NCBI RefSeq assembly: GCF_000745855.1
Contig: NZ_JQKD01000034.1
Location: 1-64,000, forward strand
Reading direction: 5' to 3'
Length of the DNA stretch: 64,000 nt
From: Xenophilus azovorans DSM 13620
GTDB taxonomy: Bacteria > Pseudomonadota > Gammaproteobacteria > Burkholderiales > Burkholderiaceae_C
Part shown: positions 1 to 64,000 of the stretch, one piece after another
How the letters are laid out: each line of letters starts with the position of its first letter
How positions within the stretch are numbered: position 1 is the first letter of the stretch
Program-made: the position numbers and the translations under genes
Notes under the pieces: generated by a model
The model's input: the letters and a program-made list of their open reading frames with translations, nothing else
Databases searched by the model: none
Told to the model about the DNA's origin: nothing

Positions 1-161
1 GAAAAAACCCAGCCTTCTCGCGAACCACGAGTACTTCTGTGCTTGAAGTACTGCTCTCCACGATAGGAGAATAAAAAAACCAGCAGCGACAACAGCTTAC
101 CGAGCCGCGAACCTTCACTGGGTTGCGGCGATCGCTCAGGGTTCGCAAGTGATTGTGGACT

Positions 162-452
162 TCAGAAAACCAAAGGTGCGTTCAGATCGAGAACCGGCTT
201 GGCCCCGATGTGCTCTACCTTGCTCTGCCACTGTCTGCCCAGGTAGTAGAAGCGCAAACTGTCCTGGGTGGTGTCGATGATCTGCACCAGCCGGTGCTTC
301 AAGGCGACCCATTGCGCAGGGTCCACCTCGATCTCGAAGACGGAGAACTGTACCCGCTGTCCATAGTCCAGGCAGGCCCTGGCGATGCGTCGCAGCCGAC
401 GCGCGCCCGCCTTGTCCTGGGTGCTGACGTCATAGCTGACCAAGACCATCAT
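162..452 (-). CDS. cas2: CRISPR-associated endoribonuclease Cas2
   Basis: 96-aa ORF. N-terminus MMVLVSYDVS..AGARRLRRIARACLDYGQRVQFSVFE is typical Cas2. Last gene of the cas operon, 9 nt after cas1. Confidence 0.9.
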   Translation of the reverse strand: MMVLVSYDVSTQDKAGARRLRRIARACLDYGQRVQFSVFEIEVDPAQWVALKHRLVQIIDTTQDSLRFYYLGRQWQSKVEHIGAKPVLDLNAPLVF

Positions 453-461
453 GGGCGCACC

Positions 462-1535
462 TCATTTCCACAGGAAGGGCGGATAGGCGTCCAGGTCACC
501 GCGCAGATGGCGGGCCAGCAGTTGCGCCTGAATGAAGGGAAACAGCCCGATGGCCGCCTTTTCCTCGACGAAGACATGACGCAGTTCCTCGCGCTTGCGC
601 TCCTGGTAGGCCGTCAGCACGGTCTTGCGCGATGTCTCCGTCAGCAGCACGGCGCCGTTGTCCATGTATTGGAAATCCCGCTCACCGATCTGCTTGCGGT
701 TGATCAGCGACAGCGCCAACCGGTCCGCCAGCAGCGGGCGAAACTCCTCGAGCAGGTCCAGTGCAAGGCTGGGCCGGCCGGGCCGGTCCCGATGCAAGAA
801 GCCGACGGCCGGATCCAGGCCCACGCTCTCCAGGGCTGAGCGGCAGTCGTGCGTGACTAGCGTGTAGAGAAAGGACAGCAACGCATTGACCGCATCGCGC
901 GGTGGCCTGCGGCTGCGGCCTTGAAAGCGCATGGCTGGGTTGTCGATACGGATCAAATGGTCGAACACGCCGAAATACGCCTGCGCGGCTTCGCCTTCGT
1001 AGCCACGCAGCAGATTCAGGTCCGTTTCCGGCATGAGCTTGTCGGCCAGCCGGTCCAGCCGTCGATGAGCGTGGGTCAGCGCGGCTTCGTCGTCGGGCCT
1101 GAGCTTGTCGCCGTGGTCGCGCAGAGCCCGACCCAGCACGGCGCGCTGGTTGTGCAGCTTGCCCAGCAGCACGTTGCGCACGATGGCCGCACAGCGCTGC
1201 GGATCGTCGGTGGCGCGGTACTGCTGGCGGCGCAGCAGCACGTTGCCGGAGACCGGCCCTTCCACGCGCGCCAGAAAGCGCCCGTTGGGCGTGAGAAAGC
1301 TCGTGCAGATGCCTTGCTCCGCGCAGTAGCCGAGCAAGGGCGGCGACACCAGCACGCGCCCGAAGCAGACCAGGCTTTCGAGCATGTGCACGGGCAGCCG
1401 GGCGCGCTCCTGCTGTTCCACTTCCATGACGATGTTGGCCCCATCCTTGCGCAGCCAGGCGCCTTCGGTGGTCACGTACAGGGTGTTCAGTTGTCTTCGC
1501 ACGGCGCGCCTTTCGCTTCCGTTTCCTGACGCCAT
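462..1535 (-). CDS. cas1: CRISPR-associated endonuclease Cas1, type I-C
   Basis: Track ORF 462..1802 trimmed to the internal Met (MASGNGSERRAVRRQLNTLYVTTEGAWLRKDG), which matches the Cas1 N-terminus. About 357 aa. Overlaps the cas4 3' end. Confidence 0.88.
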   Translation of the reverse strand: MASGNGSERRAVRRQLNTLYVTTEGAWLRKDGANIVMEVEQQERARLPVHMLESLVCFGRVLVSPPLLGYCAEQGICTSFLTPNGRFLARVEGPVSGNVLLRRQQYRATDDPQRCAAIVRNVLLGKLHNQRAVLGRALRDHGDKLRPDDEAALTHAHRRLDRLADKLMPETDLNLLRGYEGEAAQAYFGVFDHLIRIDNPAMRFQGRSRRPPRDAVNALLSFLYTLVTHDCRSALESVGLDPAVGFLHRDRPGRPSLALDLLEEFRPLLADRLALSLINRKQIGERDFQYMDNGAVLLTETSRKTVLTAYQERKREELRHVFVEEKAAIGLFPFIQAQLLARHLRGDLDAYPPFLWK

Positions 1536-2146
1536 TGCGCCGCCAGCCAGTCGTTGACGCTGCGCGTGCGCCCCAGCAGCTTGGGTTGGCACAGATCCAG
1601 CAGAGAACACGCGTCGCAGCGCCGTCGGTCGTAGCGGGCCGTGGGTGTGACGCCGGCCGCCAGCATGGTTCGCACGGCGGCGATGGTGTTCAGCGTCAAT
1701 TGCCGCAGCGGGGCATCGAACGGCACATCGGTGCGGCGGCGGGTCTGCCCGTAGTACAGCGCGCCGGCGGGGACGGTTTGCCCCAGCATGGATTCCAGGC
1801 ACAGGGCCTGGGCGCAGAGTTGGACTTCGTCGGCCTGGTGGGCCTTGGGACGGCCGCGCTTGTACTCGACCGGGAAGGCGCGTTCCCCATCTGCCGTCTG
1901 GTGGAACTCCACCACGTCGGCGATGCCCGTGATGCCCAACTCAGGCGCAGCCAGCGGCATGGCCAGGACCGTGCGCACGCCCTTGCGGCGCTCGATCCTG
2001 GGTTTGTCGGCCTTCTCGTGCAGCACGCGGCCTTCGGCCGTGTGCCGGTTCTCCTCCCAAAGCTGCTCCACATGGATCAGCGCGCACTGCCGCGGACAGT
2101 ACAGGTGGTGCTGCAGGGCAGAGAGGGGGATGGCGTCGTCATCCAT
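1487..2146 (-). CDS. cas4: CRISPR-associated exonuclease Cas4 (RecB-like nuclease with C-terminal Cys cluster)
   Basis: 219 aa with YCPRQCALIH and C-terminal CDAC..C motifs characteristic of Cas4. Sits between cas7c and cas1. Confidence 0.85.
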   Translation of the reverse strand: MDDDAIPLSALQHHLYCPRQCALIHVEQLWEENRHTAEGRVLHEKADKPRIERRKGVRTVLAMPLAAPELGITGIADVVEFHQTADGERAFPVEYKRGRPKAHQADEVQLCAQALCLESMLGQTVPAGALYYGQTRRRTDVPFDAPLRQLTLNTIAAVRTMLAAGVTPTARYDRRRCDACSLLDLCQPKLLGRTRSVNDWLAAQWRQETEAKGAPCEDN

Positions 2147-2171
2147 CGCCAGGCCCCTCGCGCAGGTGGCT

Positions 2172-3049
2172 TCAGATCAGCTCGCGCACCGTCACGCCGG
2201 CCGGAATGGCCGCGCGGTCGATGCTCACCTCATAGTCCGCATAGGCACGCGGTGCTGCGGCCTCGTCGCCCCGCGCGGGCTGCACCTTGACGGCGTCGAA
2301 CAGCACGTGCGCGGGTGCGTTGCCCATTGCGCTTTCGTGCTCGAACACGATGAGCTTGCGCGCGGCCATCTCGCCGCGGGCGGCGGAGCGATCGTGCTCG
2401 AACATGTTGATGAGCGCGCGCCAGAACAGATCGAGATCCTCGTTCGAGAAGCCCGTGCGCTCGGCCAGCTTGGCCGAGATGAAGCCATGAGCGCGGTACA
2501 GGCCATAGGGAATGATGTGCTTTCGGCCCATGGTGCGGTTGTCGCCGCTCTGGGCTTCAGCTTCCTTCTCGGTGGTCACGGCCATGCGGGTGATAGAAAT
2601 CTCCAGCGGCACCACCGGGTCGATGGAGGTGGCGAAAGCCATCTGGATCGGCCCGCGCACCTGGCCCGCGTTCACGCCCGTGGTCATCACGGCGCCGAAG
2701 CTGCGGATGTCGAAGAAGTTGGCGCACATCCAGGCCGTGATCTCGCGCGCCTTGTCCTTGTCCCTGGGCAGCTTCTTGTCCTCGGGCTTGACGTCGATGG
2801 CGTCATAAGCCTTGCGGTGCTGGTTGTTCAGGATCTCCTTTTCCTGCATGTAGATCGCGTAGCCTGCGGCACCCTCCTTGTCCAGGCTCACGAAGTTGCG
2901 GACCTTGCGCTTGAGGCACACGTCCGTGACGAGCCCTCGATTGGTCTCTGGGTCCAGGCGCGGTAGGTTGCCCGCGTCGGGGTCGCCGTTGGGGTTGCCG
3001 TTGGTGATGTCGAACAAGTAGACGAATTCGTAGCGATGGGCGATGGCGG

Positions 3050-3053
<4 letters not shown>
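2172..3053 (-). CDS. cas7: Type I-C Cascade backbone subunit Cas7c (Csd2)
   Basis: 293 aa. N-terminus [47 protein letters not shown] is a Csd2 hallmark. ATGA overlap with cas8c. Confidence 0.9.
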
Positions 3054-5562
<2,509 letters not shown>

Positions 5563-5584
5563 TCAGATGTTCGTTTACAAAATA

Positions 5585-7882
5585 TTACCAGCTCAAGAGA
5601 TCCGGGCGGATGAGCGTTGGGTTATCCCAACTCAGGCCGAAATGCGGGTCGTACAAACCCTCGTGCGCCAGCACCATGAACTGATCGCCCCATTTCTCTG
5701 GCGTCACCGAAATTACGGCCCCCGCCTTGTAGAGGGCATCGAAGCCCTGACGTGGCAACTGCACCAGATAGGGCTGAAGCTTGCGTGCCAGACCTGCACA
5801 ACCTTGGGCATACGTCAGGGCATCGATGACCTTTTTCGCGTCATCGTCATACGGCACGATGACTGGCATCTGCACGCTGTCGATCATGCGGAACTTGGCG
5901 GCCAGAGTTTCCATGGGCAGGCTGTCGGGGCGGCTGTCCCTGAGCTGACCCATGAGGTTGGGCTCGTCGAGCCGCTCGCTGCCCTTTTGCCAGTACAGCA
6001 GCGAGAAGTAGCGTTCAATGGCCTCGGGCAAGAGCGGATCGTCTTCGCATTGGCGCAAGACTTCGCGGGCAGCCTGGGCATATTGTTTGAGTTCAGGAGG
6101 CGGTGCCCAGTCCTCGTTCTCCGTTGCGAACACCAGAACGTCGCTGGCGTTGAGGGCACGCCTTCCCTCGCGATTGCAGCGGCCGGCGGCCTGGGCAATC
6201 GAGTCCAAGCCTGCTTCGGCGCGCAGCACCGTGGGGAAATCGACGTCGACGCCAGCCTCAATGAGGCTGGTGCTCACCAGCCGGCAGGGTAGTCCCTCCT
6301 TGAGCATCTGCCGCACCTCGGCCAGCACCTTGCTGCGATGCTTGGCGCACATCAGCGTAGTCAGATGTCGGGCGCCCGGCAGATCGGCCATGGCCTGATA
6401 AACGGCGCGCGCGTGGCGGCGGTTGTTGACGATGCACAGCACCTGTTCGCGCGAGCGCATGTGCTCGGCCAGTGCTTCGTCGCTCAGGGTGCCGATATGC
6501 CGCACGCGTACCCGTTCCAGTTGCCTGAACAACTGCGTCGGCTCGTGCGTCAGCTCGCGTACGTCCGTCAAGCCGCCCTCGAACGCCGGCGCCTCCAGTG
6601 CCGGCTGCGTGGCCGTGCACAGCACCACGCTGCTGCGGTAGTTGCGTGCGAGTTCGTCGATCGCCGCCACGCAGGGGCGCAGCAGCTTCAGCGGCATGGT
6701 CTGTGCCTCGTCGAGCACGACCACGCTGCCCGCGATGTTGTGCAGCTTGCGGCACTGCGAGGGCTTGGCCGCGAACAGGCTTTCGAAGAACTGCACGGCG
6801 GTGGTGACGACGATGGGCGCGTCCCAGTTCTCCATGGCCAGCTTCAGCTTCTCCAGGGACTGGTAGCGCTCGGGGTCGTCGCGCGGCGGGTCGGCCTGCA
6901 CGAAGGCGCTGTGGTGTTCGAGCACGGCCGCCTCGCCCAGCGGCCCCAGGGCCTGGCGGAACACCGCGGCGTTCTGCTCGACGATGCTGGTGAACGGGAT
7001 CACGAAGATCACGCGCCGCAGCCCGTGCGCGATGGCGTGGTCCAGCGCGAAGGCCAGCGAGGCGAGGGTCTTGCCGCCGCCGGTCGGTACGGTCAGCGAG
7101 AACAGGCCGGGATCGCGTGCGGCCTGCTGGCGGACGTGGCGCAGGATGTCGCTGCGCAATCGGTTGACCTCGCTGTCGGCCTTGAATTGGCCGAGATGGC
7201 TGTCGAGCTGGCTGCGTAGCGCCTCCAGCGGCGGCGCGGGTGGGCCCGAGTTGCGGTGATCGGGCTCATTCTCCGCTTGGCGGTAGAAGCGCTCGGTATC
7301 GATGAAGTCCGCATCGACCAGGCACGAGAACAGCATGCGCGTGAGAAATGCCAGTTGGAAGGGCTGGCGATCCTTGGCTTGCTGGCGAGTCTCGCCATAG
7401 AACTTGAAGCCCGATGGCAGGCCGAGTTTGTCGGGCAGGGCGATGTCCCGCTCCCAGACGGGATCGAGCACGGGCAGGTCCGCGCTGCGAAGGCGATCCG
7501 CCAGTGCGGTGCGTTCGCCTTCGCCCTGGCCGTTGGCCAGTCCGGCATGGTGTCCTGCGATGCCATAGGCCAGCAGCTGTCCGGCCAACCCGAAGCGCTG
7601 CTGCGCGATGATGCGTGCGCCATGGGTCGAATGATCGACGCGCAAGGGGCTGCCGCGCAGCCGTTCCTGGAAGGGCAGGGTGTACTTGCCCAGGTCGTGA
7701 AGCCAGCCCTGCACGGTAGCCAGCATCTGGGCATCGAAGACGCTGGCGAATGCGCCGGCAGCCGCGCCGACGTTCAGGAGGTGCGCCGGCAAGGGTTGCC
7801 AGAACCGCTCGTCCTCGCCTGGCAGTGAGTGCGCGAAGTACGTGGTTGCCGATGTGCCGCGGCTGCAGCCTTTTTCGTCCAT
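5585..7882 (-). CDS. cas3: CRISPR-associated helicase/nuclease Cas3 (HD nuclease + SF2 helicase)
   Basis: 765 aa. N-terminal HD region (HSLPGEDERFWQPLPAHLLNV..LHDLGKYT), DEAQ helicase motif and PTGGGKT P-loop. First gene of the cas operon. Confidence 0.9.
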   Translation of the reverse strand: MDEKGCSRGTSATTYFAHSLPGEDERFWQPLPAHLLNVGAAAGAFASVFDAQMLATVQGWLHDLGKYTLPFQERLRGSPLRVDHSTHGARIIAQQRFGLAGQLLAYGIAGHHAGLANGQGEGERTALADRLRSADLPVLDPVWERDIALPDKLGLPSGFKFYGETRQQAKDRQPFQLAFLTRMLFSCLVDADFIDTERFYRQAENEPDHRNSGPPAPPLEALRSQLDSHLGQFKADSEVNRLRSDILRHVRQQAARDPGLFSLTVPTGGGKTLASLAFALDHAIAHGLRRVIFVIPFTSIVEQNAAVFRQALGPLGEAAVLEHHSAFVQADPPRDDPERYQSLEKLKLAMENWDAPIVVTTAVQFFESLFAAKPSQCRKLHNIAGSVVVLDEAQTMPLKLLRPCVAAIDELARNYRSSVVLCTATQPALEAPAFEGGLTDVRELTHEPTQLFRQLERVRVRHIGTLSDEALAEHMRSREQVLCIVNNRRHARAVYQAMADLPGARHLTTLMCAKHRSKVLAEVRQMLKEGLPCRLVSTSLIEAGVDVDFPTVLRAEAGLDSIAQAAGRCNREGRRALNASDVLVFATENEDWAPPPELKQYAQAAREVLRQCEDDPLLPEAIERYFSLLYWQKGSERLDEPNLMGQLRDSRPDSLPMETLAAKFRMIDSVQMPVIVPYDDDAKKVIDALTYAQGCAGLARKLQPYLVQLPRQGFDALYKAGAVISVTPEKWGDQFMVLAHEGLYDPHFGLSWDNPTLIRPDLLSW

Positions 7883-7963
7883 GGCTTTGTTCTCCCTCGT
7901 GTCATGGATGCTAGGCGGGGGGTGAATCGCAGCTGCTGGGGGAAAACCAGCGGCCCCGCGCCT

Positions 7964-8398
7964 TCACGCCTGCCGCCGGTCCAGCTTGCGGCTGAGCACG
8001 ATCGAGGTCTGCGTGTGGTCCACGCCCTCGGTCTGGCCGATGCGGTCGAGCAGGGCGTCCAGCTGCTCGTGCGTCTCGCAGCGCAGGAAGGCCAGGACGT
8101 CGAACTGGCCGCTGACGGTGAAGACTTCCTCCACCTCGGGCAGCCGCTCCAGCGCGCGCAGCACCGCCGCGTTGCTGCGCGGCTGCACGCTCAGCGCGCA
8201 CCAGGCGCGCACCGCGCCCTGTTCCAGCCGCCGGCCCAGGCGCACGCCGTAGCCGGCCACCACGCCTTGCCGCTCCAGCCGCGCGATGCGCGCCACCACG
8301 GTGGTGCGCGCCAGGCCGAGCCGGCGCGCCAGCTCGGCCGTGGGCGCGCGCGCATTGGCCTGCAGCAGGGCGAGCAGGCGGCGGTCGGTGTCGTCCAT
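7964..8398 (-). CDS. Lrp/AsnC family transcriptional regulator
   Basis: Track ORF trimmed to MDDTDRRLLALLQANARAPTAELARRLGL (HTH_AsnC). C-terminal RAM-domain-like region. Divergent from the lysine catabolic genes. Confidence 0.8.
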   Translation of the reverse strand: MDDTDRRLLALLQANARAPTAELARRLGLARTTVVARIARLERQGVVAGYGVRLGRRLEQGAVRAWCALSVQPRSNAAVLRALERLPEVEEVFTVSGQFDVLAFLRCETHEQLDALLDRIGQTEGVDHTQTSIVLSRKLDRRQA

Positions 8399-8528
8399 GA
8401 CGACGGAATGTAGGAGCCGGTCGCCGTTTCGACAAACACGAAGGCGTTCTTCGACGGATCGGGGGCTGCGGATCGTCGGCACTCCGGCCTAGCATCGAGG
8501 CACCTGCCGCTGCTTCGAGGAGCCTGTC

Positions 8529-9683
8529 ATGACCGCCTCCACCGCCTCTCGATCCGCCGCCGTGCCGGTCGCCGTGCTCGGCGCCGGCCGCATGGGCCTG
8601 GCCATCGCGCGGATGCTGCGCCATGCCGGCGGCTACACGCTGCGCGTGGCCGACCGCGACCCGGCGCGGCTGGCGCTGGCCGCGGCGCTGGGCTGCGAGA
8701 CGCTGGCGCTGGACGGCCACGACGCCGCCGCGCTGGCGCGCGCGGTGCGCGGCTGCCACGCCGCGCTCAACGCGCTGCCCTTCCACTGCGCGGTAGACGC
8801 GGCCACCGCCTGCCGGCAGGCCGGCGTGCACTACTTCGACCTGACCGAGGACGTGCCGAGCACCCGCGCCATCCAGGCGCTGGCCGAGGGCGCGCGCACG
8901 GTGCTGATGCCGCAGTGCGGGCTGGCGCCGGGCTTCGTCGGCGTGCTGGGCCATGCGCTGGCGGCGCGCTTCGACCAGCCTGCCGCGCTGCACCTGCGCG
9001 TGGGCGCGCTGCCGCGCCGGCCCGACAACGCGCTGCGCTACAAGCTCACCTGGAGCACCGAGGGGCTGATCAACGAGTACTGCAACCCCTGCGAGGCCAT
9101 CGCCGGCGGCCGGCGCGTCGAGTTGCCGGCGCTCGAAGGACTGGAGCGGCTGGTGCTGGACGGCGTGGCCTACGAGGCCTTCAACACCTCCGGCGGGCTC
9201 GGCACGCTGACGCACACGCTGCCGGCCTCGGTACGGCGAGCCGACTACAAGTCGATCCGCTACCCGGGGCACGGCGCCATCATGAAGCTGCTGCTGAACG
9301 ACCTGCGCCTGCGCGAGCGGCGCGACCTGCTGCGCGAGATCTTCGAGTCGGCCCTGGGCACCACGCTGGACGACGTGGTGCTGATCGCGGCGCGCGCCAG
9401 CGGCCTGCGCGGCGGCCGGCCGGCGCGCGAACGCTTCTCGGTGCGCATCCTGGGCGCCGAACTCGACGGACACGCGCTGTCGGCCATCCAGCGCTGCACG
9501 GCCGCCGGCATCTGCGCGGCGCTCGACCTGGTGGTGCAGGGCGTGCTGCCGCAGGCCGGTTTCGTCGGCCCGCAGCAGGTGCCGCTGGCGGCGCTGCTGG
9601 CCAACCGCTTCGGTGCCGTCTACGCCGAACGTGCGCCGCAGGCGCCCGGTGCCGGCCGTGCCGAGAAGGAGTTCGCACCATGA
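8529..9683 (+). CDS. Saccharopine dehydrogenase family oxidoreductase (candidate L-lysine 6-dehydrogenase)
   Basis: 384 aa. N-terminal Rossmann fold (VAVLGAGRMGLAIARML). Family resemblance plus ATGA coupling to an ALDH7-type P6C dehydrogenase and a divergent Lrp regulator. Confidence 0.65.
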   Translation: MTASTASRSAAVPVAVLGAGRMGLAIARMLRHAGGYTLRVADRDPARLALAAALGCETLALDGHDAAALARAVRGCHAALNALPFHCAVDAATACRQAGVHYFDLTEDVPSTRAIQALAEGARTVLMPQCGLAPGFVGVLGHALAARFDQPAALHLRVGALPRRPDNALRYKLTWSTEGLINEYCNPCEAIAGGRRVELPALEGLERLVLDGVAYEAFNTSGGLGTLTHTLPASVRRADYKSIRYPGHGAIMKLLLNDLRLRERRDLLREIFESALGTTLDDVVLIAARASGLRGGRPARERFSVRILGAELDGHALSAIQRCTAAGICAALDLVVQGVLPQAGFVGPQQVPLAALLANRFGAVYAERAPQAPGAGRAEKEFAP

Positions 9684-11224
9684 CCGCTGCCCCTCATCCC
9701 GAATTGCAGGCCCTGTTCGATGCGCTGGGCCTGACGCTGCCGGCTGCGGCCGCCGATGCGGCGACGGCCTGGTCCGTGCGTTCGCCGGTCGATGGCGCCC
9801 TGCTGGCCTGGCTGCCGCGCACCGGCGAGCGGGCGCAGCAGGCCTCGGCCGAAGCCGCCGCGGCTGCCCAGTCGCGCTGGGCGGCTCTGCCGGCGCCCGC
9901 GCGCGGCCAGGCGGTGCGCGCCTTCGGAGAGCAACTGCGCCGGCACCGCGACACGCTGGGCCGGCTGGTGACGCTGGAGACCGGCAAGATCACCGCCGAG
10001 GGCCGCGGCGAGGTGCAGGAGATGATCGACATCTGCGACTTTGCGCTGGGCCTGTCGCGCCAGTTGCATGGCCGCGTCATCGCTTCCGAGCGCGCCGAGC
10101 ACAAGATGCTGGAGACTTGGCACCCCTTCGGCGTCTGCGGCGTGATCTCGGCCTTCAACTTCCCGGCGGCGGTGTGGTCCTGGAATGCGGCGCTGGCGCT
10201 GGTGTGCGGCAATGCCGTGGTGTGGAAGCCCTCCGAGAAGGCGCCGCTGTCGGCGCTGGCGGCGCACGGGCTGCTGCTGCGCGCACTGGGCGAGGCCGTG
10301 CCGGGGCATGAGGCGGTCGCGCAGCTCTGGCTGGGCGGGCGCGAGGCCGGCGAGGCGCTGGTGGCGCACCCGGCGGTGCGGCTGGTCAGCGCCACCGGCT
10401 CCACCGGCATGGGGCGTGCGGTGGGCGTCGCCTGTGCGCAGCACTTCAAGCGCAGCATCCTCGAGCTGGGCGGCAACAACGCCGCCATCGTGCGCCCCAG
10501 CGCCGACCTGGCACTGGCTGCGCGCGCCATCGTGTTCGCCGCCGCTGGCACCGCCGGCCAGCGCTGCACCACGCTGCGGCGCGCCTTCGTGCATCCCGAC
10601 GTGTACGAGCCGCTGCGCGAGCGGCTGCAGCGCGCCTACACCTCGCTGCGCGTCGGCCATCCGGCGGCCGGGGGCACGCTGGTCGGCCCGCTGATCGACG
10701 GCGCCGCCTTCGAGGCCATGCAGCGCACGCTGGCCGAGTGCCGCGATGTGCACGGCAACCGCGTGTGGGGCGGCGAGCGCGTCGCTGTGCCCGGCTGCGA
10801 GGGCGGCTTCTACGTCCGCCCCGCGCTGGTGGAGACCGAGGTGCAGCATGCCGCCATGCTGCGCGAGACCTTCGCGCCCATCCTGTACCTGCAGCGCGTC
10901 GCCGCCCTGGAGGAGGCGATCGCGCTGAACAACGCCGCCGCGCACGGCCTGTCCTCGTGCATCTTCACCGAGTCGCTGCGCGAGGCCGAGCAGTTCATGT
11001 CGCAGGCCGGCAGCGACTGCGGCATCGCCAACGTCAACATCGGCACCAGCGGTGCCGAGATCGGCGGCGCCTTCGGCGGCGAGAAGGACACCGGCGGCGG
11101 CCGCGAGTCGGGCTCCGACGCCTGGAAGGGCTACATGCGCCGCGCCACCAACACCATCAACTACGGCCGCGCGCTGCCGCTGGCGCAGGGGGTGCGCTTC
11201 GAGGTGGACGGCGCCGGCGGGTAG
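9680..11224 (+). CDS. Aldehyde dehydrogenase, ALDH7/AmaB type (piperideine-6-carboxylate / alpha-aminoadipic semialdehyde dehydrogenase)
   Basis: 514 aa. ALDH motifs (FELGGNNA..., catalytic Cys in GQRCTT). C-terminus EIGGAFGGEKDTGGGRESGSDAWKGYMRR is typical of the ALDH7 family. Confidence 0.85.
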   Translation: MTAAPHPELQALFDALGLTLPAAAADAATAWSVRSPVDGALLAWLPRTGERAQQASAEAAAAAQSRWAALPAPARGQAVRAFGEQLRRHRDTLGRLVTLETGKITAEGRGEVQEMIDICDFALGLSRQLHGRVIASERAEHKMLETWHPFGVCGVISAFNFPAAVWSWNAALALVCGNAVVWKPSEKAPLSALAAHGLLLRALGEAVPGHEAVAQLWLGGREAGEALVAHPAVRLVSATGSTGMGRAVGVACAQHFKRSILELGGNNAAIVRPSADLALAARAIVFAAAGTAGQRCTTLRRAFVHPDVYEPLRERLQRAYTSLRVGHPAAGGTLVGPLIDGAAFEAMQRTLAECRDVHGNRVWGGERVAVPGCEGGFYVRPALVETEVQHAAMLRETFAPILYLQRVAALEEAIALNNAAAHGLSSCIFTESLREAEQFMSQAGSDCGIANVNIGTSGAEIGGAFGGEKDTGGGRESGSDAWKGYMRRATNTINYGRALPLAQGVRFEVDGAGG

Positions 11225-11251
11225 CCGTTCCGGAAGGCGGCGCGGCCGGGG

Positions 11252-14200
11252 CTACTTCTTCTTGCGGCCCGCCGCGGGTGCCGCCGCCGGCGTCTCGCCC
11301 AGTGCATCCATGCGCGCCTCCACCTGGGCGATCTCCGGATGGGTGCTGTCCATGCCCAGCCGCGCTTCCACGGCGCGCACCAGCGGCATGATGAGCTGCC
11401 GGTAGGTGACCGAGAGCGAGAGCAGCGCGTCGACCATCCGCTGGTCCTGCGCGGAGCTGCTGTGGGTGTTCAGCGCCTGCGTGCTCTCGCGCAGGGCGTG
11501 CAGCGCGGCCGCGCTGGCGTCCAGGCTGGCGCGCAACTGCTGCTGCGCGCTGGTGTCGCCGGCCTGCAGTTGCCGTGCCAGCGTGCCCAGGTCGGCCAGG
11601 GGCTGTTCCAGGCGGGCGAGCAGGGCACGCTGCTCGGGGCCCGCAGCGGCCAGTTGCTCGGCGATGCGTGACAGCGGCGCCAGCGTGTCCACGCTGCGCG
11701 CGATGTCCAGCAGGCCGCGCGTCACGCGCACGCTGGGGTCGTCCTCGGCGCCGCCCAGCTTGCGCTGGCGCTGGTAGTCGCCGGTGATCTGCTGCCAGCG
11801 CGCCTGTTCCTCCGGCGTGGCCAGGCCGATCAGGTGGGCCAGTTGCAGCAGGTTCTCCTCGGCGCCGGTGGTCAGGGTCTGCGCCTCGCCGCGGTAGTGG
11901 TCGCGCAGCAGGGCGTCGATCTCGTCGTCGCGCATCAGCGACGTGACCTGCGGCGCCAGCCGAGCCATGTTCCGGTAGCTGCCCTGCAGGCGGAAGGGCG
12001 GCTTCTCGCGGTAGCGGTCGTCCTGCGCGGCCGACTCGATGTAGGCCAGGTTCACCTTCAGCAGCACGTCGCGCACCTTGAACAGGCGCTGCAGCAGGCC
12101 CTTGAGTTCGTCCAGTTCGACGGCGCTGTACGGGTGCGCGAAGCGGGTGGCGTCGATCGCCTCGCCCTGCGCCAGGCGCACGAGCAGGTGCACGTCGCCG
12201 GGCTCGCGCGCGGCCAGCGGCTGCGTCACCGGGTGCGAAGTCAGGCTGTTCTCGATGTACGAGAGCGCGAACACCGCCTCGCGGCCCGAGAGCACGTCGC
12301 CCAGGTTGTAGATGTCGGCGCGGTTGGCCAGCATGTCGGGGATGCGGAACACGTCGCCCGACTCGGTGTACGGGTTGCCCGACATGACGATGGCGAAGCG
12401 CTTGCCGCGCATGTCCCAGGTGCGCGGCTGGCCCTGCCACACGCCCTCGATGCGGCGGGTGCCGTCGGCCAGCGCGATGAACTTCTGCAGGAACTCCGGG
12501 TGCGTGTGCTGGATGTCGTCCAGGTACAGCATCACGTTGCTGCCCATCGCCAGGCCGAGGTTGAGCTTCTCCAGCTCCTGCCGCGCGGCGCTGTTGGGCG
12601 CGGTGGCCGGGTCGATGCTGGTGACGCCGTGCCCCAGCGCCGGGCAGTTGATGCGCACGAAGACCAGGCCCAGCCGGTTGGCCACGTATTCCATCAGCGT
12701 GGTCTTGCCGTAGCCGGGCGGCGAGATGAGCAGCAGCATGCCCATGCGGTCGGTGCGCGCGCTGTCGCCGGCCGCGCCGAGCTGCTTGGCCAGGTTGTCG
12801 CCGATCAGCGGCAGGTACACCTCGTCGATCAGCCGGTTGCGCACGAAGGTGGCCAGCGGCCTGGCCTGGAACTGCTCCAGGTGCAGGCGCCGCTTTTCCT
12901 CCTCCAGCAAGGCGTGCCGCAGCGCCTGCAACTGGACGAAGCCGCGGACCGCGTGGCGGCGGTGGTGGCGCACGCGGCGGCGGAAGTCGTTCAGGTTGAA
13001 GGGCAGGGATGCCTCGCGGATGCGCGGGTGTTCGCTGCGCAGGCCGGTCACGGTGGCGTCGAGCGCGGCGTTGATGCGGCGGCGCGCGCCCTGGAACGTC
13101 ATGGCCGTGGCGGCGTCGTCGATCCAGGCCAGCGCCGTCGCAGCGCCGTCGCCGGCTGCCTGCGACTCGGCGAGGGCCCGCAGCCAGCCGCGTGCCATGC
13201 GCCACCGCTCCAGCGGCTCGGCCGCCTGCAGGTCGCGCTGGAGCGCGCCGGCCAGGCCGCCGCGGTCCAGCGCGCGCTGCAAGGCCTGCGCCAGGTCTTC
13301 GCCGGCGCTGCTGATCACCCAGTGCGGCGTGGCGGTGGCGAGATCGGCGGCGGCATCGGCCTGCGCCAGCTCGCGCACCAGGTAGGCCGCGGCCTCTTCG
13401 GCCAGAGTCTGCAGCAGCGCGTCGTGCGCCGGGTCCTCCTGGTCGTCCGCGGCCGGCGCAATGCCCAGGGCCTGCGCCAGCTCGGGCAGCCATTCCTGCC
13501 GCAGTACCCGCTGGGCATCGAGGAAGTGGCGCAGGCTCTGCGCCGTCTCGCGCTCCAGGGTGTCGCGCGGCGCCGTCCGGCCGAACAGTTGCGTGATGTG
13601 CTGCGCGCTGCGGGCGCGGCGCGCCAGCGACTGCCGGCTTTCCTCGCGCAGCTCGAGGTGCCAGAACAGCTTGGCCAGCGCGCGTTCGGCGCAGCCGTAC
13701 AGCAGGAGGCCGGCGGCGTCCTGGATGGGCGCGAGCACGCGCACGATGGCGAGCGCGTCGTCGTCGTGGATGCCGCGCTGGTAGCCCTCCTGGTAGCGGC
13801 TGGCCGCGAAGCGGCGCAGCGAGTCGAGCAGGGCGGCCGGCGGCGGCGCGTCGGTGGCGGCGGCGTTCCTGGCGTGTTCGGCCAACTGGACCAGCAGCTC
13901 GGGCCAGCCGGGCTCGGCCTCGCCGCGCTGCAGCGCGTCCAGCCATTCGGCGGCGAGGTATTCGGCCCGCGCGAGCTGCGGCGTCTCCGACACCAGGGCC
14001 TGCGGCCAGAAGGGGCGCAGCGCCTCCAGCCGTGCATCGATGGCGGGCGCGAGGTAGTCGGTGCCCGTGATCTGCCAGGCCAGGCCGTCGCCGTGGCCCA
14101 CCAGCGTGAGGTCCAGCGGCTGCCTGTTGACGGTGAAGGTGTGGGCGCCCAGCCTGATGCCGCCTTCGGCGCCCGAGGCCAGTTCGCGCTGGTCGCGCAC

Positions 14201-16816
14201 CGCGCGCACGGCCTGGTCGCGCGCCGTCTTCAGCCGGGTGTCGATGTCGTCGGCGGCCACCGCCGCGCCGAGCCTGCGCAGTTCGGCCACCTGCTCGCGC
14301 AGCTTGGCCAGCATCGGGTCGGATGCGAAGTAGCTGTGCACCTGCGCCAGCTCGCCGAAGCCCGCCACGCGGCGCGGCACGCCGTCGAGGATGCGGCCCG
14401 CCGCATCGGCCAGTGCCTTGGCGCGGCGCTGCTGCCCCTCGACCAGGCCCTGGCGCCGGGCCGACAAGGCCTCGTACACGGTCTCGCGCTGCGTGGCGAT
14501 GTCGGCGAGGAATTCTTCCTGCTCGGCGAAGCGGCCCTCGATGTCTTCCAACTGGGCCAGCAGCCGCGTGAGCGCCTCGTCGCACTTCTGCGGCGTGTCC
14601 GACAGCTCCAGCGCGTTCTCCACCGCCTGGCCGAAGAGCTTGAACTGGGCGCCGAACTCGGCGCGCTGCTCGGCCGCACCCAGGCTGCGCCGGCGCGCGC
14701 GTGCATCGGCGCGCAGGCGGTTGATGTCGGCGTACAGCAGCGCGATGCGGTCGAGGATCGCGGTGCGCTGCACCGCATCGCCGCCGGGCAGGTTGCCCAG
14801 TTGCTCGCTCAGCAGGTCCAGTCCGGCCGCCTCGGCGTCGAGCGCGTCCAGTTGTTCCGAGAGCTGCGTGGCCGTCGCCGCCTGCGGCAGCGCGGCGGCC
14901 ACGGCGGCCAGCGCCTTCTGCTGCCCGTCGAAAGCCTTCTCGTCCGCGAGGAACTGCATGGCCCGCTCGCCCACGCGCTGCTGCTCGGCGGCCAGTTGCC
15001 CGGCCATGGCCTCGATGCGCGGCACGTCGGCATAGCGCAGCTCGCGCAGCAGATGCAGTTCGCCCTGGCGCTGGCGCAGGCGGTCCAGCGCACGCACGAA
15101 GTCCTGCGGGCCGCGCCACATCTGGCTGGCGATGTCGGTCATCAGCTCGCGTTGCTGGCCCTCGGCCTTAAGCAGGGCGCGCGCCGTGTCCTGGCGGATG
15201 CTCTCCACCTTCTCGAACTCGCCCAGCGTGGCCTGTGCGGCCTGCTCGATGGCCTGCAGGTCGGCCGCGGCGCCCTGCGCCTCGTGGGCGTCGAGCCAGA
15301 AGTAGGCGTCGCGCGCGCGCTGGCACTGGCGGATCAGGTCCTCGTAGGCGGTGCGCGTGGGGGCCTGCTCGCGCACGGCGCGCGCGATGCCCAGCAGGTC
15401 CGAGATGCCGCGCACCAGGTCGGCATTGCCCACGCGCGCGAAGAAGCCCGTGCCCGCCGGCTGGCGGCTGGCGTATTCCTCGGTGGCGAAGGGGGTGCGC
15501 CACAACTGCATGAGGTGCACGCGCGTGGCCTCGCCGCGTGCGGCCTGGAAGACCAGCAGGCGGCCGTCGGGGAAGCGGCTGTAGCCGTCGGCCAGGATGG
15601 GCGTGGCCAGCGACTTCTCGATCAGGTTGTAGGTGAAGAAGGCGTAGCAGCCGGCATCGAGCGTGGCCGGGCTGCCCTGCGGCGGCGGCACGGTGCCATA
15701 GAAGATGTAGGCCACGTCCTCGCCGTTGGGCGAGCGCAGCATGCGCGTGAAGCGCAACTGCTCGGTCAGCTCGGGCGGCAGGTCGAAGCGCTTGTGCTCG
15801 CCCGACTGCAGGTAATAGCCGCCGGGGAAGATGATGCCGTGGTCTTCGGGCAACTGCATGCACGAGGCGCCGATGGCGTCGATGCGCAGCACCTGCTGCG
15901 TGCGCTGGTTGTAGACCAGGTAGCGCGCGGCCTGCTCGCGGTAGGGCCGCACCTGCAGCAGGATCAGCAGGCCGAGCCGGGCGTAGGCGATCTCGGCGTC
16001 GCCCAGCGCCTGGTTGGCGTCCTCGACGGGTTCCTCGTAGATGCCCAGGCCGGTCTCGGTGTTGTTCTCGACCTTGACGGTCAGCGAGCCGCCGGTGGTC
16101 TCCACGAAGATCGTGTCGAGCACGTTGATGTGCGGGTGCGCGCCGCCCACGTGGTGCTCGCGCGTGAGCGGGGTCCACGCGAAGTCGTGGCTGGGCGGCG
16201 GTGCCAGGTCGCGCTCGCCGCGGTTGTCCACGTACTGGAGCGTGCCGTCGTTGCCGCGCGCCCAGCGGAACACGCGGATGTCCTGCGCCTGCTGGCCGAT
16301 CTGGAAGGCCGCCAGCAGGTAGTCGGGCGTGGGCCGCAGCAGCTGCAGCGTGGCCTGCTTGTAGTAGGTGTAGAGCTCGTTGAAGTCGGCGACGAAGCGC
16401 GGGTCGGCGAGGAAGCTGCCTTCCAGCGGCACCTGCACCAGTTCGTCGCTCTCGGGGTTGCCGGCGGCGTCGGCGTCGTGGTGCGCCAGCGCGTAGATCG
16501 CGAACACGTCCTCCACGCGCGTCTCGCGCTTGAGGCCCATGAACACGTTGTAGCCGAGCAGCAGGCGGTTGCCGCCGATGTAGACCAGGTCGCGCGCCAC
16601 GCAGTTGTGCTCGGTGCGCGCGCGGGTGCGCAGCAGCAGTTGCTGCTCGCGCTGGCCGAACTGCGCGATGCGCTCGGCGTTGAGCGCCTGCGCCTTCGCC
16701 AGGAGCTGGTCGCCCTGCGCCTGCAGGCGCTTCTTGAGCAGTTCGTAGCTGCTGCTCTCGGCGACGCTGGCGTCGACGGCGGCGCGGTCGGCCGCTTCGT
16801 TGGGGGGGCTGGACAT
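11252..16816 (-). CDS. Giant (1854 aa) coiled-coil protein with a single MoxR-like AAA+ ATPase domain; function unknown
   Basis: One continuous ORF with normal amino-acid diversity. Walker A LLLISPPGYGKTTLMEYV, Walker B VMLYLDDIQ, sensor/Arg region IVMSGNPYTESGDVFRIPDMLANRADIYNL. About 1250-aa N-terminal region (globular then long Ala/Glu/Arg/Leu-rich helical). Start codon 9 nt after the flotillin stop. Confidence 0.75.
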   Translation of the reverse strand: MSSPPNEAADRAAVDASVAESSSYELLKKRLQAQGDQLLAKAQALNAERIAQFGQREQQLLLRTRARTEHNCVARDLVYIGGNRLLLGYNVFMGLKRETRVEDVFAIYALAHHDADAAGNPESDELVQVPLEGSFLADPRFVADFNELYTYYKQATLQLLRPTPDYLLAAFQIGQQAQDIRVFRWARGNDGTLQYVDNRGERDLAPPPSHDFAWTPLTREHHVGGAHPHINVLDTIFVETTGGSLTVKVENNTETGLGIYEEPVEDANQALGDAEIAYARLGLLILLQVRPYREQAARYLVYNQRTQQVLRIDAIGASCMQLPEDHGIIFPGGYYLQSGEHKRFDLPPELTEQLRFTRMLRSPNGEDVAYIFYGTVPPPQGSPATLDAGCYAFFTYNLIEKSLATPILADGYSRFPDGRLLVFQAARGEATRVHLMQLWRTPFATEEYASRQPAGTGFFARVGNADLVRGISDLLGIARAVREQAPTRTAYEDLIRQCQRARDAYFWLDAHEAQGAAADLQAIEQAAQATLGEFEKVESIRQDTARALLKAEGQQRELMTDIASQMWRGPQDFVRALDRLRQRQGELHLLRELRYADVPRIEAMAGQLAAEQQRVGERAMQFLADEKAFDGQQKALAAVAAALPQAATATQLSEQLDALDAEAAGLDLLSEQLGNLPGGDAVQRTAILDRIALLYADINRLRADARARRRSLGAAEQRAEFGAQFKLFGQAVENALELSDTPQKCDEALTRLLAQLEDIEGRFAEQEEFLADIATQRETVYEALSARRQGLVEGQQRRAKALADAAGRILDGVPRRVAGFGELAQVHSYFASDPMLAKLREQVAELRRLGAAVAADDIDTRLKTARDQAVRAVRDQRELASGAEGGIRLGAHTFTVNRQPLDLTLVGHGDGLAWQITGTDYLAPAIDARLEALRPFWPQALVSETPQLARAEYLAAEWLDALQRGEAEPGWPELLVQLAEHARNAAATDAPPPAALLDSLRRFAASRYQEGYQRGIHDDDALAIVRVLAPIQDAAGLLLYGCAERALAKLFWHLELREESRQSLARRARSAQHITQLFGRTAPRDTLERETAQSLRHFLDAQRVLRQEWLPELAQALGIAPAADDQEDPAHDALLQTLAEEAAAYLVRELAQADAAADLATATPHWVISSAGEDLAQALQRALDRGGLAGALQRDLQAAEPLERWRMARGWLRALAESQAAGDGAATALAWIDDAATAMTFQGARRRINAALDATVTGLRSEHPRIREASLPFNLNDFRRRVRHHRRHAVRGFVQLQALRHALLEEEKRRLHLEQFQARPLATFVRNRLIDEVYLPLIGDNLAKQLGAAGDSARTDRMGMLLLISPPGYGKTTLMEYVANRLGLVFVRINCPALGHGVTSIDPATAPNSAARQELEKLNLGLAMGSNVMLYLDDIQHTHPEFLQKFIALADGTRRIEGVWQGQPRTWDMRGKRFAIVMSGNPYTESGDVFRIPDMLANRADIYNLGDVLSGREAVFALSYIENSLTSHPVTQPLAAREPGDVHLLVRLAQGEAIDATRFAHPYSAVELDELKGLLQRLFKVRDVLLKVNLAYIESAAQDDRYREKPPFRLQGSYRNMARLAPQVTSLMRDDEIDALLRDHYRGEAQTLTTGAEENLLQLAHLIGLATPEEQARWQQITGDYQRQRKLGGAEDDPSVRVTRGLLDIARSVDTLAPLSRIAEQLAAAGPEQRALLARLEQPLADLGTLARQLQAGDTSAQQQLRASLDASAAALHALRESTQALNTHSSSAQDQRMVDALLSLSVTYRQLIMPLVRAVEARLGMDSTHPEIAQVEARMDALGETPAAAPAAGRKKK

Positions 16817-16825
16817 GCGGCGGCG

Positions 16826-18964
16826 TCAGCCGGGCTTCCTGAAGCTCTGCACCAGTTGCTGCAGCGCGTGCCTCTGGCTGTCCGTGCCTTCGCTCATCAC
16901 CTTACCGATCAGGGCCGACACGCTGAGGTTCTGCAATTCACCCGCCGACTGCCCCGCTGCGCCGAGGATCTGCTTGACGTCTTCCACCACGTCGCGCTCG
17001 CCCGCCAGTTGCTCCTTGAACGCCACCTGCAGCGTATCGCTCTTGTTCACGGCCGCGTCGATGCCCTTGCCCACCGACAGCGCGCGCACGAAGCTGTCGA
17101 AGTAGTCTCCCTGGCCGCCCACGATGTCGATGCGGGCGTTCTTCAGCGCCACGCCCAGCACCTCCGCCTGCTCCCGGGCGATGGCCTGCTGCGCGTCGAT
17201 CTGCTTGAGTGTCTCGAGGTGCGCGCGCTCCAGGCGCATGCGGTATTCCTCGTGCTCGCGCGTCTCGGGGCTCATGGCCTTCATGGCTTCGAACTTCTCC
17301 TTCAGGCCGCGCGCCTCGGCGCTGAACTTCACGTCGATGTTGTGCGCTTCGGCATCGCCCTGCTTGGCCAGCGCCTCGGCGTCCACGGTGCGCACCAGCG
17401 CATCGGCCTGGCCGATCTTTTCCTTGCCGGCGGCCTCGGCCTCCATGCGGGCGCGGATGCCCACGGCGTCGGCCTGCGCCTGCACCTCGGTCACCTGCGC
17501 CTCGGCGCGGCCCACCTTCTCCTTGCCGGTGGCCTCGGCTTCCATGCTGGCCAGCTTGGCGCTGGCCCCGGCCACCTGCACCTTGGCCTCGGCCAGGCCG
17601 GGCGCGGCCGTCAGGGCCTCGATGCCCTCGGCCTCGCGCTTCTTGGCCTCGGCCTCGCGCTCGGCCACCTTCAGGCGCGCATCGGCCAGCACCAGGTCTT
17701 CGGCCGCCTTGTGGCGCGCCTTGCGCTCCTGCGCCTCGGCCGCCTTCACCTCGAGGATCACCTTCTCCTCGGCAGCCGCCTCGGCGCCGATCACCACCGC
17801 CTTGCGCGTGCGGTCGGCCTCTGCCACCTCGCGCACTTCCTTGATCGCCTCTTCCTGCTCGGCCACCGTGCGCTCGACCACGATGCGCTCGCGGATGACG
17901 TCGGCGATCGCCTTCTTCTGCACCTCGACGGCCTTGTCCTTCTCGATCTGCTGCAGCGTCACTTCCTTCTCGCGCGCCACCACTTCCAGGTCCCGGGCGC
18001 GGGTCACGCGCTCCTGCTCGATCACGACCGCGCGCTTGCGGTTGTTCTCGGCCACCTCCTTCTCGCGCAGCACGTTCTCGTTCTGCACCGAGATCTGCTG
18101 CTCGGCCTGCAGCCGCGCCATCTCTGCGCGGGTGTGCTCCTCGGCCTGGATCTTGGAGGTCTCGGCCTCCTCGCGGGCCTTCACGCTGGCCACCTCGCGC
18201 GCCTGGCGCGCCGTGGCGTCGGCCTGCTGGCGCTCCAGCTCGAGCAGGGCCTCCTGCGTTTCCACGTTCTTCTTCTTGATCTGCATTTCCTCGTTGCGGC
18301 GCAGCTCGTTGGTGGTCACGTGCTCCACGGCGGTGAGCTGCGTGATCTTCTTGATGCCCTGCGCATCGAGGATGTTGTTGGCGTCCAGGCGCGCCAGCGG
18401 CGTCTGCTCCAGGTAGTCGATGGCCGAACTCTCGAGCACGTAGCCCGACAGGTCGTTGCCGATCTGGCTCATGATCTTGTCGCGGAAGGCGTCGCGCGCG
18501 TCGTACAGGTCGACGAAATCCATGGCCTTGCCCACCGTCTTGAGCGCTTCGGAGAACTTGGCCGAGAACAGGTCTTCCAGCGTGGACTGGTTGGAGGCCC
18601 GGTCGCAGCCGATGGACTGCGCCACGTGCAGCACGTCCTCGGCGGTCTGGTTCACACGCACGAAGAACTTCACCTTGATGTCGGCGCGGATGTTGTCGGC
18701 GCAGATCAGGCCCTGGTCGCCCGAGCGGTCGATCTCGATGGTCTTGATCGAGATGTCCATCAACTCGGCCTTGTTGATGATCGGCAACACCAGCCCGCCG
18801 GTGAAGGTGACCTTGGGGTCGCCGCGGAAGGGGTTGATGATCAGCGCGTGACCCTGCTCCACCTTGTGATAGAAGCGGGAGAACATCGCGAAGATGCCGA
18901 AGATCACGATCACCGCGATGGCGGCGAGGACCAGGAAGGTGATGATCGAGGGAGACAGGGACAT
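16826..18964 (-). CDS. Flotillin-like SPFH/band-7 protein (YqiK-like) with extended EA-rich coiled-coil
   Basis: N-terminal TM helix then PHB/SPFH domain (HALIINPFRGDPKVTFTGGLVLPIINKAELMDISIKTIEI). Long Glu/Ala/Lys/Arg-rich repeats. ATG at 18964 preferred over the track's TTG at 18982. Confidence 0.85.
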   Translation of the reverse strand: MSLSPSIITFLVLAAIAVIVIFGIFAMFSRFYHKVEQGHALIINPFRGDPKVTFTGGLVLPIINKAELMDISIKTIEIDRSGDQGLICADNIRADIKVKFFVRVNQTAEDVLHVAQSIGCDRASNQSTLEDLFSAKFSEALKTVGKAMDFVDLYDARDAFRDKIMSQIGNDLSGYVLESSAIDYLEQTPLARLDANNILDAQGIKKITQLTAVEHVTTNELRRNEEMQIKKKNVETQEALLELERQQADATARQAREVASVKAREEAETSKIQAEEHTRAEMARLQAEQQISVQNENVLREKEVAENNRKRAVVIEQERVTRARDLEVVAREKEVTLQQIEKDKAVEVQKKAIADVIRERIVVERTVAEQEEAIKEVREVAEADRTRKAVVIGAEAAAEEKVILEVKAAEAQERKARHKAAEDLVLADARLKVAEREAEAKKREAEGIEALTAAPGLAEAKVQVAGASAKLASMEAEATGKEKVGRAEAQVTEVQAQADAVGIRARMEAEAAGKEKIGQADALVRTVDAEALAKQGDAEAHNIDVKFSAEARGLKEKFEAMKAMSPETREHEEYRMRLERAHLETLKQIDAQQAIAREQAEVLGVALKNARIDIVGGQGDYFDSFVRALSVGKGIDAAVNKSDTLQVAFKEQLAGERDVVEDVKQILGAAGQSAGELQNLSVSALIGKVMSEGTDSQRHALQQLVQSFRKPG

Positions 18965-19102
18965 GCTGAGGCTCGCTTGCAAGGAATTTTTAGGGCCGGC
19001 GGGCGGGATGAAGGGCAGGAGCGAGGCGCTCTCAGGGCGATCGTGCGGCGGATGGCGGCACGGGTCGGCACCGGCCGGGCGGCCGGGTCGTCGTTCGGTG
19101 CA

Positions 19103-19747
19103 TCACGGTTCTCCCTCCATGGGTTGCACGAGATAGCGGCGCCGGGCCGCGTCGTAGTCCACGATCAGCGCCCGGCTGCCGCGGCGCAGCGGGTTGGGGC
19201 TGGGCGCCCACACCTGGATGAGGATGCCCGCGCCGCGCTGCGCCACTTCGGCATGGCCCTCTCTCTCGTCGACCACGCCGGTGGTGATTGTGCAGGGCTG
19301 GCCGATCAGGTCGCTGTTCTGGCGGGCGTATTGCGTCACGAAGGCGCCGCGCAAGGGGCGCACCAGCCGCGCCGCGATCACGATGGACAGCGCGAAGCAG
19401 GCCGCGAGCACCACCAGCCCCGCCACGACCTGCAGCGCCAGCGTGGGCACCCAGGCCAGCAGCCAGATGCCGGCCAGCGTGCTGAGCGTCCAGCCGATCA
19501 CCACCAGCAGCGTGACCACGATGGAGAAGGGCACGCCGGACAGGCCGAAGGCCACCACGTAGCCGGCGATGGCGCCCAGGTCGTCCGCGCTCGCGTCGGC
19601 GTGCTGGGCGATGTCCAGGTCGATGCTGCTCTCGCCGAAGTCGACCAGGCCCACGATGGCGGCGATCCAGTAGACCAGCATCACCGCCAGCAGCAGGCTG
19701 TAGATGAATGTGGGAAAGCCGAAGACGACGGAGAGGAATTCGCGCAT
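19103..19747 (-). CDS. NfeD/YqiJ-like inner-membrane protein (membrane anchor + C-terminal OB-fold)
   Basis: 214 aa. Multiple TM helices, C-terminal soluble beta-rich domain (GQPCTITTGVVDEREGHAEVAQRGAGILIQVW). Upstream partner of flotillin, as in yqiJK/yuaF-floT pairs. Confidence 0.65.
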   Translation of the reverse strand: MREFLSVVFGFPTFIYSLLLAVMLVYWIAAIVGLVDFGESSIDLDIAQHADASADDLGAIAGYVVAFGLSGVPFSIVVTLLVVIGWTLSTLAGIWLLAWVPTLALQVVAGLVVLAACFALSIVIAARLVRPLRGAFVTQYARQNSDLIGQPCTITTGVVDEREGHAEVAQRGAGILIQVWAPSPNPLRRGSRALIVDYDAARRRYLVQPMEGEP

Positions 19748-19796
19748 GGTGCCCTTGTTCTTGTGAGGTGGCGAAGCGGGTTCGGCGGCCGGACGG

Positions 19797-20171
19797 TCAG
19801 CGTTTGCGCTTCCTGGCGGCCGGGCTGCGCGATGGGGCGCCTTGCGGCATGAAGTTGATCAGCTCGCGCGTGGCGGCCTCCTTGATGCCCAGCCGGTCTT
19901 CGGGAGACAGGCCGTAGCGCCGGGCCAGCAGCACGTAGTCGGACTCGTCCAGCGTGACGGTCAGGCGCGGCCGCTTGGGCTTGCCCGCCACCGGCAGGCC
20001 CAGCACGTGGCGGATCTGCGTGGAGGTGGACACGTTCTCGCGGAAGGCGGCGGCGCGGATCGCCTCCATCACCGCCTCCTCCACGTCGAAGGCCACCTGC
20101 ACGGCGCGCAGTGCCGATTCGGAGCCTTGCCAGCGGGCCGGTGTCTTTCGCTTCGTGCTGTTGTTGTCCAT
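19797..20171 (-). CDS. Small tandem ribbon-helix-helix-like protein (putative DNA-binding regulator)
   Basis: 124-aa ORF (MDNNSTKRKT...). It is the C-terminal in-frame portion of the artefactual track ORF 19797..21500. Two RHH-like repeats (RAVQVAFDVEEAVMEAIRAAA..STQIRHVL and RLTVTLDESDYVLLARRYGLSPEDRLGIKEAA). Basic C-terminus. Confidence 0.5.
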   Translation of the reverse strand: MDNNSTKRKTPARWQGSESALRAVQVAFDVEEAVMEAIRAAAFRENVSTSTQIRHVLGLPVAGKPKRPRLTVTLDESDYVLLARRYGLSPEDRLGIKEAATRELINFMPQGAPSRSPAARKRKR

Positions 20172-20242
20172 GTTGGTGACGTGCGTGTGACGCTGGATGC
20201 CGGGCGGCCCGGCCGCCGCGCGGGTCGGCCGGTGCGCGCCCT

Positions 20243-20968
20243 TCAGGCGGCGGGCGCGCCGCCGTCGCCTGTGCCTGCGGCGCGGCGCGCCCGCAGCCGC
20301 GCCATCACGGCCTCGGCGCGGCTCTTGTCGCTGTCGCCGATGCCGGCCGCGGCCAGTTCGTTCTCCAGTGCCTTGTGGCCGAACTCCTGGTCCAGTTCCT
20401 CGGCGGCGGCCATGCGGTCGGCCAGGTCCTCGTGGCGCTTCTTGATGCGGTCCAGCGATTCGCGCGCGCTCGTGAGCCTGGAGCCCGTGCTGCCGATGCT
20501 GTCCGAGATGCTCTGCGTGGCGCGGTACACGCTCTCGGTCGTCTTGGCGATGCCGATCTCGCGCTCGTGCTCGCGCACGCGCGCCTCGGCGCTGCGGATC
20601 AGGTCCTTGAGGCGGCCCACCTGCACGGCGAAGCCGGCGTGCGCCTGCGTCTGCACCTGCATCTCGCCCTCCAGCGCCGCCACCCGCTCGGCCACCTTCA
20701 GCGCCAGGCCCTCCTCGGTCTTGTCCAGGGCCTGCAGGGCCATGTCCTCGTGGCGGCGGATCTCGCCCTTGATGCGCTCGATGTCGCGCGCGGTCTGCAT
20801 CTCCTTGGCCATCACGGCCGTGAGTTCGGTCTTGGCCTCGGCGATGCTGGCCTTGGCGTCCACGATCTCCTGTTCGTAGATGCGCGTGGCGTTGTTGTCG
20901 ACCACGCTCTGGCCCAGTTCGCGGGCGCTGCCGCGTAGCAGGGTGACGAGTTTCTTGATGACGGTCAT
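20243..20968 (-). CDS. PspA/IM30 family protein (YjfJ-like; bacterial ESCRT-III superfamily)
   Basis: 241-aa all-helical protein. N-terminus MTVIKKLVTLLRGSARELGQSVVDNNATRIYEQEIVDAKASIAEAK matches the PspA/IM30 amphipathic start and coiled-coil. Confidence 0.85.
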   Translation of the reverse strand: MTVIKKLVTLLRGSARELGQSVVDNNATRIYEQEIVDAKASIAEAKTELTAVMAKEMQTARDIERIKGEIRRHEDMALQALDKTEEGLALKVAERVAALEGEMQVQTQAHAGFAVQVGRLKDLIRSAEARVREHEREIGIAKTTESVYRATQSISDSIGSTGSRLTSARESLDRIKKRHEDLADRMAAAEELDQEFGHKALENELAAAGIGDSDKSRAEAVMARLRARRAAGTGDGGAPAA

Positions 20969-21001
20969 GTTCGGCTCCTGTGTGGGTTCGGGGCGGGGAG
21001 G

Positions 21002-21418
21002 TCAGCGCAGGTAGTCGGCCAGCGCATCGAGGGCGTCGAGGGCGTTGTCGCTGAGCACGGCGACTTCGTGGGCCACGTCCTCGGCGCGCGCGCTGCGGGC
21101 CAGGGCGCCCGTGAGCACGTAGCGTTGGCCCACGCGGCCGAAGGACGACAGCGGCACCGACGGGTTCAGGTCCAGCAGGGCCTCGTGCAGCTCGGCGCGG
21201 CGGTCCGCGCGCACGTCCTCGTCGGTCCAGAGGTAGCACAGGCAGATCAACTGCGTGTCCGAGCAGGTCACGAAGATCGGCAGCTCGTCGCGCCCCTCGA
21301 TGCAGACCTGGATCACCGGCACCTCGCCGGCGATGGGCTGCAACTGCACACCGACGCCGCCCATCACGGCCGACGTCAGCGTGTCCAGGTTGCTGAGCTG
21401 ATGGAGCAGAACGGTCAT
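21002..21418 (-). CDS. YjfI-like DUF2170 family protein
   Basis: 138 aa, acidic, directly upstream of the PspA-family gene (yjfI-yjfJ-like pairing). AGGAGG RBS 6 nt before the ATG. Confidence 0.55.
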   Translation of the reverse strand: MTVLLHQLSNLDTLTSAVMGGVGVQLQPIAGEVPVIQVCIEGRDELPIFVTCSDTQLICLCYLWTDEDVRADRRAELHEALLDLNPSVPLSSFGRVGQRYVLTGALARSARAEDVAHEVAVLSDNALDALDALADYLR

Positions 21419-21495
21419 GGTGCCCTCCTAATCGTGATGGCCGTGGATCGGATGCCTCGCCGGAGCCCGACGGTGAATGCAGTATGCGGTCGCGC

Positions 21496-21534
21496 GACAT
21501 ATCATGTCAACGGATTTTTGACATGAAATGTCAA
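21496..21534. promoter_or_regulatory. Array of four alternating TGTCA/TGACA half-sites (GACAT-atc-ATGTCAA-N7-TTGACAT-gaa-ATGTCAA) in the divergent promoter region
   Basis: Read directly from the sequence. A perfect inverted repeat ATGTCAA-N7-TTGACAT plus two flanking half-sites, 80-115 bp upstream of the yjfI-like start and about 65 bp upstream of the ahcY leader. Confidence 0.45.
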
Positions 21535-21584
21535 GGATCCTCCGCCGGACGGCCCCGTGCGGCGGCGGTGCGCGGCGCCCTTTC

Positions 21585-21590
21585 TATAAT
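21585..21590 (+). promoter_or_regulatory. Candidate -10 hexamer TATAAT for the SAH riboswitch/ahcY transcript
   Basis: Perfect TATAAT about 8-12 nt upstream of the riboswitch 5' end. No good -35 seen. Confidence 0.35.
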
Positions 21591-21596
21591 TCGCCC

Positions 21597-21685
21597 ACTT
21601 CCGAGGAGCGTTGCAGCGTCCCCCGCCCGGAGCGGAGCGGTCGCGAGGCTCGGACCGATTCTTTGCAACGACGCTCGCCCACGGC
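21597..21685 (+). ncRNA. SAH riboswitch (S-adenosylhomocysteine-sensing leader of ahcY)
   Basis: CCGAGGAGCGTTGCAGCG...GGCTCGG...TTGCAACGACGCTCGCC matches the conserved SAH-element core (GAGGAGCG/CGCUC pairing, UGCAACG repeat). Lies immediately 5' of ahcY. Confidence 0.7.
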
Positions 21686-21743
21686 TCTGTGCGGTGAGTT
21701 TCCCCAGAACGTGGTCGTCTTCAACCTGCCGTATGGAGTATTG

Positions 21744-23201
<1,458 letters not shown>

Positions 23202-23214
23202 GCGAGGGGCTGCG

Positions 23215-23970
23215 ATGCGCGCCGACCAGTTGCTGGTGGAGCGCGGCCAGGCCGCCTCGCGTGCGCAGGCGCAGCGGCTGATCGCGGCCGGCGTGCAGTG
23301 GCGGCTGGCGGGCGGCGCGTGGAGGCGCGTCGCCAAGAACGGCGAGGAGCTGCCGCCCGCGGCAGAGCTGCAGCCGGAGGACGACGCCGAGACGCGCTAT
23401 GTCTCGCGTGGCGGCCTGAAGCTGGAGGCCGCGCTGCGCCTGGCTGGCGTGGATGCCGCCGGCCTGGTCTGCCTCGACGTGGGCCAGTCCACCGGCGGCT
23501 TCACCGATTGCCTGCTGCGCCACGGCGCGGCGCGCGTGGTCGGCGTGGATGTGGGGCATGGCCAGTTGCACGAACGGCTGCGTGCCGACCCGCGCGTGAC
23601 GGCGCTGGAGGGCGTGAACGCCCGTGCATTGACCGCCGCCGGCCTGGGCGGCGCGCTGCCGCCGGGCGGCTTCGGCCTCGTGGTCGGCGACCTGTCCTTC
23701 ATCTCGCTGGCGCTGGTGCTGCCGGCGCTGGCGCCGCTGCTGGCCGCCGGCGGCTGCATGCTGCTGCTGGCCAAGCCGCAGTTCGAGCTGCAGCCGGGCC
23801 GCATCGGCAAGGGTGGCATCGTGCGCGACGCGGCCGCTTACGACGAAGTACGCGACAAGCTGCGCGGTGCCGCCGACGCGCTGGGCCTGGCCTGGGCCGG
23901 CTGGCACGACAGCCCGATCCTGGGCGGCGACGGCAACCGCGAGTTCCTGATGGTGTTGAGGAAAACATGA
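23215..23970 (+). CDS. tlyA: TlyA family rRNA (cytidine-2'-O)-methyltransferase
   Basis: 251 aa. S4-like N-terminus ([25 protein letters not shown]) then FtsJ-type methyltransferase ([19 protein letters not shown]). Confidence 0.8.
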
Positions 23971-24812
23971 CGACCGCCTCCCCGCTCTCCCTGAGCTTCG
24001 AGTTCTTTCCGCCCAAGACGCCCGAGGGCGTGGTCAAGCTGCGTGCGGTGCGCCAGCAGCTCTACGCGATGAAGCCGCAGTTCTGCTCCGTCACCTACGG
24101 CGCCGGCGGCTCCACCCAGGCCGGCACCTTCGGCGCGGTGCGCGAGATCCTGCAGGAGGGCGTCGATGCCGCGAGCCACTTCTCCTGCATCGGCGCCACG
24201 CGCGAGACGGTGCGCACGCAACTGGCCGAACTGAAGGCGATGGGCGTGAAGCGCCTGGTGGCGCTGCGCGGCGACCTGCCCAGCGGCTACGGCATCGGCG
24301 GCGAGTTCCAGTACGCCAGCGACCTGGTGGGCTTCATCCGCGAGGAGACCGGACGCGACTTCCACATCGAGGTGGCCTGCTACCCCGAGGTGCACCCGCA
24401 GGCGCGCAGCCCCGAGGCCGACCTGCGGGCCTTCGCCGCCAAGGTGCAGGCCGGGGCCGACTCGGCCATCACCCAGTACTTCTTCAGCCCCGAGGCGTAC
24501 TTCCGCTTCGTCGAGGACGCGCGGGCGCTCGGCCTGGACGTGCCCGTGGTGCCGGGCATCATGCCCATCACCAGCTCCACGCAGCTGATGCGCTTTTCCG
24601 ACGCCTGCGGCGCCGAGATCCCGCGCTGGATCCGCCTGCGCCTGCAGGCCTACGGCGACGACGTCGCCTCGATCCGCGCCTTCGGGCTGGACGTGGTGGC
24701 GCAACTGTGCGAGCGGCTGCGCGCGGGCGGCGCGCCGGCGATCCACTTCTACACGATGAACCAGTCGCAGGCCACGCTCGGCGTGCTGCAGCGGCTGGGC
24801 TGGGGGGCATGA
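23967..24812 (+). CDS. metF: 5,10-methylenetetrahydrofolate reductase
   Basis: Start ATG overlaps the tlyA stop. [18 protein letters not shown]...[11 protein letters not shown] is the MetF signature. Confidence 0.9.
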
Positions 24813-25516
24813 GGAGGGCATCGGCGGCCATCCGTCGGGCGCGCTGGCTGGGCGCGGCCTGGCTGCTCGGCCTGCTGGGCGGCTGCACCACGCCGCCCGC
24901 CGAGCCGCCGGCCGCGGCGGGTGCTTCCGCGGAGCCGCTGAAGCCGCTGGCCCGCCAGGCCGGCACGCCGCTGGAGGCGCCGCGCTCCCGCGTGCCCTCC
25001 GTGCGCTACGACCTCGCGATCGGCCGCGCCGAAGACGAGTTGCCGCCCGACGACGGCGCGCCCGGCGACCAGCCGCCCGGCGAGGTGTACGAGCGCGGCG
25101 GCGCCTCCTGGTACGGCATCCAGTTCCACCAGCGCAGGACGGCCAGCGGCGAGCGCTTCGACATGGGCGCGTTCACTGCCGCGCACAAGAAGCTGCCTTT
25201 CGGCACCCGCGTGTGCGTGCGCAGCCTGGTCAACGGCAAGGAAGTGCTGGTGCGCGTCAACGACCGCGGCCCCTACGCCGCCGGCCGGGTCATCGACCTG
25301 AGCCGGGCCGCCGCCGAGCAGCTCGACATGATCGGCCTGGGTATCAAGCAGGTGACGCTGACGCTGATCGGCGCCGAGGGCGGGCGTTGCAATGGCGCGG
25401 CGGTGGACGTGGCCGAGAACGGCGCCTCTTCGGGCGTCGATGCGGATCCGGCGCCCCCCGCGCCATCCGCGCGCAAGGCCGCCCCGGCTCCCCGGCCGGC
25501 CCGCCGGCGCCGGTAG
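24809..25516 (+). CDS. rlpA: Septal ring lytic transglycosylase RlpA family lipoprotein
   Basis: Lipobox [12 protein letters not shown] domain ([22 protein letters not shown]...[15 protein letters not shown]). ATGA overlap with metF. Confidence 0.8.
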
Positions 25517-25522
25517 TCCGCG

Positions 25523-26389
25523 TCAGTACATCTGCGGCGCAGGGTCGCGCGAAGGCCGGCGCCAGATCTCCTGCGTCAGGTGGTTGATCTTGCCGCCCAG
25601 TCTCGCAGCCTGCGCCATCTGCAGCATCGCGGGGCTGTGCAGGAGGTTCAGCAGGGCCCGGTCGACCTGCTCGCCGAAGGCCCGGTCGCCCTTGCGCAGC
25701 ATGAGCGCATAGGGCTCCACCGTCTCCAGCGTGCCGCGGCGCGCGATATCCGGGTCGAGCGGCACCAGCACGCTGTCTGCGAACAGCGTGTCGATCCGCT
25801 TTTTCTTCAGCATCTCCACGCCGGCGTCATAGCCGGGCACCGGCACCACGGCCTCGACCCGGGCCGCACCGCCCTGTGCCGCCCGCTTTTTCATGATGCC
25901 CTCGGCGGTCGAGCCGGCGACGACGCCCACCCGCCCGAACTCCATCGGATGCGCGTAGCGAACCTCGTCCTTCCGGTAGGACACCACGATGCCCGAGACG
26001 AAGAAGGTGTGGCTGAAGTCGACCTTCTGCGCGCGCTCGGCGGTGTGCGTCGTGCTGCCGCACTGCAGGTCGATGCGGCCGTCCGCGAGCATCTCGAAGG
26101 AGCCGGGCAGCGAGACCGGCGTGGTGCGGATCTCGATCGGCCGCCTGAGCTGGGCCTCCAGCTCGCGCACCAGCGCGCGGCACACGTCCCACGCGAATCC
26201 GGCCGGCCTGCCGGCGGTGTCGTGATACGCGAAGGGCGGCGCGTTGTCGCGCACGCCGATGCGGATGACGCCCTCCGCCTGGATCCGCGTCAGCGTGTCG
26301 ACCCGTTTTCTTTCCTGCGGCTGTGCCGGAGCTGCCGCCGTGATGCACACGGCCAGCGCCAGCCAGCGTGCGAATGCCCGCTTGTCCAC
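25523..26389 (-). CDS. Amino-acid ABC transporter substrate-binding protein (family 3)
   Basis: Signal peptide then SBP_bac_3-like sequence (IRIGVRDNAPPFAY..). GTG start at 26389 is inferred, so the start is uncertain. Confidence 0.65.
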   Translation of the reverse strand: MDKRAFARWLALAVCITAAAPAQPQERKRVDTLTRIQAEGVIRIGVRDNAPPFAYHDTAGRPAGFAWDVCRALVRELEAQLRRPIEIRTTPVSLPGSFEMLADGRIDLQCGSTTHTAERAQKVDFSHTFFVSGIVVSYRKDEVRYAHPMEFGRVGVVAGSTAEGIMKKRAAQGGAARVEAVVPVPGYDAGVEMLKKKRIDTLFADSVLVPLDPDIARRGTLETVEPYALMLRKGDRAFGEQVDRALLNLLHSPAMLQMAQAARLGGKINHLTQEIWRRPSRDPAPQMY

Positions 26390-26576
26390 GTATCTCTCCC
26401 TCGATTGCCCGATGTGTGACGGGCCCGAATGTAGGACGGGAGAGCCGCGGTGAAAATAGACCGGAAGTCGGTTTTTTACAACCTGCAGGATGAAGCGGCG
26501 GACGGCGTGAACAACTGCACGCATGGCCGTCGGCCCGCCGTTGGCGGCATGTGCCGCCCGCGCTGTGCCGTGCAGC

Positions 26577-27470
26577 CTAGGCTGATGCGCCGTCCAGCGT
26601 GAAGTCGGCGTGCCGGTCCTGCGCCAGCTGCGGCGCCAGCCAGGCCAGGGCGGGTCGCAACTGCTCCGCCAGCGTGTAGGGTGGGTTCAGCACGAACATG
26701 CCGCTGGCCGGCAGGCCGGGGCGGCGCGCCTGTCCGTCGGGCGTGGCCACGACCTTGCTCGACTTCACCGTCAGCGTGGCGTGCAGCCACGGCTTGCCGG
26801 CGCGGGTGGCCAGGGTGCGCAGGCGGCGCGGCAGGTCGTGCGCCTCCGGCCGGGGAATGATCGGATGCCAGACCACGTAGACGCCGGTGGCGAAGCGCTT
26901 GAGCGCCTCGCCCACGAAGGCGGCGGTGCGGGCGTAGTCGGTCTTGATCTCGTAGCTGGGGTCCACCAGCACCATCGCCCGGCGCGAGGGCGGCGGCAGG
27001 AACTTCGTCGCCGTGCCGAAGCCGTCCTCGCGCAGCACCGCCACCTGGCGGCCCGCCTCCAGCTGGGCGACATTGGCGGCCAGCGTGCGCGCGTCGGTAG
27101 GGTGCAGTTCGCACAGCTTGAGCCGGTCCTGCGGGCGCAGCAGGCGTTGCACGATGAAGGGTGAGCCGGGGTAGACACGGTTGCCGCCGCCGGGGTTGAA
27201 GCCGCGCACCACCTCGAGGTAGCGGGCCAGGGCCGGCGGCGGGGCCGGCTCCGGCGTGCCGGCGAGCAGCCGCAGCACGCCATCGGCCGCCTCGCCGCTG
27301 GTGCCCGCGTAGTCGCCGTCCAGGCGGTACAGGCCGGCGCCGGCATGGGTGTCCACCACGGTCAGCGGCGTGTCCTTGTGCAGCAGGTGCTCCAGCACGG
27401 CGATCAGCACCGTGTGTTTGAGCACGTCGGCATGGTTGCCGGCATGGAAGGCGTGGCGGTAGCTGAACAT
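26577..27470 (-). CDS. rlmJ: 23S rRNA (adenine2030-N6)-methyltransferase
   Basis: Trimmed to MFSYRHAFHAGNHADVLKH (RlmJ N-terminus). VDPSYE motif. Confidence 0.8.
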   Translation of the reverse strand: MFSYRHAFHAGNHADVLKHTVLIAVLEHLLHKDTPLTVVDTHAGAGLYRLDGDYAGTSGEAADGVLRLLAGTPEPAPPPALARYLEVVRGFNPGGGNRVYPGSPFIVQRLLRPQDRLKLCELHPTDARTLAANVAQLEAGRQVAVLREDGFGTATKFLPPPSRRAMVLVDPSYEIKTDYARTAAFVGEALKRFATGVYVVWHPIIPRPEAHDLPRRLRTLATRAGKPWLHATLTVKSSKVVATPDGQARRPGLPASGMFVLNPPYTLAEQLRPALAWLAPQLAQDRHADFTLDGASA

Positions 27471-27733
27471 GGGAGGTGGGACGGATGAAGGGGATGATGC
27501 CGCCAGAGCGGCGAACCCGCGATTGTCGGTGCTCGGCGGCAGCCCCTGGGCAATTGGCCCCAGCCGCGCTACAATGGCGGGCTTTGCAGCGATTTCGGGC
27601 CCCGCGGCAAAGTCATTCTCCCACCTAAGAGCTTCCCGCCGCACGCCGTGTCCTACGTGACATTTGGGGTGCACCATGAGGAGGCCGACCGTGGAAAAGG
27701 GCCCGCCAAACCGCTTCCCTACAAGGAAATCTC

Positions 27734-28162
27734 ATGTCTACGTTCAGCGCCAAGCCCGCTGACGTGAAGCACGAGTGGTTTGTGATTGACGCAACCGACA
27801 AGGTTCTCGGACGGGTCGCCAGCGAAGTGGCCCTCCGACTGCGCGGCAAGCACAAGGCCATCTACACGCCTCACGTCGACACGGGCGACTTCATCGTCAT
27901 CGTCAACGCTTCCAAGCTTAAGGTCACGGGCGCCAAGTCCACCGACAAGGTGTACTACCGTCACTCGGGCTATCCCGGCGGCATCACCGCCACCAACTTC
28001 CGCGACATGCAGGCCAAGCACCCCGGCCGCGCGCTCGAGAAGGCCGTCAAGGGCATGCTGCCCAAGGGCCCGCTCGGCTACGCCATGATCAAGAAGCTGA
28101 AGGTCTACGGCGGCGCGGAGCATCCGCACACCGCGCAGCAGCCCAAGGCGCTGGAAATCTGA
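27734..28162 (+). CDS. rplM: 50S ribosomal protein L13
   Basis: 142 aa. [23 protein letters not shown] is the L13 signature. Confidence 0.95.
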
Positions 28163-28173
28163 GGAGTCTTGAG

Positions 28174-28566
28174 ATGATTGGTGATTGGAACAATGGCACC
28201 GGCCGTCGCAAGTCCAGCGTCGCCCGCGTGTTTCTCAAGAAGGGCACCGGCAAGATCACGGTCAACGGCAAGCCGATCGAACAGTTCTTCGGCCGCCAGA
28301 CCTCGATCATGATCGCCAAGCAGCCGCTGGTGCTGACCGAGAACGTCGAGGCCTTCGACATCCAGGTCAACGTCCACGGCGGCGGCGAATCGGGCCAGGC
28401 CGGCGCCACGCGTCACGGCATCACCCGCGCGCTGATCGACTACGACGCGAACCTCAAGCCGCTGCTGAGCCAGGCCGGCTTCGTGACCCGCGACGCCCGC
28501 GAGGTCGAGCGCAAGAAGGTCGGCCTGCACTCCGCACGCCGTCGCAAGCAGTTCAGCAAGCGCTGA
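28174..28566 (+). CDS. rpsI: 30S ribosomal protein S9
   Basis: 130 aa ending [14 protein letters not shown], the S9 C-terminus. Confidence 0.95.
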
Positions 28567-28591
28567 TCCCCTGCTTGGCTGCTGCCACCGG

Positions 28592-28620
28592 AAAAACCGC
28601 CCTCGAGGCGGTTTTTCTTT
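28592..28620 (+). terminator. Rho-independent terminator of rplM-rpsI
   Basis: AAAAACCGCCCTCGAGGCGGTTTTTCTTT: GC stem-loop plus T-run 25 nt after the rpsI stop. Confidence 0.7.
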
Positions 28621-28690
28621 GGCTGGGGTAGCATCCCCTCATCGGCTGCCCTCCGCCCCTGGAAGGCCGCCCCCACGGAGAACCGATTCC

Positions 28691-29062
28691 ATGAGCGCTG
28701 TTGCCGAAACCATCGCCACGCCGGCCGCGATGCCGGACCCGATCGTCTTCACCGACGCCGCCGCGGCCAAGGTGGCCGACCTGATCGCCGAAGAGGGCAA
28801 TCCCGACCTGAAGCTGCGCGTGTTCGTGCAGGGCGGCGGCTGCTCGGGCTTCCAGTACGGCTTCACCTTCGACGAGATCACCAACGACGACGACACGACC
28901 ATGACCAAGAACGGCGTGTCGCTGCTGATCGACGCCATGAGCTATCAGTACCTGGTCGGCGCCGAGATCGACTACAAGGAAGACCTGCAGGGCGCGCAGT
29001 TCGTGATCAAGAACCCCAACGCCAGCAGCACCTGCGGCTGCGGCTCCAGCTTCTCGGCGTGA
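28691..29062 (+). CDS. erpA: Iron-sulfur cluster insertion protein ErpA (IscA/HesB family)
   Basis: Trimmed to MSAVAET.. (123 aa). C-terminal CGCGSSF motif. Confidence 0.85.
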
Positions 29063-29132
29063 GCCTGACCATCCTGTGCACCGCGAGCCGCCTTCGGGCG
29101 GCTTTTTCATTGCCGTCTGCATCCTTCCTGCG

Positions 29133-30578
29133 ATGAGCGATTCCCTCGTCCCGCCCCTGGCCTCCACCGCCGGCAGCCGCCGCCTGCTGCTGTGGCTGGT
29201 CGCCATCGGCTTCTTCATGCAGACGCTGGACGCGACCATCATCAACACGGCGCTGCCGGCGATGGCCGCCAGCCTGGGCGAGAGCCCGCTGCGCATGCAG
29301 TCGGTGGTGGTGGCGTACTCGCTGACGATGGCCATGCTGATCCCCGCCTCGGGCTGGCTGGCCGACCGCTTCGGCACCCGGCGGGTGTTCATGCTGGCGA
29401 TCGTGCTGTTCTCGCTCGGTTCGCTGGCCTGCGCCGCCTCGCGGGGCTTGAGCGAGCTAGTGGCCTCGCGCGTGCTGCAGGGGCTGGGCGGGGCGCTGTT
29501 GCTGCCGGTGGGGCGGCTGGCGGTGCTGCGCACCTTCCCGCGCGGGGAATTCCTGCAGGCCATGGCCTTCGTCGCCATCCCCGGCCTCATCGGCCCGCTG
29601 CTGGGCCCCACGCTGGGCGGCTGGCTGGTGCAGGTGGCCTCCTGGCACTGGATCTTCCTGATCAACCTGCCGGTGGGCCTGATCGGCCTGCTGGCGACCT
29701 GGCGCTTCATGCCGGATGCGCGCAACGCCGACACGCCGCGCTTCGACCTGGCCGGCTACGCGCTGCTGGCCTTCGGCATGGTGTCGATCTCGCTGGCCAT
29801 CGAGGGCGGCACCGAGATGGGCCTGGGCCGCGGCAACACCGCCGTGCTGGCGGTGTTCGGCTTCGTGGCGCTGGTGGTGTACTGGCTGCATGCGGCGCGC
29901 CATCCGCGGCCGCTGTTCTCGCCGGAGTTGTTCCACGTGCGCACACTGTCGGTGGGGCTGATGGGCAACCTGTTCTGCCGGCTGGGCAGCGGGGCGATGC
30001 CTTTCCTGATCCCGATCTCGCTGCAGGTGGCGCTGGGCTATTCGCCCTTCAACGCCGGCCTGATGATGCTGCCCACCGCGCTGGCCGGCATGGCGATGAA
30101 GCGGGTGGCCACGCCGCTGATCCTGCGCCTGGGCTACCGCACGGTGCTGGTGGCCAACACCGCGATCATCGGCGTGCTGATGGCCAGCTTCGCCCTCGCC
30201 ACGCCGGCCACGCCCTGGGCGCTGCACGTCGCGCTGCTCGCGACCTTCGGCGCCTTCAACTCGCTGCAGTTCACGGCCATGAACACCATCACCCTCAAGG
30301 ACCTGGACGGCGCCAGCGCCAGCAGCGGCAACGGCCTGCTGTCGATGGTGCAGATGCTGGCGATGAGCCTGGGGGTGGCGATCGCCGGCGCCGTGCTCTC
30401 CGGCTTCAGCCGCGCCTTCGGCGCCGGCGTGGAGCCCGGCGCGGCGCTGCACGCCTTCCAGGCCACCTTCGTGACGGTGGGGCTGATCACGCTGGCCTCG
30501 GCGGCGGTGTTCTGGCAACTGCCAGCCGAGGCGCGGGCGCCGCAGCCGGAGGGCCCGGAAGTGTCAGGCCACGGCTGA
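29133..30578 (+). CDS. MFS transporter, DHA2 (EmrB/QacA-like, 14-TMS) family
   Basis: Trimmed to [11 protein letters not shown] motifs ([12 protein letters not shown]), about 481 aa, many TM segments. Confidence 0.8.
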
Positions 30579-30582
30579 GGCT

Positions 30583-31698
30583 TCAGGTCGGGTACAGAGC
30601 ACCCAGGACGCGCGGCCCGGCGGCGCCGGTCACGCTGGGCAGGTTGCCCGGCGCGCGCGCGAGCATGCGCCAGGCCAGCCAGGCGAAGGCGGCTGCCTCC
30701 ACCTGCTGCGGCGGCAGGCCGTGCGCGGCGGAGGACTCGACGGCCACGCCCGGCAGCAGGGTGGCCAGCCGCCGCATCAGGTGCGCGTTGAAGGCGCCGC
30801 CGCCGCAGACGATCAGGCGCGGCAGCCCGGCACCGTGGCGCTGCAGATGCTCGGCGCAGGTGCGCGCCGTCAGTTCCGCCAGGGTGGCCTGGACGTCCTG
30901 CGGATCGGCCGAGGCCGCATCGCCGAGGCGGGCCGCAAGCCAGTCGGGGTGGAACAGGTCGCGACCGGTGCTCTTGGGCACGGGGCGGGCGAAGTAGGGC
31001 TCGACCAGCAGCCGCGCCAGCAGGTCCGGCAGTACCTGGCCGCCGGCGGCCCAGTCGCCGTTCGCGTCGTAGGGTGCGCCGCGGTGGCGCTGGCACCAGT
31101 GGTCCAGCAGGGCGTTGGCCGGCCCGCAGTCGAAACCCAGCACCGCGCCGTCGCCGGGCGGCAGCAGGCTCAGGTTGGCGATGCCGCCCAGGTTGAGCAC
31201 CGCCACGCCCTCATCACCGGGCGCGAACAGCGCGGCATGAAAGGCCGGCACCAGCGGCGCGCCCTGGCCGCCGGCGGCCACGTCGCGACTGCGCAGGTCG
31301 GCCACCACGTCGATGCCGGTCAGCTCGGCCAGCAGCGCCGGGTTGTTGAGCTGTACGGTGTAGCCGGTGCCGTCGAACTCGCCGGGGCGGTGGCGCACCG
31401 TCTGGCCGTGCGCGCCGATGGCGCGCACGGCCGCGGGAGGCAGGCCGGTGTCGACGAGCAGGGCCGCGACGGTGTCCGCGTAGACGCGCACCAGGGCGTT
31501 CGCGGCCAGCGCCGCGCGGTGCAGTTCGTCCCGCCCGCCGGGGGTGTTGAGGGCCAGCAGTTCTTCGCGCAGCGGCGCGGGGAAGGGGCGCGCCGCGTGG
31601 GCGCGCACGGCGATGCGGCCGGCGTCCAATTCGGCCAGCACGCCGTCGACGCCGTCGAGCGAGGTGCCCGACATCAGGCCGATGAAGCGCTCGGTCAT
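30583..31698 (-). CDS. anmK: Anhydro-N-acetylmuramic acid kinase
   Basis: 371 aa. N-terminus [25 protein letters not shown] is the AnmK signature. Confidence 0.85.
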
Positions 31699-31758
31699 GC
31701 GGAAAAGAAAAGGGCGCCCGTGCGGCGCCCTGTTTTCAGGATGGGTGTCACGCGAGGG

Positions 31759-33120
31759 TCAATCCGCGCTGGCCTGGACCACGGAGAAGGCTGCGGCCAG
31801 TTCGGTGCGGGAGGCGCTCGCCAGCTTGTCGAAGGCCGGCCGCAGCGCGGCGGTGAGCGCGGTGCTGCCCTCGCTCTGCTGGGCGATGGTGCTCGGGTCG
31901 TGGTACTCGCCGTTGATGCGGAACTCGAAGTGCAGGTGCGGCCCGGTGGCCCAGCCGGTCGAGCCGACGGCGCCGATGGTCTGGCCCTGCTCGACCTGCT
32001 CGCCTTCCTTGACGTTGATGCGAGAGAGGTGCGCGTAGGCCGTCTGCTGGCCGTTGCGGTGGCCGATGATGACGATGTTGCCGTAGCCGTTCTGCTGGCC
32101 GGCGAAGTCCACCTTGCCGTCGCCTACGGTGCGCACCGGCGTGCCGGTGGGCGCGGCGAAGTCGATGCCGTTGTGCTGGCGCCAGCTGTTCAGGATGGGG
32201 TGCATCCGCATCGCGAAGCCGCTGGACACGCGGGTGAACTCCACCGGCGAACTCAGGTAGGCCTTGCGCAGGCTGTCGCCGTTGGGTCGGTAGTAGCCGC
32301 CCTTGCCGCCGGGCGGCTGGAACCACAGCGCCTGCCATGTCTTGCCGGCGCTTTGCATCTCGGCGGCCAGCACGCGGCCGGTGCGCAGGACCTGGCCGTC
32401 GGCGTCGAAGGTCTCGTACACCACCGCAAAGCGGTCGCCCTTGCGCAGCTGGCGGAAGTCCACGTCGCCCGAGAAGATGTCGGCCAGCTGGCTGGCGATG
32501 CTGTCGGGCACGCGCGCGGCGTCGGTGGCGGCGAACAGCGAGCTCTTCACCACGCCGCTGGCCAGGCGCGAGCCGGGCGTCAGCGCCTCGGCCTCCATGC
32601 GGGCGACGAAGCCGCCCGGCATGCGCTCGACCACGAAGCGGCGGAAGCTGCCGTCGACGTCGGGGATCCAGCGCGCCGACAGCCTGATCAGGCGGTCGTC
32701 CTGGCCGAGTTCGGCCGACACCGTGCGGCCGACGCGGTTGAACAGCGCCGCGCGCGCCTGCGCGTTGCCGCGCACGAAGGCGGCGGCATCGCCGTCGGCC
32801 ACGCCCAGGCGGCCCAGCAGCGCCTCGGCGGTGTCGCCGGCGCGCGTCTGCTCGCTGCGGAAGAGGGTGAAGCGGTGGCCGTCGAGTTCGGCGCCCTGGC
32901 TGTCGATCGGCAGGGGCGTGACGGCCTCGAACACCTGCCGCACCGGCAGGTCGGAGGCATCCGGGCCCAGGTTGGCCACGGCGAAGGCACCGCCGCCGGC
33001 GCACAGCAGCAGCGTTGCGATGGCCGCGGTGATCTGGCGCGGGTAGGTCTTGACGGTATGCGCGACGCGGGAGGCAACAGCCTCCTCCGCGGCAAGAATG
33101 CCGTTGATCAGTTTGGACAA
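31759..33120 (-). CDS. M23 family murein DD-endopeptidase
   Basis: C-terminal LytM domain ([56 protein letters not shown]). N-terminal signal anchor. Confidence 0.8.
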
Positions 33121-33276
33121 AACGAGAAACCCAGCTTGGAGTCAGCGACCGCCGGCTGCCGCATGTCGCGGGCCGCGCCCGGCGGGGCGAGGAAGCGGCG
33201 CGCTCTCTACAATGCACCGCTTTGGCAAAACGGGCGGAGTATAGCGCCGGCCGTTGCTTTCTCCACAAAAATTCGA

Positions 33277-34509
33277 ATGACTTCCGAGTTTTTCACTAGT
33301 CAACCGCCGTCTGATCGTGTAAGACAAGCGCTTGACATTTCACTTCGTGGTGTGGACGAGCTCCTGCCCCGGGACGAGTGGGTCAGGAAGCTGCAGCGCT
33401 CGGAAGCCACCGGCCAGCCGCTGCGCATCAAGCTGGGCTTGGACCCGACGGCGCCCGACATCCACCTGGGTCACACCGTGGTGCTCAACAAGATGCGCCA
33501 GTTGCAGGACCTGGGGCACACCGTCATCTTCCTGATCGGCGACTTCACCAGCCTGATCGGCGACCCCTCCGGGCGCAACACCACGCGCCCGCCGCTGACG
33601 GCCGAGCAGATCCGCGCCAATGCCGAGACCTACTTCGCCCAGGCGAAGCTGGTGCTGGACGAATCGAAGACCGAGATCCGGTACAACTCCGAGTGGAGCG
33701 ACCCGCTGGGCGCGCGCGGCATGATCCAACTGGCCGCCAAGTACACGGTGGCGCGCATGATGGAGCGCGACGACTTCCACAAGCGCTTCCACGCCGGCCA
33801 GTCGATCTCGGTGCACGAGTTCCTCTACCCGCTGATGCAGGGCTACGACTCGGTGGCGCTGAAGAGCGACCTGGAACTGGGCGGCACCGACCAGAAGTTC
33901 AACCTGCTGGTGGGGCGCCACCTGCAGCAGGAGTACGGCCAGGAGCCGCAGTGCATCCTGACCATGCCGCTGCTGGAGGGGCTGGACGGCGTCGAGAAGA
34001 TGTCCAAGAGCAAGGGCAACTACATCGGCATCAGCGAGGACGCCAACACCATGTTCGCCAAGGTGCTGTCGATCTCGGACGAGCTGATGTGGCGCTGGTA
34101 CCTGCTGCTGAGCTTCCGCTCGCTGGCCGACATCGAGGCGCTGAAGGCCGAGGTGGCAGCGGGGCGCAACCCGAAGGACGCCAAGGTGATGCTGGCCAAG
34201 GAGATCACCACGCGCTTCCACAGCGCGCAGGCGGCCGAGGCGGCGGAGCAGGACTTCGTCAACCGCAGCAAGGGCGGGGTGCCCGACGAGATCCCGGAGG
34301 TGGCGCTGACCGGCGCGCCGCTGGGCATCGCGCACCTGCTCAAGCAGGCGGGGCTGGCGTCGTCCACCTCGGAGGGCAACCGCCTGATCGACGGCGGCGG
34401 CGTGCGGGTGGATTCGGCCGTGGTGAGCGACAAGGGCCTGAAGCTGCCGGCCGGCACCTACGTCGTGCAGGTGGGCAAGCGCAAGTTCGCGCGGGTCACG
34501 GTCGGCTGA
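33277..34509 (+). CDS. tyrS: Tyrosine--tRNA ligase
   Basis: Trimmed to MTSEFF.. (410 aa). HIGH-type motif (DIHLGH), KMSKS present, C-terminal S4 domain. Confidence 0.9.
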
Positions 34510-34576
34510 CGGCCGCTGGCGGCAAGGAAAACGGGGCCCGCGGGCCCCGTTTGTCTTTCGGCGCGGCCGCCGGAAT

Positions 34577-35221
34577 TCAGCGTACGTCGATGGTCACGCG
34601 GCGGTTGCGCGGCTCATCCACCTCGTCGGCGGTGGGAACGGCCAGTTCGCGTTCGCCGCGGCCGACGGCCTCGATGCGCACGGCGGGAAAGCCGCGCTGC
34701 ACCAGCATCTGCCGCACCTCGGCGGCGCGTTCGCGCGACAGTGCATCGTTGCGCGGGCCGGCGCCCATGGTGTCGGTGTGGCCGGTGACCACGATGTCGG
34801 CGCCCGACCGCGCCAGGGCGGCCGCCAGCATCTCCTGCACGGTCAGTTGCGAGGCTTCGGTGAGCACCGTGCCGCCCGAGACGAAGTACAGCGTGTAGTG
34901 CTGGGGCGCCGGAGGCCGCAGCGCGAAGAGCTGGGGGTGGTCGCGCTGCAGTTCGGCGGGGTCGACCGTGTCCACCGTCGGCGCGGCCTGGGTGCCGTGC
35001 GGCGCCGTGGCCTGCAGGTAGGGCCGGTCCAGCACCTGCTGGCCGTTCTCGGTGCGGACCACCACGGCCGAGGGCTTGCCGTCTTCCTGCGGCAGCAGCA
35101 CGACCCGCGTGGCGGGCGTCGTGCAGGCGGCCAGCAGCGCGGCGCCGGCGAGCGTGCACAGGGCGGCCAGCCGCCGCGCGGTGGCCAGGGCGGGGGAGCG
35201 GGGTGCGGTCGGGCGGCTCAC
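34577..35221 (-). CDS. OmpA family peptidoglycan-binding lipoprotein
   Basis: Lipobox LLAAC. C-terminal OmpA_C motif ([36 protein letters not shown]). Confidence 0.75.
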
Positions 35222-35712
35222 GGCTGGCCGCTGTCGGTCACGATGAAGTCGGTGCCGCGGATGCCGATGGTGGCGGTCTGCGTTTCCACCCGCACCGCGT
35301 CGGGCTGGGTCCGGCCGATGAGGCCGGTGATCATGCGCATGGACCCGCGCAGCAGCGACACCAGGATGCCGCCTTCCTGCGTCGTCGGGTCGAAGTGGAA
35401 TTGCTTCAGGTCGACCCGCGACTCGGGGCCCATCACCAGCGTGGTGCCGTCGCGCAGGACGAGGCTGGCGCCGCTATCGGGGCCGGTGCTCACGCGGTCG
35501 ATCGGCAGGACGCGGTCACCGGGCCGGGCCGGGCGGCCGGTGCCGTCGGTGCCCAGCACGCGCACGTCGCCCTGCGCCGACTTGATGAAGCCGGCCGCTG
35601 CTTCGGCGCCGGCTTCGGCCGAGGGCTGCGGTGCCGCGGCGGGTGTCGGCTGGGCGAAGGCGGCGGCCGCCGCCAGCAGGCCCGCGCACAGGATCGTCAG
35701 GCGGTGGCTCAT
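35218..35712 (-). CDS. FecR-domain periplasmic protein
   Basis: Signal peptide. FecR-like beta-rich sequence ([12 protein letters not shown]). 4-nt overlap with the downstream OmpA-family gene. Confidence 0.5.
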
Positions 35713-35806
35713 GGTGCTCCGGGGGTGTTTCGGGGGGCGTCAATGGTAAGCGAGCAGGGCGCGCCCTTCATAATCGCGGGCTTCCGCCGGCCCCCGGCAT
35801 CGTGCT

Positions 35807-36757
35807 GTGCTTCACTTTTCCCCGCGATCTTCCTTGGCCGCGCCGAGCCCCCGCACCCTGCTGCGGCTGTCGGTGGCGGTGGCGCTGCTGACCATCGCCC
35901 TCAAGGGGGCCGCCGGCTGGATCACCCATTCGATGGGGCTGATCTCGGACGCGATGGAGTCCTTCGTCAACCTGGCCAGCGCCGTGTTCGCGCTGGCGAT
36001 GATCACCATCGCCAACCGGCCGGCGGACGAGGGCCATCCCTACGGCCACCACAAGGCCGAGTACTTCTCTTCCGGCTTCGAGGGCATCCTGATCATCGCG
36101 GCGGCGCTGGCCATCGGCTGGGCGGCGGTCGGCCGGCTGCTGGCGCCGCAGCCGCTGGAGCGGCTCGGCTGGGGCATGGCGCTGTCGGTGGCCAGCGCGG
36201 GGCTGAACGCGGCGCTGGCGCTGCTGATGCTCAAGGCGGCGCGGGTGCACCACTCCATCGCCCTGGAGGCCGACGGCCGGCACCTGATGACCGACGTGTG
36301 GACCTCGGCCGGCGTGCTGGTGGGGGTGCTGGCCGTGATGCTTACCGGCTGGCTGTGGCTGGACCCGTTGCTGGCGCTGGCCGTGGCGGCCAACATCGTG
36401 CGCGAGGGCGCGCGGCTGGTGTGGCGCTCCAGCCAGGGCCTGATGGACCACGCGCTGGAGCCGGCGCAGCAGGCCGCCATCCAGGCCGTGCTGGACCGCT
36501 TCGCCGCCGAAGCGCCGGACGGCGGCGTCCTGCGCTTCGACGACATCGCGACGCGGCGCTCGGGTCAGCGCCTCTTCGCCGACATCCACATGCACGTGCC
36601 GGGCCAGTGGACGCTCCAGCGCGCCGCCGGCCTGCGCGACGCGCTGGAGCAGGCGCTGATGGACGCCGTGCCGGGCTTGCGCGTCACGCTGCAACTGCTG
36701 CCGCTGGACATGGAGGCGCGCGCCGTGCAGGCCACTGGGGAAGGGGATACGCGATGA
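35807..36757 (+). CDS. Cation diffusion facilitator family transporter
   Basis: 316 aa, six TM segments, CDF motifs ([23 protein letters not shown]), C-terminal cytoplasmic domain. Confidence 0.8.
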
Positions 36758-37197
36758 AGGCCCTGCTGCAGCGCGTGAGCGAGGCGCGCGTGGAGATCGC
36801 CGGCGAATGCGCCGGCCGCATCGGCCGGGGGCTGCTCGTGCTGGTGTGTGCCGAGCGGGGCGACGACGAGGCGGTCGGCGAGCGCCTGCTGGCCAAGATC
36901 CTGAAGCTGCGCATCTTCAGCGATGACGCCGGCAAGATGAACCGCAGCGTGCAGGACGTGGGCGGTGGCCTCCTGATCGTCAGCCAGTTCACCCTGGCGG
37001 CCGATGCGAGCGGCGGCAACCGGCCCAGCTTCACGCAGGCCGCGCCGCCGGACGAGGGCCGGCGGCTCTACGACGCCTTCGTCGCGCGCGCCCGGGCGCT
37101 GCACCCGGAGGTGGCTACCGGCGTCTTCGGCGCCGACATGCAGGTGCACCTGGTCAACGACGGGCCGGTGACCATCCCGCTGCAGATGGCGCCCTGA
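36754..37197 (+). CDS. dtd: D-aminoacyl-tRNA deacylase
   Basis: 147 aa. [17 protein letters not shown] ... [17 protein letters not shown] is the Dtd signature. ATGA overlap with the CDF gene. Confidence 0.9.
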
Positions 37198-37201
37198 ACC
37201 A

Positions 37202-37945
37202 CTATCCCTTCCAGAAGAACAGCGCCGCCATCGCCAGTCCCACCAGCACGATGCCGGCGCGCAGCCACTCGGGCCGGATGCGGCGTGCCAGGCGGGCGCC
37301 GCCGTAGCCGCCGGCGGTGGCGGCCACCATCATCATCAGCGCCTGTGGCCACTGCACCAGGCCGCCGGCGGCGTAGATCGCGACGGCGATCGCCGTCAGC
37401 AGCGCCGACACCAGATTCTTCATGCCGTTCATCGCATGCAGCTGGGTCTGGCCCAGCAGCGCGAACAGCGCCAGTAGCAGGATGCCCAGCCCGCCGTTGA
37501 AGTAGCCGCCGTAGGCCGAGACCGCCAGCACGCCGAACGCCGCCTTGAGCGGCGAGGCGCCGTGGGCGCCGGCCGTCCAGCGCCGGATGCGCGGGCCCAG
37601 GGCGAACAGCAGCGTCGCCGCCAGCAGCAGCCAGGGCACGATCAGGCGGAAGGTGCTGTCCGGCGTGAGCAGCAGCAGCGCGGCGCCCGCGGCGCCGCCC
37701 ACCAGCGACCACAGCACGATGCTGCGCATCGTCAGCCCCGGTGGGCTCTGCCAGTCCTCGCGGAAGCCCCACGCGCCGGCCAGGTAGCCCGGCAGCAGCG
37801 CCACCGTGCCGGTGGCATTGGCCACCACTGGCGGCACGCCGGTGAACACCAGCGCCGGCAGGGTGAGGAAGCTGCCGCCTCCGGCGACAGCGTTGAGCGC
37901 GCCGGCGACGAAGGCAGCGGCCAGCAGCAGGGCGATGTCGAACAT
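37202..37945 (-). CDS. TauE/SafE family sulfite exporter-like membrane protein
   Basis: 247-aa polytopic membrane protein with DUF81/TauE-like repeats. It is the C-terminal in-frame portion of the artefactual track ORF 37202..38611. Confidence 0.7.
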   Translation of the reverse strand: MFDIALLLAAAFVAGALNAVAGGGSFLTLPALVFTGVPPVVANATGTVALLPGYLAGAWGFREDWQSPPGLTMRSIVLWSLVGGAAGAALLLLTPDSTFRLIVPWLLLAATLLFALGPRIRRWTAGAHGASPLKAAFGVLAVSAYGGYFNGGLGILLLALFALLGQTQLHAMNGMKNLVSALLTAIAVAIYAAGGLVQWPQALMMMVAATAGGYGGARLARRIRPEWLRAGIVLVGLAMAALFFWKG

Positions 37946-37953
37946 GGCGGCGT

Positions 37954-38415
37954 TCAGCGTCCGCGATAGGGGTCGGCGATGCCCAGCCCGGCCAGGATCG
38001 CGGTCTCGCGCGCCTCCATCGCCTGCGCGTCTGCCTCGCCGGTCTCGTGGTCCCAGCCCTGGGCGTGCAGGGTGCCGTGCACCAGCAGGTGCGCATAGTG
38101 GGCCGCCAGCGTCACGCGCAGCTCCTTCGCCTCGCGCGCCACCACGGGCGCGCACAGCACCAGATCGGCCATGACGACCGGCGAGGCGGCGTAGTCGAAG
38201 GTCAGCACGTTGGTGGCGTAGTCCTTGCCGCGGAACTCGCGGTTCAGGCGCCGGCCTTCGTCGGCATCGACGATGCGCACCGCCAGCTCGCCGGGCAGCG
38301 CCAGCGCATGGCGGATGCAGCGTGCCACCCGGTGCCGCGGCAGGGCGGCGCGGTGCCGCGCCACGCCATCGAAGCGGGCGAACTGCAGGGACAGCGACAG
38401 CTCGGGCAGCGCCAT
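37954..38415 (-). CDS. ybeY: rRNA maturation RNase YbeY
   Basis: 153 aa with conserved [16 protein letters not shown] zinc motif. Confidence 0.88.
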
Positions 38416-38418
38416 CGC

Positions 38419-39357
38419 TCAGGCCCGCTTGCCGCTCTTGTCGTAGGCGTCGACGATGCGCGCCACCAGCGGGTGCCGCACCACGTCGCCGCTGTTGAAA
38501 TGCGTGAAGGCCAGCCCGGCCACGCGCTTGAGCACCCGCTCCGCGTCGATCAGGCCGCTGGTCTGCTGCTTGGGCAGGTCGATCTGGCTCACGTCGCCGG
38601 TCACCACGCACTTGCTGCCGAAGCCGATGCGCGTGAGGAACATCTTCATCTGCTCGGGCGTGGTGTTCTGCGCCTCGTCGAGGATCACGAAGGCGTTGTT
38701 CAGCGTGCGCCCGCGCATGAAGGCCAGCGGCGCGATCTCCAGCGCGTTGCGCTCGAAGGCCTTGTTCACCTTCTCGAAGCCCATCAGGTCGTACAGCGCG
38801 TCGTACAGGGGCCGCAGGTACGGGTCCACCTTCTGTGTCAGGTCGCCGGGCAGGAAGCCCAGGCGCTCGCCGGCTTCCACCGCGGGGCGGGTGAGCACGA
38901 TGCGCTGCACCGCGCTGCGTTCCAGCGCATCCACCGCGCAGGCCACGGCGAGGTAGGTCTTGCCGGTGCCGGCGGGGCCGATGCCGAAGGTGATGTCGTG
39001 GCCGGCGATGTTGTCGAGGTAGACGCTCTGATTGGGCGTGCGGGCGCGCAGGTCGGTGCGGCGCGTGCTCAGCAGCTTCACGCCGTCCTCGTCTTCTGCC
39101 AGGGTGCCGTCACCGGCCAGCGTGAGCTGGACCAGCGTGGCGTCGATGGGCCGCTGCGCGATCTCGTACAACGCCTGCAAGGTTTCCATCGCGCGCGTGG
39201 CCTTCGCCTTGGGACCCTCGACCTTGAAGGCCTCGTTGCGGTGGCTGACTTTCACCTCCAGCGCGTCCTCGATCTGGCGCAGGTGGGTGTCCATCGGGCC
39301 GCACAGATGGGCCAGGCGGGTGTTGTTCGGGGGGGTGAAGCTGTGGCGGAGAATCAC
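38419..39357 (-). CDS. phoH: PhoH family ATPase
   Basis: 312 aa. Walker [13 protein letters not shown]. PhoH motif [29 protein letters not shown]. Confidence 0.88.
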
Positions 39358-39395
39358 GCGTTTCTTGGAATGGGGCCGCAGCGCGGCCTGGACCG

Positions 39396-39980
39396 TTGAT
39401 GATAGGCAAACTCACCGGCATCCTTGCCGAACGCAACCCGCCCCAGGTGGTGATCGACTGCCACGGCGTGGGCTACGAGGTCGACGTGCCGATGGGCACC
39501 TTCTACAACCTGCCGCCGGTGGGCGAGAAAGTGTCGCTGCTCACGCATTTCGTGGTGCGCGAGGATGCGCAGGTGCTCTACGGCTTCGGCACCGCCGCCG
39601 AGCGGGCGGCGTTTCGCCAGCTCATCAAGATCTCCGGCGTCGGGCCGCGCACCGCGCTGGGGGTGTTGTCGGGCATGAGCGTGAACGAGCTGGCGCAGGC
39701 CGTGTCGCTGCAGGAGCCGGGGCGGCTGGTCAAGATTCCGGGCATCGGAAAGAAGACCGCCGAACGGCTGCTGCTCGAACTCAAGGGGAAACTGGGCGAC
39801 ACCCTGGGCCAGGCTGCCGGACTGGCGCAGCCGGCCAGTGATGCGCAGGCCGACATCCTGCAGGCGCTGCTGGCGCTGGGCTACAGCGACAAGGAGGCGG
39901 CGGCCGCCCTCAAGGCCCTGCCCAAGGACGTGGGCGTGAGCGAAGGGATCAAGCTGGCGCTCAAGGCGCTGGCGAAGTAG
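39396..39980 (+). CDS. ruvA: Holliday junction DNA helicase RuvA
   Basis: 194 aa. [34 protein letters not shown] is the RuvA signature. Confidence 0.92.
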
Positions 39981-40001
39981 GCCATCGGGCCTTCACCTTC
40001 T

Positions 40002-40211
40002 TCAATGCGGCAGGCAGGGCTCCACTACGGGGTGGGCCACCTCGCGGCCCATCATGGCGCGTGCATACAGGTAGTTGTGTCGCGACTGTTCGCTGAGCGC
40101 GTCCAGGTCCACCTCGCCGCTGGCGTCGCAGGGGAAGGCGTAGCCGCGCCCTTCGTTGAACAGCGAGCGGAAGCGCAGCTGGAAGTGCCGGGTATCGAGC
40201 AAGGTGTTCAT
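40002..40211 (-). CDS. Small conserved hypothetical protein (DUF)
   Basis: About 69 aa from the internal Met MNTLLDTRHFQLRFRSLFNEGRGYAFPCDASGEVD. Last gene of the lipid operon. Start uncertain. Confidence 0.4.
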   Translation of the reverse strand: MNTLLDTRHFQLRFRSLFNEGRGYAFPCDASGEVDLDALSEQSRHNYLYARAMMGREVAHPVVEPCLPH

Positions 40212-40375
40212 GGTCGTCGACCTCCTGCCAATGGGTCCGATGTCGCCCAATATGCGTCAGAACGGTCGACCATGGGCCATGTTGAAGGCCCGGCCTCCCA
40301 CAGGCCGGCTAAGCCGTGCGGTCTATCACGAAAAACAGGTGGCGATGTGGCGGCGATGCATCAGTACCGCGCGCA

Positions 40376-41311
40376 TCAAGGTACCCACCAGTAGCGCAGC
40401 GCGTGGAAGTAGATGGGCGCGGCGAAGATCACCGAGTCCAGCCGGTCGAGCATGCCGCCGTGACCCTCGATCATGGTGCCCCAGTCCTTGACGCCGCGGT
40501 CGCGCTTGATGGCGGACATCACCAGCCCGCCGAAGAAGCCCATGACGCAGATCATGAAGGCCATGAGCGCTGCCTGCCACGGCGTGAAGGGCGTCGCCCA
40601 CCACAGGGCCGCGCCCAGCAGCGTGGCGCTGGCCACGCCGCCGACCAGGCCTTCCCAGGTCTTGGAGGGCGACAGCTCCGGCGCCACCTTGCGCCGCCCG
40701 AGGAGCTTGCCCCACACGTACTGCAGAACGTCGCTGCCCTGCACCACGATGACGAGGAAGGCGATGAGCAGCAGGTTGCCGCCCTCGAAGCCGGGGATGT
40801 GCAGCGTCAGCAGCGCCGGAACGTGGCTGATGCAGAACACGCACACCATCAGGCCCCACTGCACTTTCGACGTGCGTTCCAGGAAGCGCTTGGTGTCGCC
40901 GCCCAGTGCCGAGAGGATGGGCAGAATCAGGAACACCTCCACCGGGATGAAGATGGCGAACATGCCGTACCACTCGATCCAGACGAGGAAGTACTGCACC
41001 GGCAGCGCGATGTAGAAGGCCGCCGCCATCGCCAGGTGGTCGCCGCGCCGCGTGTAGGTCAGGCTCATGAACTCACGCAGCGCGTAGAACGAGATCAGGT
41101 AGAACAGCACGATCACGCCGCCCTTGCCGAAGGCGAAGGCCAGGCCGATCACCGCCACCATCACCCACCAGGTATTGACGCGGGCGTTGAGGTTGTCGAT
41201 GACCGCGTGCGGGGCGCCGTGCGCGACGCGCCACTTGAGCAGCGCGCCAACGGCGGAGGCCAGGATCAGCACGCCGGCCACGCCGGCGAACAGGTGCAGG
41301 GTGGGGCTCAT
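40376..41311 (-). CDS. cdsA: Phosphatidate cytidylyltransferase (CDP-diacylglycerol synthase)
   Basis: Internal start MSPTLHLFAGVAGV. CTP_transf_1 C-terminal motif (SPSKTWEGLVGGV...MSAIKRDRGVKDWG..GHGGMLDRLDS). Confidence 0.82.
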   Translation of the reverse strand: MSPTLHLFAGVAGVLILASAVGALLKWRVAHGAPHAVIDNLNARVNTWWVMVAVIGLAFAFGKGGVIVLFYLISFYALREFMSLTYTRRGDHLAMAAAFYIALPVQYFLVWIEWYGMFAIFIPVEVFLILPILSALGGDTKRFLERTSKVQWGLMVCVFCISHVPALLTLHIPGFEGGNLLLIAFLVIVVQGSDVLQYVWGKLLGRRKVAPELSPSKTWEGLVGGVASATLLGAALWWATPFTPWQAALMAFMICVMGFFGGLVMSAIKRDRGVKDWGTMIEGHGGMLDRLDSVIFAAPIYFHALRYWWVP

Positions 41312-42006
41312 GATGCGCTCGCCTCCTCCTTGTCGTGCTCGGGCCGCAGGTCCAGCATCGCCTGCTGCGCCCGCGCCAGGAAGGCGGCCTTGTCCTCGCC
41401 CTCGGCCAGCGCGATGGGCGCGCCGTAACGCACCGAGCAGGCCAGCGGCACCGGGATGAGCTGGCCCTTGGGCAGCACGCGCTTGAGGTTCTCGATCCAC
41501 ACCGGCACCAGCCGCACCTGCGGGCAGGCGCGGGCGATGTGGAACAGCCCGCTCTTGAGCGGCAGCATCACCTCCTCGCCGGTGTTGCGCGTGCCCTCCG
41601 GGAACATGATCAGCGAGTCGCCCGACTGCAGCGCCTGCACCATCTGGTCGACCGGGTTGGGGCCGTCGCCGCTGCCGTCGCGGCGGATCATCAGCGCGTT
41701 GAACACGTCCTGCCCGATGAAGCGCCGCGCCTTCGATGCCAGCCAGTAGTCCTGCCCGGCGACGGGGCGTGTGAGGGAGCGCAGGTCGGGCGGCAGCGTG
41801 GCCCACAGCAGCACGAAGTCGCCGTGGCTGGAGTGGTTGGCGAAGTACAGGGTCTGGTCGGCCACCGGCGCGGAGCCGCTCCAGACGGCGCGCACGCCGG
41901 TCAGCAGCTTGGCGATGAAGACGATCAGGCGCGCGGCGGCGAAGGTGCCGGCCCGGCGCAGCAACTCGCGCGGCGGCGGGGCGTCGGAGGTGAAGGCGTC
42001 GGTCAT
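41308..42006 (-). CDS. Lysophospholipid (1-acyl-sn-glycerol-3-phosphate) acyltransferase family protein
   Basis: 232 aa. Acyltransferase HX4D motif (NHSSHGDF) and FPEGTR motif. Confidence 0.75.
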   Translation of the reverse strand: MTDAFTSDAPPPRELLRRAGTFAAARLIVFIAKLLTGVRAVWSGSAPVADQTLYFANHSSHGDFVLLWATLPPDLRSLTRPVAGQDYWLASKARRFIGQDVFNALMIRRDGSGDGPNPVDQMVQALQSGDSLIMFPEGTRNTGEEVMLPLKSGLFHIARACPQVRLVPVWIENLKRVLPKGQLIPVPLACSVRYGAPIALAEGEDKAAFLARAQQAMLDLRPEHDKEEASAS

Positions 42007-42443
42007 GGGAAGGCGAGGCGGGCCGCGATGGCGGCGAGGAAGACGAGACTTTGCACGGCCACGATGCTCGCATGCCCGCGCACCAGCCGGCGCGTGCCGC
42101 GCAGGCGGTCGGCCAGGGGCCGCGTTCCGCCTTCGGGCGCGGTGCGCAGGCCGATGTGCGCGAGCGAGCGGTCCAGCGCCGCGAGGTCCGCGATGCGACC
42201 GGCGGCCAGGGCGTCGAAGAGCCGCTGGTCCAGGCGCAGCCGGAAGGCCAGGTAGCGCTCCGGCAGGCCCAGCAGCGCCGCGGCCGACAGAAGCAGGGCG
42301 GCCGCCCCCGGAGCGGGAACGAAGCACAGCGCGGCCAGCGCCAGGGCCGAGAGCCACAGGCTCCACCGGGCCAGCGTGTCCTGGCCGGCCAGCAGCGCGG
42401 CGAGCGCGGCGCAATCGGCGCGGTCCTGCGTGTCCAGGCTCAT
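42003..42443 (-). CDS. Hypothetical membrane protein
   Basis: 146 aa, two predicted TM helices. 4-nt overlaps on both sides within the lipid operon. Confidence 0.45.
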   Translation of the reverse strand: MSLDTQDRADCAALAALLAGQDTLARWSLWLSALALAALCFVPAPGAAALLLSAAALLGLPERYLAFRLRLDQRLFDALAAGRIADLAALDRSLAHIGLRTAPEGGTRPLADRLRGTRRLVRGHASIVAVQSLVFLAAIAARLAFP

Positions 42444-43768
42444 GATGCGGGGCCCTTCCCGGTCCACGCCGAGCCCAGCATGTCGCGCCAGGCGGGACGC
42501 AGCACGATCTGCGGGCGTACCTGCCGCACGGCGGCTTCCGCGCCGGCCAGGTCGGCCGTCGTGCCATGCCGTCGCAGCCAGCCGACCAACGTGGCGGCGC
42601 TGCGCGAGAAGCCCAGCGCACAGCAGACCCAGACCGGGCCGCCGCGGCGCTGGCCTTCCAGCACGGCAACGGCGCGGCGCAACTGCGCCGGCGAGGGCAT
42701 CGCCAGATCCAGCATCGGCACGCAGCGTGCGTGCGGCACGGGGGGCAGCTGCAGTTCGGCGCACAGGCTCAGCAGGCGCGGCCGGCCGGCCGCTTCCCAC
42801 TCGGCCCGCGAGGGCAGGCGGCCCAGCCGCACGCCCGGCACCACCTCCGCGCTGGGCGGCAGCCGGCGCGTCCAGGCCCAGGCGTTGACGGCCGCGCCGA
42901 GGCGGTAGGGCGCGAACAGCCAGCGCGCCGACCAGTGCATGCGTCCCCGTGCGTCCATGGCGAAGCCGCGTGCGCCGAAGCCGGCGTAGTTGAGCGCCAC
43001 CAGCATCAGCGAGGCGGCGGGCCAGCCCAGCCACAAGGCGGCTCCGCCGCCGTACAGGCCCAGCGCCAGACAGGCGACCGCGCCGAGCGCATAGGCGGCG
43101 GCCAGCTTCCAGCGCTGCGGATCGCGCGCCAGCCGCCAGGCGCGCGGCAGCGCCACGCGGCGCTCCAGCGGCCACAGCCACACGCACACGAGGCCGAGCA
43201 GGGCGCCGGTCGGGATGTCGATGAAATGGTGCTGCCAGGTCGTCAGCACCGAGCCGCAGATGGCCAGCGCCCACAGATGCAGCACGGCGCGCGCCCAGCG
43301 GGCGGTGATCAGCCGCCGGTACCAGTCCCACAGGATCACGGCCAGCGCGATGTGCAGCGAGGGCGCCTGGTTGAAGGGCCTGTCGAAGCCGCGCAGCGCC
43401 TCGAACAGGAAGGCCGGGGCGCCGCTCACCGCGGGCTGGCCGAAGCTGAAGGCGAGCGGCCACAGCACGAAGCAGGTGACGGCCAGCGCCTGCGCCGTCA
43501 GCAGCCGTGCCGCGTGCCGGTCCACCAGGTGTTTGGTGCGGCCAAGGAAGAGCGAGAGCGCGTAGAAGGCATTGATCGACCAGTAGGGAAAGATCGTCCA
43601 CGCCCAGAAGGGCATGCCGCGCTCCCACTCGAACACGACCGAGGGCACCTGCGCCCGCGTGCCGGCCCACCAGTTCGCCAGGCCGTAGCTCAGGTAGAAC
43701 AGCGGCCCGAGCAGCGCCAGCCACGCGGCGGCGCGCTTCCAGGGGCGCGGCGGGGCAGGGCGCGTCAT
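42440..43768 (-). CDS. PAP2 phosphatase / dual-specificity phosphatase fusion protein
   Basis: N-terminal polytopic PAP2 region (PSLHIALAV, HHFIDI). C-terminal DSP-like catalytic loop (VCCALGFSRSA). Confidence 0.65.
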   Translation of the reverse strand: MTRPAPPRPWKRAAAWLALLGPLFYLSYGLANWWAGTRAQVPSVVFEWERGMPFWAWTIFPYWSINAFYALSLFLGRTKHLVDRHAARLLTAQALAVTCFVLWPLAFSFGQPAVSGAPAFLFEALRGFDRPFNQAPSLHIALAVILWDWYRRLITARWARAVLHLWALAICGSVLTTWQHHFIDIPTGALLGLVCVWLWPLERRVALPRAWRLARDPQRWKLAAAYALGAVACLALGLYGGGAALWLGWPAASLMLVALNYAGFGARGFAMDARGRMHWSARWLFAPYRLGAAVNAWAWTRRLPPSAEVVPGVRLGRLPSRAEWEAAGRPRLLSLCAELQLPPVPHARCVPMLDLAMPSPAQLRRAVAVLEGQRRGGPVWVCCALGFSRSAATLVGWLRRHGTTADLAGAEAAVRQVRPQIVLRPAWRDMLGSAWTGKGPAS

Positions 43769-45543
43769 CGCTCCACGCGCTGCGCCAGCGAGACGGTGAA
43801 GATGCCCCACTCGTCCACCCGCTGCGCGACCTTGCGGAAGCCCGCTTCTTCCACGAGCTGGTCCATCTCGGCCTGCGTGCGCCGGCGCATCACCCAGGCC
43901 TGGCCCTGGCGATGGCTGGTGAGGGCGCGGGCGATCATCTCGAGCTGCGGGTGCCAGGGCTGGCCGGTGTAGACCAGCCAGCCGCCGTCCTCCACCGCGT
44001 CGCCGACGCCGGCCAGCGAGCGGCGCACCATCTCGTTGTCGGGGAACAGCTCGTACAGGCCCGAGACCACCGCCAGCGTGGGGCGCGGCATCACGCTGGC
44101 CAGGCTGACGCGGTCGAAGGCATCGGCCTGCACGAACTGCGCGCGGTCCTGCAGGCCGCGCTCGGCGATCAGATGCTGGCCGTCGCGCACGTTGATGTCG
44201 CTGTAGTCGCGCAGCAGGATGGACTGCGCCTTCACCGGGCTGGCGGCCACCGCGTCGAGCACGTAGCGGCCGTGGCCGGCGGCGATGTCCATCACCCGCA
44301 CCTCGCGCTGGGCGGCGGCCAGGCGCTCCATCGCCTCGCGCAGCAGCTCCTCCACGTGCAGCTTGCGCTGGCGGATGCCGCGCCAGCCGATGGAGTCGAG
44401 GTACGTGCGGTCGACCAGCTTGCCGACCAGCGGCGCGCCGGCGGCCTCGTTGCGGTAGACGTAGTCCAGCGTGCTGCCTGAGTCGAAGCCCGTCTCGTGC
44501 CCCAGCGCGATGCCGCGCGAGAGCTTGCCGCCGAGCTTCAGCCCGGCCCGCGTGAACGTCCAGTACGCGCCGCGCGGCGACAGCGGTGCGAGCGGCTCGG
44601 CCAGCGCGCGCGACTCGTCGGCGGTGGCGCCGGCCTTGTCCGCCTCGCGCAGGTCGACCGGTTCGGGCGGCGTGTCGAACAGCTTCAGGATGAAGGCGCG
44701 TACCGACTGCACCGCCGGCGCGCGGTCGCGCTCGCCCAGGGTGTCGTGGAAGAAGCCGGGCAGTTCGATCTTCTCCTTGACGCGGCTGCCCAGGCGCTCG
44801 AAGAAGGCGTGCTGCGGCTTGTGGTGCACCACCCAGTCGGCGCCGGAGATGAGCAACTGCGTCGGCAGCACGATGGCGTTGGCGTCCTGCACCACGCGCT
44901 CGGCCGTCTCGTACAGGTCGAGCAGGATGTTGACGGCGATCGGCCGGGTGATCAGCGGATCGCTGTCGTAGCTGGCGATGCGCTCGGGGTCGTGCGTGAG
45001 GAACTTCGCCTTCACGTAGCTGTTGACGAAGAACAGGCCCCGCAGCTTGTGCATCAGCGCCAGGCCGGGCCGTGCGAAGGGCACGTACAGCTTGACCTTG
45101 AAGGCGGGGGAGGCGAGGGTGAGGCCGCGCACCTTCGGCGCGTAGTCGTGCGCCCAGGTCGAGACCAGCACCGCGCCCACGCTCTGCGCCACGACATGGA
45201 TGTCTTCTTCGGCGATGCCGTGCTGCGTGCCGATGTGCTCGATGAAGGTCTGCACGTCGCGCGCCGAGTGCGCGAAGCTCGGGCTGTATCCGCGCTGGCC
45301 CGGCGAGCGGCCGTGGCCGCGGGCGTCCCAGGCGAAGAAGTCGAAGTCCGGCAGGTCCAGCTCGTCCACCAGGTGCGCCATGCGCGCGCCGTGCTCGTGG
45401 CCGCGGTGGAACAGCACCACCGCGCCGCGGCGCGCGGGGCCGGCGGCCGGCCAGTGCCGGTAGAACAGCGATTCGCCGTCGTGCGTGCGGAAGTGCAGCT
45501 CGTCGGCCGTGCGGGAAGAAGAGGAGGTCATGGTGTGGTTCAT
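43765..45543 (-). CDS. Bifunctional alpha/beta-hydrolase / class I SAM-dependent methyltransferase
   Basis: N-terminal alpha/beta-hydrolase ([10 protein letters not shown] nucleophile elbow). C-terminal methyltransferase ([11 protein letters not shown]). 592 aa. Confidence 0.65.
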
Positions 45544-45550
45544 CGTCGGA

Positions 45551-46171
45551 TCAGCGCGGCGCCGCCTCGGCCAATGCGGCGCGCACGCGGCGAACCGTCG
45601 TCCAGCCCACCAGGGCGGCCACCAGCGGCATCAGCGCGGCCGTCCAGTCCGGCAGCGGCCCGCCCAGGGCGATGTACAGCCCGAGCGCGCCAAAGACGAA
45701 GGCGCGGTCGCTCTTGCCCATCGGGCCGTCGTAGCGGCGGCTGGCGCCCACGCTCGGCCCCAGGGCGCCGGCGAACTCGGACAGACCGGCCAGCACGATC
45801 ACCGCGCCGACCCAGAAACCGCCGTGGGGCGACAGCGCCGCGAAGTACGTGGCGAAGGGCAGGTACAGCGCCGCGTCGGACAGCACGTCCGTCAGTTCGT
45901 TGAGGAAGGCGCCCAGGCGGCTTTGCTGGCCGTGCTCGCGCGCGAGCATGCCGTCCACCGCGTTGAAGGCCATGCGAAGGAACATCCACAGCGGCACCAT
46001 GGCGAAGGCGTCGGGGCTCGGCTCGGCGAAGAAGAGCCAAAGGCCCAGCGCCACGGAGATCGCGCAGGCGGCCACGGTGACCTGGTTGGCCGTGACGCCG
46101 GCAGTGGCCAGGCGGCGCACCAGCGGCCGCAGCAGAGCCTGGAAGCGGGGTTTGAGCTGGTAGATCGACAA
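45551..46171 (-). CDS. CDP-alcohol phosphatidyltransferase family protein
   Basis: Polytopic. CDP-OH_P_transf-like motif ([26 protein letters not shown]). Start assigned to an in-frame TTG (..SIYQLKPRF), so the start is uncertain. Confidence 0.6.
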
Positions 46172-46348
46172 GATGGATGGGCGCGGCGGGCGCGCGGAAG
46201 GGCGACGGGCGGGATTCTGCCTATCGGCCCGGGCGCCCCCGCCCATGCCCTGCCAAGTATTGCCGCTTCCGGCAGGCGGTATCGCCTGGTGCACCCGCGC
46301 GGCCTGTCCGGCGACGCCCACCTACAATCCGGCGCTTCGCACCGCGCC

Positions 46349-47413
<1,065 letters not shown>

Positions 47414-47429
47414 GGTCCCGGCCGCCACA

Positions 47430-48380
47430 ATGGCGGCCATGCACACGCACGACCTCGGCCCCTGGCAGCACAGCCACCAGTTCGACACCGGCAACGCTTC
47501 CGCGGAGCGCAGCACGCGCCTGGTGATGTGGATCACCGCCGTGGCGATGGTGGCGGAGATCGCGGCCGGCTGGTGGTTCAACTCGATGGCGCTGCTGGCC
47601 GACGGCTGGCACATGAGTTCGCACGCCGTGGCCATCGGCCTGAGCGCCTTCGCCTATGCGGCCGCGCGCCGCTACGCGAAGGACTCGCGCTTCGCCTTCG
47701 GCACCTGGAAGATCGAGGTGCTGGCCGGCTACAGCAGCGCGCTGTTCCTGGTCGGCGTGGCCGTGCTCATGGTGGCGGGCTCGCTGGAGCGGCTGTGGTC
47801 GCCGCAGCCCATCCACTACCGCGAGGCGGCGGCCGTCGCCGTGCTGGGGCTGCTGGTCAACCTGCTGAGCGCGCGGCTGCTGGCCGGGCATCACGCTCAT
47901 CACCACGGCCACGATCATCACCACGACGGCCACGCGCATCACGGCCATGACCTCAACCTGCGCTCGGCCTACCTGCACGTCGTCGCCGACGCGGCGACCT
48001 CGGTGCTCGCCATCGCAGCCCTGCTGGGCGGCTGGTTCTTCGGCTGGCGCTGGCTCGACCCGGCGATGGGCCTGGTGGGCGCCGCGCTGGTGGCGTGGTG
48101 GGCCAAGGGCCTGCTGGCGGAAACCGGCAAGGTGCTGCTGGACCGCGAGATGGATCATCCGGTCACCGACGAGATCCGCCAGGGCATCGAGGCGGGCCTG
48201 GCCGATTCCGAGACGCGCGTGGCCGACCTGCACGTCTGGCGCGTGGGCCGCGAGGCCTATGCCTGCGCCGTCACCGTCGTCACGCATTCAACCGTGCTCA
48301 CGGCCGACGAGGTGCGCGCCACCTTCGCCATGCACGAGGAGATCCGCCACTCGACCGTGGAGATCCAGCGCTGCGGCTGA
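47430..48380 (+). CDS. CDF family heavy-metal efflux transporter (CzcD/ZitB-like) with His-rich loop
   Basis: Six TM segments. HHAHHHGHDHHHDGHAHHGHD loop. CDF signature LADGWHMSSHA. Confidence 0.8.
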   Translation: MAAMHTHDLGPWQHSHQFDTGNASAERSTRLVMWITAVAMVAEIAAGWWFNSMALLADGWHMSSHAVAIGLSAFAYAAARRYAKDSRFAFGTWKIEVLAGYSSALFLVGVAVLMVAGSLERLWSPQPIHYREAAAVAVLGLLVNLLSARLLAGHHAHHHGHDHHHDGHAHHGHDLNLRSAYLHVVADAATSVLAIAALLGGWFFGWRWLDPAMGLVGAALVAWWAKGLLAETGKVLLDREMDHPVTDEIRQGIEAGLADSETRVADLHVWRVGREAYACAVTVVTHSTVLTADEVRATFAMHEEIRHSTVEIQRCG

Positions 48381-48462
48381 GCGCGGCGGGCCGCCGCCGT
48401 GTCACGCGCCCGTCATCGCATCGACACACCCGGGTCACCGGCCCGCGCGATGCTGCGGGGCC

Positions 48463-49329
48463 ATGCAACGCGACGACGCTTTCCTGCGCGCCTGGCGCGA
48501 CAACGCGGCCCGGCTGCTCGACACCGGCGACGAGGGCGGGGACGCGCGTCCGCCGCAGCGCTACCGCACGCTGTGGATCTCCGACCTGCATCTGGGCACG
48601 CCGGGCTGCCAGGCCCATGCGCTGCTCGACTTCCTGAAGCACACCGAGAGCGACACGCTGTTCCTGGTCGGCGACATCATCGACGGCTGGCAGCTCAAGC
48701 GGCACTGGTACTGGCCGCAGGCGCACAACGACGTCATCCAGAAGCTGCTGCGCAAGGCGCGCAAGGGCACCCGCGTGGTCTTCGTGCCGGGCAACCACGA
48801 CGAGTTCGCGCGCAAGTACCTGCACCACAACTTCGGCGGCATCGACGTGGCCGAGGAGTGGATCCACGAGACCGCCGACGGTCGCAAGCTGTGGGTGATG
48901 CACGGCGACCTGTTCGATGGCGTCATCCAGTGCGCCAAGTGGCTGGCCTACGTGGGCGATTCGCTCTACGAGTTCACGCTCAAGCTCAACCGGCACCTGA
49001 ACTCGCTGCGCGCGCGCATGGGACTGCCGTACTGGTCGCTGTCGAAGTACCTCAAGGGCAAGGTCAAGCGCGCCGTGAGCTACGTGGGCGACTTCGAGGC
49101 CGCCGTGGCGCGCGAGGCGCACAAGCGCGGCGTGCAGGGCGTGGTGTGCGGGCACATCCACCACGCCGAGATGCGCGAGATCGACGGCATCCTCTACTGC
49201 AACGACGGCGACTGGGTCGAGAGCCTCACGGCGCTGGCCGAGCATGCCGACGGCCGGCTGGAGATCATCGACTGGGCGCAGCGCATGCGCGCCGGGCTGC
49301 CGCAGCAGGCGGCGAGCCAGGGCGCCTGA
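48463..49329 (+). CDS. lpxH: UDP-2,3-diacylglucosamine diphosphatase family metallophosphoesterase
   Basis: Trimmed to MQRDDAF. LpxH-type motifs WISDLHLG, GDIIDGW, GNHDE. Confidence 0.65.
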   Translation: MQRDDAFLRAWRDNAARLLDTGDEGGDARPPQRYRTLWISDLHLGTPGCQAHALLDFLKHTESDTLFLVGDIIDGWQLKRHWYWPQAHNDVIQKLLRKARKGTRVVFVPGNHDEFARKYLHHNFGGIDVAEEWIHETADGRKLWVMHGDLFDGVIQCAKWLAYVGDSLYEFTLKLNRHLNSLRARMGLPYWSLSKYLKGKVKRAVSYVGDFEAAVAREAHKRGVQGVVCGHIHHAEMREIDGILYCNDGDWVESLTALAEHADGRLEIIDWAQRMRAGLPQQAASQGA

Positions 49330-49391
49330 AACGCGAACGGCACCGCCAGGGTGCCGTTGCGTCGCCAGGGCCCCGACGGGCCGGGGCTACG

Positions 49392-50903
49392 CTACTCCTC
49401 GACGAAGGCCTCCTCGCGCTTGGCCTTCACCGACGGCAGCAGCACGATCGTCAGCAGCGCCGCCGAGGCGATGATCAGGCCGAGCGAGATCGGCCGCGTC
49501 ACCAGCACCGACCAGTCGCCGCGCGAGAGCAGCAGGGCGCGGCGCAGGTTCTCCTCCATCATCGGCCCGAGGATGAAGCCCAGCAGCAGCGGCGCCGGCT
49601 CGCACTTGAGCTTGAGGAACGCGTAGCCCACGATGCCGAAGATCGCCACCATCCACACGTCGAAGGTGTTGTTGTTCTCGGAGTACACGCCGACGGCGCA
49701 GAACAGCACGATGGCGGGGAACAGCCACTTGTAGGGGATGGTCAGCAGCCGGATCCACAGGCCGATCATCGGCAGGTTCAGGATGATCAGCATCAGGTTG
49801 CCGATCCACATGGACGCGATCAGGCCCCAGAAGAGTTCGGGGTTGCTGCTCATCACTTGCGGGCCGGGCTGGATGTTGTGGATGGTCATGGCGCCGACCA
49901 TCAGCGCCATCACCGGGTTGGGCGGGATGCCCAGGGTGAGCAGCGGGATGAAGGAAGTCTGCGCGCCGGCGTTGTTGGCCGACTCGGGGCCGGCCACGCC
50001 GCGGATGTTGCCCTGGCCGAAGGGCACCTCGCCCGGCTTCAGGCGGCTGCGCTTCTCGAGCGTGTAGGAGGCGAAGGACGACAGCAGCGCGCCGCCGCCC
50101 GGCAGGATGCCCAGGCAGCAGCCGAGCGCGGTGCCGCGCAGCACGGCGGGCGTCATGCGCTTGAAGTCTTCCTTGGTCGGCCACAGGCCCTTGACCTTGG
50201 CGGTGAACACCTCGCGGTGCTCCTCCGGCACGGACAGGTTGCCGATGATCTCGCCGTAACCGAACACGCCCATCGCGATGGCGATGAAGCCGATGCCGTC
50301 GGTCAGTTCGGGAATGTCGAAGGAATAGCGCGCCACGCCCGAGTTGACGTCGGTGCCCACCAGCCCCAGGGCCAGGCCCAGCAGGATCATCGTGATGGCC
50401 TTGAGCAGCGAGCCGGAGGCCAGCACCACGGCGCCGATCAGGCCCAGCACCATCAGGCTGAAGTATTCGGCGGGGCCGAACTTGAAGGCCAGCTCGGTCA
50501 GCGGCGGCGCGAAGGCGGCCAGGATGATGGTGCCCACGCAGCCGGCGAAGAAGGAGCCCAGGCCCGCCGCGGCCAGCGCCGGCCCGGCCCGGCCCTGCCT
50601 GGCCATCTGGTAGCCGTCGATCAAGGTCACCACCGACGACGACTCGCCCGGCAGGTTGACCAGGATGGCGGTGGTGGAGCCGCCGTACTGAGCGCCGTAG
50701 TAGATGCCGGCGAGCATGATCAGGGCCGACACCGGCGGCAGCGCGTAGGTGGCCGGCAGCAGCATGGCGATGGTGGCCACCGGGCCGATGCCGGGCAGCA
50801 CGCCGATCAGCGTGCCCAGCAGGCAGCCGACGAAGGCGTACGCCAGGTTCTGGAAGGTGAACGCGACGCCGAAGCCGGTCGCGAGATTGCTGAGAAGGTC
50901 CAT
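49392..50903 (-). CDS. tctA: Tripartite tricarboxylate transporter permease TctA
   Basis: 503-aa polytopic protein. N-terminus MDLLSNLATGFGVAFTFQNL is the TctA signature. Confidence 0.85.
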   Translation of the reverse strand: MDLLSNLATGFGVAFTFQNLAYAFVGCLLGTLIGVLPGIGPVATIAMLLPATYALPPVSALIMLAGIYYGAQYGGSTTAILVNLPGESSSVVTLIDGYQMARQGRAGPALAAAGLGSFFAGCVGTIILAAFAPPLTELAFKFGPAEYFSLMVLGLIGAVVLASGSLLKAITMILLGLALGLVGTDVNSGVARYSFDIPELTDGIGFIAIAMGVFGYGEIIGNLSVPEEHREVFTAKVKGLWPTKEDFKRMTPAVLRGTALGCCLGILPGGGALLSSFASYTLEKRSRLKPGEVPFGQGNIRGVAGPESANNAGAQTSFIPLLTLGIPPNPVMALMVGAMTIHNIQPGPQVMSSNPELFWGLIASMWIGNLMLIILNLPMIGLWIRLLTIPYKWLFPAIVLFCAVGVYSENNNTFDVWMVAIFGIVGYAFLKLKCEPAPLLLGFILGPMMEENLRRALLLSRGDWSVLVTRPISLGLIIASAALLTIVLLPSVKAKREEAFVEE

Positions 50904-50946
50904 GGGGCCGTTCGGTTCTGTATGTCTCGGTTGTCGTAGGCGCCGT

Positions 50947-51432
50947 TCAGGCGATGAAGGTCGGCCACACGGGGAACTGCAGCTTCAGCGCGACCACGAA
51001 GGCCAGGTAGCTGCCGACGGCCAGGATGGTGGCCAGGATGGCCGTGGCCTTGGCGTTGAAGCGTTCGCCGGCCAGGCTGGCGACGAAGGTGAGGGCGTAA
51101 ATCGCCACGATCAGCCCCATCGGCGGCAGGCCGATGCTGGGCAGGCCGCCCAGCAGCAGGCCGAACAGCAGGTTGGCACCGATGATGAAGATCAGGGGGC
51201 GCCAGGCGATCTTGCCGACCGGTTCGCCGTCCTCGGTCTCGACGACCAGCGCCTTGAGCGTGATGGCGACGCCCATGATGGCGATCAGCACCCCCACGAT
51301 CATCGGGAAGTAGCCGGGGCCCATGCGCGCCCCGGTGCCGACCGTGTAGGTCGTGGCACCCCAGGCGAAGGCCACGCCGAAAGCGCAGAAAAGGACTCCC
51401 GCGAAGAAGTCCCGCTGACTCTTGATGTTCAC
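50947..51432 (-). CDS. tctB: Tripartite tricarboxylate transporter small subunit TctB
   Basis: 161 aa, four TM segments. C-terminal in-frame portion of the artefactual track ORF 50947..52896. GTG start with AGGAGA RBS. Confidence 0.6.
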   Translation of the reverse strand: MNIKSQRDFFAGVLFCAFGVAFAWGATTYTVGTGARMGPGYFPMIVGVLIAIMGVAITLKALVVETEDGEPVGKIAWRPLIFIIGANLLFGLLLGGLPSIGLPPMGLIVAIYALTFVASLAGERFNAKATAILATILAVGSYLAFVVALKLQFPVWPTFIA

Positions 51433-51560
51433 TGACTGGTCTCCTGTGGATCGCCCCGGAGATGAAAAAAAAAGGGCGCAGGCGATCGTAGGAAAGGCGC
51501 GCGACGGCGTGCATGACCGGACCATTGCCGTTCGGCAATGTGCGGGGCGCCGCCCGGTGC

Positions 51561-52916
51561 TCAGGTGCCGGCGGCCGGCAGTTCCACGCGCACGCGCAGG
51601 CCGGGCTGCGCGTCCTCGTAGTGCACGCGCCCGCCGTGCAGCGCCACCACCGCCTGCACGCCGGCCAGGCCCAGGCCGTGGCCGCCCACCTGGGGGCGCA
51701 GGCGCACGAAGCGCGTGCCGATGCGTGTGCGGTCCGCTTCCGGCACACCCGGGCCGTCGTCCTGCACCGTCAGCAGGCCCCAGCCGTCCCGGGCCTCGGT
51801 GCCCACGCGCACGGTGCAGGTGGGGCCGCCGTACTTGAGCGCGTTGTCCAGCAGGTTGGCCGCCACGCCGGCCAGCAGCTCGCGGTCGCCCCGCACCTGC
51901 AGCGCCTCGCACGGCTCGCGCAGCACCGTGGCGCCCTGCGCCTCGGCCACGGCGCCGTAGAGCTCCACCACGTCGTCGGCGATGGTGTGCAGCGCCACCG
52001 CGCCGAAGCGGCCGCGCTGCGCGCCGGCCTCGGCCTCGGCGATCTGCAGCAGCTTGCCGAACACGCGGTTCAGGTCCTCCAGCTCGGCGATGGCGGTCCG
52101 GATCGCCGCCCGGCGCTGCCCGGCGTCGGCGCCGTCGTCGTCCGCCGCGCGCAGGCGCGCGAGGATGCGCGTGAGCGGCGTGCGCAGCTCGTGGGCGATG
52201 GTGTCCGAGACGTGGCGCACGCCATCCATCAGCGACTGGATGCGGTCCAGCATGGTGTTGACGTCCTGCTCCAGCAGTGCGAACTCGTCGTCGTCTTCCG
52301 ACAGCGGGACGCGATGGCGCAGGTCGCCCAGCGCGATGCGCGCGGCCGTGCGCCGCACCGCGCCCACGCTGCGCTCCAGCTCCTGGCGGAACACGAACAC
52401 GCCGCCGGCCAGCAGCAGCATGGCCACGAAGGCCGCGGCGGCGCTGGCGCTGACGATCAGTTCCTCCAGCGCCTGCTGGTCGCTCAGGTCGCTGCCCACC
52501 ACCAGCACGTGGCCCTGGGCCACCGGACGCACCACCAGCCAGGCGCGCACGCTGCGGCCCTTGCGCAGCACCTGCCGCTGGCCGTCGGCGCCGGGCGCCG
52601 GCAGGGTGTCGAGGTTGCCCGCCAGGCGGCGGCCCTGCGCGTCCACGAGCAGCAGCATCTCCTGGTCGGTGCTGCGGCCGTCGGCCAGCGTGCGCTCGAT
52701 CTCGCGCACCACGGCGTCGGCGCCTTCGCGCTCCAGCAGCGTCGCGAGCTGCTGCGCGGTGGTGCTCACCTGCCGCGCCATGCGTTGGTGCAGCACGCCC
52801 ACCGTCTGCAGGTAGATGATGGCCAGCGCCGCCAGCATGGTGATGCCCACCAGCAGCGCGTAGTGCGCGGCCAGCCGGAAGCCGGCCGAGCGCCACAGCC
52901 GGCGCAGCGCGTTCAT
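51561..52916 (-). CDS. tctE: Two-component sensor histidine kinase TctE-like
   Basis: Two TM segments, HAMP, HisKA (VSDTIAHELRTPL) and HATPase_c (QDDGPGVP). 451 aa. Confidence 0.75.
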   Translation of the reverse strand: MNALRRLWRSAGFRLAAHYALLVGITMLAALAIIYLQTVGVLHQRMARQVSTTAQQLATLLEREGADAVVREIERTLADGRSTDQEMLLLVDAQGRRLAGNLDTLPAPGADGQRQVLRKGRSVRAWLVVRPVAQGHVLVVGSDLSDQQALEELIVSASAAAAFVAMLLLAGGVFVFRQELERSVGAVRRTAARIALGDLRHRVPLSEDDDEFALLEQDVNTMLDRIQSLMDGVRHVSDTIAHELRTPLTRILARLRAADDDGADAGQRRAAIRTAIAELEDLNRVFGKLLQIAEAEAGAQRGRFGAVALHTIADDVVELYGAVAEAQGATVLREPCEALQVRGDRELLAGVAANLLDNALKYGGPTCTVRVGTEARDGWGLLTVQDDGPGVPEADRTRIGTRFVRLRPQVGGHGLGLAGVQAVVALHGGRVHYEDAQPGLRVRVELPAAGT

Positions 52917-53623
52917 GTCTGCGCGGCGCCGTCGCCGGATGCCGGCGCCGCGAGCCGGTAGCCCACGCCGCGCACGGTGTGGATCAGCGAGGGGCCACCA
53001 CCCGCGTCCAGCTTGGCGCGCAGGCGGCTGACCTGCACGTCGATGACGTTGGTCTGCGGGTCGAACTGGTAGTCCCACACGGCCTCGAGCAGCATGGTGC
53101 GGGTGAGCACCTGGCCCGCATGCAGCGCCAGGAAGGCCAGCAGCCGGAACTCGCGCGGCTGCAGCGCGATGGGCCGCCCGCCGCGCTCGGCCTTGCGGCT
53201 GCCCAGGTCCAGGCGCAGGTCGGCCACCTCGACGACGCGGATCTCCGGGCCGGGGCGCGAGCGGCGCACCAGCGCCTCGGCGCGCGCGGCCAGTTCCGAG
53301 AAGGCGAAGGGCTTGGCCAGGTAGTCGTCGCCGCCGGCCTTGAGGCCGCGCACGCGCTCGTCCAGCGCGCTCAGGGCGCTGAGCACCAGCACCGGGGTGC
53401 GTCTGCCCATGGCGCGCAGCGCGGCCAGGATGCCCAGCCCGTCCACGCCGCCGGGCAGCATGCGGTCGAGGATGATCAGGTCCCAGGCCTCGGCGCTGGC
53501 ACGCGCCAGCGCCTCCGGCCCTTCGCGGCAGATCACGGCCACATGCCCCAGGCCGCGGAAGCCGTCGGCGATGTAGCGTGCGTTGTCGGCGTCGTCCTCG
53601 ACCACCAGGCAGCGCCACATGGC
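52913..53623 (-). CDS. tctD: OmpR-family response regulator TctD-like
   Basis: Trimmed to MWRCLVVEDD (receiver). C-terminal winged-helix domain. 4-nt overlap with the kinase gene. Confidence 0.8.
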   Translation of the reverse strand, partial: AMWRCLVVEDDADNARYIADGFRGLGHVAVICREGPEALARASAEAWDLIILDRMLPGGVDGLGILAALRAMGRRTPVLVLSALSALDERVRGLKAGGDDYLAKPFAFSELAARAEALVRRSRPGPEIRVVEVADLRLDLGSRKAERGGRPIALQPREFRLLAFLALHAGQVLTRTMLLEAVWDYQFDPQTNVIDVQVSRLRAKLDAGGGPSLIHTVRGVGYRLAAPASGDGAAQT

Positions 53624-53786
53624 GGTGCCCGTCGCGCCGGCCGCCGGCTGTGCGGATGAGGGGTGCGTCTGCATGCTGTCGGTGCTCGGGGCCATGGCCA
53701 AATTGTCGAGCCTCGCGCGGCGTCTACACTGCGAACCCGCCCGCGGGCAAATCCCCGCGGGCGATTTCGTATCTCAAGGAGCAGTT

Positions 53787-54140
53787 TTGAATCGTATCGA
53801 GTTCATCGAAAAGATCGTCGCCGCGCACGGCGTGTCCAAGGCCGAGGCCGGCCGCATTCTGGAGACGGTGACCAGCACCATCGTCGGCGCCGTGAAGAAG
53901 GGCGACAGCGTGTCGCTGGTCGGTTTCGGCACCTTCAAGCAGGTGGCTCGCGCCGCGCGCACCGGCTTCAACCCGCAGGCCGGCGAGAAGATCAAGATCG
54001 CCGCCCAGAAGGTGCCGAAGTTCGTGCCGGGCGCAGCCTTCAAGGCGGCCGTCGATCCGAAGGCCGCCAAGCGCAAGGCCGAGAAGGCCGCCGCCAAGCC
54101 GGCGAAGAAGCCGGCCGCGAAGAAGGGCGCGAAGAAGTAA
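53787..54140 (+). CDS. HU family DNA-binding protein with Ala/Lys-rich C-terminal tail
   Basis: LNRIEFIEKIVAAHGVSKAEAGRILETVTSTIVGAVKKGDSVSLVGFGTF..ARTGFNPQAGEKIKI. Tail AAKRKAEKAAAKPAKKPAAKKGAKK. TTG start with AAGGA RBS preferred, but an upstream in-frame start is possible. Confidence 0.7.
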   Translation: MNRIEFIEKIVAAHGVSKAEAGRILETVTSTIVGAVKKGDSVSLVGFGTFKQVARAARTGFNPQAGEKIKIAAQKVPKFVPGAAFKAAVDPKAAKRKAEKAAAKPAKKPAAKKGAKK

Positions 54141-54166
54141 GAAGCACGGCACCTGCCGATCCTTCG

Positions 54167-54192
54167 AGATGGCCCTTCGGGGCCATTCTTGT
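54167..54192 (+). terminator. Rho-independent terminator after the HU gene
   Basis: ATGGCCCTTCGGGGCCAT hairpin followed by TCTTGTT. Confidence 0.6.
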
Positions 54193-54328
54193 TGGTGGCT
54201 CCGGCGCTCGATGACACTCTGCAAGGTGCCGCCCGGCGCATGGCTATGTCCTAAGACACACAGAAAGCGTAAAGAACTTCCCTTTTGCGGCGAAGTTCGG
54301 CGTACTCTCGATCGCTGGAGAGCACGAA

Positions 54329-54580
54329 ATGAAACTGGATCGCCCTGGAGCGCCGCACGAGGCGCCTCTGGCCCCCGAGGATTGGACGATGGACATGATC
54401 CGCGAAGGCGATCAGCACATCGCGGAGTTGCGGCGTGACGGCAAGGTGATGTGCCGCCTGTCTATCATGCTCAACGAGCAGGAAGGCGACGCTGTCCGCA
54501 CGGTGATCGCCGAGAAGGCGCGGTGGTGGATCCACGAATACCTCCACCGGCCGCCGTCCGGCTTCGCGGCCTTGGAATGA
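54329..54580 (+). CDS. Hypothetical protein (83 aa)
   Basis: ORF with plausible composition (MKLDRPGAPHEAPLAPEDWTMDMIREGDQHIAELRRDGKVMCRL...). No recognisable family. Confidence 0.35.
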   Translation: MKLDRPGAPHEAPLAPEDWTMDMIREGDQHIAELRRDGKVMCRLSIMLNEQEGDAVRTVIAEKARWWIHEYLHRPPSGFAALE

Positions 54581-54616
54581 AAAGGCCGCCCGGAGGCGGC
54601 GTGCGGAGCGCCTTGG

Positions 54617-54745
54617 TCAGCCTCGCTGGCCGGGCTGCTGTCCCTGTCCCGGTTGCTGCTGTCCCGGCTTGCCCGGATTCTGCTGCTGCTGGTCGGGGTT
54701 CTGCGGGTTGGGATTCTGTTGGTTCGGCGCTTGAGGGGTCGTCAT
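54617..54745 (-). CDS. Putative small Pro/Gln-rich protein (42 aa)
   Basis: ATG preceded by AGGAGATCC RBS. Encodes MTTPQAPNQQNPNPQNPDQQQQNPGKPGQQQPGQGQQPGQRG. Below the track's length cutoff. Coordinates +/-2. Confidence 0.25.
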   Translation of the reverse strand: MTTPQAPNQQNPNPQNPDQQQQNPGKPGQQQPGQGQQPGQRG

Positions 54746-54949
54746 GAGGATCTCCTGTGAGTGAAGCGGATTGCTTCAACCCCAAGGTATCCAGCGTGCC
54801 TCTTGGCCGGCGTAGGCGCCGGGCTTGCGCCCCGTAGGATTTCAGGCGCCGTGCGTCGACCGTGACATGCTTGTGGACCGTGTTGCGCGCAGATGCTGGC
54901 GCGATGCTGTGGTGCCTGTGCGCGATGTTGTTGGGCGCATGTGCGGCAT

Positions 54950-55849
54950 TCAGCGCATCCTGACCTGTCCCACGAGACCGCCCCATGCCATGCTGCAGCG
55001 GATGGCAGACTCGGAACTGAACGGCGCAAACGCCAGCAGAACGGGCACGCTTGCCGCCAGCTTCAGCGGGCGCATCGTCCGCGGCAGCGACCGACCGAGT
55101 TCCTTGTGGATGAGCACACGCGAGACGCCCTCCCAATACGCCCGCCGCGTGGCCCAGCGCACAGTCAGCCGCTGCGCAGGAATGCAGTGCTCGACGCCGA
55201 AGCGATCGTCATAGCGCGTCTTCAGGCCCTGCTGTGCCAGCCGTTCGATCAGGAACGATTCCTCGCCGCTGATCAGCCGCTTGCCCACCCGGCCCAACGT
55301 CGAAGGAAAGCCGCCGACAGCCTGCAGCGCCGCTCGCCGCACGGCCAGATTGCCGCCGCAGATGTCGAAGCCCGGCACCGGTCCGGAGCCCTCGCGCTCG
55401 GTGCACGAGAGCAGCAGCATCCAGCGCCGGCCGACGCGCTCAGGACTGGCACCTGCAGGCCAGCGCGGCCGGATCAGGCCGCCGATCATCGCTACATCGT
55501 CGGGTGCAGCCTGCAGGCACTGCGCCAGCGCGGCAGCCCAATCCGGCAAGGCCCGGATGTCATCATCGATGTAGACCACCCATTGTCCCTGGGCATGCGC
55601 CGCAGCTGTATTCCGCGCGAGCGATATACCGGGTTCATCGCACCGAACCAGCAGAGCATCGAACTCGGTCGTGATGGCTCGCAGCGCGGCCGCGTGGCCG
55701 GGGCTGGACCCGCTGTCCACCACCAGGATGGCGAAACCGACGGCCTGCGCTTGCAATGCGATCGCGGCCAGGCATTGCCTGATGTCTTCCGATCGATCAT
55801 GGGTGCAGATGGCAATGGTGGCGAGTGGTGCGCCAGCGTATCCAATCAC
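54950..55849 (-). CDS. Glycosyltransferase family 2 protein
   Basis: 299 aa. GT-A N-terminus (ATIAICTHDRSEDIRQCLAAIALQ..ILVVDSGSS..YIDDD). GC content visibly lower than the flanking genes. Confidence 0.7.
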   Translation of the reverse strand: MIGYAGAPLATIAICTHDRSEDIRQCLAAIALQAQAVGFAILVVDSGSSPGHAAALRAITTEFDALLVRCDEPGISLARNTAAAHAQGQWVVYIDDDIRALPDWAAALAQCLQAAPDDVAMIGGLIRPRWPAGASPERVGRRWMLLLSCTEREGSGPVPGFDICGGNLAVRRAALQAVGGFPSTLGRVGKRLISGEESFLIERLAQQGLKTRYDDRFGVEHCIPAQRLTVRWATRRAYWEGVSRVLIHKELGRSLPRTMRPLKLAASVPVLLAFAPFSSESAIRCSMAWGGLVGQVRMR

Positions 55850-56075
55850 GGCAGGAGGCCTATCGGGAGACCAAGGGAGGCGTAGTGTGCGCGATCCCGA
55901 TAGCAGCGGGCAGGAGAATGAAGAAAAAAGATCTGCGAAGCAGGTCTCGATCGCACTTGCAGCGCTCAGCTGCCCCGAACCGGATGATCTGGCTCTTATT
56001 CCTGATGGAGCGCGTCCGGCCCCCGTTCCCCGAATCCTCTTGCATCCGCCGCTACATCAGCGAAAGCTGTCGCCA

Positions 56076-56107
56076 AAGACAAAGCCCCGCGCTACAGTGT
56101 TTGTAGC
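56076..56107 (-). terminator. Hairpin + U-run terminator downstream of the tRNA
   Basis: GCTACAgtgtTTGTAGC inverted repeat followed (on the minus strand) by GGGGCTTTGTCTTT. Confidence 0.5.
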
Positions 56108-56137
56108 AGCGGGGCCAGTAGCCGCAAGGGCTGTATG

Positions 56138-56214
56138 TGGTGGCGCTTCACGGACTCGAACCGCGGACCTGTGGATTATGATTCCATCGCTCTAACCGAC
56201 TGAGCTAAAGCGCC
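56138..56214 (-). tRNA. tRNA-Met (anticodon CAT; elongator-type, or possibly tRNA-Ile2)
   Basis: Reverse complement folds as GGCGCTT-TA-GCTC..GAGC-G-ATGGA-ATCATAA-TCCAC-AGGTC-CGCGG-TTCGAGT-CCGTG-AAGCGCC-ACCA. G1-C72 is paired, so not an initiator. Coordinates +/-1. Confidence 0.85.
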
Positions 56215-56349
56215 GAGCCCGAAATTATAGCCACAGTCGGACGAGCCCTGCCAAGGGCCCGCCGCAGCACCGTCTCTTCCCCGCCGGCTGCCTTTTCGCC
56301 AACCCCTCGCGCGGGCCTGCGCCGTACAAGAGGCGGTGACAATCCCCCG

Positions 56350-57015
56350 ATGCTCGCTCCCTCGCCCGTCGACGCGCAGCGCCACGCCATGGCCGACGAC
56401 CAGTTGATGCTGGCCTATGCCGGCGGCGATGCGGCGGCGTTCGAGGTGCTCTACGCACGCCACGAAGGCGCGCTGTTCCGCTTCGTGAAGCGCCTGCTGG
56501 GCGCGCGGCTGGCCTCGCAGGCCGACGAGGTGTTCCAGGACACGTGGCTGCGCATCGTCTCCGCGCGCAGTTCCTTCTCGCCGCAGGGCGCGAGCTGGCG
56601 CACCTGGGCCTTCACCATCGCGCACAACCTGGCGATGGACCGCCTGCGCGTCAGCGGCCGCGAGGTGGCGCTGGACACCGGCGGCCATCCCGACGACGAG
56701 GACATGCCGACGCTGCCTTCGCTGGAGCGCGGCATGCACGCCGCCGATGGCGCAGCCGATGCCTCGCATCCCTCGGCGGAGGAACTGGCTTTCTGGCGCG
56801 CCGCCGGCCGGCGCCTGCTGGCCTGCCTGGACGAACTGCCGCCCGAACAGCGCGCGGCCTTCCTGCTGCACCACGAGGACGGGTTGAGCGTGCAGGCCCT
56901 GGCCGCGCAGCTCGACCTGGGCTTCGAGACGGTCAAGAGCCGGCTGCGCTACGCGCTGCAGAAGCTGCGCGGCTGCATGGCGCGCTACCTGGCGGCGCTG
57001 GAGCAGCGGGCATGA
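56350..57015 (+). CDS. ECF subfamily RNA polymerase sigma-70 factor
   Basis: Sigma70_r2 (FEVLYARHEGALFRFVKRLL..DTWLRIV) and r4 (LPPEQRAAFLLHHEDGLSVQALAAQLDLGFETVKSRL). Start may be the internal Met at 56389. Confidence 0.8.
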   Translation: MLAPSPVDAQRHAMADDQLMLAYAGGDAAAFEVLYARHEGALFRFVKRLLGARLASQADEVFQDTWLRIVSARSSFSPQGASWRTWAFTIAHNLAMDRLRVSGREVALDTGGHPDDEDMPTLPSLERGMHAADGAADASHPSAEELAFWRAAGRRLLACLDELPPEQRAAFLLHHEDGLSVQALAAQLDLGFETVKSRLRYALQKLRGCMARYLAALEQRA

Positions 57016-58070
57016 GCGACACGTTCCGCGACGACGAAGACGGCAGCATGGCCCCCGACGCGCGCCTGCGCCGCATGCTCGACCATGCGCCCGACGCCGA
57101 CGCGGCGCCGCATCCGGCCACGCGCGAGGCGATCCTGAAGGCCGCTCGCAATGTCGCGGCGTCGTCTTCCCCCGTGGCCCCGGCCGCTGCGGCGCGAACG
57201 CCCTGGTGGCGCAGGCTGCGGCCGTCGGCCGGCGGCAGCCGCATGCCGTGGAACGCCGCTTTCGCAACGGTGCTGGTCGCGATGTTCGTCACGGTGATGT
57301 GGCAGGGTGAACCGGTGCCCGATGCACGGCTGGACGCGCCGGCCCCGGCGCCTGCGACGCCGCGCGTCGAAGTCGCTCCAGCACCCGCGCCGGCGATGCC
57401 CGCGACGCCGCCGCCGGCACCCGCGGCCGAGCCCGTCCCGCCACCTTCGGCGTCCCCCGATCGCGTCCGGCGCGAACGCGCTGCCGAATCCAAGGCGGCT
57501 GTGCAGGAGCGCCGCGAAATGCAGGAATCCGCCCGGCGCGCGCCTTCGGCCGACGCCGGCGCGCCTGCGGAAGAAGAGCATGCAGCGGCCGCCGACGCAT
57601 CGCGCGTCCAGCCGGCCGCGCCATCCGCTGCCGCTCCCCGCCCGGCACCGCCCGCGCCGGCGGCAGCGGCCGGCGCAGCCGCCCCGGGGCTTGCAGCCGC
57701 TCCGCAGATGCAGCGAAGGGCACAGGAGACAGCCGGCGTCCCGGCCGGCGCCTGGCGCGGCTGGACGCACCTGCGCATCGTGGCGCCGGACGGCCGCACG
57801 CGGCGGCTGACGCGGGCCGAGGCCGGCGAACTCGCCGGTCTGATCGAGGCGGCCGTGCCGTCCGGCCTGCCGGCGGCCGTGCCTGAGGATGGCAGCCGCT
57901 GGCAGATCGTCCTGGAGGCCGGTGGCGGCGCCCTCGCGGCGCTGGAGGTGGGAGGGAGGCAGGTGCGCTGGCGCGAAGGCGGCGCGGCCGCCACGGCGGC
58001 CGAGCCGCCGGCATCCGTGCTCGACGCCTTGCGCGCCGAGCTGGAGCGCCGCTTCGCCGCGGGCCCCTGA
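57012..58070 (+). CDS. Putative anti-sigma factor (Pro/Ala-rich, single TM) with C-terminal domain
   Basis: ATG overlaps the sigma gene stop. One TM (AAFATVLVAMFVTVMW) after a short N-terminal domain. Long PA-rich linker. Position is typical of an ECF anti-sigma. Confidence 0.5.
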   Translation: MSDTFRDDEDGSMAPDARLRRMLDHAPDADAAPHPATREAILKAARNVAASSSPVAPAAAARTPWWRRLRPSAGGSRMPWNAAFATVLVAMFVTVMWQGEPVPDARLDAPAPAPATPRVEVAPAPAPAMPATPPPAPAAEPVPPPSASPDRVRRERAAESKAAVQERREMQESARRAPSADAGAPAEEEHAAAADASRVQPAAPSAAAPRPAPPAPAAAAGAAAPGLAAAPQMQRRAQETAGVPAGAWRGWTHLRIVAPDGRTRRLTRAEAGELAGLIEAAVPSGLPAAVPEDGSRWQIVLEAGGGALAALEVGGRQVRWREGGAAATAAEPPASVLDALRAELERRFAAGP

Positions 58071-58094
58071 GCGGGCCGCGCCGGCGGGGCCGCG

Positions 58095-58874
58095 TCAGTG
58101 GTTCTTGAACTCCGCCTTGCGCTTGTTCATGAAGGCGTCCATGCCTTCCTTCTGGTCCTGCGTGGCGAAGAGGGCGTGGAACAGGCGCCGCTCGAACATC
58201 ACGCCGTCCGACAGCGTGCCCTCGAAGGCGCGGTTGACCGACTCCTTGGCCGCCATCACCGCGATCTGCGAGAAGTCTGCGATGGTGAGCGCGGCGCCCA
58301 GCGCCTCGTCCATCAGCTTGTCGTAGGGCACCACGCGGCTGACCAAGCCTGCTGCTTCAGCCTCGGCGGCATCCATCATGCGGCCCGTGAGGGCCATGTC
58401 CATCGCCTTGGCCTTGCCCACGGCGCGCGGCAGGCGCTGGGTGCCACCGGCGCCGGGGATCACGCCCAGCTTGATCTCCGGCTGGCCGAACCTCGCGTTG
58501 TCGGCGGCGATGATGAAGTCGCACATCATCGCCAGCTCGCAGCCGCCGCCCAGCGCGAAGCCGCTCACGGCGGCGATCACCGGCTTGCGGATGCTGCGGA
58601 TGGTCTCCCAGTTGCGGGTGATGTAGTCGCCCTTGTAGACGTCGGTGAAGCTGTACTTGGCCATCAGGCCGATGTCGGCGCCAGCGGCGAAGGCGCGCTC
58701 GCTGCCGGTGAGGATCATGCAGCCGATGGCCTCGTCGGCGTCGAAGGCCTTGAGCGCGGCGCCCAGCTCGGTCATCAGCGCGTCGTTCAGGGCGTTCAGC
58801 GCCTTGGGGCGGTTCAGGGTGATGACGCCGACCTTGCCGGCCTCGGTGCGCACCTCGATGTTCTCGTAGCTCAT
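58095..58874 (-). CDS. Enoyl-CoA hydratase (crotonase family)
   Basis: 259-aa C-terminal in-frame portion of the artefactual 1064-aa track ORF 58095..61289. [48 protein letters not shown]. Confidence 0.85.
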
Positions 58875-58997
58875 GCTGTCTCCGGGGAGGGAATGAAGGG
58901 GGAAGGATGGATCCTCGGGCCGGGTCACTATACCCAGCCCGGCAGCGCGTGTTTGGTGCTCTACTTGAGAATGGTTCGCAAATAGAATGCCGCCGAC

Positions 58998-59615
58998 ATG
59001 GAGCCGACGATGCAGGAACACACCGTGCTGCTGCGGGCCTACGCCCGGGTGCAGGAGCGCTGCTCGCGCCTGGTGGCCGAGCAGGCCGCGCGCATCGCCG
59101 AGCTGGAGTCGCAGTTGGTCCGGCTGCGCGGCGCGCTGGTGCAGCGCGATTCGGCCGTGGCCCTGGCGCGCGAGGAGGTGGCTGCGCGCGCCGCCGCCCG
59201 CGGCCTGACGCTGCCGCAGCGCGTGCTGGGCCTGCTGGCGCCCGGCCGCTGGCGCCGCGCCGTGCCGGCGGCGGCGTCCGTGGTGCCGTCGGACTTGCGC
59301 GAGAAGGCGGTGCTGTGCATCGGCCCCGAAGGCGAGGCGGCGGGGCTGGCGCGCCAACTGGTGGAGATCGCGGGCGGCCGCTTCCTGCAGCACGCGCCCG
59401 ACGTGCTGGAGCAGGCCGACGAAGCCGCCTTCGAGGCCAGCCTGCGCGAGGCCGACCTGGTGATCTGCCAGACCGGCTGCGTCAGCCACGGGAACTGGTG
59501 GCGCGTGCAGGATCACTGCCGCCGCACCGGCAAGCCGTGCGTGATGGTGGGCGCGGCCGAGCAGCCGGTGCAGTTCGTGCGCCGCGCGCAGGAGGGGGTG
59601 GCGCCGGGCCCCTAG
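58998..59615 (+). CDS. DUF2325-like protein with N-terminal coiled-coil
   Basis: 205 aa. C-terminal region ([29 protein letters not shown]) resembles DUF2325. Confidence 0.45.
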
Positions 59616-61429
59616 CCCAGCCAGCCGTGCAGCAGCGCCGCATCCCGCGGGGCCAGGCGCAGCGTGGTCTGCGCCGGCGGGATCGCCAGCGGCAGGCGCA
59701 GCAGGCGCCGGTCGCGGGCGACGAGGGCGGTGCACTTCTTCGCGTCGCCCAGGTACAGCGGCAGGTCGTCGAGCCGGCTGATGCGCCAGGCCTCGGCCGT
59801 GCGGCCGCCCCGGCCGGCGGGCAACTCGATGCCCAGCCATTCGTCGTTCGCCGAGAAGCCCGCCTTCTCGGCCGCGCCGCCGCGCAGCACGACCTTGACG
59901 GTCACGCTGCCGTTCTTCTCCTCCACCCGCAGGCCCAGCGCCTGCGCGCGCTGCGCCGGCTCGTCGAGCGCCGCCACGCCGTGCGCGGCCAGCAGCCCGG
60001 CCAGCGGCAGTTCGCCGGTGCCGTGCACCCAGCGGCGGAACTCGGGCGCGAAGCTGCGTCCGCCCACGGCCTCGAAGGCGGCGGCGATCTGCGCCTCGTC
60101 CACCGGGCCGCCGCCGCTGCGCTGCCACAGCAGGCGCATCACGTCGTCGAGCGTGGCGTGGCCCTCGCTGCGCAGCGTCAGGTCCAGGCACAGCGCCACC
60201 AGCGCGCCCTTGGTGTAGTAGCTCACCGTGGCGTTGGGCATCTGCTCGTCGGGCCGGTAGTACTTGATCCAGGCGTCGAAGCTGGCCTCGGCCACCGACT
60301 GCGCGTGGCGCCCCGGCGTCTGCAGCACCTGGTTGGCGGTGCGCGTGAGCAGCTTCAGGTAGGTGGCGTCGTCGAGCAGGCCGGCGCGGCGCAGCAGCAG
60401 GTCGTCGTAGTAGCTGGTGAAGCCCTCGAAGAACCACAGCAGCCGGGTGTAGTTCTCCTGGCCGTAGTCGTAGCGTGCGAACTCCGCCGGCCGCAGGCGC
60501 TTGACGTTCCAGGTGTGGAAGTACTCGTGGCTGATCAGGCCCAGCAGCGTGGTGTAGCCCTCCGCCTGCTTCGCCGCGCCACGCTGGGGCAGGTCGGTGC
60601 GGTTGCAGATCAGCGCCGTGCTGTGGCGGTGCTCCAGCCCGCCGTAGCTGTCGCCCACGGCGTTGAGCATGAAGACATAGCGGTCGTGCGGCGGCCGCGC
60701 GGCGGCGTCGCGGGCGCCGGCGCGGGCCTTGGCGCCGTGCCAGAAGCGCATCTGCGCCTCGCAGATGGTCTTCGTGTCGGCAATGAGCCGCTCGCCGTCG
60801 AAGCCGGCGGCGGCACCGGCCACGACGAAGCGGTGCGGCACGCCGAGCACGTCGAATTCCGCGCTCCAGAAGGGGCCCAGTTCCACCGGGCTGTCGGCGA
60901 TCTCGTCGTAGTCGTCGGCGCGGTAGACGCCGAAGCCCTGCCGGTCCACCTTGACCGGGCGCAGTGCGGTGGCGCATCGCCAGCGATCGGCGGTGCCGGC
61001 GGGTGCGTCGATCTGCAGCGTGCAGGGCGCATCGGCCTGGCCTTCCACGCGCAGGCACAGGCTGGTGCCGTTGAAGAAGCCGCGCTGCGCGTCGAGCCAG
61101 GCGGTGCGCACCGAGTGGTCGTAGGCGCAGACCCGGTAGCGCAGCACCAGCGGCTCGCCGGCGCGGCAGTCGATCTGCCAGGTGGCCTTGTCCTGCTGCA
61201 CCACCGGCACGCCGCGGCGGCCCTGCGTGGCCGTCAGGTCCGAGAGCTGGCGCGCGAACTCGCGCACCAGGTAGCTGCCGGGGATCCACACCGGCAGCGT
61301 CACGCGCTGCTGCGCGGCGGGCGCGTCGATCTGCAGCTCGACCTCGAACAGGTGCGCGTGCAGGTCGGCGCAGCGCACCCGGTAGCGCAGGGCGGGGCGG
61401 GCCGGCGCGGCGGCGGCGCGGCGGGCCAT
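59612..61429 (-). CDS. M61 family glycyl aminopeptidase with C-terminal PDZ domain
   Basis: 605 aa from the internal Met. HEYFHTWNV zinc motif. 1-nt (TGATG) overlap with the dsbC stop. Confidence 0.75.
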
Positions 61430-62142
61430 CAGCGGCTGGCCTGCTTCAGCATCGTCTCGACCTGGGCCGCGGGAATGGCGCCCGGCGTGCGCGAGCCGTC
61501 CTCGAAGATCAGCGTCGGCGTGCCGGTGATGTTGTACTTGCGGCCGAAGGCCACGTTGCGCTGCAGCGCGCCGACGTCGCACTCGGCGGTGGGCGGCCGG
61601 GTGCCGTCGATCATCCAGCTGGTCCAGGTCTTGGCCTTGTCCTTGGCGCACCAGATGTCGCGCGACTTGACGGCCGAGTCCGGCCCCAGCACCGGATAGA
61701 GGAACAGGTGCACCGTCACGTTGTCGACGTTGCGCAGCTCCTTCTCGAAATGCTTGCAGTAGCCGCAGTTCGGGTCCTCGAAGACGGCCAGCTTGCGCTT
61801 GCCGTTGCCGCGCACGATCTTGAAGGCGTCCTTCAGCGGGAGCTGGTCGAAGGCGACGGCGCTGAGCTTCTCGATGCGCTCCTCGGTGAGGTTCTTCCTC
61901 GCCTTGACGTCGATCAGGTGGCCCTGCATCACGTAGCTGCCCTGCTCGTCGGTGTAGTAGATGTCGAAGCCGGTGCGCACCTCCCACACGCCGGGCATGG
62001 GCGACTTGCGCACCTCGTCGATCTGGCCGAGCTGCGGGATCGCGCCCAGGTTCTTGCGGATCTCGGCCTCGCCGGCATGGGCGGCGGTGGCGGCGAGGAG
62101 AGCGGCGGCCAGCGCGGCGGCACGGCAGTTCGGAAGCTTCAT
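61429..62142 (-). CDS. dsbC: Thiol:disulfide interchange protein DsbC
   Basis: Signal peptide, dimerisation domain, thioredoxin fold with CGYC active site. Trimmed to MKLPNCRAA. Confidence 0.8.
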
Positions 62143-62179
62143 GGTGCGGGGTTCGTGTGCGCGGTGCGCCAAAGGTTCA

Positions 62180-63316
62180 TCAAGCCAGGCCCATCGCCTG
62201 GCGCGCGATCCAGTTCTTGATGAGACGGGTGCGGTCGAAGCCGCGCATGCCCCAGTTGCGCAGTTGCGGCAGCGGCTCGAGCGTGTGCGAGAAGAGCTGC
62301 TGCAGCCCGTCGGTGGCCAGGCCCATCGCCAGCACGTCGGCGCGGCGGGCGCGCTCGTAGCGGCGCAGCAGGCGCTCGTCGCCGACGCTGCGCCAGTAGT
62401 CGCGCGAGCGGATCACCTGCGCCAGCCCGGCGGCATCGGCCAGGCCCAGGTTCAGGCCCTGGCCGGCCAGCGGATGCACGGTGTGCGCGGCGTCGCCGGC
62501 CAGCGCCCAGGTGCCGCCGGGGCGGCCGTCGTCGCCGGCGGGGAAGCGGCCGATCCAGCGCTCGGCGGTGGCGCGCTGCAGCGGCCAGGCGGCGCGCTCG
62601 CTGGTGAGCGTGAAGGCGCCCAGCGCGCCGCCGCAGGCTTCGCGCACGCGCTCGCAGAAGGCATCGGCGTCCAGCGCCATCAGCTCGGGTGCGCGGAACT
62701 GGTCCACCGACCACACCAGCGCCAGGTGCCGGCTGCCCGGCCCGCCCAGCGGCAGCAGTGCCAGCACCTCGCCCTGGGCGTCGAACCACTGGCGCGCGGT
62801 GTCGTCGTGGGGCGTCTCGGCCTCCAGGCGCGCGGCGATGGCGTGCTGCGGGTAGCGCGTCACCTCGTGGTGCACGCCGAGCAGCTCGCGCGTGGCGCTG
62901 GCACGGCCCTCGCACACCACGGTCAGCGGCGCGGCGACGGGCGAGTCCACCACCTCCACCTGCGGCGCGAAGCGCACCGCATCGGCGAGCTGGCGCTCGA
63001 GCGCGGGCACGTCGACGATCCAGGCGAGCGCATCGACCGCATGGCGGCGCGCCTGGAAGTGCACGCGGCCGCCCCCGTCGCCGTGCACCAGCATCTCGCG
63101 CACCGGCGTGGCGTGGGCCGCGTCGGGCCAGGCGCGCAGGGATTCGAGCAGCGCCTTCGACGCGGCGTTGAGCGCGTAGGCGCGCACGTCCTTGCGGGCC
63201 GTGCCGCCGGCCGGCGCCACCAGCGCCACGCGCACGCGCTCGCGCGCCAGCAGCAGCGCCAGCGTGCGGCCGACGATGCCGGCGCCGCGGATGCAGACCT
63301 CGGGGGGAAGAGCCAT
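62180..63316 (-). CDS. FAD-dependent ubiquinone biosynthesis hydroxylase (UbiH/UbiF/VisC family)
   Basis: GAGIVGRTLALLL Rossmann fold. GDAAHTVHPLAGQGLNLGLADA motif. 378 aa. Confidence 0.8.
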   Translation of the reverse strand: MALPPEVCIRGAGIVGRTLALLLARERVRVALVAPAGGTARKDVRAYALNAASKALLESLRAWPDAAHATPVREMLVHGDGGGRVHFQARRHAVDALAWIVDVPALERQLADAVRFAPQVEVVDSPVAAPLTVVCEGRASATRELLGVHHEVTRYPQHAIAARLEAETPHDDTARQWFDAQGEVLALLPLGGPGSRHLALVWSVDQFRAPELMALDADAFCERVREACGGALGAFTLTSERAAWPLQRATAERWIGRFPAGDDGRPGGTWALAGDAAHTVHPLAGQGLNLGLADAAGLAQVIRSRDYWRSVGDERLLRRYERARRADVLAMGLATDGLQQLFSHTLEPLPQLRNWGMRGFDRTRLIKNWIARQAMGLA

Positions 63317-63390
63317 CGCGGCATTGTAGGGACGGGCTTCCTTGCGGGGAGGGGGAGGCCGCCCCCTGCTGCGGGAGAATGCGCAGCACC

Positions 63391-64000
63391 ATGACCGCTT
63401 CCCACGCCGCCGCCCCGGCCCTCGACGACAGCTTCGACGTCCGCGGCACCATCGCCCGCCTGTTCGTCTATCCCGTCAAGTCCTGCGCGGGCGTGGAGGT
63501 GCGCGAGGCGCTGCTCACCGAGACCGGCCTGGAGTTCGACCGCGCCTGGATGGTGGTGGACGAGCAGGGCGAGTTCGTCACCCAGCGCGAGCTGCCGCGC
63601 ATGGCGCTGATCCGCCCGCAGATGAAGCACGCGGAGATGGTGCTGCGCGCGCCCGGCATGCTGGCGCTGCACGTCGCCTACGACCGGGTGGAGGCGCCGG
63701 TGCAGGCGACAGTGTGGAAGGACACCGTCGCCGCCTACGACATGGGCGACGTGGCGGCGCAGTGGTTCAGCGACTTCCTGTCCGAGCCGGGGCGGCCGCG
63801 CCGCCTGCGCCTGGTGCGCTTCGATCCGGAGCACAGGCGCCTGTCGAGCCTGAAGTGGACCGGCGGCATCGAGTCCGAGGTGCAGTTCGCCGACGGCTAC
63901 GCGCTGCTGGTGGCGAGCGAGGCCGCGGTCGACGACCTCAATGCGCGGCTGGGCGCGGCGGGCCATGCGCCGGTCGGCATCGAGCGCTTCCGCCCCAACA
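63391..64000 (+). CDS. MOSC domain-containing protein (partial, runs off window end)
   Basis: ATG at 63391, open to the end of the window. MOSC N-terminal beta-barrel motif (IARLFVYPVKSCAGVEV..GLEFDRAWMVVDEQGEFVTQRELPRMALI). Confidence 0.6.
   Translation, partial: MTASHAAAPALDDSFDVRGTIARLFVYPVKSCAGVEVREALLTETGLEFDRAWMVVDEQGEFVTQRELPRMALIRPQMKHAEMVLRAPGMLALHVAYDRVEAPVQATVWKDTVAAYDMGDVAAQWFSDFLSEPGRPRRLRLVRFDPEHRRLSSLKWTGGIESEVQFADGYALLVASEAAVDDLNARLGAAGHAPVGIERFRPN

Follow-up and report, generated by a model that had tools for sequence, protein, structure and literature searches.

A probable bac-type membrane-stress operon in Xenophilus azovorans: PspA, flotillin, a giant AAA+ ATPase and a candidate autorepressor

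Introduction

The bacABCDEF operon of Pseudomonas aeruginosa (PA3732–PA3727 / PA14_16140–16200), studied since 2008, is the prototype of the gene cluster described here. Its six genes are co-transcribed according to RT-PCR, BacB–F are upregulated 6–13-fold in a bacA mutant, and bac mutants show biofilm, rhamnolipid, swarming and virulence defects (PMC10948618). The crystal structure of BacA is type III secretion system (T3SS) chaperone-like (PMC10948618), and an interaction between BacA and BacB has been predicted at 0.98 (PMC13092808). PA3731 is induced by osmotic shock (PMC2587700), and infection with two virulent phages raises the expression of PA3728–PA3732 (PMC12041424). The operon class comprising PspA, flotillin and a giant ATPase was described by Ravi et al. 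(mSystems 2024, PMC11237479), who assigned the DUF3686 domain to the beta-propellers and proposed ATP-dependent remodelling for PspA–AAA+ pairs. PspA possesses an ESCRT-III fold (literature cited in PMC10948618 and PMC11237479).

A 64-kb window of Xenophilus DNA (the whole stretch analysed, 64,000 nucleotides) contains a six-gene cluster that the original prediction regarded as an undescribed system. This view was not sustained, as the cluster encodes homologues of BacA–E in the same order and matches the operon class of Ravi et al. Judged by sequence comparison, the locus is probably a bac-type PspA–flotillin–giant AAA+ operon for envelope or membrane stress. It is no discovery in itself, since the family to which it adds a member has already been described.

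Results and Discussion

Gene organization

All six open reading frames were verified on the minus strand, running from 21418 to 11252 (Table 1), which agrees with the co-oriented arrangement first proposed. Their GC3 values of 0.94–0.96 are as expected for real genes in a genome of ~70% GC. The intergenic gaps in transcription order are 33, 71, 49, 138 and 9 nt; the short spacing claimed earlier (9–120 nt) holds, the 138-nt gap before the flotillin ATG becoming 120 nt if measured to an upstream TTG. A sequence scan found the cluster free of minus-strand terminator-like sites and gave a single sigma70-like promoter, upstream of yjfI; the six genes are predicted to form one operon.

Table 1. Positions of genes and regulatory elements in the 64-kb window
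Feature	Position	Strand	Remark
Promoter/operator region	21481..21534	-	sigma70-like -35/-10 and two palindromes
-35 element	21510-21505	-	TTGACA
-10 element	21486-21481	-	CATACT
Palindromes, 13 bp	21496-21508; 21520-21532		GACAT-N3-ATGTC
Extended palindromes	21494-21510; 21518-21534		TTGACAT-N3-ATGTC(A/G)
yjfI-like (YjfI/BacA-like, DUF2170)	21002-21418	-	138 aa
pspA (PspA/IM30, YjfJ/BacB type)	20243-20968	-	241 aa
Small conserved gene	19797-20171	-	124 aa
yqiJ-like (BacC-like membrane protein)	19103-19747	-	214 aa
Flotillin (YqiK type, BacD)	16826-18964	-	712 aa; ATG start
Giant ATPase (BacE)	11252-16816	-	1854 aa
Aldehyde dehydrogenase	9686-11224	+	convergent; next gene past the giant ATPase stop
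cas3 (type I-C)	5585-7882
csd1 (type I-C)	3050-5098

The YjfI–PspA and YqiJ–flotillin modules

Five of the encoded proteins match P. aeruginosa BacA, BacB, BacC, BacD (PaFlo3) and BacE in equal order, with identities of 32, 35, 31, 54 and 46% and BLASTP E-values of 2e-11, 5e-33, 8e-25, 0 and 0, respectively. The corresponding P. aeruginosa locus of the survey described below reads DUF2170, PspA, a 213-aa protein, a 688-aa protein, a 1746-aa giant ATPase and a phospholipase D-type protein (PLD).

The first two proteins constitute the anticipated yjfI–yjfJ module. The YjfI-like protein is assigned by sequence to the DUF2170 family of CesT/type III secretion chaperone-like proteins (Pfam PF09938, 2e-28, 99 bits against a cut-off of 27), with matches to PDB entry 8q8o ("DUF2170 family protein", 2e-8) and to E. 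coli YjfI (2e-8). A check for extension motifs showed that it lacks the N-terminal extension of Pseudomonas BacA. It scores 45 bits against the NCBIfam BacA model NF050185 (206 aa; cut-off 300), aligning only at positions 86–203, whereas Pseudomonas-type YjfI proteins from giant-ATPase loci pass this equivalog cut-off with 348 and 345 bits. The second protein belongs to the PspA family (PF04012, PspA_IM30, 7e-32, 111 bits against a gathering score of 33.9, aa 3–229) and is 30% identical to E. coli YjfJ (5e-23).

Direct comparisons with E. coli proteins and family profiles were needed for the flotillin, the YqiJ-like protein and the small protein because Pfam, NCBIfam and PADLOC were blank for all three. 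The Pfam Band_7 and Flot models did not detect the flotillin even at E<=10, and a PDB sequence search with it gave no informative match; nevertheless, BLASTP aligned its residues 12–458 with E. coli YqiK (30% identity over 463 aa, 3e-44), and the sequence identifies it as a YqiK-type flotillin with a transmembrane helix at aa 1–33, an SPFH region and a long charged helical region. The 214-aa protein encoded upstream matched nothing in Pfam even at E<=10 and showed no pairwise BLASTP match to E. coli YqiJ, whereas a profile of 75 family members did match YqiJ (hmmsearch 1.6e-10; hhalign probability 90%). Hydropathy analysis predicts three hydrophobic regions, followed by a soluble, beta-rich C-terminal domain of short NfeD-like type. 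This profile-level match places the protein with the NfeD-like/YqiJ family (DUF1449), and thus the yqiJ–yqiK module was correctly recognized at the outset.

The giant ATPase

Pfam detected DUF3686 (1e-179), DUF7902 and an AAA+ domain in the giant ATPase, which is a cytoplasmic protein. DUF3686 (aa 38–506) is followed by a coiled-coil stalk (~510–790) that includes DUF7902 at 627–711, by globular beta and helical domains (~886–1311), by the AAA+ core (~1360–1480) and by a helical C-terminal region. The Walker A (SPPGYGKTT) and Walker B (LYLDDIQH) motifs are both intact. The coiled coil of about 800 aa that had been proposed was not recovered: the coiled coil amounts to about 280–350 aa, a crude heptad scan giving about 350 aa, mostly within residues 510–790, and residues ~886–1311 are modelled with high confidence as globular. 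The helical domain in the middle of the protein (aa ~950–1240) gave no structural match beyond AAA+ ones, and no MIT domain was found.

PDB sequence searches at first suggested a classical-clade AAA protein (Rix7/p97), a reading that was rejected after structure-based searches; a profile of the giant family against PDB sequences returned P-loop matches only. In the structure-based searches, the AAA+ core lay nearer to MoxR, dynein, midasin and Hsp100 than to the classical clade, and the model places it in the MoxR/dynein/midasin (AAA_5) group, in line with the MoxR-like character originally assigned to it.

Conservation of the operon and its surroundings

The N-terminal 720 aa of the giant ATPase were used as the query for homologues, and the protein is encoded in at least 584 species. 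In a survey of 83 loci (the Xenophilus locus and 82 others, the latter covering 1.81 Mb), flotillin was present in 80 and a YqiJ-like gene in 75, always 5' of the giant gene and on its strand; the exceptions are truncated contigs. This linkage spans at least five phyla. YjfI and PspA were found together in 34 of the 83 loci, all proteobacterial. The constant partner of the giant ATPase is thus flotillin and not PspA, since the trio is near-universal; accordingly, the expected co-conservation of the whole set applies to the giant, YqiJ-like and flotillin genes, and yjfI–pspA joins them only in this subset. Clustering of flanking ORFs in the 82 loci revealed no further widely conserved partner, such as a VWA gene or a PspA substitute in core-only loci. 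Lineage-specific neighbours were rhomboid, TelA, PLD and Zn-ribbon genes, of which rhomboid and TelA are likewise membrane or stress proteins.

The giant protein is named "DNA repair ATPase" by NCBI, the Pfam text for DUF3686 reads "ATPase involved in DNA repair", and weak P-loop matches to RuvB exist, so that the membrane genes might be meaningless neighbours of a DNA-repair enzyme. However, the RuvB matches span about 45 residues around Walker A and reach 18 bits against a cut-off of 282, Pfam detected no DNA-binding or nuclease domain, and a literature search on "DUF3686" gave no match. Together with the linkage to flotillin and YqiJ-like genes across phyla and the co-regulation of the giant with the Bac membrane proteins in P. 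aeruginosa (PMC10948618), these points render a DNA-repair role scarcely credible, and the label seems to have been inherited.

The original prediction also placed the operon in a loose defence-island context. Type I-C cas genes do lie 3.4 kb away in the window, the phage-induced expression of PA3728–PA3732 (PMC12041424) would fit, and related operons encode a bacF-type PLD similar to NucT and DISARM DrmC; the system could then permeabilize or seal the membrane upon infection as an anti-phage or abortive-infection device. This is very improbable. None of the other 82 loci has cas neighbours, and in Xenophilus metabolic genes (an AsnC regulator, saccharopine dehydrogenase and aldehyde dehydrogenase) intervene. 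PADLOC, suggested as a check, returned a significant match for none of the six proteins, the best matches in PADLOC-DB v2 (IetA, 1.2e-3; JetC, 3.2e-3) covering P-loop or coiled-coil stretches only. The Xenophilus operon encodes no PLD, a gene present in only 21 of the 83 loci, and a generic phage-shock or membrane-stress response would be switched on by phage as well. In addition, the housekeeping surroundings differ from genome to genome, and the operon looks like a vertically inherited chromosomal system and not island cargo.

Promoter, operators and a candidate autorepressor

The array of TGTCA half-sites noticed earlier in a single promoter region is real: TGTCA/TGACA half-sites pair into two 13-bp palindromes beside the one sigma70-like promoter (two matches against 0.00 expected in 100 shuffles). 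In their extended form, the upstream copy is a perfect 7-3-7 palindrome, and the other overlaps the -35 element. A plus-strand ahcY promoter using the upstream palindrome as its -35 was considered and rejected because no -10-like hexamer follows and the scan lists no plus-strand promoter-like site.

The operator is strictly associated with the small gene between pspA and yqiJ-like. In 12 of the 13 further small-gene loci, GACAT-N3-ATGTC precedes the yjfI-like gene with the same -35/-10 geometry, and the remaining locus (L021) carries a near-match. The other 82 loci (1.81 Mb) contain 16 such motifs, all just upstream of yjfI and in small-gene loci only; the window adds two. Furthermore, the N-terminal extension of BacA is absent wherever the small gene is present (14 loci) and present in every yjfI locus that lacks this gene (20 loci). 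This extension matches the plasmid repressor UrfF weakly (1.7e-3); it is repressor-like and probably does the job of the small protein in gamma-proteobacteria.

The small protein has 435 homologues, none of them annotated, including a Variovorax counterpart with 68% identity at the same operon position. The gene is therefore real and conserved, but the tandem ribbon-helix-helix (RHH) architecture ascribed to its product was not confirmed. In the AlphaFold model (pLDDT 78.7), aa 17–44 form one long helix (pLDDT 86–91), aa 61–107 form a coil-helix-helix and an intramolecular two-stranded sheet is absent. Pfam, NCBIfam and PADLOC gave no significant family match even at E<=10, Foldseek with the model gave no significant match, and PDB sequence searches with the protein and its profile were uninformative. 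Weak signals, namely an hhalign match to CopG (31% over aa 68–92) and sub-threshold FitA-like_RHH, RHH_1 and RHH_5 matches in 7 of 32 family members, suggest that the RHH-like appearance is confined to the C-terminal half (about aa 68–107). These signals and the strict co-occurrence with the operator motif make the small protein a candidate autorepressor of the operon.

Proposed mechanism

In the mechanism considered likely here, homology, gene linkage and the operator association come from the analyses above, and the other steps are inferred. The small protein may bind the two GACAT-N3-ATGTC operators overlapping the sigma70 -35 and thereby repress the operon, a role that the BacA-fused, repressor-like extension probably takes in gamma-proteobacteria. 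The flotillin, anchored by its transmembrane helix, could dock to the YqiJ-like, NfeD-type membrane protein, the two building an SPFH cage or microdomain at the inner membrane, on its cytoplasmic side. The giant ATPase would oligomerize via its MoxR/dynein-like AAA+ core, and the DUF3686 head and the coiled-coil stalk of about 280 aa could engage the flotillin assembly. With ATP, it may then assemble, remodel or dismantle this assembly or its clients. In Proteobacteria, the YjfI-type chaperone may hold PspA and bring it to the flotillin site, where the stressed membrane would be stabilized or repaired. Overall, the system would maintain the inner membrane when osmotic, envelope or phage-induced stress occurs.

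The broader reading has two parts: that the YqiJ-like protein, flotillin and giant ATPase are an ancestral, phylum-spanning machine, and that the small protein and its operator are an unrecognized autorepressor module. It is offered tentatively, with somewhat less than even expectation. If the first part is true, the giant ATPase would be a dedicated motor for the assembly or disassembly of flotillin cages and the first ATP-driven remodeller of an SPFH scaffold, with PspA and YjfI as a proteobacterial add-on to a three-part machine. If the second is true, the small protein would be interchangeable in function with the BacA extension, and BacA would combine a DNA-binding repressor and a PspA chaperone in one fused protein.

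Alternatively, the giant ATPase might act in the manner of Vps4 and mainly disassemble or recycle the PspA polymer, with flotillin only a landing platform. The ESCRT-III fold of PspA (literature cited in PMC10948618 and PMC11237479), the presence of PspA and the giant in one operon in 34 loci and the remodelling proposed for PspA–AAA+ pairs by Ravi et al. (PMC11237479) speak for this scheme, which is nevertheless unlikely. The analogy drawn at the outset thus holds for the shared operon, but the MoxR/dynein-like core and the flotillin partner depart from it.

Significance

The original prediction is partly supported: the cluster and its protein families stand, and the novelty, the tandem RHH protein and the long coiled coil do not. 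Thousands of these giant proteins bear the name "DNA repair ATPase", which almost certainly misleads; annotation of the Xenophilus locus as a bac/Psp-like membrane-stress operon is advised. The bac system influences biofilm formation and virulence in P. aeruginosa, and the survey marks the flotillin–ATPase pair as its conserved core. The regulatory model pairs a small repressor and a 13-bp palindrome in Burkholderiales with a BacA-fused, repressor-like domain in Pseudomonas.

Comparison with known systems

The E. coli yqiJ–yqiK pair shares its gene order and both families with the Xenophilus operon, at BLASTP level for YqiK (3e-44) and at profile level for YqiJ, but lacks an adjacent giant ATPase or PspA, and the Xenophilus flotillin is about 160 aa longer than YqiK. 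The E. coli yjfIJKLMC operon combines YjfI and PspA with polyamine-related genes. Both contain the YjfI/DUF2170 and YjfJ-type PspA dyad; in Xenophilus, flotillin and the ATPase accompany it instead, with no equivalents of yjfK, yjfL, yjfM or yjfC adjoining, as had been noted. MoxR proteins (CbbQ/CbbO, NorQ/NorD, RavA/ViaA) are about 300–500 aa long and work with a VWA-domain partner, whereas the giant reaches 1854 aa with its large N-terminal domains, and its neighbourhood holds no conserved VWA gene. As in ESCRT-III/Vps4 systems (archaeal CdvB/CdvC), a polymer-forming protein of ESCRT-III fold is encoded with an AAA+ ATPase, and membrane remodelling driven by ATP is a plausible parallel, but the giant differs from Vps4/CdvC in having no MIT domain, a core outside the classical clade and flotillin as its conserved partner.

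The closest likeness is to bacABCDEF, with five equal proteins in equal order, co-oriented and separated by short gaps. In contrast to bac, the Xenophilus operon lacks bacF (a PLDc_2 hydrolase), the convergent aldehyde dehydrogenase following the giant gene instead; it has the extra small gene between pspA and the yqiJ-like gene; its YjfI is without the N-terminal extension of roughly 60 aa that BacA has; and it has a sigma70-like promoter and palindromic operators in place of the sigma54-type site proposed in P. aeruginosa. The composition equals exactly that of the class of Ravi et al., and the 83-locus survey agrees with their finding that the abbreviated flotillin/YqiJ/ATPase operon is more widespread (PMC11237479). 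The small RHH-like gene and its operator go unmentioned for the operon class in their text (PMC11237479), and the alternation of this gene and operator with the BacA extension is the modest novelty of the present analysis.

Gene cluster and its products

Because the GC content of the window is ~70%, long spurious ORFs are common, and codon-position GC was therefore used for choosing the real genes. All six minus-strand ORFs at 11252-21418 showed a GC3 of 0.94-0.96 and are separated by short gaps (33, 71, 49, 138, and 9 nt from gene 1 to gene 6). The cluster described in the original prediction was confirmed, with two details, the tandem RHH and the coiled-coil length, corrected. A consensus scan of 11000-21700 gave only one sigma70-like promoter, 5′ of gene 1, and did not reveal any minus-strand sequence resembling a terminator. 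The cluster ends at 11252 because a convergent plus-strand aldehyde dehydrogenase-like gene, recognized by its codon-position signal, ends at 11224. The divergent upstream neighbor is ahcY, which is preceded by an SAH riboswitch; the true ahcY start lies downstream of the one listed for the ORF (21528), as the Pfam match does not begin until residue 87.

Features of the window and occurrence of each family among 83 loci (iterated profile searches of all ORFs)
Feature	Position	Strand	Length or remark	Loci
Gene 1, YjfI/DUF2170	21002-21418	-	138 aa	34/83
Gene 2, PspA_IM30	20243-20968	-	241 aa	34/83
Gene 3, small protein	19797-20171	-	124 aa; nested in longer spurious ORF	14/83
Gene 4, YqiJ-like	19103-19747	-	214 aa	75/83
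Gene 5, YqiK-type flotillin	16826-18964	-	712 aa counted from ATG	80/83
Gene 6, giant ATPase	11252-16816	-	1854 aa	
Zn-ribbon protein, flotillin-giant interval				13/83
PLD				21/83
260-aa protein				6/83
SAH riboswitch	21597-21683	+	RF01057, 52 bits vs gathering score 37; divergent from bac-like operon	
ahcY	~21771-23201	+	S-adenosylhomocysteine hydrolase; 3′ of SAH riboswitch	
Type I-C CRISPR-Cas gene set	162-7882	-		
cas3	5585-7882	-		
cas5c	4864-5538	-		
csd1/cas8c	3050-5098	-		
cas7c	2172-3053	-		
Further small ORFs of type I-C set	down to 162	-		
tRNA gene	56141-56214	-	Rfam RF00005, 66 bits; no relation to cluster	

The product of gene 1 belongs to DUF2170/YjfI (Pfam, 2e-28), resembles E. 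coli YjfI (2e-8), and matches PDB 8q8o, a DUF2170 family protein. It also matches the NCBIfam entry “biofilm formation regulator BacA”, by which the P. aeruginosa bac cluster (bacABCDEF, PA3732-PA3727) was identified. Gene 2 encodes a PspA_IM30 protein (Pfam, 7e-32) with 30% identity to E. coli YjfJ (5e-23). The flotillin possesses a single N-terminal TM segment and shares 30% identity with E. coli YqiK in a 463-residue alignment (3e-44). The gene 4 product has three hydrophobic regions and no pairwise similarity to E. coli YqiJ, which was matched by a profile of 75 syntenic gene 4 family members (hmmsearch, 1.6e-10; hhalign, 90%). Even at E ≤ 10, neither the flotillin nor the YqiJ-like protein is detected by any Pfam-A model, so that the link to flotillin would escape domain-based neighborhood screens. 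Precomputed Pfam annotations are empty also for the homologues of both proteins.

Giant ATPase

The giant ATPase, the counterpart of BacE, comprises DUF3686 (residues 38-506, 1.3e-179), DUF7902 (residues 627-711), and an AAA+ P-loop region in Pfam. Twenty-one family members, down to 31% identity, share Walker A (SPPGYGKTT), Walker B (LYLDDIQH), a sensor-1 Asn, and several Arg residues without variation. An AlphaFold model of residues 860-1854, based on a 43-sequence alignment (pLDDT 79.3, pTM 0.60), starts with a small beta domain (~886-925) and a confidently modelled globular region that is all-helical (~950-1240). Another small beta unit and a long helix lead to the AAA+ alpha/beta core (~1360-1480), after which come a lid and a helical C-terminal region. 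The DSSP string of the model reads as a beta-hairpin in the core, placed after the Walker B helix and before the sensor-1 strand. No strong TM segment was found in the protein. A crude heptad scan gave ~350 coiled-coil-like residues, mainly at 510-790, and the 800 residues of coiled coil proposed earlier were an overestimate. The database entry for this exact protein reads “DNA repair ATPase [Xenophilus azovorans]”, and neither that name nor the Pfam description of DUF3686 finds support in gene context, domain content, or the searchable literature. The name, which is widespread in databases, looks like a propagated mis-annotation.

Conservation and neighborhood

With the N-terminal 720 residues of the giant ATPase as the query, 834 clusters (50% identity level) matched at E ≤ 1e-3 and 260 at E ≤ 1e-30, and at least 584 species encode a relative (scan of one genome per species). 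Eighty loci from Beta-, Gamma-, and Zetaproteobacteria, Myxococcota, Actinomycetota, Planctomycetota, and Acidobacteriota were kept. Across the 83 loci, the flotillin and YqiJ-like genes always lie directly upstream of the giant gene and co-oriented with it; where one is missing, the contig is cut near the giant. These three genes alone form the commonest arrangement (33 loci). YjfI and PspA co-occur, in proteobacteria only, and no further universal partner emerged from the survey. The predicted linkage of the ATPase is thus conserved, universally for flotillin but not for PspA. A MoxR-like motor directed at flotillin is a stronger reading than the proposed analogy to Vps4 acting on a PspA polymer.

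Some additions are lineage-specific, among them a rhomboid protease in 7 loci and TelA in 8, both of which fit a membrane/envelope-stress theme. The rhomboid-family gene (Pfam, 2e-18) is directly 3′ of the giant gene in surveyed locus L019 (15217-15819) and six other gamma-proteobacterial loci, and the TelA toxic-anion-resistance gene (1e-71) occupies this position in L032 (15915-17132) and seven other Xanthomonadales loci. The 181-aa Zn-ribbon protein encoded in the flotillin-giant interval in Burkholderiales has a TraR/DksA-type C4 zinc finger (2.9e-5; L001:9443-9988). The best NCBIfam matches of the bacF-type PLD (L026:15796-16485) are the Nuc-type nuclease NucT (9e-13) and DISARM DrmC (4e-9), and it could therefore be a nuclease, not a phospholipase. 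Neither gene is present in the window.

The nearby type I-C cas operon, once read as a defence-island context, is parted from the cluster by genes for an AsnC-type regulator, a saccharopine dehydrogenase, and an aldehyde dehydrogenase. This proximity is not conserved, homologues of cas3, csd1, cas5c, and cas7c being nearby in 0 of the 82 other loci. PADLOC models gave only P-loop or coiled-coil noise against the six proteins. Bac-type neighborhoods vary from genome to genome. Tandem Repeats Finder detected no CRISPR array in the window; an array may lie beyond position 1. Phage infection induces PA3728-PA3732 (PMC12041424); a membrane stress response of the phage-shock type would be expected to react in this way, and the induction is no demonstration of defence.

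Small protein, palindromes, and candidate repressor

None of the 435 homologues of the small protein is annotated or has a Pfam domain, and the same-position gene of Variovorax is 68% identical. In the AlphaFold model of the small protein (pLDDT 78.7), a long helix (17-44) is followed by a short one, an unpaired PRLTVTL-containing segment, and helices 76-86 and 93-107. Foldseek gave nothing significant. The tandem RHH first assigned to the protein is unsupported. A single dimerising C-terminal RHH is plausible, with 31% in hhalign against CopG and sub-threshold RHH matches in 7 of 32 family members.

Two palindromes are located 5′ of yjfI, TTGACATTTCATGTCAA at 21518-21534 and TTGACATGATATGTCG at 21494-21510, the latter overlapping the −35 of the predicted promoter. 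The GACAT-N3-ATGTC core occurs twice in the window (0.00 expected) and 16 times in 1.81 Mb of the other 82 loci, each time within ~100 bp upstream of a yjfI-like gene and in a small-gene locus. It is found in 12 of 13 such loci and never in a locus that lacks the small gene; L021, where the small gene is at the operon end, has a one-off variant. In each of these cases, TTGACA is followed 16-18 nt on by a TAnnnT-type −10, the remaining intergenic DNA having diverged. This association between small protein and palindrome is the one new observation on the locus.

A ~60-aa N-terminal extension of YjfI/BacA (...RQRLREQGLVKKEVWILPE...) is found in 20/20 YjfI-containing loci without the small gene and is lacking in 14/14 small-gene loci. 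It belongs to the 206-aa NCBIfam BacA model and bears a weak likeness to the plasmid repression protein UrfF (1.7e-3). Pseudomonas BacA proteins are 205-209 aa long with these ~60 residues conserved (L084:3722-4342, bacA of P. aeruginosa; L026:5464-6081; L019:5433-6062). From these distributions, the small protein is a candidate autorepressor of the operon, and the BacA extension may do the same job in Pseudomonas. Such a role would fit the derepression in a bacA mutant, which accumulates BacB-F 6-13-fold (Wallart et al. 2024, PMC10948618). The solved BacA structure is T3SS-chaperone-like (Wallart et al. 2024), and the reported regulatory role of BacA may reside in the unmodelled N-terminal extension. 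Because the crystallised chain (PDB 8q8o, 146 residues) is shorter than BacA, the sigma54 site proposed 5′ of the shorter bacA may lie within or close to a coding region.

Comparison with the bac operon

An operon class with these parts was described by Ravi, Anantharaman, Aravind, Gennaro et al. (mSystems 2024, preprint 2020; PMC11237479), including a CesT/Tir(YjfI)-PspA dyad, a 3TM YqiJ/YuaF protein, and sometimes a PLD hydrolase; the abbreviated flotillin/YqiJ/ATPase operons are more widespread according to the same authors. In P. aeruginosa, the six genes bacA-F are co-transcribed by RT-PCR (Wallart et al. 2024), and BacA-BacB binding has a predicted probability of 0.98 (PMC13092808). Osmotic shock induces the PspA-like PA3731, on which biofilm, swarming, rhamnolipids, and virulence depend (Macé et al. 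2008, PMC2587700). Deletion of the PaFlo3 flotillin (PA14_16180) has only a mild phenotype, and cystic fibrosis isolates recurrently carry mutations in PA3728, listed as an ATPase. Around the P. aeruginosa homologue of the giant, the gene order is DUF2170 (206 aa), PspA (231 aa), 213 aa, 688 aa, giant (P0401, 1746 aa, in a cluster of 3222 sequences), and PLDc_2 (230 aa).

The original prediction of a membrane-stress/remodelling machine with a dedicated ATPase was thus right in spirit but wrong on novelty, and the system is not undescribed. The window locus is a further bac-type operon of the described family and contributes little to it apart from the proposed regulation. Compared with bac, the window proteins are 32, 35, 31, 54, and 46% identical to BacA-E, and the operon lacks bacF and carries a putative detached repressor module.

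Follow-up and report, generated by a model that had tools for sequence, protein, structure and literature searches.

A DUF3686/AAA+ ATPase of Xenophilus azovorans with near-obligate linkage to flotillin and YqiJ-like genes: a candidate remodeller in a conserved membrane module

What does an ATPase of 1854 amino acids, named for DNA repair in the databases, do directly downstream of a flotillin-like gene? We have addressed this question at one locus of Xenophilus azovorans DSM 13620, in a window of 64,000 nucleotides (contig NZ_JQKD01000034.1, positions 1 to 64,000); the features discussed are collected in Table 1. The ORF begins with ATG, and its product, 100% identical to an NCBI protein of X. 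azovorans, is a real, intact member of its family: the reading frame is uninterrupted and the ATPase motifs are not degenerate, the two points on which the original prediction had staked itself. An overlapping plus-strand ORF (11834..19852; 2672 aa) was rejected as an antisense artefact of the high GC content (some 70–73%); its product is rich in Leu, Arg, Gly and Ala. Tandem Repeats Finder detected no array over the window.

Table 1. Features of the ATPase and of its gene cluster (coordinates of the window; residues of the 1854-aa protein)
Feature	Residues	Coordinates	Strand	Basis or remark
Whole gene, DUF3686/DUF7902/AAA+ protein	1–1854	11252..16816	(-)	NCBI product name "DNA repair ATPase"
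N-terminal long helix	7–53	16658..16798	(-)	AF2 model m0daf68f623b2
Predicted β-propeller domain	59–440	15497..16642	(-)	Core of Pfam PF12458 (DUF3686); AF2; Foldseek
Long-helix arm, helices up to 49–58 residues	464–880	14177..15427	(-)	AF2; Pfam
PF25472 (DUF7902), inside the arm	627–711	14684-14938	(-)	Pfam, E 3.8e-21
Small β subdomain	886–924	14045..14161	(-)	AF2 model
Compact short-helix domain, ~300 residues	946–1240	13097..13981	(-)	AF2, mostly pLDDT >90
Small β-sheet and 36-residue linker helix, leading into the AAA+ module	1245–1310	12887..13084	(-)	AF2
AAA+ α/β core	1328–1550	12167..12835	(-)	Pfam; AF2; family alignment
AAA+ helical lid, conserved LQGSYRxM	1565–1690	11747..12124	(-)	AF2; alignment
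Variable helical C-terminal tail	1700–1854	11255..11719	(-)	Low pLDDT; >50% deleted in relatives
Flotillin/SPFH-like gene, directly upstream of the ATPase gene; N-terminal TM anchor		16826..18982	(-)	Likely true start ATG at 18964
YqiJ/YuaF-like (DUF1449-type) multi-TM protein		19103..19747	(-)	Orthologues; PMC11237479
Small conserved ORF, 124 aa, no family match		19797..20171	(-)	In 19/70 related loci
PspA/IM30 (YjfJ-type) gene		20243..20968	(-)	PF04012, E 7e-32
YjfI-like DUF2170 gene		21002..21418	(-)	Described as a CesT/Tir-like chaperone (PMC11237479)
Sigma-70-like promoter match, TTGACA-18-CATACT		21481..21510	(-)	Consensus match only; sole one on this strand

Proteins that combine a β-propeller, a coiled coil and an AAA-ATPase, encoded in CesT/Tir-PspA-YqiJ/YuaF-flotillin operons, have been described by Ravi, Aravind et al. 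(mSystems 2024, PMC11237479), with Dokdonia donghaensis ANH61663.1 as an example neighbourhood; that architecture is equivalent to Pfam PF12458 (DUF3686) plus PF25472 (DUF7902) plus AAA. The domain order, the partners and their order (YjfI/CesT-like, PspA, YqiJ-like, flotillin, ATPase) and the Pfam families are identical to those of X. azovorans and nothing essential differs, the locus studied here having an extra ORF between PspA and YqiJ. The account of these operons in the paper is comparative genomics and gives no AAA+ clade assignment, structure or experiment. The domain layout and the operon were already on record, and the architecture of a single protein adds little beyond Pfam and that paper. 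Literature searches on the family retrieved no experimental study of any member.

The structure models of the ATPase are AF2 predictions, obtained for two separate halves. The Pfam match to PF12458 spans residues 38–506 (E 1.3e-179), and residues 60–440 are β-rich and aromatic-rich (Phe, Trp and Tyr making up 10.4%). About 27 strands are predicted for this domain in the AF2 model, roughly 6–7 blades by strand count, and the Foldseek matches to that model are essentially all β-propellers, which bears out the propeller-like N-terminal domain of the original prediction.

That outline of the architecture was largely right but too simple in two places. Residues 450–1250, taken for a single low-complexity coiled coil of about 800 aa, are a conserved, length-invariant, multi-domain helical region, in which the long-helix arm is followed by the β subdomain and the short-helix domain. 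Across 74 diverse relatives, the arm has almost no indels and residues 446–945 are conserved and nearly indel-free; the central helical region keeps its colinearity even with relatives of no more than 25% identity. A Fourier test for heptad periodicity, crude and non-diagnostic, gave a weak and patchy 3.5-residue signal at residues 553–610 and 721–800 and none at 945–1320. The compact domain, with its many short helices of about 10–23 residues in the AF2 model, carries a nearly invariant loop, EGYxxG[IV]HDxDA (residues 1010–1021), and two variable insertion sites. Nor do the last 400 residues form a helical tail: some 240 of them belong to the lid and to the conserved final part of the AAA+ core, and the tail proper (~160 residues) is poorly conserved, its RKKK end not being kept in relatives. 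We also weighed the presence of a further, degenerate AAA+ domain and discarded it, since there is no second P-loop and residues 946–1240 are all-helical.

The entire protein contains one P-loop, in one complete AAA+ module (residues 1328–1690); the single module that had been predicted is thus there, albeit not near residue 1300 but further downstream. All the ATPase motifs quoted in that prediction are present. Walker A runs from S1365 to T1372 (SPPGYGKT; the lysine is K1371) and Walker B, MLYLDDIQH, occupies residues 1429–1437 (D1433, D1434), while the stretch GNPYT...PDMLANRAD at 1480–1501 includes the sensor-1 residue N1481 and a putative Arg finger, R1499; R1615 in the lid is a putative sensor 2. 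Secondary structure in this region was read with DSSP from the AF2 model: a pre-sensor-1 β-hairpin is predicted at residues 1455–1468, between α3 and β4, and the β2-α2 stretch 1391–1408 appears in that model as a loop and a short helix, with no hairpin predicted. Conservation along the protein is highest in the AAA core. Of 74 diverse members, 73 have Walker A, Walker B, sensor 1 and the Arg finger in identical or nearly identical form, and the family motifs SPPGYGKT, DDIQH, GNPYT and PDMLxNRAD are likewise common to 73/74. Because Walker B reads D-D (not D-E) and Walker A begins with S, hydrolysis could be slow or switch-like and not motor-like.

In SMC, Rad50 and SbcC proteins, an ABC-type head is split by a long coiled coil, with Walker A N-terminal and both the signature motif and Walker B C-terminal. 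The ATPase is not of that type: its two Walker motifs lie 60 residues apart inside one AAA+ fold, every conserved neighbour is a membrane protein, the domain searches turned up nothing of DNA-binding or nuclease type, and it has no SMC/Rad50 match in Pfam or NCBIfam. That it is, as the database name would have it, a coiled-coil ATPase of the SMC/SbcC kind that acts on DNA is extremely unlikely in our estimation; such a reading draws on the inherited Pfam description "ATPase involved in DNA repair" with the NCBI product names, and on a faint PADLOC match of the helical region to the SMC-like LmuB (E 0.0047). Literature searches found no publication in support of the name "DNA repair ATPase", and this widespread product name is without support.

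As modelled, the AAA+ domain shows a MoxR/CbbQ/dynein-type affinity. It matches Pfam AAA_5 with 27.7 bits (cut-off 22; profile positions 2–126 of 139), and the solved structures closest to the predicted model are AfCbbQ2 (PDB 6l1q) and NorQ (PDB 9qh4). AAA_3, MoxR proper, is reached only with E 0.17 and over the P-loop only. Searched against PDB sequences, the protein and a family profile of 77 sequences matched Rix7, NVL, RuvB and p97 at the level of the P-loop only, and no solved structure of a relative emerged.

In the established AAA+ classification, clade 7 is recognised by a helix-2 insert β-hairpin together with a pre-sensor-1 β-hairpin, and MoxR proteins, a family in the classification of Snider and Houry, are small (about 300–500 aa) with an adjacent gene for a VWA/MIDAS partner. 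CbbQ and NorQ, of the CGN subgroup of MoxR, are stand-alone rings of ~260-residue subunits with a VWA partner (CbbO/NorD) and with DE in Walker B, whereas the ATPase has 1854 aa, a predicted propeller and long arm, DD in Walker B and no VWA gene nearby: no VWA domain was detected in the operon genes here, nor among the annotated neighbours in four other phyla. The helix-2 insert hairpin of MoxR type is not evident in the model. The AAA_5 match and the nearest structures suggest a MoxR-like affinity; strict membership is hardly borne out, with no VWA partner, an AAA_3 match confined to the P-loop and no evident helix-2 hairpin. The same affinity would suit a maturation chaperone akin to CbbQ, NorQ or RavA, which would insert a cofactor into, or activate, a specific membrane enzyme complex in flotillin microdomains; but the neighbourhood has neither a conserved VWA/MIDAS partner nor a conserved candidate client enzyme, and with an ATPase of roughly sixfold the size of a MoxR protein we hold such a role to be improbable.

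What the gene neighbourhood does conserve is membrane proteins. An architecture at first thought unusual turned out to be common, with relatives (E<1e-30) forming 376 clusters at 50% identity and occurring in at least 589 species; several hundred species or more are thus represented, from Pseudomonadota, Myxococcota, Actinomycetota, Deinococcota, Bacteroidota and Acidobacteriota. We counted neighbours at 70 related loci for which 3.5 kb or more of upstream sequence was available. In 68 of them the gene immediately upstream, on the same strand, codes for flotillin, the two others having NYN/HepT or PDDEXK_2 insertions (mobile or selfish elements); 65 loci have a YqiJ-like gene ahead of flotillin, and 36 have PspA and YjfI. 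The YqiJ-flotillin-ATPase triad also occurs in Pseudomonas pQBR103, Deinococcus, Hymenobacter and Streptomyces plasmids. Linkage of the ATPase gene to flotillin and YqiJ is near-obligate, and the X. azovorans protein has the traits of the family: the PF12458 propeller, the DUF7902 helical region, a single AAA+ module, and flotillin and YqiJ upstream. Pfam gave nothing significant for the flotillin-like (Band_7 included), YqiJ-like and 124-aa ORFs of the window, and the first two were accordingly identified from orthologues and the literature; the flotillin-like ORF has a weak family match, and its probable identity comes from its orthologues. Neither the flotillin-like nor the YqiJ-like protein had a sequence match in the PDB.

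Copies of the module on megaplasmids, the selfish elements inserted at two loci and nearby cas genes might suggest a conflict or defence system, in which flotillin, YqiJ and the ATPase would sense an attack by phage or plasmid at the membrane and set off a protective or abortive response. PADLOC, however, gave no significant match (E >= 0.001, over the P-loop or helical region only), no homologue came up in a tblastn search of 50,697 phage records, and PHROGs returned only P-loop or coiled-coil noise; the operon encodes no effector domain such as a nuclease, protease or NADase, and its flanking genes are housekeeping ones. We judge a defence function very improbable.

With moderate confidence, we propose that the ATPase is a flotillin-coupled, ATP-driven remodeller in a conserved YqiJ-flotillin-ATPase membrane module, acting in envelope stress. 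The core module would consist of the YqiJ-like TM protein, flotillin and the DUF3686-AAA+ ATPase, extended upstream in X. azovorans by YjfI, PspA and the small ORF. The ATPase would be cytoplasmic, its single AAA+ domain forming an oligomeric ring (a hexamer most likely), from which each subunit would extend a rigid, length-conserved helical arm with the β-propeller at its tip. The docking site of propeller and arm may be the cytoplasmic flotillin (SPFH) assembly or clients held in that assembly, among them PspA at loci that have it, and the binding and hydrolysis of ATP by the ring, passed on through the linker helix and the arm, would then lead to the scaffold being assembled, disassembled or otherwise remodelled in envelope stress, by analogy with Vps4 on ESCRT-III or the FtsH-HflK/C pairing. 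We infer the oligomeric state, the direction of remodelling and the physiological role, and gene adjacency suggests the physical contact between ATPase and flotillin. The linkage to flotillin and YqiJ, the published operon type, the intact motifs, the N-terminal propeller, the fixed arm length, the TM anchor of flotillin and a cluster with one promoter-like and no terminator-like site on the minus strand speak for a remodeller, as does the predicted and confirmed lack of a TM helix in the ATPase (the maximum Kyte-Doolittle mean over 19 residues is 1.68, in a stretch that holds D and Q and is not TM-like). Against it count the D-D of Walker B and the initial S of Walker A, the weak family match of the flotillin-like ORF, and the absence from this locus of a VWA gene, the usual partner through which MoxR-type ATPases work.

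The likeness to Vps4-ESCRT-III and FtsH-HflK/C is a functional analogy only, in that an AAA+ ATPase is genetically coupled to the ESCRT-III-like PspA and to a flotillin SPFH scaffold. Vps4 and FtsH belong to the classical clade of AAA proteins and the ATPase to a different one; unlike them, it has no MIT domain, protease domain or TM anchor, and neither an N-terminal MIT nor a full PF00004 match with the second region of homology was found in it. This bears on a further reading, in which flotillin would be only a membrane platform and the ATPase the functional counterpart of Vps4, binding PspA polymers with propeller and arm to disassemble or recycle them. PspA and its CesT/Tir-like partner are indeed clustered with the ATPase in the window and in the 36 loci mentioned, ESCRT-like analogies are suggested in PMC11237479, and according to a 2025 review (PMC7619361) a Vps4-like ATPase, not known from bacteria, appears to be absent from them, and the control of PspA polymerisation is open. 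Yet PspA is absent within 6 kb in 34 of the 70 loci, as against a flotillin that is essentially always adjacent, and no MIT-like domain was found; we consider a machine directed at PspA unlikely.

For the flotillin-coupled remodeller, a mechanical design can be envisaged from midasin/Rea1 and the dynein heavy chain, which are built on AAA_5 modules and have a long helical stalk or tail with a distal binding domain. They carry six concatenated AAA modules per chain, as compared to one in the ATPase, which would have to form a homo-oligomer for that reason, and there is no detectable sequence homology beyond the AAA core. It is possible, if doubtful, that the ATPase is a homo-oligomeric dynein/midasin-like AAA_5 ring whose fixed-length arms and propellers grip flotillin cages and/or PspA polymers and assemble or dismantle them mechanically. 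If so, the family would supply the ATP-driven machine that is missing from bacterial membrane-scaffold dynamics, as the first bacterial ATPase dedicated to remodelling SPFH or ESCRT-III, and would be related to the dynein/midasin design with one module only. The way in which bacteria take apart or regulate their flotillin assemblies and PspA/ESCRT-III-like polymers is a question to which this ATPase family offers a concrete, testable candidate, with the domain boundaries of Table 1 and residue-level targets at K1371, D1433/D1434, N1481, R1499 and R1615.

The promoter-like site precedes the first of the six genes of the cluster, and no terminator-like site was found inside the cluster on the minus strand. 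Beyond it, the flanking genes are those of lysine catabolism and the methyl cycle, and Type I-C cas genes occur 3.4 kb away in the window. The flotillin stop codon (TGA, 16828-16826) is separated from the ATG of the ATPase gene by 9 nt (cgccgccgc), exactly as first noted. Given this spacing and the lack of a Shine-Dalgarno sequence 5–12 nt before the ATG, the translational coupling postulated from it is plausible in the X. azovorans genome. It is not a feature of the system at large, because the spacing varies from -23 to +945 nt among relatives, and in close Burkholderiales relatives an extra zinc-ribbon gene, absent at the X. azovorans locus, stands between flotillin and the ATPase.

The window has a GC content of 0.64–0.75, from which many spurious long ORFs arise, and two giant ORFs overlap there on opposite strands. 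The minus-strand ORF (1854 aa, ATG start; the ATPase) gives strong family matches, with over 4300 significant relatives in the set of scored candidates, and its product is 100% identical to one NCBI protein from Xenophilus azovorans: it is thus a real ORF without interruption. The plus-strand ORF (11834..19852, 2672 aa), antisense to the ATPase and flotillin genes, was rejected as a high-GC artefact, its translation being a monotonous Leu/Arg/Gly/Ala/Val/His sequence; it is a possible trap for gene callers. The original prediction thus concerned a real protein and was correct, yet approximate. The motifs it named are in place (S1365-PPGYGKT with K1371; MLYLDDIQH, 1429–1437; MSGNPYT, 1478–1484; PDMLANRAD, 1493–1501), the whole protein has one P-loop only and a single AAA+ module, and there is no transmembrane helix (highest 19-residue Kyte–Doolittle mean 1.68, in a segment with Asp and Gln).

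Two separate AlphaFold2 predictions, made from a 77-sequence alignment (25–92% identity), gave confident models for residues 1–960 (pLDDT 87.6, pTM 0.64) and 941–1854 (pLDDT 86.9, pTM 0.71), and the domain layout was read from their secondary structure (see the table). Searched against the PDB with Foldseek, the N-terminal model matched essentially only beta-propellers (E ~1e-5, TM ~0.3), including DUF4221, paraoxonase, EED, the clathrin terminal domain, Elp1, nucleoporins and dynein intermediate chains, by which the N-terminal domain is predicted to be a propeller, with no closely related structure yet solved.

Features in the window and in related loci (nt), and predicted layout of the ATPase (residues, from AlphaFold2 models)
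Feature	Location	Strand	Remark
Type I-C CRISPR-Cas genes	3050-7882	-	
Cas8c/Csd1	3050-5098	-	PF09709, E 1e-196
Cas3	5585-7882	-	HD and helicase domains
Lysine-catabolism pair	8529-11224	+	
Saccharopine dehydrogenase-like	8529-9683	+	convergent with ATPase gene
L-piperidine-6-carboxylate dehydrogenase	real start near 9767	+	NF050084, 723 bits, just below 730-bit cut-off
ATPase	11252-16816	-	last gene in order
Flotillin-like protein	16826-18982	-	
YqiJ-like multi-TM protein	19103-19747	-	
Conserved 124-aa ORF	19797-20171	-	
PspA/IM30	20243-20968	-	
DUF2170/YjfI-like	21002-21418	-	first gene in order
SAH riboswitch	21597-21683	+	Rfam RF01057, 52.3 bits (gathering score 37)
metF (MTHFR)	about 23298-24812		
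Zn_ribbon_TFIIB protein, 181 aa	L006 6650-7195	+	also in ~20 other related loci
Insertion, Lampropedia	L058 3826-7216		NYN-domain and HepT-like toxin genes
Insertion, zetaproteobacterium	L082 5221-7252		two PD-(D/E)XK (PDDEXK_2) transposase-like genes
N-terminal helix	residues 7-53		
All-beta domain	residues 59-440		~27 strands
Arm and small beta subdomain	residues 446-945	-	window 14042-15481
Helices	residues 464-880		several of 49-58 residues
Small beta subdomain	residues 886-924		
Domain of many short helices	residues 946-1240		mostly pLDDT >90
Loop EGYxxG[IV]HDxDA	residues 1010-1021	-	window 13754-13789
Small beta-sheet	residues 1245-1274		
Linker helix	residues 1275-1310		36 residues
AAA+ alpha/beta core	residues 1328-1550		
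Core beta1	residues 1361-1364		
Core beta3	residues 1428-1433		Walker B
Core beta-hairpin	residues 1455-1468		directly before beta4
Core beta4	residues 1474-1480		sensor 1
Core beta5	residues 1501-1504		
Helical lid	residues 1565-1690		
Helical tail	residues about 1700-1854		low confidence

In Pfam, residues 38–506 match PF12458 (DUF3686, “ATPase involved in DNA repair”; E 1.3e-179), residues 627–711 match PF25472 (DUF7902), and the AAA clan is matched weakly at ~1358–1487. The “DNA repair” label seems to have been taken over from Pfam's wording; the role that this name implies is without support in domain content or context and hardly credible. Domain, defence and phage searches returned no DNA-, defence- or phage-related signals, and a defence role is very improbable.

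Sequence matches to solved proteins (Rix7, NVL, RuvB, p97) are limited to the P-loop region, and PF00004 aligns over 35 residues only. Pfam AAA_5 (“dynein-related subfamily”) matches at 27.7 bits (cut-off 22) over profile positions 2–126 of 139; the Pfam search gave no match to AAA_3, MoxR proper (E 0.17). In Foldseek comparisons of the AAA+ model, the target-normalised TM is 0.62 for CbbQ2 and 0.59 for NorQ, while RuvB has a TM of 0.34 yet marginally the best E-value. The AAA_5 match and the resemblance to CbbQ2 and NorQ point to a MoxR/AAA_5-like module. To this extent the proposed MoxR-like character stands, but not as canonical MoxR, from which the ATPase differs by its very different size, by having no VWA partner and by a helix-2 insert hairpin that is not evident in the model. 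That it would be a MoxR-style maturation chaperone is improbable.

When all 1.84 billion cluster representatives were scanned with residues 1–1200, 1219 proteins matched at E < 1e-3, 376 of them at E < 1e-30. Complete family members are typically 1500–2036 aa long and colinear over residues about 20–1100. Across 74 aligned full-length representatives the AAA+ core is the best-conserved part, and 73 of them share SPPGYGKT[TS], hhhhDDIQH, [MAL]xGNPYT, PDMLxNRAD and LQGSYRxM; in the one outlier, Walker A, sensor 1 and the Arg finger have scrambled residues. The ATPase motifs are thus not degenerate, and Walker B is D-D, not D-E, family-wide; this and the Ser-initial Walker A are conserved peculiarities. 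In the arm with the small beta subdomain the deletion fraction averages 0.003 and there is one insertion hot spot; arm length is conserved across phyla. Some 500 residues nearly free of indels in 74 relatives at 25–57% identity suggest that this length is functionally fixed. The domain of short helices has two variable insertion sites and includes the near-invariant loop EGYxxG[IV]HDxDA, which matches no motif known to us and could be an interface or a metal site. As for the helical C-terminal tail ending in RKKK, a low-confidence helical tail is modelled, but RKKK is not conserved, and in most relatives the tail is missing or different.

Scanning one genome per GTDB species with a pattern yielded at least 589 confirmed ATPase relatives, of which 80 loci, plus four plasmid loci, were searched with the window's proteins; linkage was counted over the 70 loci that have 3.5 kb or more of sequence upstream. 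Flotillin lies directly upstream of the ATPase on the same strand in 68 of these and is preceded by a YqiJ-like gene in 65: this linkage is near-obligate, that of PspA and YjfI (36/70) facultative. The two exceptions have insertions between flotillin and ATPase, both selfish in nature (L058 and L082 in the table). The YqiJ–flotillin–ATPase triad is also annotated in plasmids of Pseudomonas fluorescens (pQBR103), Deinococcus, Hymenobacter and Streptomyces, whose ATPases are about 42–50% identical over about 1700 residues.

A PSP comparative genomics study (PMC11237479) describes exactly this operon and notes abbreviated flotillin–YqiJ–ATPase operons across bacteria and archaea. The finding itself is therefore not new, Pfam and published work having already covered the family, its architecture and its operon context; what is added here are the domain boundaries, the affinity to an AAA+ clade, the DD and SPPGYGKT variants as family-wide traits, an arm free of indels, quantitative linkage statistics, an accessory zinc-ribbon gene and a 9-nt junction that is not conserved. 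Our literature search found no experimental study of any family member, and the family as a whole is an attractive uncharacterised target. A 2025 review (PMC7619361) holds a Vps4-like ATPase to be apparently absent from bacteria. We lean towards a reading in which the ATPase would form a ring through its AAA+ domain, make contact, through its propeller and fixed-length arm, with the cytoplasmic flotillin assembly or with clients (PspA, for instance), and use ATP to remodel the scaffold during envelope stress. That PspA polymers would be its true substrate, a variant of this reading, seems rather unlikely.

The flotillin-like ORF stops at TGA 16828–16826, exactly 9 nt before the ATPase ATG, from which translational coupling had been proposed. 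The spacing is exact in the window but not conserved: it ranges from −23 to +945 nt across related loci. Upstream of this ATG, the nearest purine-rich stretch, AGGAAG, ends at a distance of 18 nt, too far for a canonical Shine–Dalgarno sequence. A Zn_ribbon_TFIIB (PF13453) gene, an accessory gene of the flotillin–ATPase system, lies between the two in Variovorax and other close relatives, as well as in Aquabacterium, Ideonella and the like, whereas in some gammaproteobacteria (Cellvibrionaceae and relatives) it directly follows the ATPase. It is absent from the window, and the 9-nt junction in Xenophilus exists because it is missing there.

The window's flotillin-like ORF has no Pfam Band_7 match and a weak NCBIfam FloT match (E 1e-3), although the orthologue on pQBR103 does match Band_7 (E 9e-11). 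Alignment with a Variovorax orthologue suggests ATG 18964 as its true start, not TTG 18982. The 124-aa ORF, hidden inside a spurious 567-aa ORF of the mechanical ORF list, belongs to no Pfam family and is conserved in 19 of the 70 related loci, mostly Burkholderiales-type with a few gammaproteobacteria. Inspected by eye, it looks like two ribbon-helix-helix units in tandem, by which it could be a regulator.

By consensus scan only, the first cluster gene is preceded by one sigma-70-like site, and no terminator-like site was found on the minus strand within the cluster. Housekeeping genes occupy both flanks. The stop codons of the lysine-catabolism pair and the ATPase gene are 27 nt apart, and no terminator-like hairpin was detected between them. 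Tandem Repeats Finder found no repeat array anywhere in the window, which carries Type I-C CRISPR-Cas genes. On the other flank, a SAH-riboswitch–ahcY–metF unit diverges from the cluster; the riboswitch lies upstream of the adenosylhomocysteinase gene, and its position implies that the listed ORF 21528..23201 is over-extended at its 5′ end.

What the first reader, a model, noticed from the sequence alone, without database searches (positions are those of the whole stretch)
40002..46171. Phospholipid-modification operon: CDP-alcohol phosphatidyltransferase, hydrolase-methyltransferase fusion, PAP2-DSP fusion, membrane DUF, PlsC-like acyltransferase, CdsA, small DUF
The encoded chemistry is consistent with one pathway: CDP-DAG synthesis (CdsA), head-group transfer (CDP-alcohol phosphatidyltransferase), head-group phosphate removal (PAP2 fused to a dual-specificity phosphatase domain), acyl remodelling (PlsC-like), and a SAM-dependent methylation fused to an alpha/beta hydrolase. 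This looks like a dedicated route to an unusual, possibly methylated or inositol/glycerol-type, phospholipid rather than housekeeping lipid synthesis. Both fusions (PAP2+DSP; hydrolase+methyltransferase) are uncommon.
Basis: inference. Interest (0 to 1): 0.55.

Follow-up and report, generated by a model that had tools for sequence, protein, structure and literature searches.

The report
ynbABCD-type orphan phospholipid gene cluster
This is a real six-gene operon, the betaproteobacterial counterpart of E. coli's poorly understood ynbABCD genes, which probably makes a minor and still unidentified membrane lipid; it is common in bacteria, so the find is ordinary, though the lipid it makes remains an open question.

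Summary
The genes and domain calls are correct. Six minus-strand genes (40376-46171) are translationally coupled. The 69-aa ORF is a real gene but a lineage-specific neighbour, not a conserved member.

The cluster is the counterpart of E. coli K-12 ynbABCD: YnbA 44 %, YnbB 39 %, YnbC 59 % and YnbD 39 % identity, all full length. It carries two extra genes, a PlsC-like acyltransferase and a small membrane protein I call X.

Both fusions are widespread and have standard RefSeq names, so they are not uncommon. The same six genes occur in 70 of 80 sampled genomes, including Comamonadaceae, Pseudomonas, Cupriavidus, Rhodocyclales and Acidobacteria. Fusobacterium keeps only A+B+C.

The CdsA-like gene is the non-housekeeping YnbB type. 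Published work shows YnbB makes CDP-DAG but cannot supply bulk phospholipid. It also shows YnbD cannot replace PGP or C55-PP phosphatases.

All catalytic motifs are intact. One exception stands out: the YnbA-type transferase invariably has Asn at two "absolutely conserved" metal-binding Asp positions.

A dedicated, non-housekeeping lipid pathway is supported. Its product remains unknown. This is a new member of a known but uncharacterised kind, of moderate-to-low interest.

The parts
45551..46171 (-). YnbA-type CDP-alcohol phosphatidyltransferase, 206 aa. TTG start preferred; alternative ATG at 46246. Carries the variant signature N70-x2-D73-G-x2-A-R78 ... G87-x3-N91-E-x2-D95.
   Evidence: PF01066 8.6e-11. 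44 % identity over the full length to E. coli YnbA. Best PDB relatives are PIP synthases 6h5a/6h53/5d92. Asn at positions D1 and D3 is invariant in 81/81 family members and is also seen in Fusobacterium.
43765..45543 (-). YnbC-type bifunctional protein, 592 aa. N-terminal monoacylglycerol-lipase-like serine hydrolase (Ser121-Asp236-His266). C-terminal class I SAM methyltransferase (Methyltransf_20, motif D419-IAAGHG).
   Evidence: PF12146 8e-69 and PF12147 2e-151. 59 % identity over 581 aa to E. coli YnbC. PDB monoacylglycerol lipases down to 8.6e-22. Catalytic residues invariant in 83 sequences. The methyltransferase (MT) domain model matches only generic small-molecule MTs.
42440..43768 (-). 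YnbD-type membrane protein, 442 aa. Eight-helix PAP2-like domain (His139; His180/His181/Asp184; no C1 motif; C3 Arg replaced by Val174). Fused to a cytoplasmic dual-specificity-phosphatase domain (Asp354, Cys383-x5-Arg389).
   Evidence: 39 % identity over 433 aa to E. coli YnbD. Weak PF14378, PF01569 and PF00782 hits. Motifs invariant in 75 sequences. The C3 motif aligns to human phospholipid phosphatase 1. The AF2 DSP domain matches DUSPs with target-normalised TM 0.7-0.79.
42003..42443 (-). 'X': a small, fast-evolving membrane protein of 146 aa with no Pfam family. Always found directly after the YnbD-type gene. Conserved core ERYxAxRLxxDxxLF ... LGL ... RxxGxxxL plus a C-terminal transmembrane helix.
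   Evidence: No Pfam or NCBIfam hit even at E=10. Only 26 word-indexed homologues. Iterative HMM search finds it immediately downstream of D in 73 loci, including Pseudomonas, Cupriavidus, Acidobacteria and Burkholderia.
41308..42006 (-). PlsC-like lysophospholipid acyltransferase, 232 aa, with H58-x4-D63 and FPEGTR motifs. Always adjacent to the YnbB-type gene. Absent from the E. coli chromosomal operon.
   Evidence: PF01553 1e-18. TIGR00530 scores 47.8, below its cut-off of 102.95. Motifs invariant in 68 sequences. The P-B pair is conserved.
40376..41311 (-). YnbB-type CDP-diacylglycerol synthase paralogue, 311 aa. Complete SxxKR-x4-KD ... HGG-x2-DRxD active-site signature.
   Evidence: PF01148 4e-69. 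PRK11624 scores only 90 bits against a cut-off of 385. Full-length 39 % identity to YnbB, 187 bits, against only the C-terminal 119 aa to CdsA, 95 bits. Signature invariant in 75 sequences.
46172..46348 (.). 177-bp divergent intergenic region between the cluster and ruvB (46349-47413, +). Presumed promoter region of the operon.
   Evidence: Coordinates. No sigma-70 consensus was found. Its role as a promoter is inferred from position only.
40002..40211 (-). 69-aa ORF next to the cluster. It is a real gene of a widespread unnamed small-protein family but NOT a conserved member of the cluster.
   Evidence: GC3 0.87-0.9 and a GGAGG ribosome-binding site. 1011 representative clusters at E<=1e-3. 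No tblastn hit in 81 related loci. The exact protein is found only in near-identical contigs, at the same position. No Pfam hit.

Best explanation
The locus is the orthologue of the E. coli ynbABCD operon in its fuller six-gene form. It is a self-contained, non-housekeeping pathway that makes a minor, specialised glycerophospholipid from its own pool of CDP-diacylglycerol. The genes fall into three modules that stay paired in every arrangement seen.

(1) Supply module, PlsC-like + YnbB-type. Acylation of a lyso-precursor to phosphatidic acid is inferred. Conversion of phosphatidic acid to CDP-DAG is shown in vitro for E. coli YnbB.

(2) Head-group module, YnbA-type + YnbC-type. YnbA transfers the phosphatidyl group from CDP-DAG to a soluble acceptor. 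The acceptor is probably anionic or phosphorylated. This is inferred from kinship with inositol-phosphate-type synthases and from a metal site that has lost two carboxylates. YnbC then methylates the product and/or removes an ester or acyl group. The order of its two activities and its substrates are unknown.

(3) Processing module, YnbD-type + X. The cytoplasmic DSP domain removes a phosphate from the lipid head group, as PTPMT1 does for PGP. The PAP2-like site on the periplasmic face hydrolyses or transfers a phospho-head group after the lipid has flipped. X is a partner subunit. All of module (3) is inferred.

The final product has not been identified in any organism.
For: Orthology:
- Full-length BLASTP to YnbA, YnbB, YnbC and YnbD, with the E. 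coli annotation.

Functional linkage:
- Four ATGA overlaps between consecutive genes.
- All six genes are present in 70 of 80 sampled genomes.
- The gene set persists through different orders and strands: Comamonadaceae and Pseudomonas A-C-D-X-P-B; Acidobacteria P-B-A-C-D-X; Burkholderia B<-P<- ->A->C->D->X; E. coli A-B-C-D; Fusobacterium C-A-B.
- No other neighbour is conserved across genera.

Not housekeeping:
- Equivalog scores are far below cut-off.
- Only the C-terminal half resembles CdsA. This matches the published description of YnbB, which makes CDP-DAG in vitro, is non-essential and cannot replace CdsA for bulk phospholipid (PMC6362211; PMC7018664).

All enzymes look active:
- Catalytic residues are invariant in 68-83 sequences per family.

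Acceptor type:
- Closest families are archaetidylinositol-phosphate and PIP synthases.
- The KSDR equivalent of the RxxR acceptor motif is invariant (PMC4634129).

Topology of YnbD:
- K+R-rich loops alternate with K+R-poor loops that carry the C2 and C3 motifs.
Against: - No lipid product is known for any ynb cluster. No paper on YnbA or YnbC function was found.
- In E. coli, deleting ynbB gives no phospholipid phenotype, and a strain lacking all four PAP2 proteins including YnbD is viable. The pathway may therefore be silent or conditional.
- The YnbA-type enzyme lacks two Asp residues described as absolutely conserved. Whether it still uses CDP-DAG is unproven.
- YnbD is missing in Fusobacterium and one Dechloromonas locus, so dephosphorylation by YnbD is not obligatory.
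- The membrane domain of the YnbD model has low confidence around the active site.
- The MT fold search is not diagnostic.
- The whole genome could not be inspected for the housekeeping cdsA.
Confidence: 0.6

Rival explanations
1. The cluster makes, or backs up synthesis of, a pyrophosphate-linked glycolipid precursor of the MPIase type (GlcNAc-PP-DAG). The YnbB/YnbA pair would condense CDP-DAG with a sugar-1-phosphate, and the PAP2-like domain would handle the pyrophosphate lipid.
For: - E. coli YnbB over-production raises MPIase. It restores MPIase, but not phospholipids, when CdsA is depleted. It is cold-induced together with cdsA (PMC6362211; PMC7018664; PMC11413397).
- A phosphate nucleophile would fit a YnbA active site with two fewer carboxylates (inference).
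- PAP2 enzymes typically act on pyrophosphate lipids (PMC7413402).
Against: - Deleting ynbB leaves the MPIase level unchanged. The authors assign the condensation to CdsA/YnbB themselves, not to YnbA.
- YnbD does not complement C55-PP phosphatase loss.
- No glycosyltransferase is in or near the cluster in any genus.
- The MPIase glycan is ECA-like. To my own knowledge ECA is confined to Enterobacterales, whereas the cluster spans Beta-, Gamma- and Alphaproteobacteria, Acidobacteria and Fusobacteria.
- This model gives no role to the methyltransferase or lipase.
Confidence: 0.13
2. It is a bacterial phosphatidylinositol route. YnbA would be a PIP synthase using inositol-1-phosphate, and the DSP domain of YnbD would be the long-sought PIP phosphatase.
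For: - Best NCBIfam hits are archaetidylinositol-phosphate synthase (72 bits) and PIP synthase (58 bits).
- Best PDB hits are mycobacterial and Renibacterium PIP synthases.
- A phosphatase is encoded in the same operon.
- The PIP phosphatase was described as unidentified in PMC4634129.
Against: - Scores are far below the equivalog cut-offs of 180 and 170.
- D1 and D3 of the signature are Asn. The residue after D4 is Val or Ile, where PgsA1 has Arg94, which is critical for inositol-phosphate binding.
- No inositol-phosphate synthase is in the window or in the flanks of 80 loci.
- E. coli K-12 carries the operon but, to my own knowledge, has no inositol lipids or ino1.
Confidence: 0.07
3. It is a lipid turnover or remodelling (salvage) unit rather than a route to a new lipid. 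The lipase domain would deacylate damaged or foreign lipids. PlsC-like and YnbB would then re-acylate and re-activate the backbone, and the phosphatases would recycle head groups.
For: - The hydrolase domain is closest to monoacylglycerol lipases and lysophospholipases.
- A lipase together with an acyltransferase is the classic deacylation-reacylation pair.
- The E. coli operon is conditionally expressed, being BglJ-RcsB-activated (PMC3950696) and cold-induced.
Against: - Salvage does not explain the strictly conserved methyltransferase fused to the lipase.
- It does not explain a dedicated head-group transferase with its own variant active site.
- The minimal conserved core (A+B+C) is biosynthetic in logic: activation, transfer, modification.
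Confidence: 0.12
4. It is a redundant housekeeping-type phosphatidylglycerol pathway (CdsA + PgsA + PGP phosphatase + PlsC).
For: Same enzyme superfamilies as the PG pathway. The DSP-family enzyme PTPMT1 is the mitochondrial PGP phosphatase (own knowledge), with a weak PDB hit to 3rgo.
Against: - pgsA models score 17-23 bits against cut-offs of 109 and 304. The cdsA model scores 90 against 385. The plsC model scores 25 against 501.
- YnbB cannot support bulk phospholipid synthesis.
- YnbD over-expression does not rescue a pgpA pgpB pgpC mutant.
- The genomic context is not uppS-cdsA-rseP-bamA.
Confidence: 0.03

Closest known systems
Escherichia coli K-12 ynbABCD operon (b1408-b1411)
   Same: All four proteins are full-length homologues: YnbA 44 %, YnbB 39 %, YnbC 59 %, YnbD 39 %. 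Both domain fusions are the same. YnbA has the same variant Asn/Asn signature. The CdsA paralogue has the same YnbB-type N-terminal half.
   Different: - Gene order is A-C-D-X-P-B instead of A-B-C-D.
- Two extra genes, a PlsC-like acyltransferase and small membrane protein X, are absent from the E. coli chromosome.
- Here the cluster sits between ruvA and ruvB.
- The E. coli operon itself is only partly characterised. YnbB is linked to MPIase. YnbD was tested and found not to be a PGP or C55-PP phosphatase. YnbA and YnbC are unstudied.
Actinobacterial/archaeal (archaetidyl)inositol-phosphate synthases (PgsA1/PIPS, AIPS), class I CDP-alcohol phosphotransferases
   Same: Six-helix size class (~200 aa). 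Best sequence and PDB matches. D2, G, A, R, G and the catalytic base D4 are retained. There is a KxxR equivalent of the RxxR acceptor motif.
   Different: - D1 and D3, metal ligands called absolutely conserved (PMC4634129, PMC6506517), are Asn in every YnbA-type protein.
- Arg94, next to D4, is Val or Ile.
- Scores are below the equivalog cut-offs.
- No inositol-phosphate synthase is nearby.
PAP2 lipid phosphatases (PgpB, LPP1) and PAP2_3-type phospho-head-group transferases (sphingomyelin/IPC synthases)
   Same: C2 (PSxH) and C3 (S-x6-H-x3-D) His/His/Asp core. The predicted active site is on the outer face of the membrane.
   Different: - There is no Kx6RP C1 motif.
- The C3 Arg is Val. From my own knowledge, this reduced pattern is typical of the transferase branch rather than of hydrolases. 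It was not tested structurally here because the model is poor in this region.
- The domain is fused to a cytoplasmic DSP domain.
- E. coli YnbD lacks PgpB's activities in vivo.
PTPMT1 / DUSP-type Cys-x5-Arg phosphatases
   Same: DSP fold with target-normalised TM 0.7-0.79 to DUSP28, DUSP5, DUSP23 and Tk-PTP. Invariant Cys383-x5-Arg389 and the general-acid Asp354. There is a weak hit to PTPMT1, 3rgo.
   Different: The domain is tethered to an eight-helix membrane domain. Its substrate is unknown. The link to lipid phosphate is by analogy only.
Monoacylglycerol lipases / lysophospholipase L2 (Hydrolase_4)
   Same: Ser-Asp-His triad and HG oxyanion motif. PDB hits down to 8.6e-22. Weak PldB hit.
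   Different: It is permanently fused to a Methyltransf_20 domain that has no sequence relative in the PDB. The nucleophile motif is AQSVG rather than GxSxG.

Membership tests
ynbABCD-type cluster (E. coli b1408-b1411) | YnbA-type ~200-aa CDP-alcohol phosphatidyltransferase | tested here: met
   44 % identity over 204 of 206 aa, E 5e-49. Shares the family-specific N..N signature.
ynbABCD-type cluster (E. coli b1408-b1411) | YnbB-type CdsA paralogue: C-terminal half like CdsA, N-terminal half not | tested here: met
   Full-length alignment to YnbB, 187 bits. Only residues 185-301 align to CdsA, 95 bits. Matches the description in PMC6362211.
ynbABCD-type cluster (E. coli b1408-b1411) | YnbC: alpha/beta hydrolase fused to Methyltransf_20 | tested here: met
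   59 % identity over 581 aa. PF12146 + PF12147.
ynbABCD-type cluster (E. coli b1408-b1411) | YnbD: PAP2-like membrane domain fused to a DSP domain | tested here: met
   39 % identity over 433 aa, E 8e-85. Motifs. DSP fold.
ynbABCD-type cluster (E. coli b1408-b1411) | The genes form one operon | tested here: met
   Same strand, with ATGA overlaps. The order differs from E. coli, and two extra genes are present.
Housekeeping CDP-diglyceride synthase CdsA | Reaches the NCBIfam equivalog PRK11624 cut-off | tested here: not met
   90.4 bits against a cut-off of 385.
Housekeeping CDP-diglyceride synthase CdsA | uppS(ispU)-cdsA-rseP-bamA genomic context | tested here: not met
   E. coli context. In the window the neighbours are a PlsC-like gene and ruvA. 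None of those genes occurs in the 64 kb.
Housekeeping CDP-diglyceride synthase CdsA | Being the only cdsA of the genome | not testable with these tools
Class I CDP-alcohol phosphotransferases (canonical) | Signature D1xxD2GxxAR...GxxxD3xxxD4 with eight absolutely conserved residues | tested here: not met
   Six of eight are kept. D1 is N70 and D3 is N91, invariant in 81/81. Definition from PMC4634129 and PMC6506517. The Pfam PF01066 domain is still matched.
Phosphatidylinositol-phosphate synthase (PIPS/PgsA1) | Equivalog score and inositol-phosphate-binding Arg next to D4 | tested here: not met
   NF045883 scores 58 against a cut-off of 170. The position after D4 is Val or Ile in 81/81, against Arg94 in PgsA1.
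Phosphatidylglycerophosphate synthase PgsA | TIGR00560 / PRK10832 equivalog score | tested here: not met
   23.4 against 109.1, and 17.4 against 304.
PAP2 lipid phosphate phosphatases | Three motifs: C1 Kx6RP, C2 PSGH, C3 SRx5Hx3D | tested here: not met
   The His of C2 and the His and Asp of C3 are invariant. C1 is absent and the C3 Arg is Val174. Pfam scores of 20-21 bits are below the cut-offs of 27.
Dual-specificity (Cys-x5-Arg) phosphatases | Cx5R P-loop, general-acid Asp, DSP fold | tested here: met
   C383-ALGFS-R389 and D354 are invariant in 75 sequences. Foldseek probability 1.0, target-normalised TM 0.7-0.79. The Pfam score of 21 is below the cut-off of 33.5.
LPLAT/PlsC acyltransferases | HX4D and FPEGTR motifs; PF01553 | tested here: met
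   H58-SSHG-D63 and F135-PEGTR are invariant in 68 sequences. PF01553 scores 67.7 against a cut-off of 23. It is not the housekeeping PlsC: PRK15018 scores 25.5 against 501.
MPIase biosynthesis pathway | Production of GlcNAc-PP-DAG / MPIase | not testable with these tools
   This is a biochemical property. Only the E. coli literature bears on it.

The most novel reading that the evidence does not exclude
The YnbA-type enzymes are a distinct clade of CDP-alcohol phosphotransferases. Their invariant Asn-for-Asp changes at two metal ligands reflect different chemistry. One possibility is transfer of the phosphatidyl group to an anionic nucleophile such as a phosphate monoester, giving a pyrophosphate-linked lipid. 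Another is an acceptor that itself supplies metal ligands.

In this reading, the fused methyltransferase/esterase (YnbC) installs and later removes a transient methyl ester, as BioC and BioH do in biotin synthesis. The six-gene cluster would then make a lipid class not yet described in bacteria. That would also explain why YnbB appears in the unresolved MPIase story.
Probability: 0.25. Interest if true: 0.7.

Novelty: new member of a known kind. Interest (0 to 1): 0.3.

Why it matters
ynbABCD is one of the remaining lipid-gene sets of unknown function in E. coli K-12. The same core is widely conserved and under strong purifying selection: YnbC is 59 % identical between E. coli and this betaproteobacterium, and 70 % identical to Pseudomonas.

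Showing that the commonest form has six genes, and that they fall into three fixed modules (P-B, A-C, D-X), gives a more complete parts list for heterologous expression and lipidomics. The transferase's altered metal site adds a specific biochemical question.

Identifying the product would fill a gap in bacterial membrane-lipid biochemistry. It could also clarify the disputed biosynthesis of MPIase. The window itself adds only another copy of this cluster.

Tried and rejected
- Pfam, NCBIfam and PDB sequence searches gave nothing for X or the 69-aa ORF.
- A profile search of the MT domain against the PDB gave only chance-level hits.
- Foldseek with the AF2 model of the MT domain gave generic small-molecule MTs with TM 0.45-0.6, best 3ocj of unknown function. 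This is not diagnostic.
- The AF2 model of YnbD has pLDDT below 50 around the PAP2 active-site loops. Only the DSP domain gave fold matches, so the phosphatase-versus-transferase question for the membrane domain could not be settled. The profile search found only the C3 helix of LPP1.
- Clustering of about 1470 flanking ORFs from 81 loci found no further gene conserved across genera.
- The promoter/terminator scan found no promoter-like site and only one terminator-like site, which lies inside the transferase gene and is fewer than the shuffles give. The hairpin after the cdsA-like stop is no more stable than shuffled sequence, z -0.74. I therefore make no claim of a terminator.
- Literature searches for PF12147/Methyltransf_20, ynbABCD, and YnbA/YnbC function found no functional study. 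One query was rejected for syntax.
- My ruvB query was out of frame. Its hits mark the ruvB position through DNA conservation only. ruvB was confirmed properly by Pfam and in L002.
- The seven-gene operon reading was rejected because the small ORF is absent from relatives.
- Housekeeping PG synthesis was considered and rejected.

Full report
OBSERVATION

The window has about 70 % G+C, so raw ORF lists are crowded. Third-codon-position GC (GC3) picks out seven minus-strand genes between 40002 and 46171, each with GC3 of 0.87-1.0.

Start-codon inspection shows tight coupling. The stop of the hydrolase-methyltransferase gene overlaps the start of the PAP2-DSP gene in an ATGA. The same overlap joins PAP2-DSP to the 146-aa gene, the 146-aa gene to the acyltransferase, and the acyltransferase to the cdsA-like gene. 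The transferase gene ends 7 nt before the hydrolase-methyltransferase start. The 69-aa ORF lies 165 nt beyond the cdsA-like stop and has its own GGAGG site.

The 146-aa and 69-aa proteins match nothing, even at E=10. The one refinement is that the unit is six coupled genes plus a neighbour.

WHAT IT IS

The cluster is the counterpart of the E. coli K-12 ynbABCD operon (NC_000913 1477621-1482201). Pairwise BLASTP gives full-length matches:
- transferase to YnbA: 44 % identity, 5e-49
- cdsA-like to YnbB: 39 %, 3e-62
- hydrolase-methyltransferase to YnbC: 59 % over 581 aa
- PAP2-DSP to YnbD: 39 %, 8e-85

Against the housekeeping E. coli CdsA, only the last 119 residues align, at 95 bits. This is exactly how the literature describes YnbB (PMC6362211). 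Both 'uncommon' fusions are thus present in the best-studied bacterium. They also carry standard RefSeq names: 'bifunctional alpha/beta hydrolase/class I SAM-dependent methyltransferase' and 'phosphatase PAP2/dual specificity phosphatase family protein'.

DISTRIBUTION AND ANATOMY

The 80 best loci were fetched. The closest are a Xylophilus ampelinus isolate (YnbC 91 %, YnbB-type 94 %) and Xenophilus.

In Comamonadaceae the cluster always lies between ruvB and ruvA, divergent from ruvB, with phoH-ybeY beyond ruvA, as in the window. tblastn with the window proteins shows the order A-C-D-X-P-B in Comamonadaceae, many Pseudomonas, Cupriavidus, Zoogloea, Azonexus, Parachitinimonas and Steroidobacteraceae. 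An acidobacterial MAG has P-B-A-C-D-X.

Other arrangements also occur:
- A Burkholderia ambifaria replicon has two divergent units, B<-P<- and ->A->C->D->X.
- An E. coli IncF plasmid carries B-P-C.
- A Dechloromonas locus has A-C-B.
- Fusobacterium has C-A-B only.

The small membrane protein X evolves fast. It is about 46 % identical within the family and about 40 % to Pseudomonas. An iterative HMM search nevertheless finds it directly after the YnbD-type gene in 73 loci. Seventy of the 80 genome loci contain all six genes. Seven of the other ten are contigs truncated within the cluster; one (L036) has an ambiguous CdsA-like hit; one (L038) lacks X; and one (L042) lacks D, X and P.

No other neighbouring gene is shared across genera. 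The functional unit is therefore a core of A+B+C, usually extended by D+X and P. Three pairs never separate wherever both partners are present: P-B, A-C and D-X. E. coli is the one exception for A-C, having B between them. Median identity of the window proteins to Pseudomonas is C 70, B 69, A 58, P 57, D 49 and X about 40 %.

The 69-aa ORF has no counterpart in any of the 81 related loci. In Variovorax KK3 only 124 bp separate the YnbB-type gene from ruvA. The ORF does belong to a large unnamed small-protein family, with 1011 representative clusters. Its exact sequence recurs only in near-identical contigs, at this same spot. It is a lineage-specific resident, not a pathway member.

ACTIVE SITES

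Alignments of 68-83 family members show that every catalytic motif is invariant:
- YnbB-type: S266-x2-KR-x4-KD ... HGG-x2-DRxD.
- PlsC-like: H58-x4-D63 and FPEGTR.
- YnbC-type hydrolase: Ser121 (AQSVG), Asp236, His266 and the HG motif. The closest solved relatives are monoacylglycerol lipases, down to 8.6e-22.
- YnbC-type methyltransferase: D419-IAAGHG, D446 and D474.
- YnbD-type DSP: Asp354 and Cys383-x5-Arg389. The AF2 model of this domain superposes on DUSPs with target-normalised TM 0.7-0.79.
- YnbD-type PAP2-like domain: His139 of C2 and His180/His181/Asp184 of C3.

The PAP2-like domain has no Kx6RP C1 motif, and the C3 Arg is Val174. Loops rich in Lys and Arg alternate with poor ones that carry C2 and C3. 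By the positive-inside rule, this places the PAP2-like site on the periplasmic face and the DSP domain in the cytoplasm. This topology is an inference.

The most unexpected detail concerns the YnbA-type transferase. The class I signature D1xxD2GxxAR...GxxxD3xxxD4 is described as eight absolutely conserved residues. D1-D3 ligate the two Mg ions and D4 is the catalytic base (PMC4634129, PMC6506517). In all 81 YnbA-type sequences, including E. coli, D1 and D3 are Asn (N70 and N91). The same holds in Fusobacterium. D2, G, A, R, G and D4 are kept.

Two further positions bear on the acceptor. The residue after D4 is Arg94 in M. tuberculosis PgsA1 and is critical for inositol-phosphate binding; here it is Val or Ile. 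The RxxR acceptor motif appears here as an invariant KSDR.

The nearest families are still archaetidylinositol-phosphate synthase and PIP synthase, but their scores are far below equivalog cut-offs.

The methyltransferase domain has no sequence relative in the PDB, even with a profile. Its AF2 model resembles generic small-molecule O-/C-methyltransferases, which does not identify a substrate.

WHAT IS KNOWN

E. coli YnbB makes CDP-DAG in vitro and is non-essential. It cannot replace CdsA for bulk phospholipid. When over-produced it raises or restores the glycolipid MPIase, and it is cold-induced. Its deletion alone changes neither phospholipids nor MPIase (PMC6362211, PMC7018664, PMC11413397).

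The ynbA promoter is activated by BglJ-RcsB (PMC3950696).

YnbD was recognised as the fourth membrane PAP2 of E. coli. Over-expressed, it complements neither C55-PP-phosphatase-deficient nor pgpA pgpB pgpC strains. [quoted passage not shown]

A ynbC transposon mutant accumulated polyphosphate in one strain background only (PMC2435150).

A 2026 comparative-genomics paper lists the same gene set in Pseudomonas protegens as a 'membrane phospholipid remodelling/biogenesis module', without experiments (PMC13541209).

I found no study of YnbA or YnbC function, or of the six-gene form.

MOST LIKELY MECHANISM

Shown:
- The six genes form one coupled operon and are orthologous to ynbABCD.
- They are conserved as a set.
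- All catalytic residues are intact.
- The cdsA-like gene is the YnbB type.

Shown elsewhere:
- YnbB makes CDP-DAG but not bulk lipid.
- YnbD is not a PGP or C55-PP phosphatase.

Inferred:
- The P-B pair supplies a private CDP-DAG pool.
- YnbA transfers the phosphatidyl group to a soluble, probably anionic or phosphorylated, acceptor.
- YnbC methylates the product and/or removes an ester or acyl group.
- The cytoplasmic DSP domain of YnbD removes a head-group phosphate.
- The outward-facing PAP2-like site hydrolyses or transfers a phospho-head group after flipping, with X as its partner.

The product is unknown. I put 0.6 on this pathway-level reading and about 0.95 on the orthology.

RIVALS

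- An MPIase-type pyrophosphate glycolipid route (0.13). It fits the YnbB literature and perhaps the altered metal site. Against it: there are no glycosyltransferases, it gives no role to YnbC, and the taxonomic spread is far beyond Enterobacterales.
- A phosphatidylinositol route (0.07). It fits the best hits. Against it: it fails the signature and Arg94 tests, no inositol-phosphate synthase is nearby, and E. coli carries the operon without, to my knowledge, inositol lipids.
- A salvage or remodelling role (0.12). It does not explain the fused methyltransferase or the dedicated transferase.
- A redundant PG pathway (0.03). The scores and the E. coli complementation data contradict it.

NOVELTY AND INTEREST

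The locus is another member of a known, routinely annotated but functionally orphan cluster.

As far as my searches show, three points are new, and they are incremental:
- The prevalent form has six genes in three fixed modules.
- X is a constant partner of YnbD.
- YnbA-type enzymes carry an invariant Asn/Asn variant of the 'absolutely conserved' signature.

I score interest at 0.3. If the variant active site reflects new chemistry and a new lipid class (probability about 0.25), the interest would be about 0.7.

LIMITS

- Only 64 kb of the genome is visible, so the presence of a canonical cdsA elsewhere is inferred, not shown.
- The YnbD membrane-domain model is poor at the active site.
- Identity figures come from tblastn segments.

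Noticed in passing
window 39396-39980 (ruvA, +) and 46349-47413 (ruvB, +): ruvA and ruvB, usually adjacent in one operon, are split by the 6.4-kb ynb-type cluster on the opposite strand. The same split is seen in Variovorax, Xenophilus, Xylophilus and Pseudacidovorax, so it is an old, stable feature of this part of the Comamonadaceae.
   Followed up: partly
window 40002-40211 (-): The 69-aa protein (MNTLLDTRHFQLRFRSLF...FPCDASGEVDLDALSE...) belongs to a large, unnamed small-protein family. It has 1011 representative clusters at E<=1e-3 and 421 at E<=1e-10, with no Pfam or NCBIfam model. Function unknown. It was inserted here only in this lineage.
   Followed up: partly
window 162-7792 (-): A complete type I-C CRISPR-Cas gene set: cas3 (5585-7792), cas5d, csd1/cas8c, cas7, cas4, cas1 and cas2 (162-452). 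Any repeat array would lie at or beyond the left edge of the window. I did not look for it.
   Followed up: no
window 11252-21418 (-): A gene string of unknown function. It comprises an 1854-aa DUF3686/DUF7902 AAA-type ATPase, a 718-aa protein, 214-aa and 101-aa proteins with no Pfam match, a PspA/IM30 homologue and a DUF2170 protein. There are no PADLOC defence-system hits. It could be a membrane-stress or defence-related module.
   Followed up: partly
L084 (E. coli IncF plasmid pFHI_NMBU_11_02, NZ_CP045714.1 27830-31145): A conjugative E. coli plasmid carries a partial second ynb-type set: YnbB-type, PlsC-like and YnbC-type genes in the order B-P-C. These are distinct from the chromosomal ynbABCD, which shows that the module can move horizontally.
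   Followed up: no
window 47430-48380 (+), 35834-36757 (+), 48463-49329 (+): Two cation-diffusion-facilitator transporters flank the region, one of them with a His-rich loop. A calcineurin-like metallophosphoesterase follows ruvB. These are conserved neighbours in Variovorax but are not linked to the cluster in other genera.
   Followed up: partly
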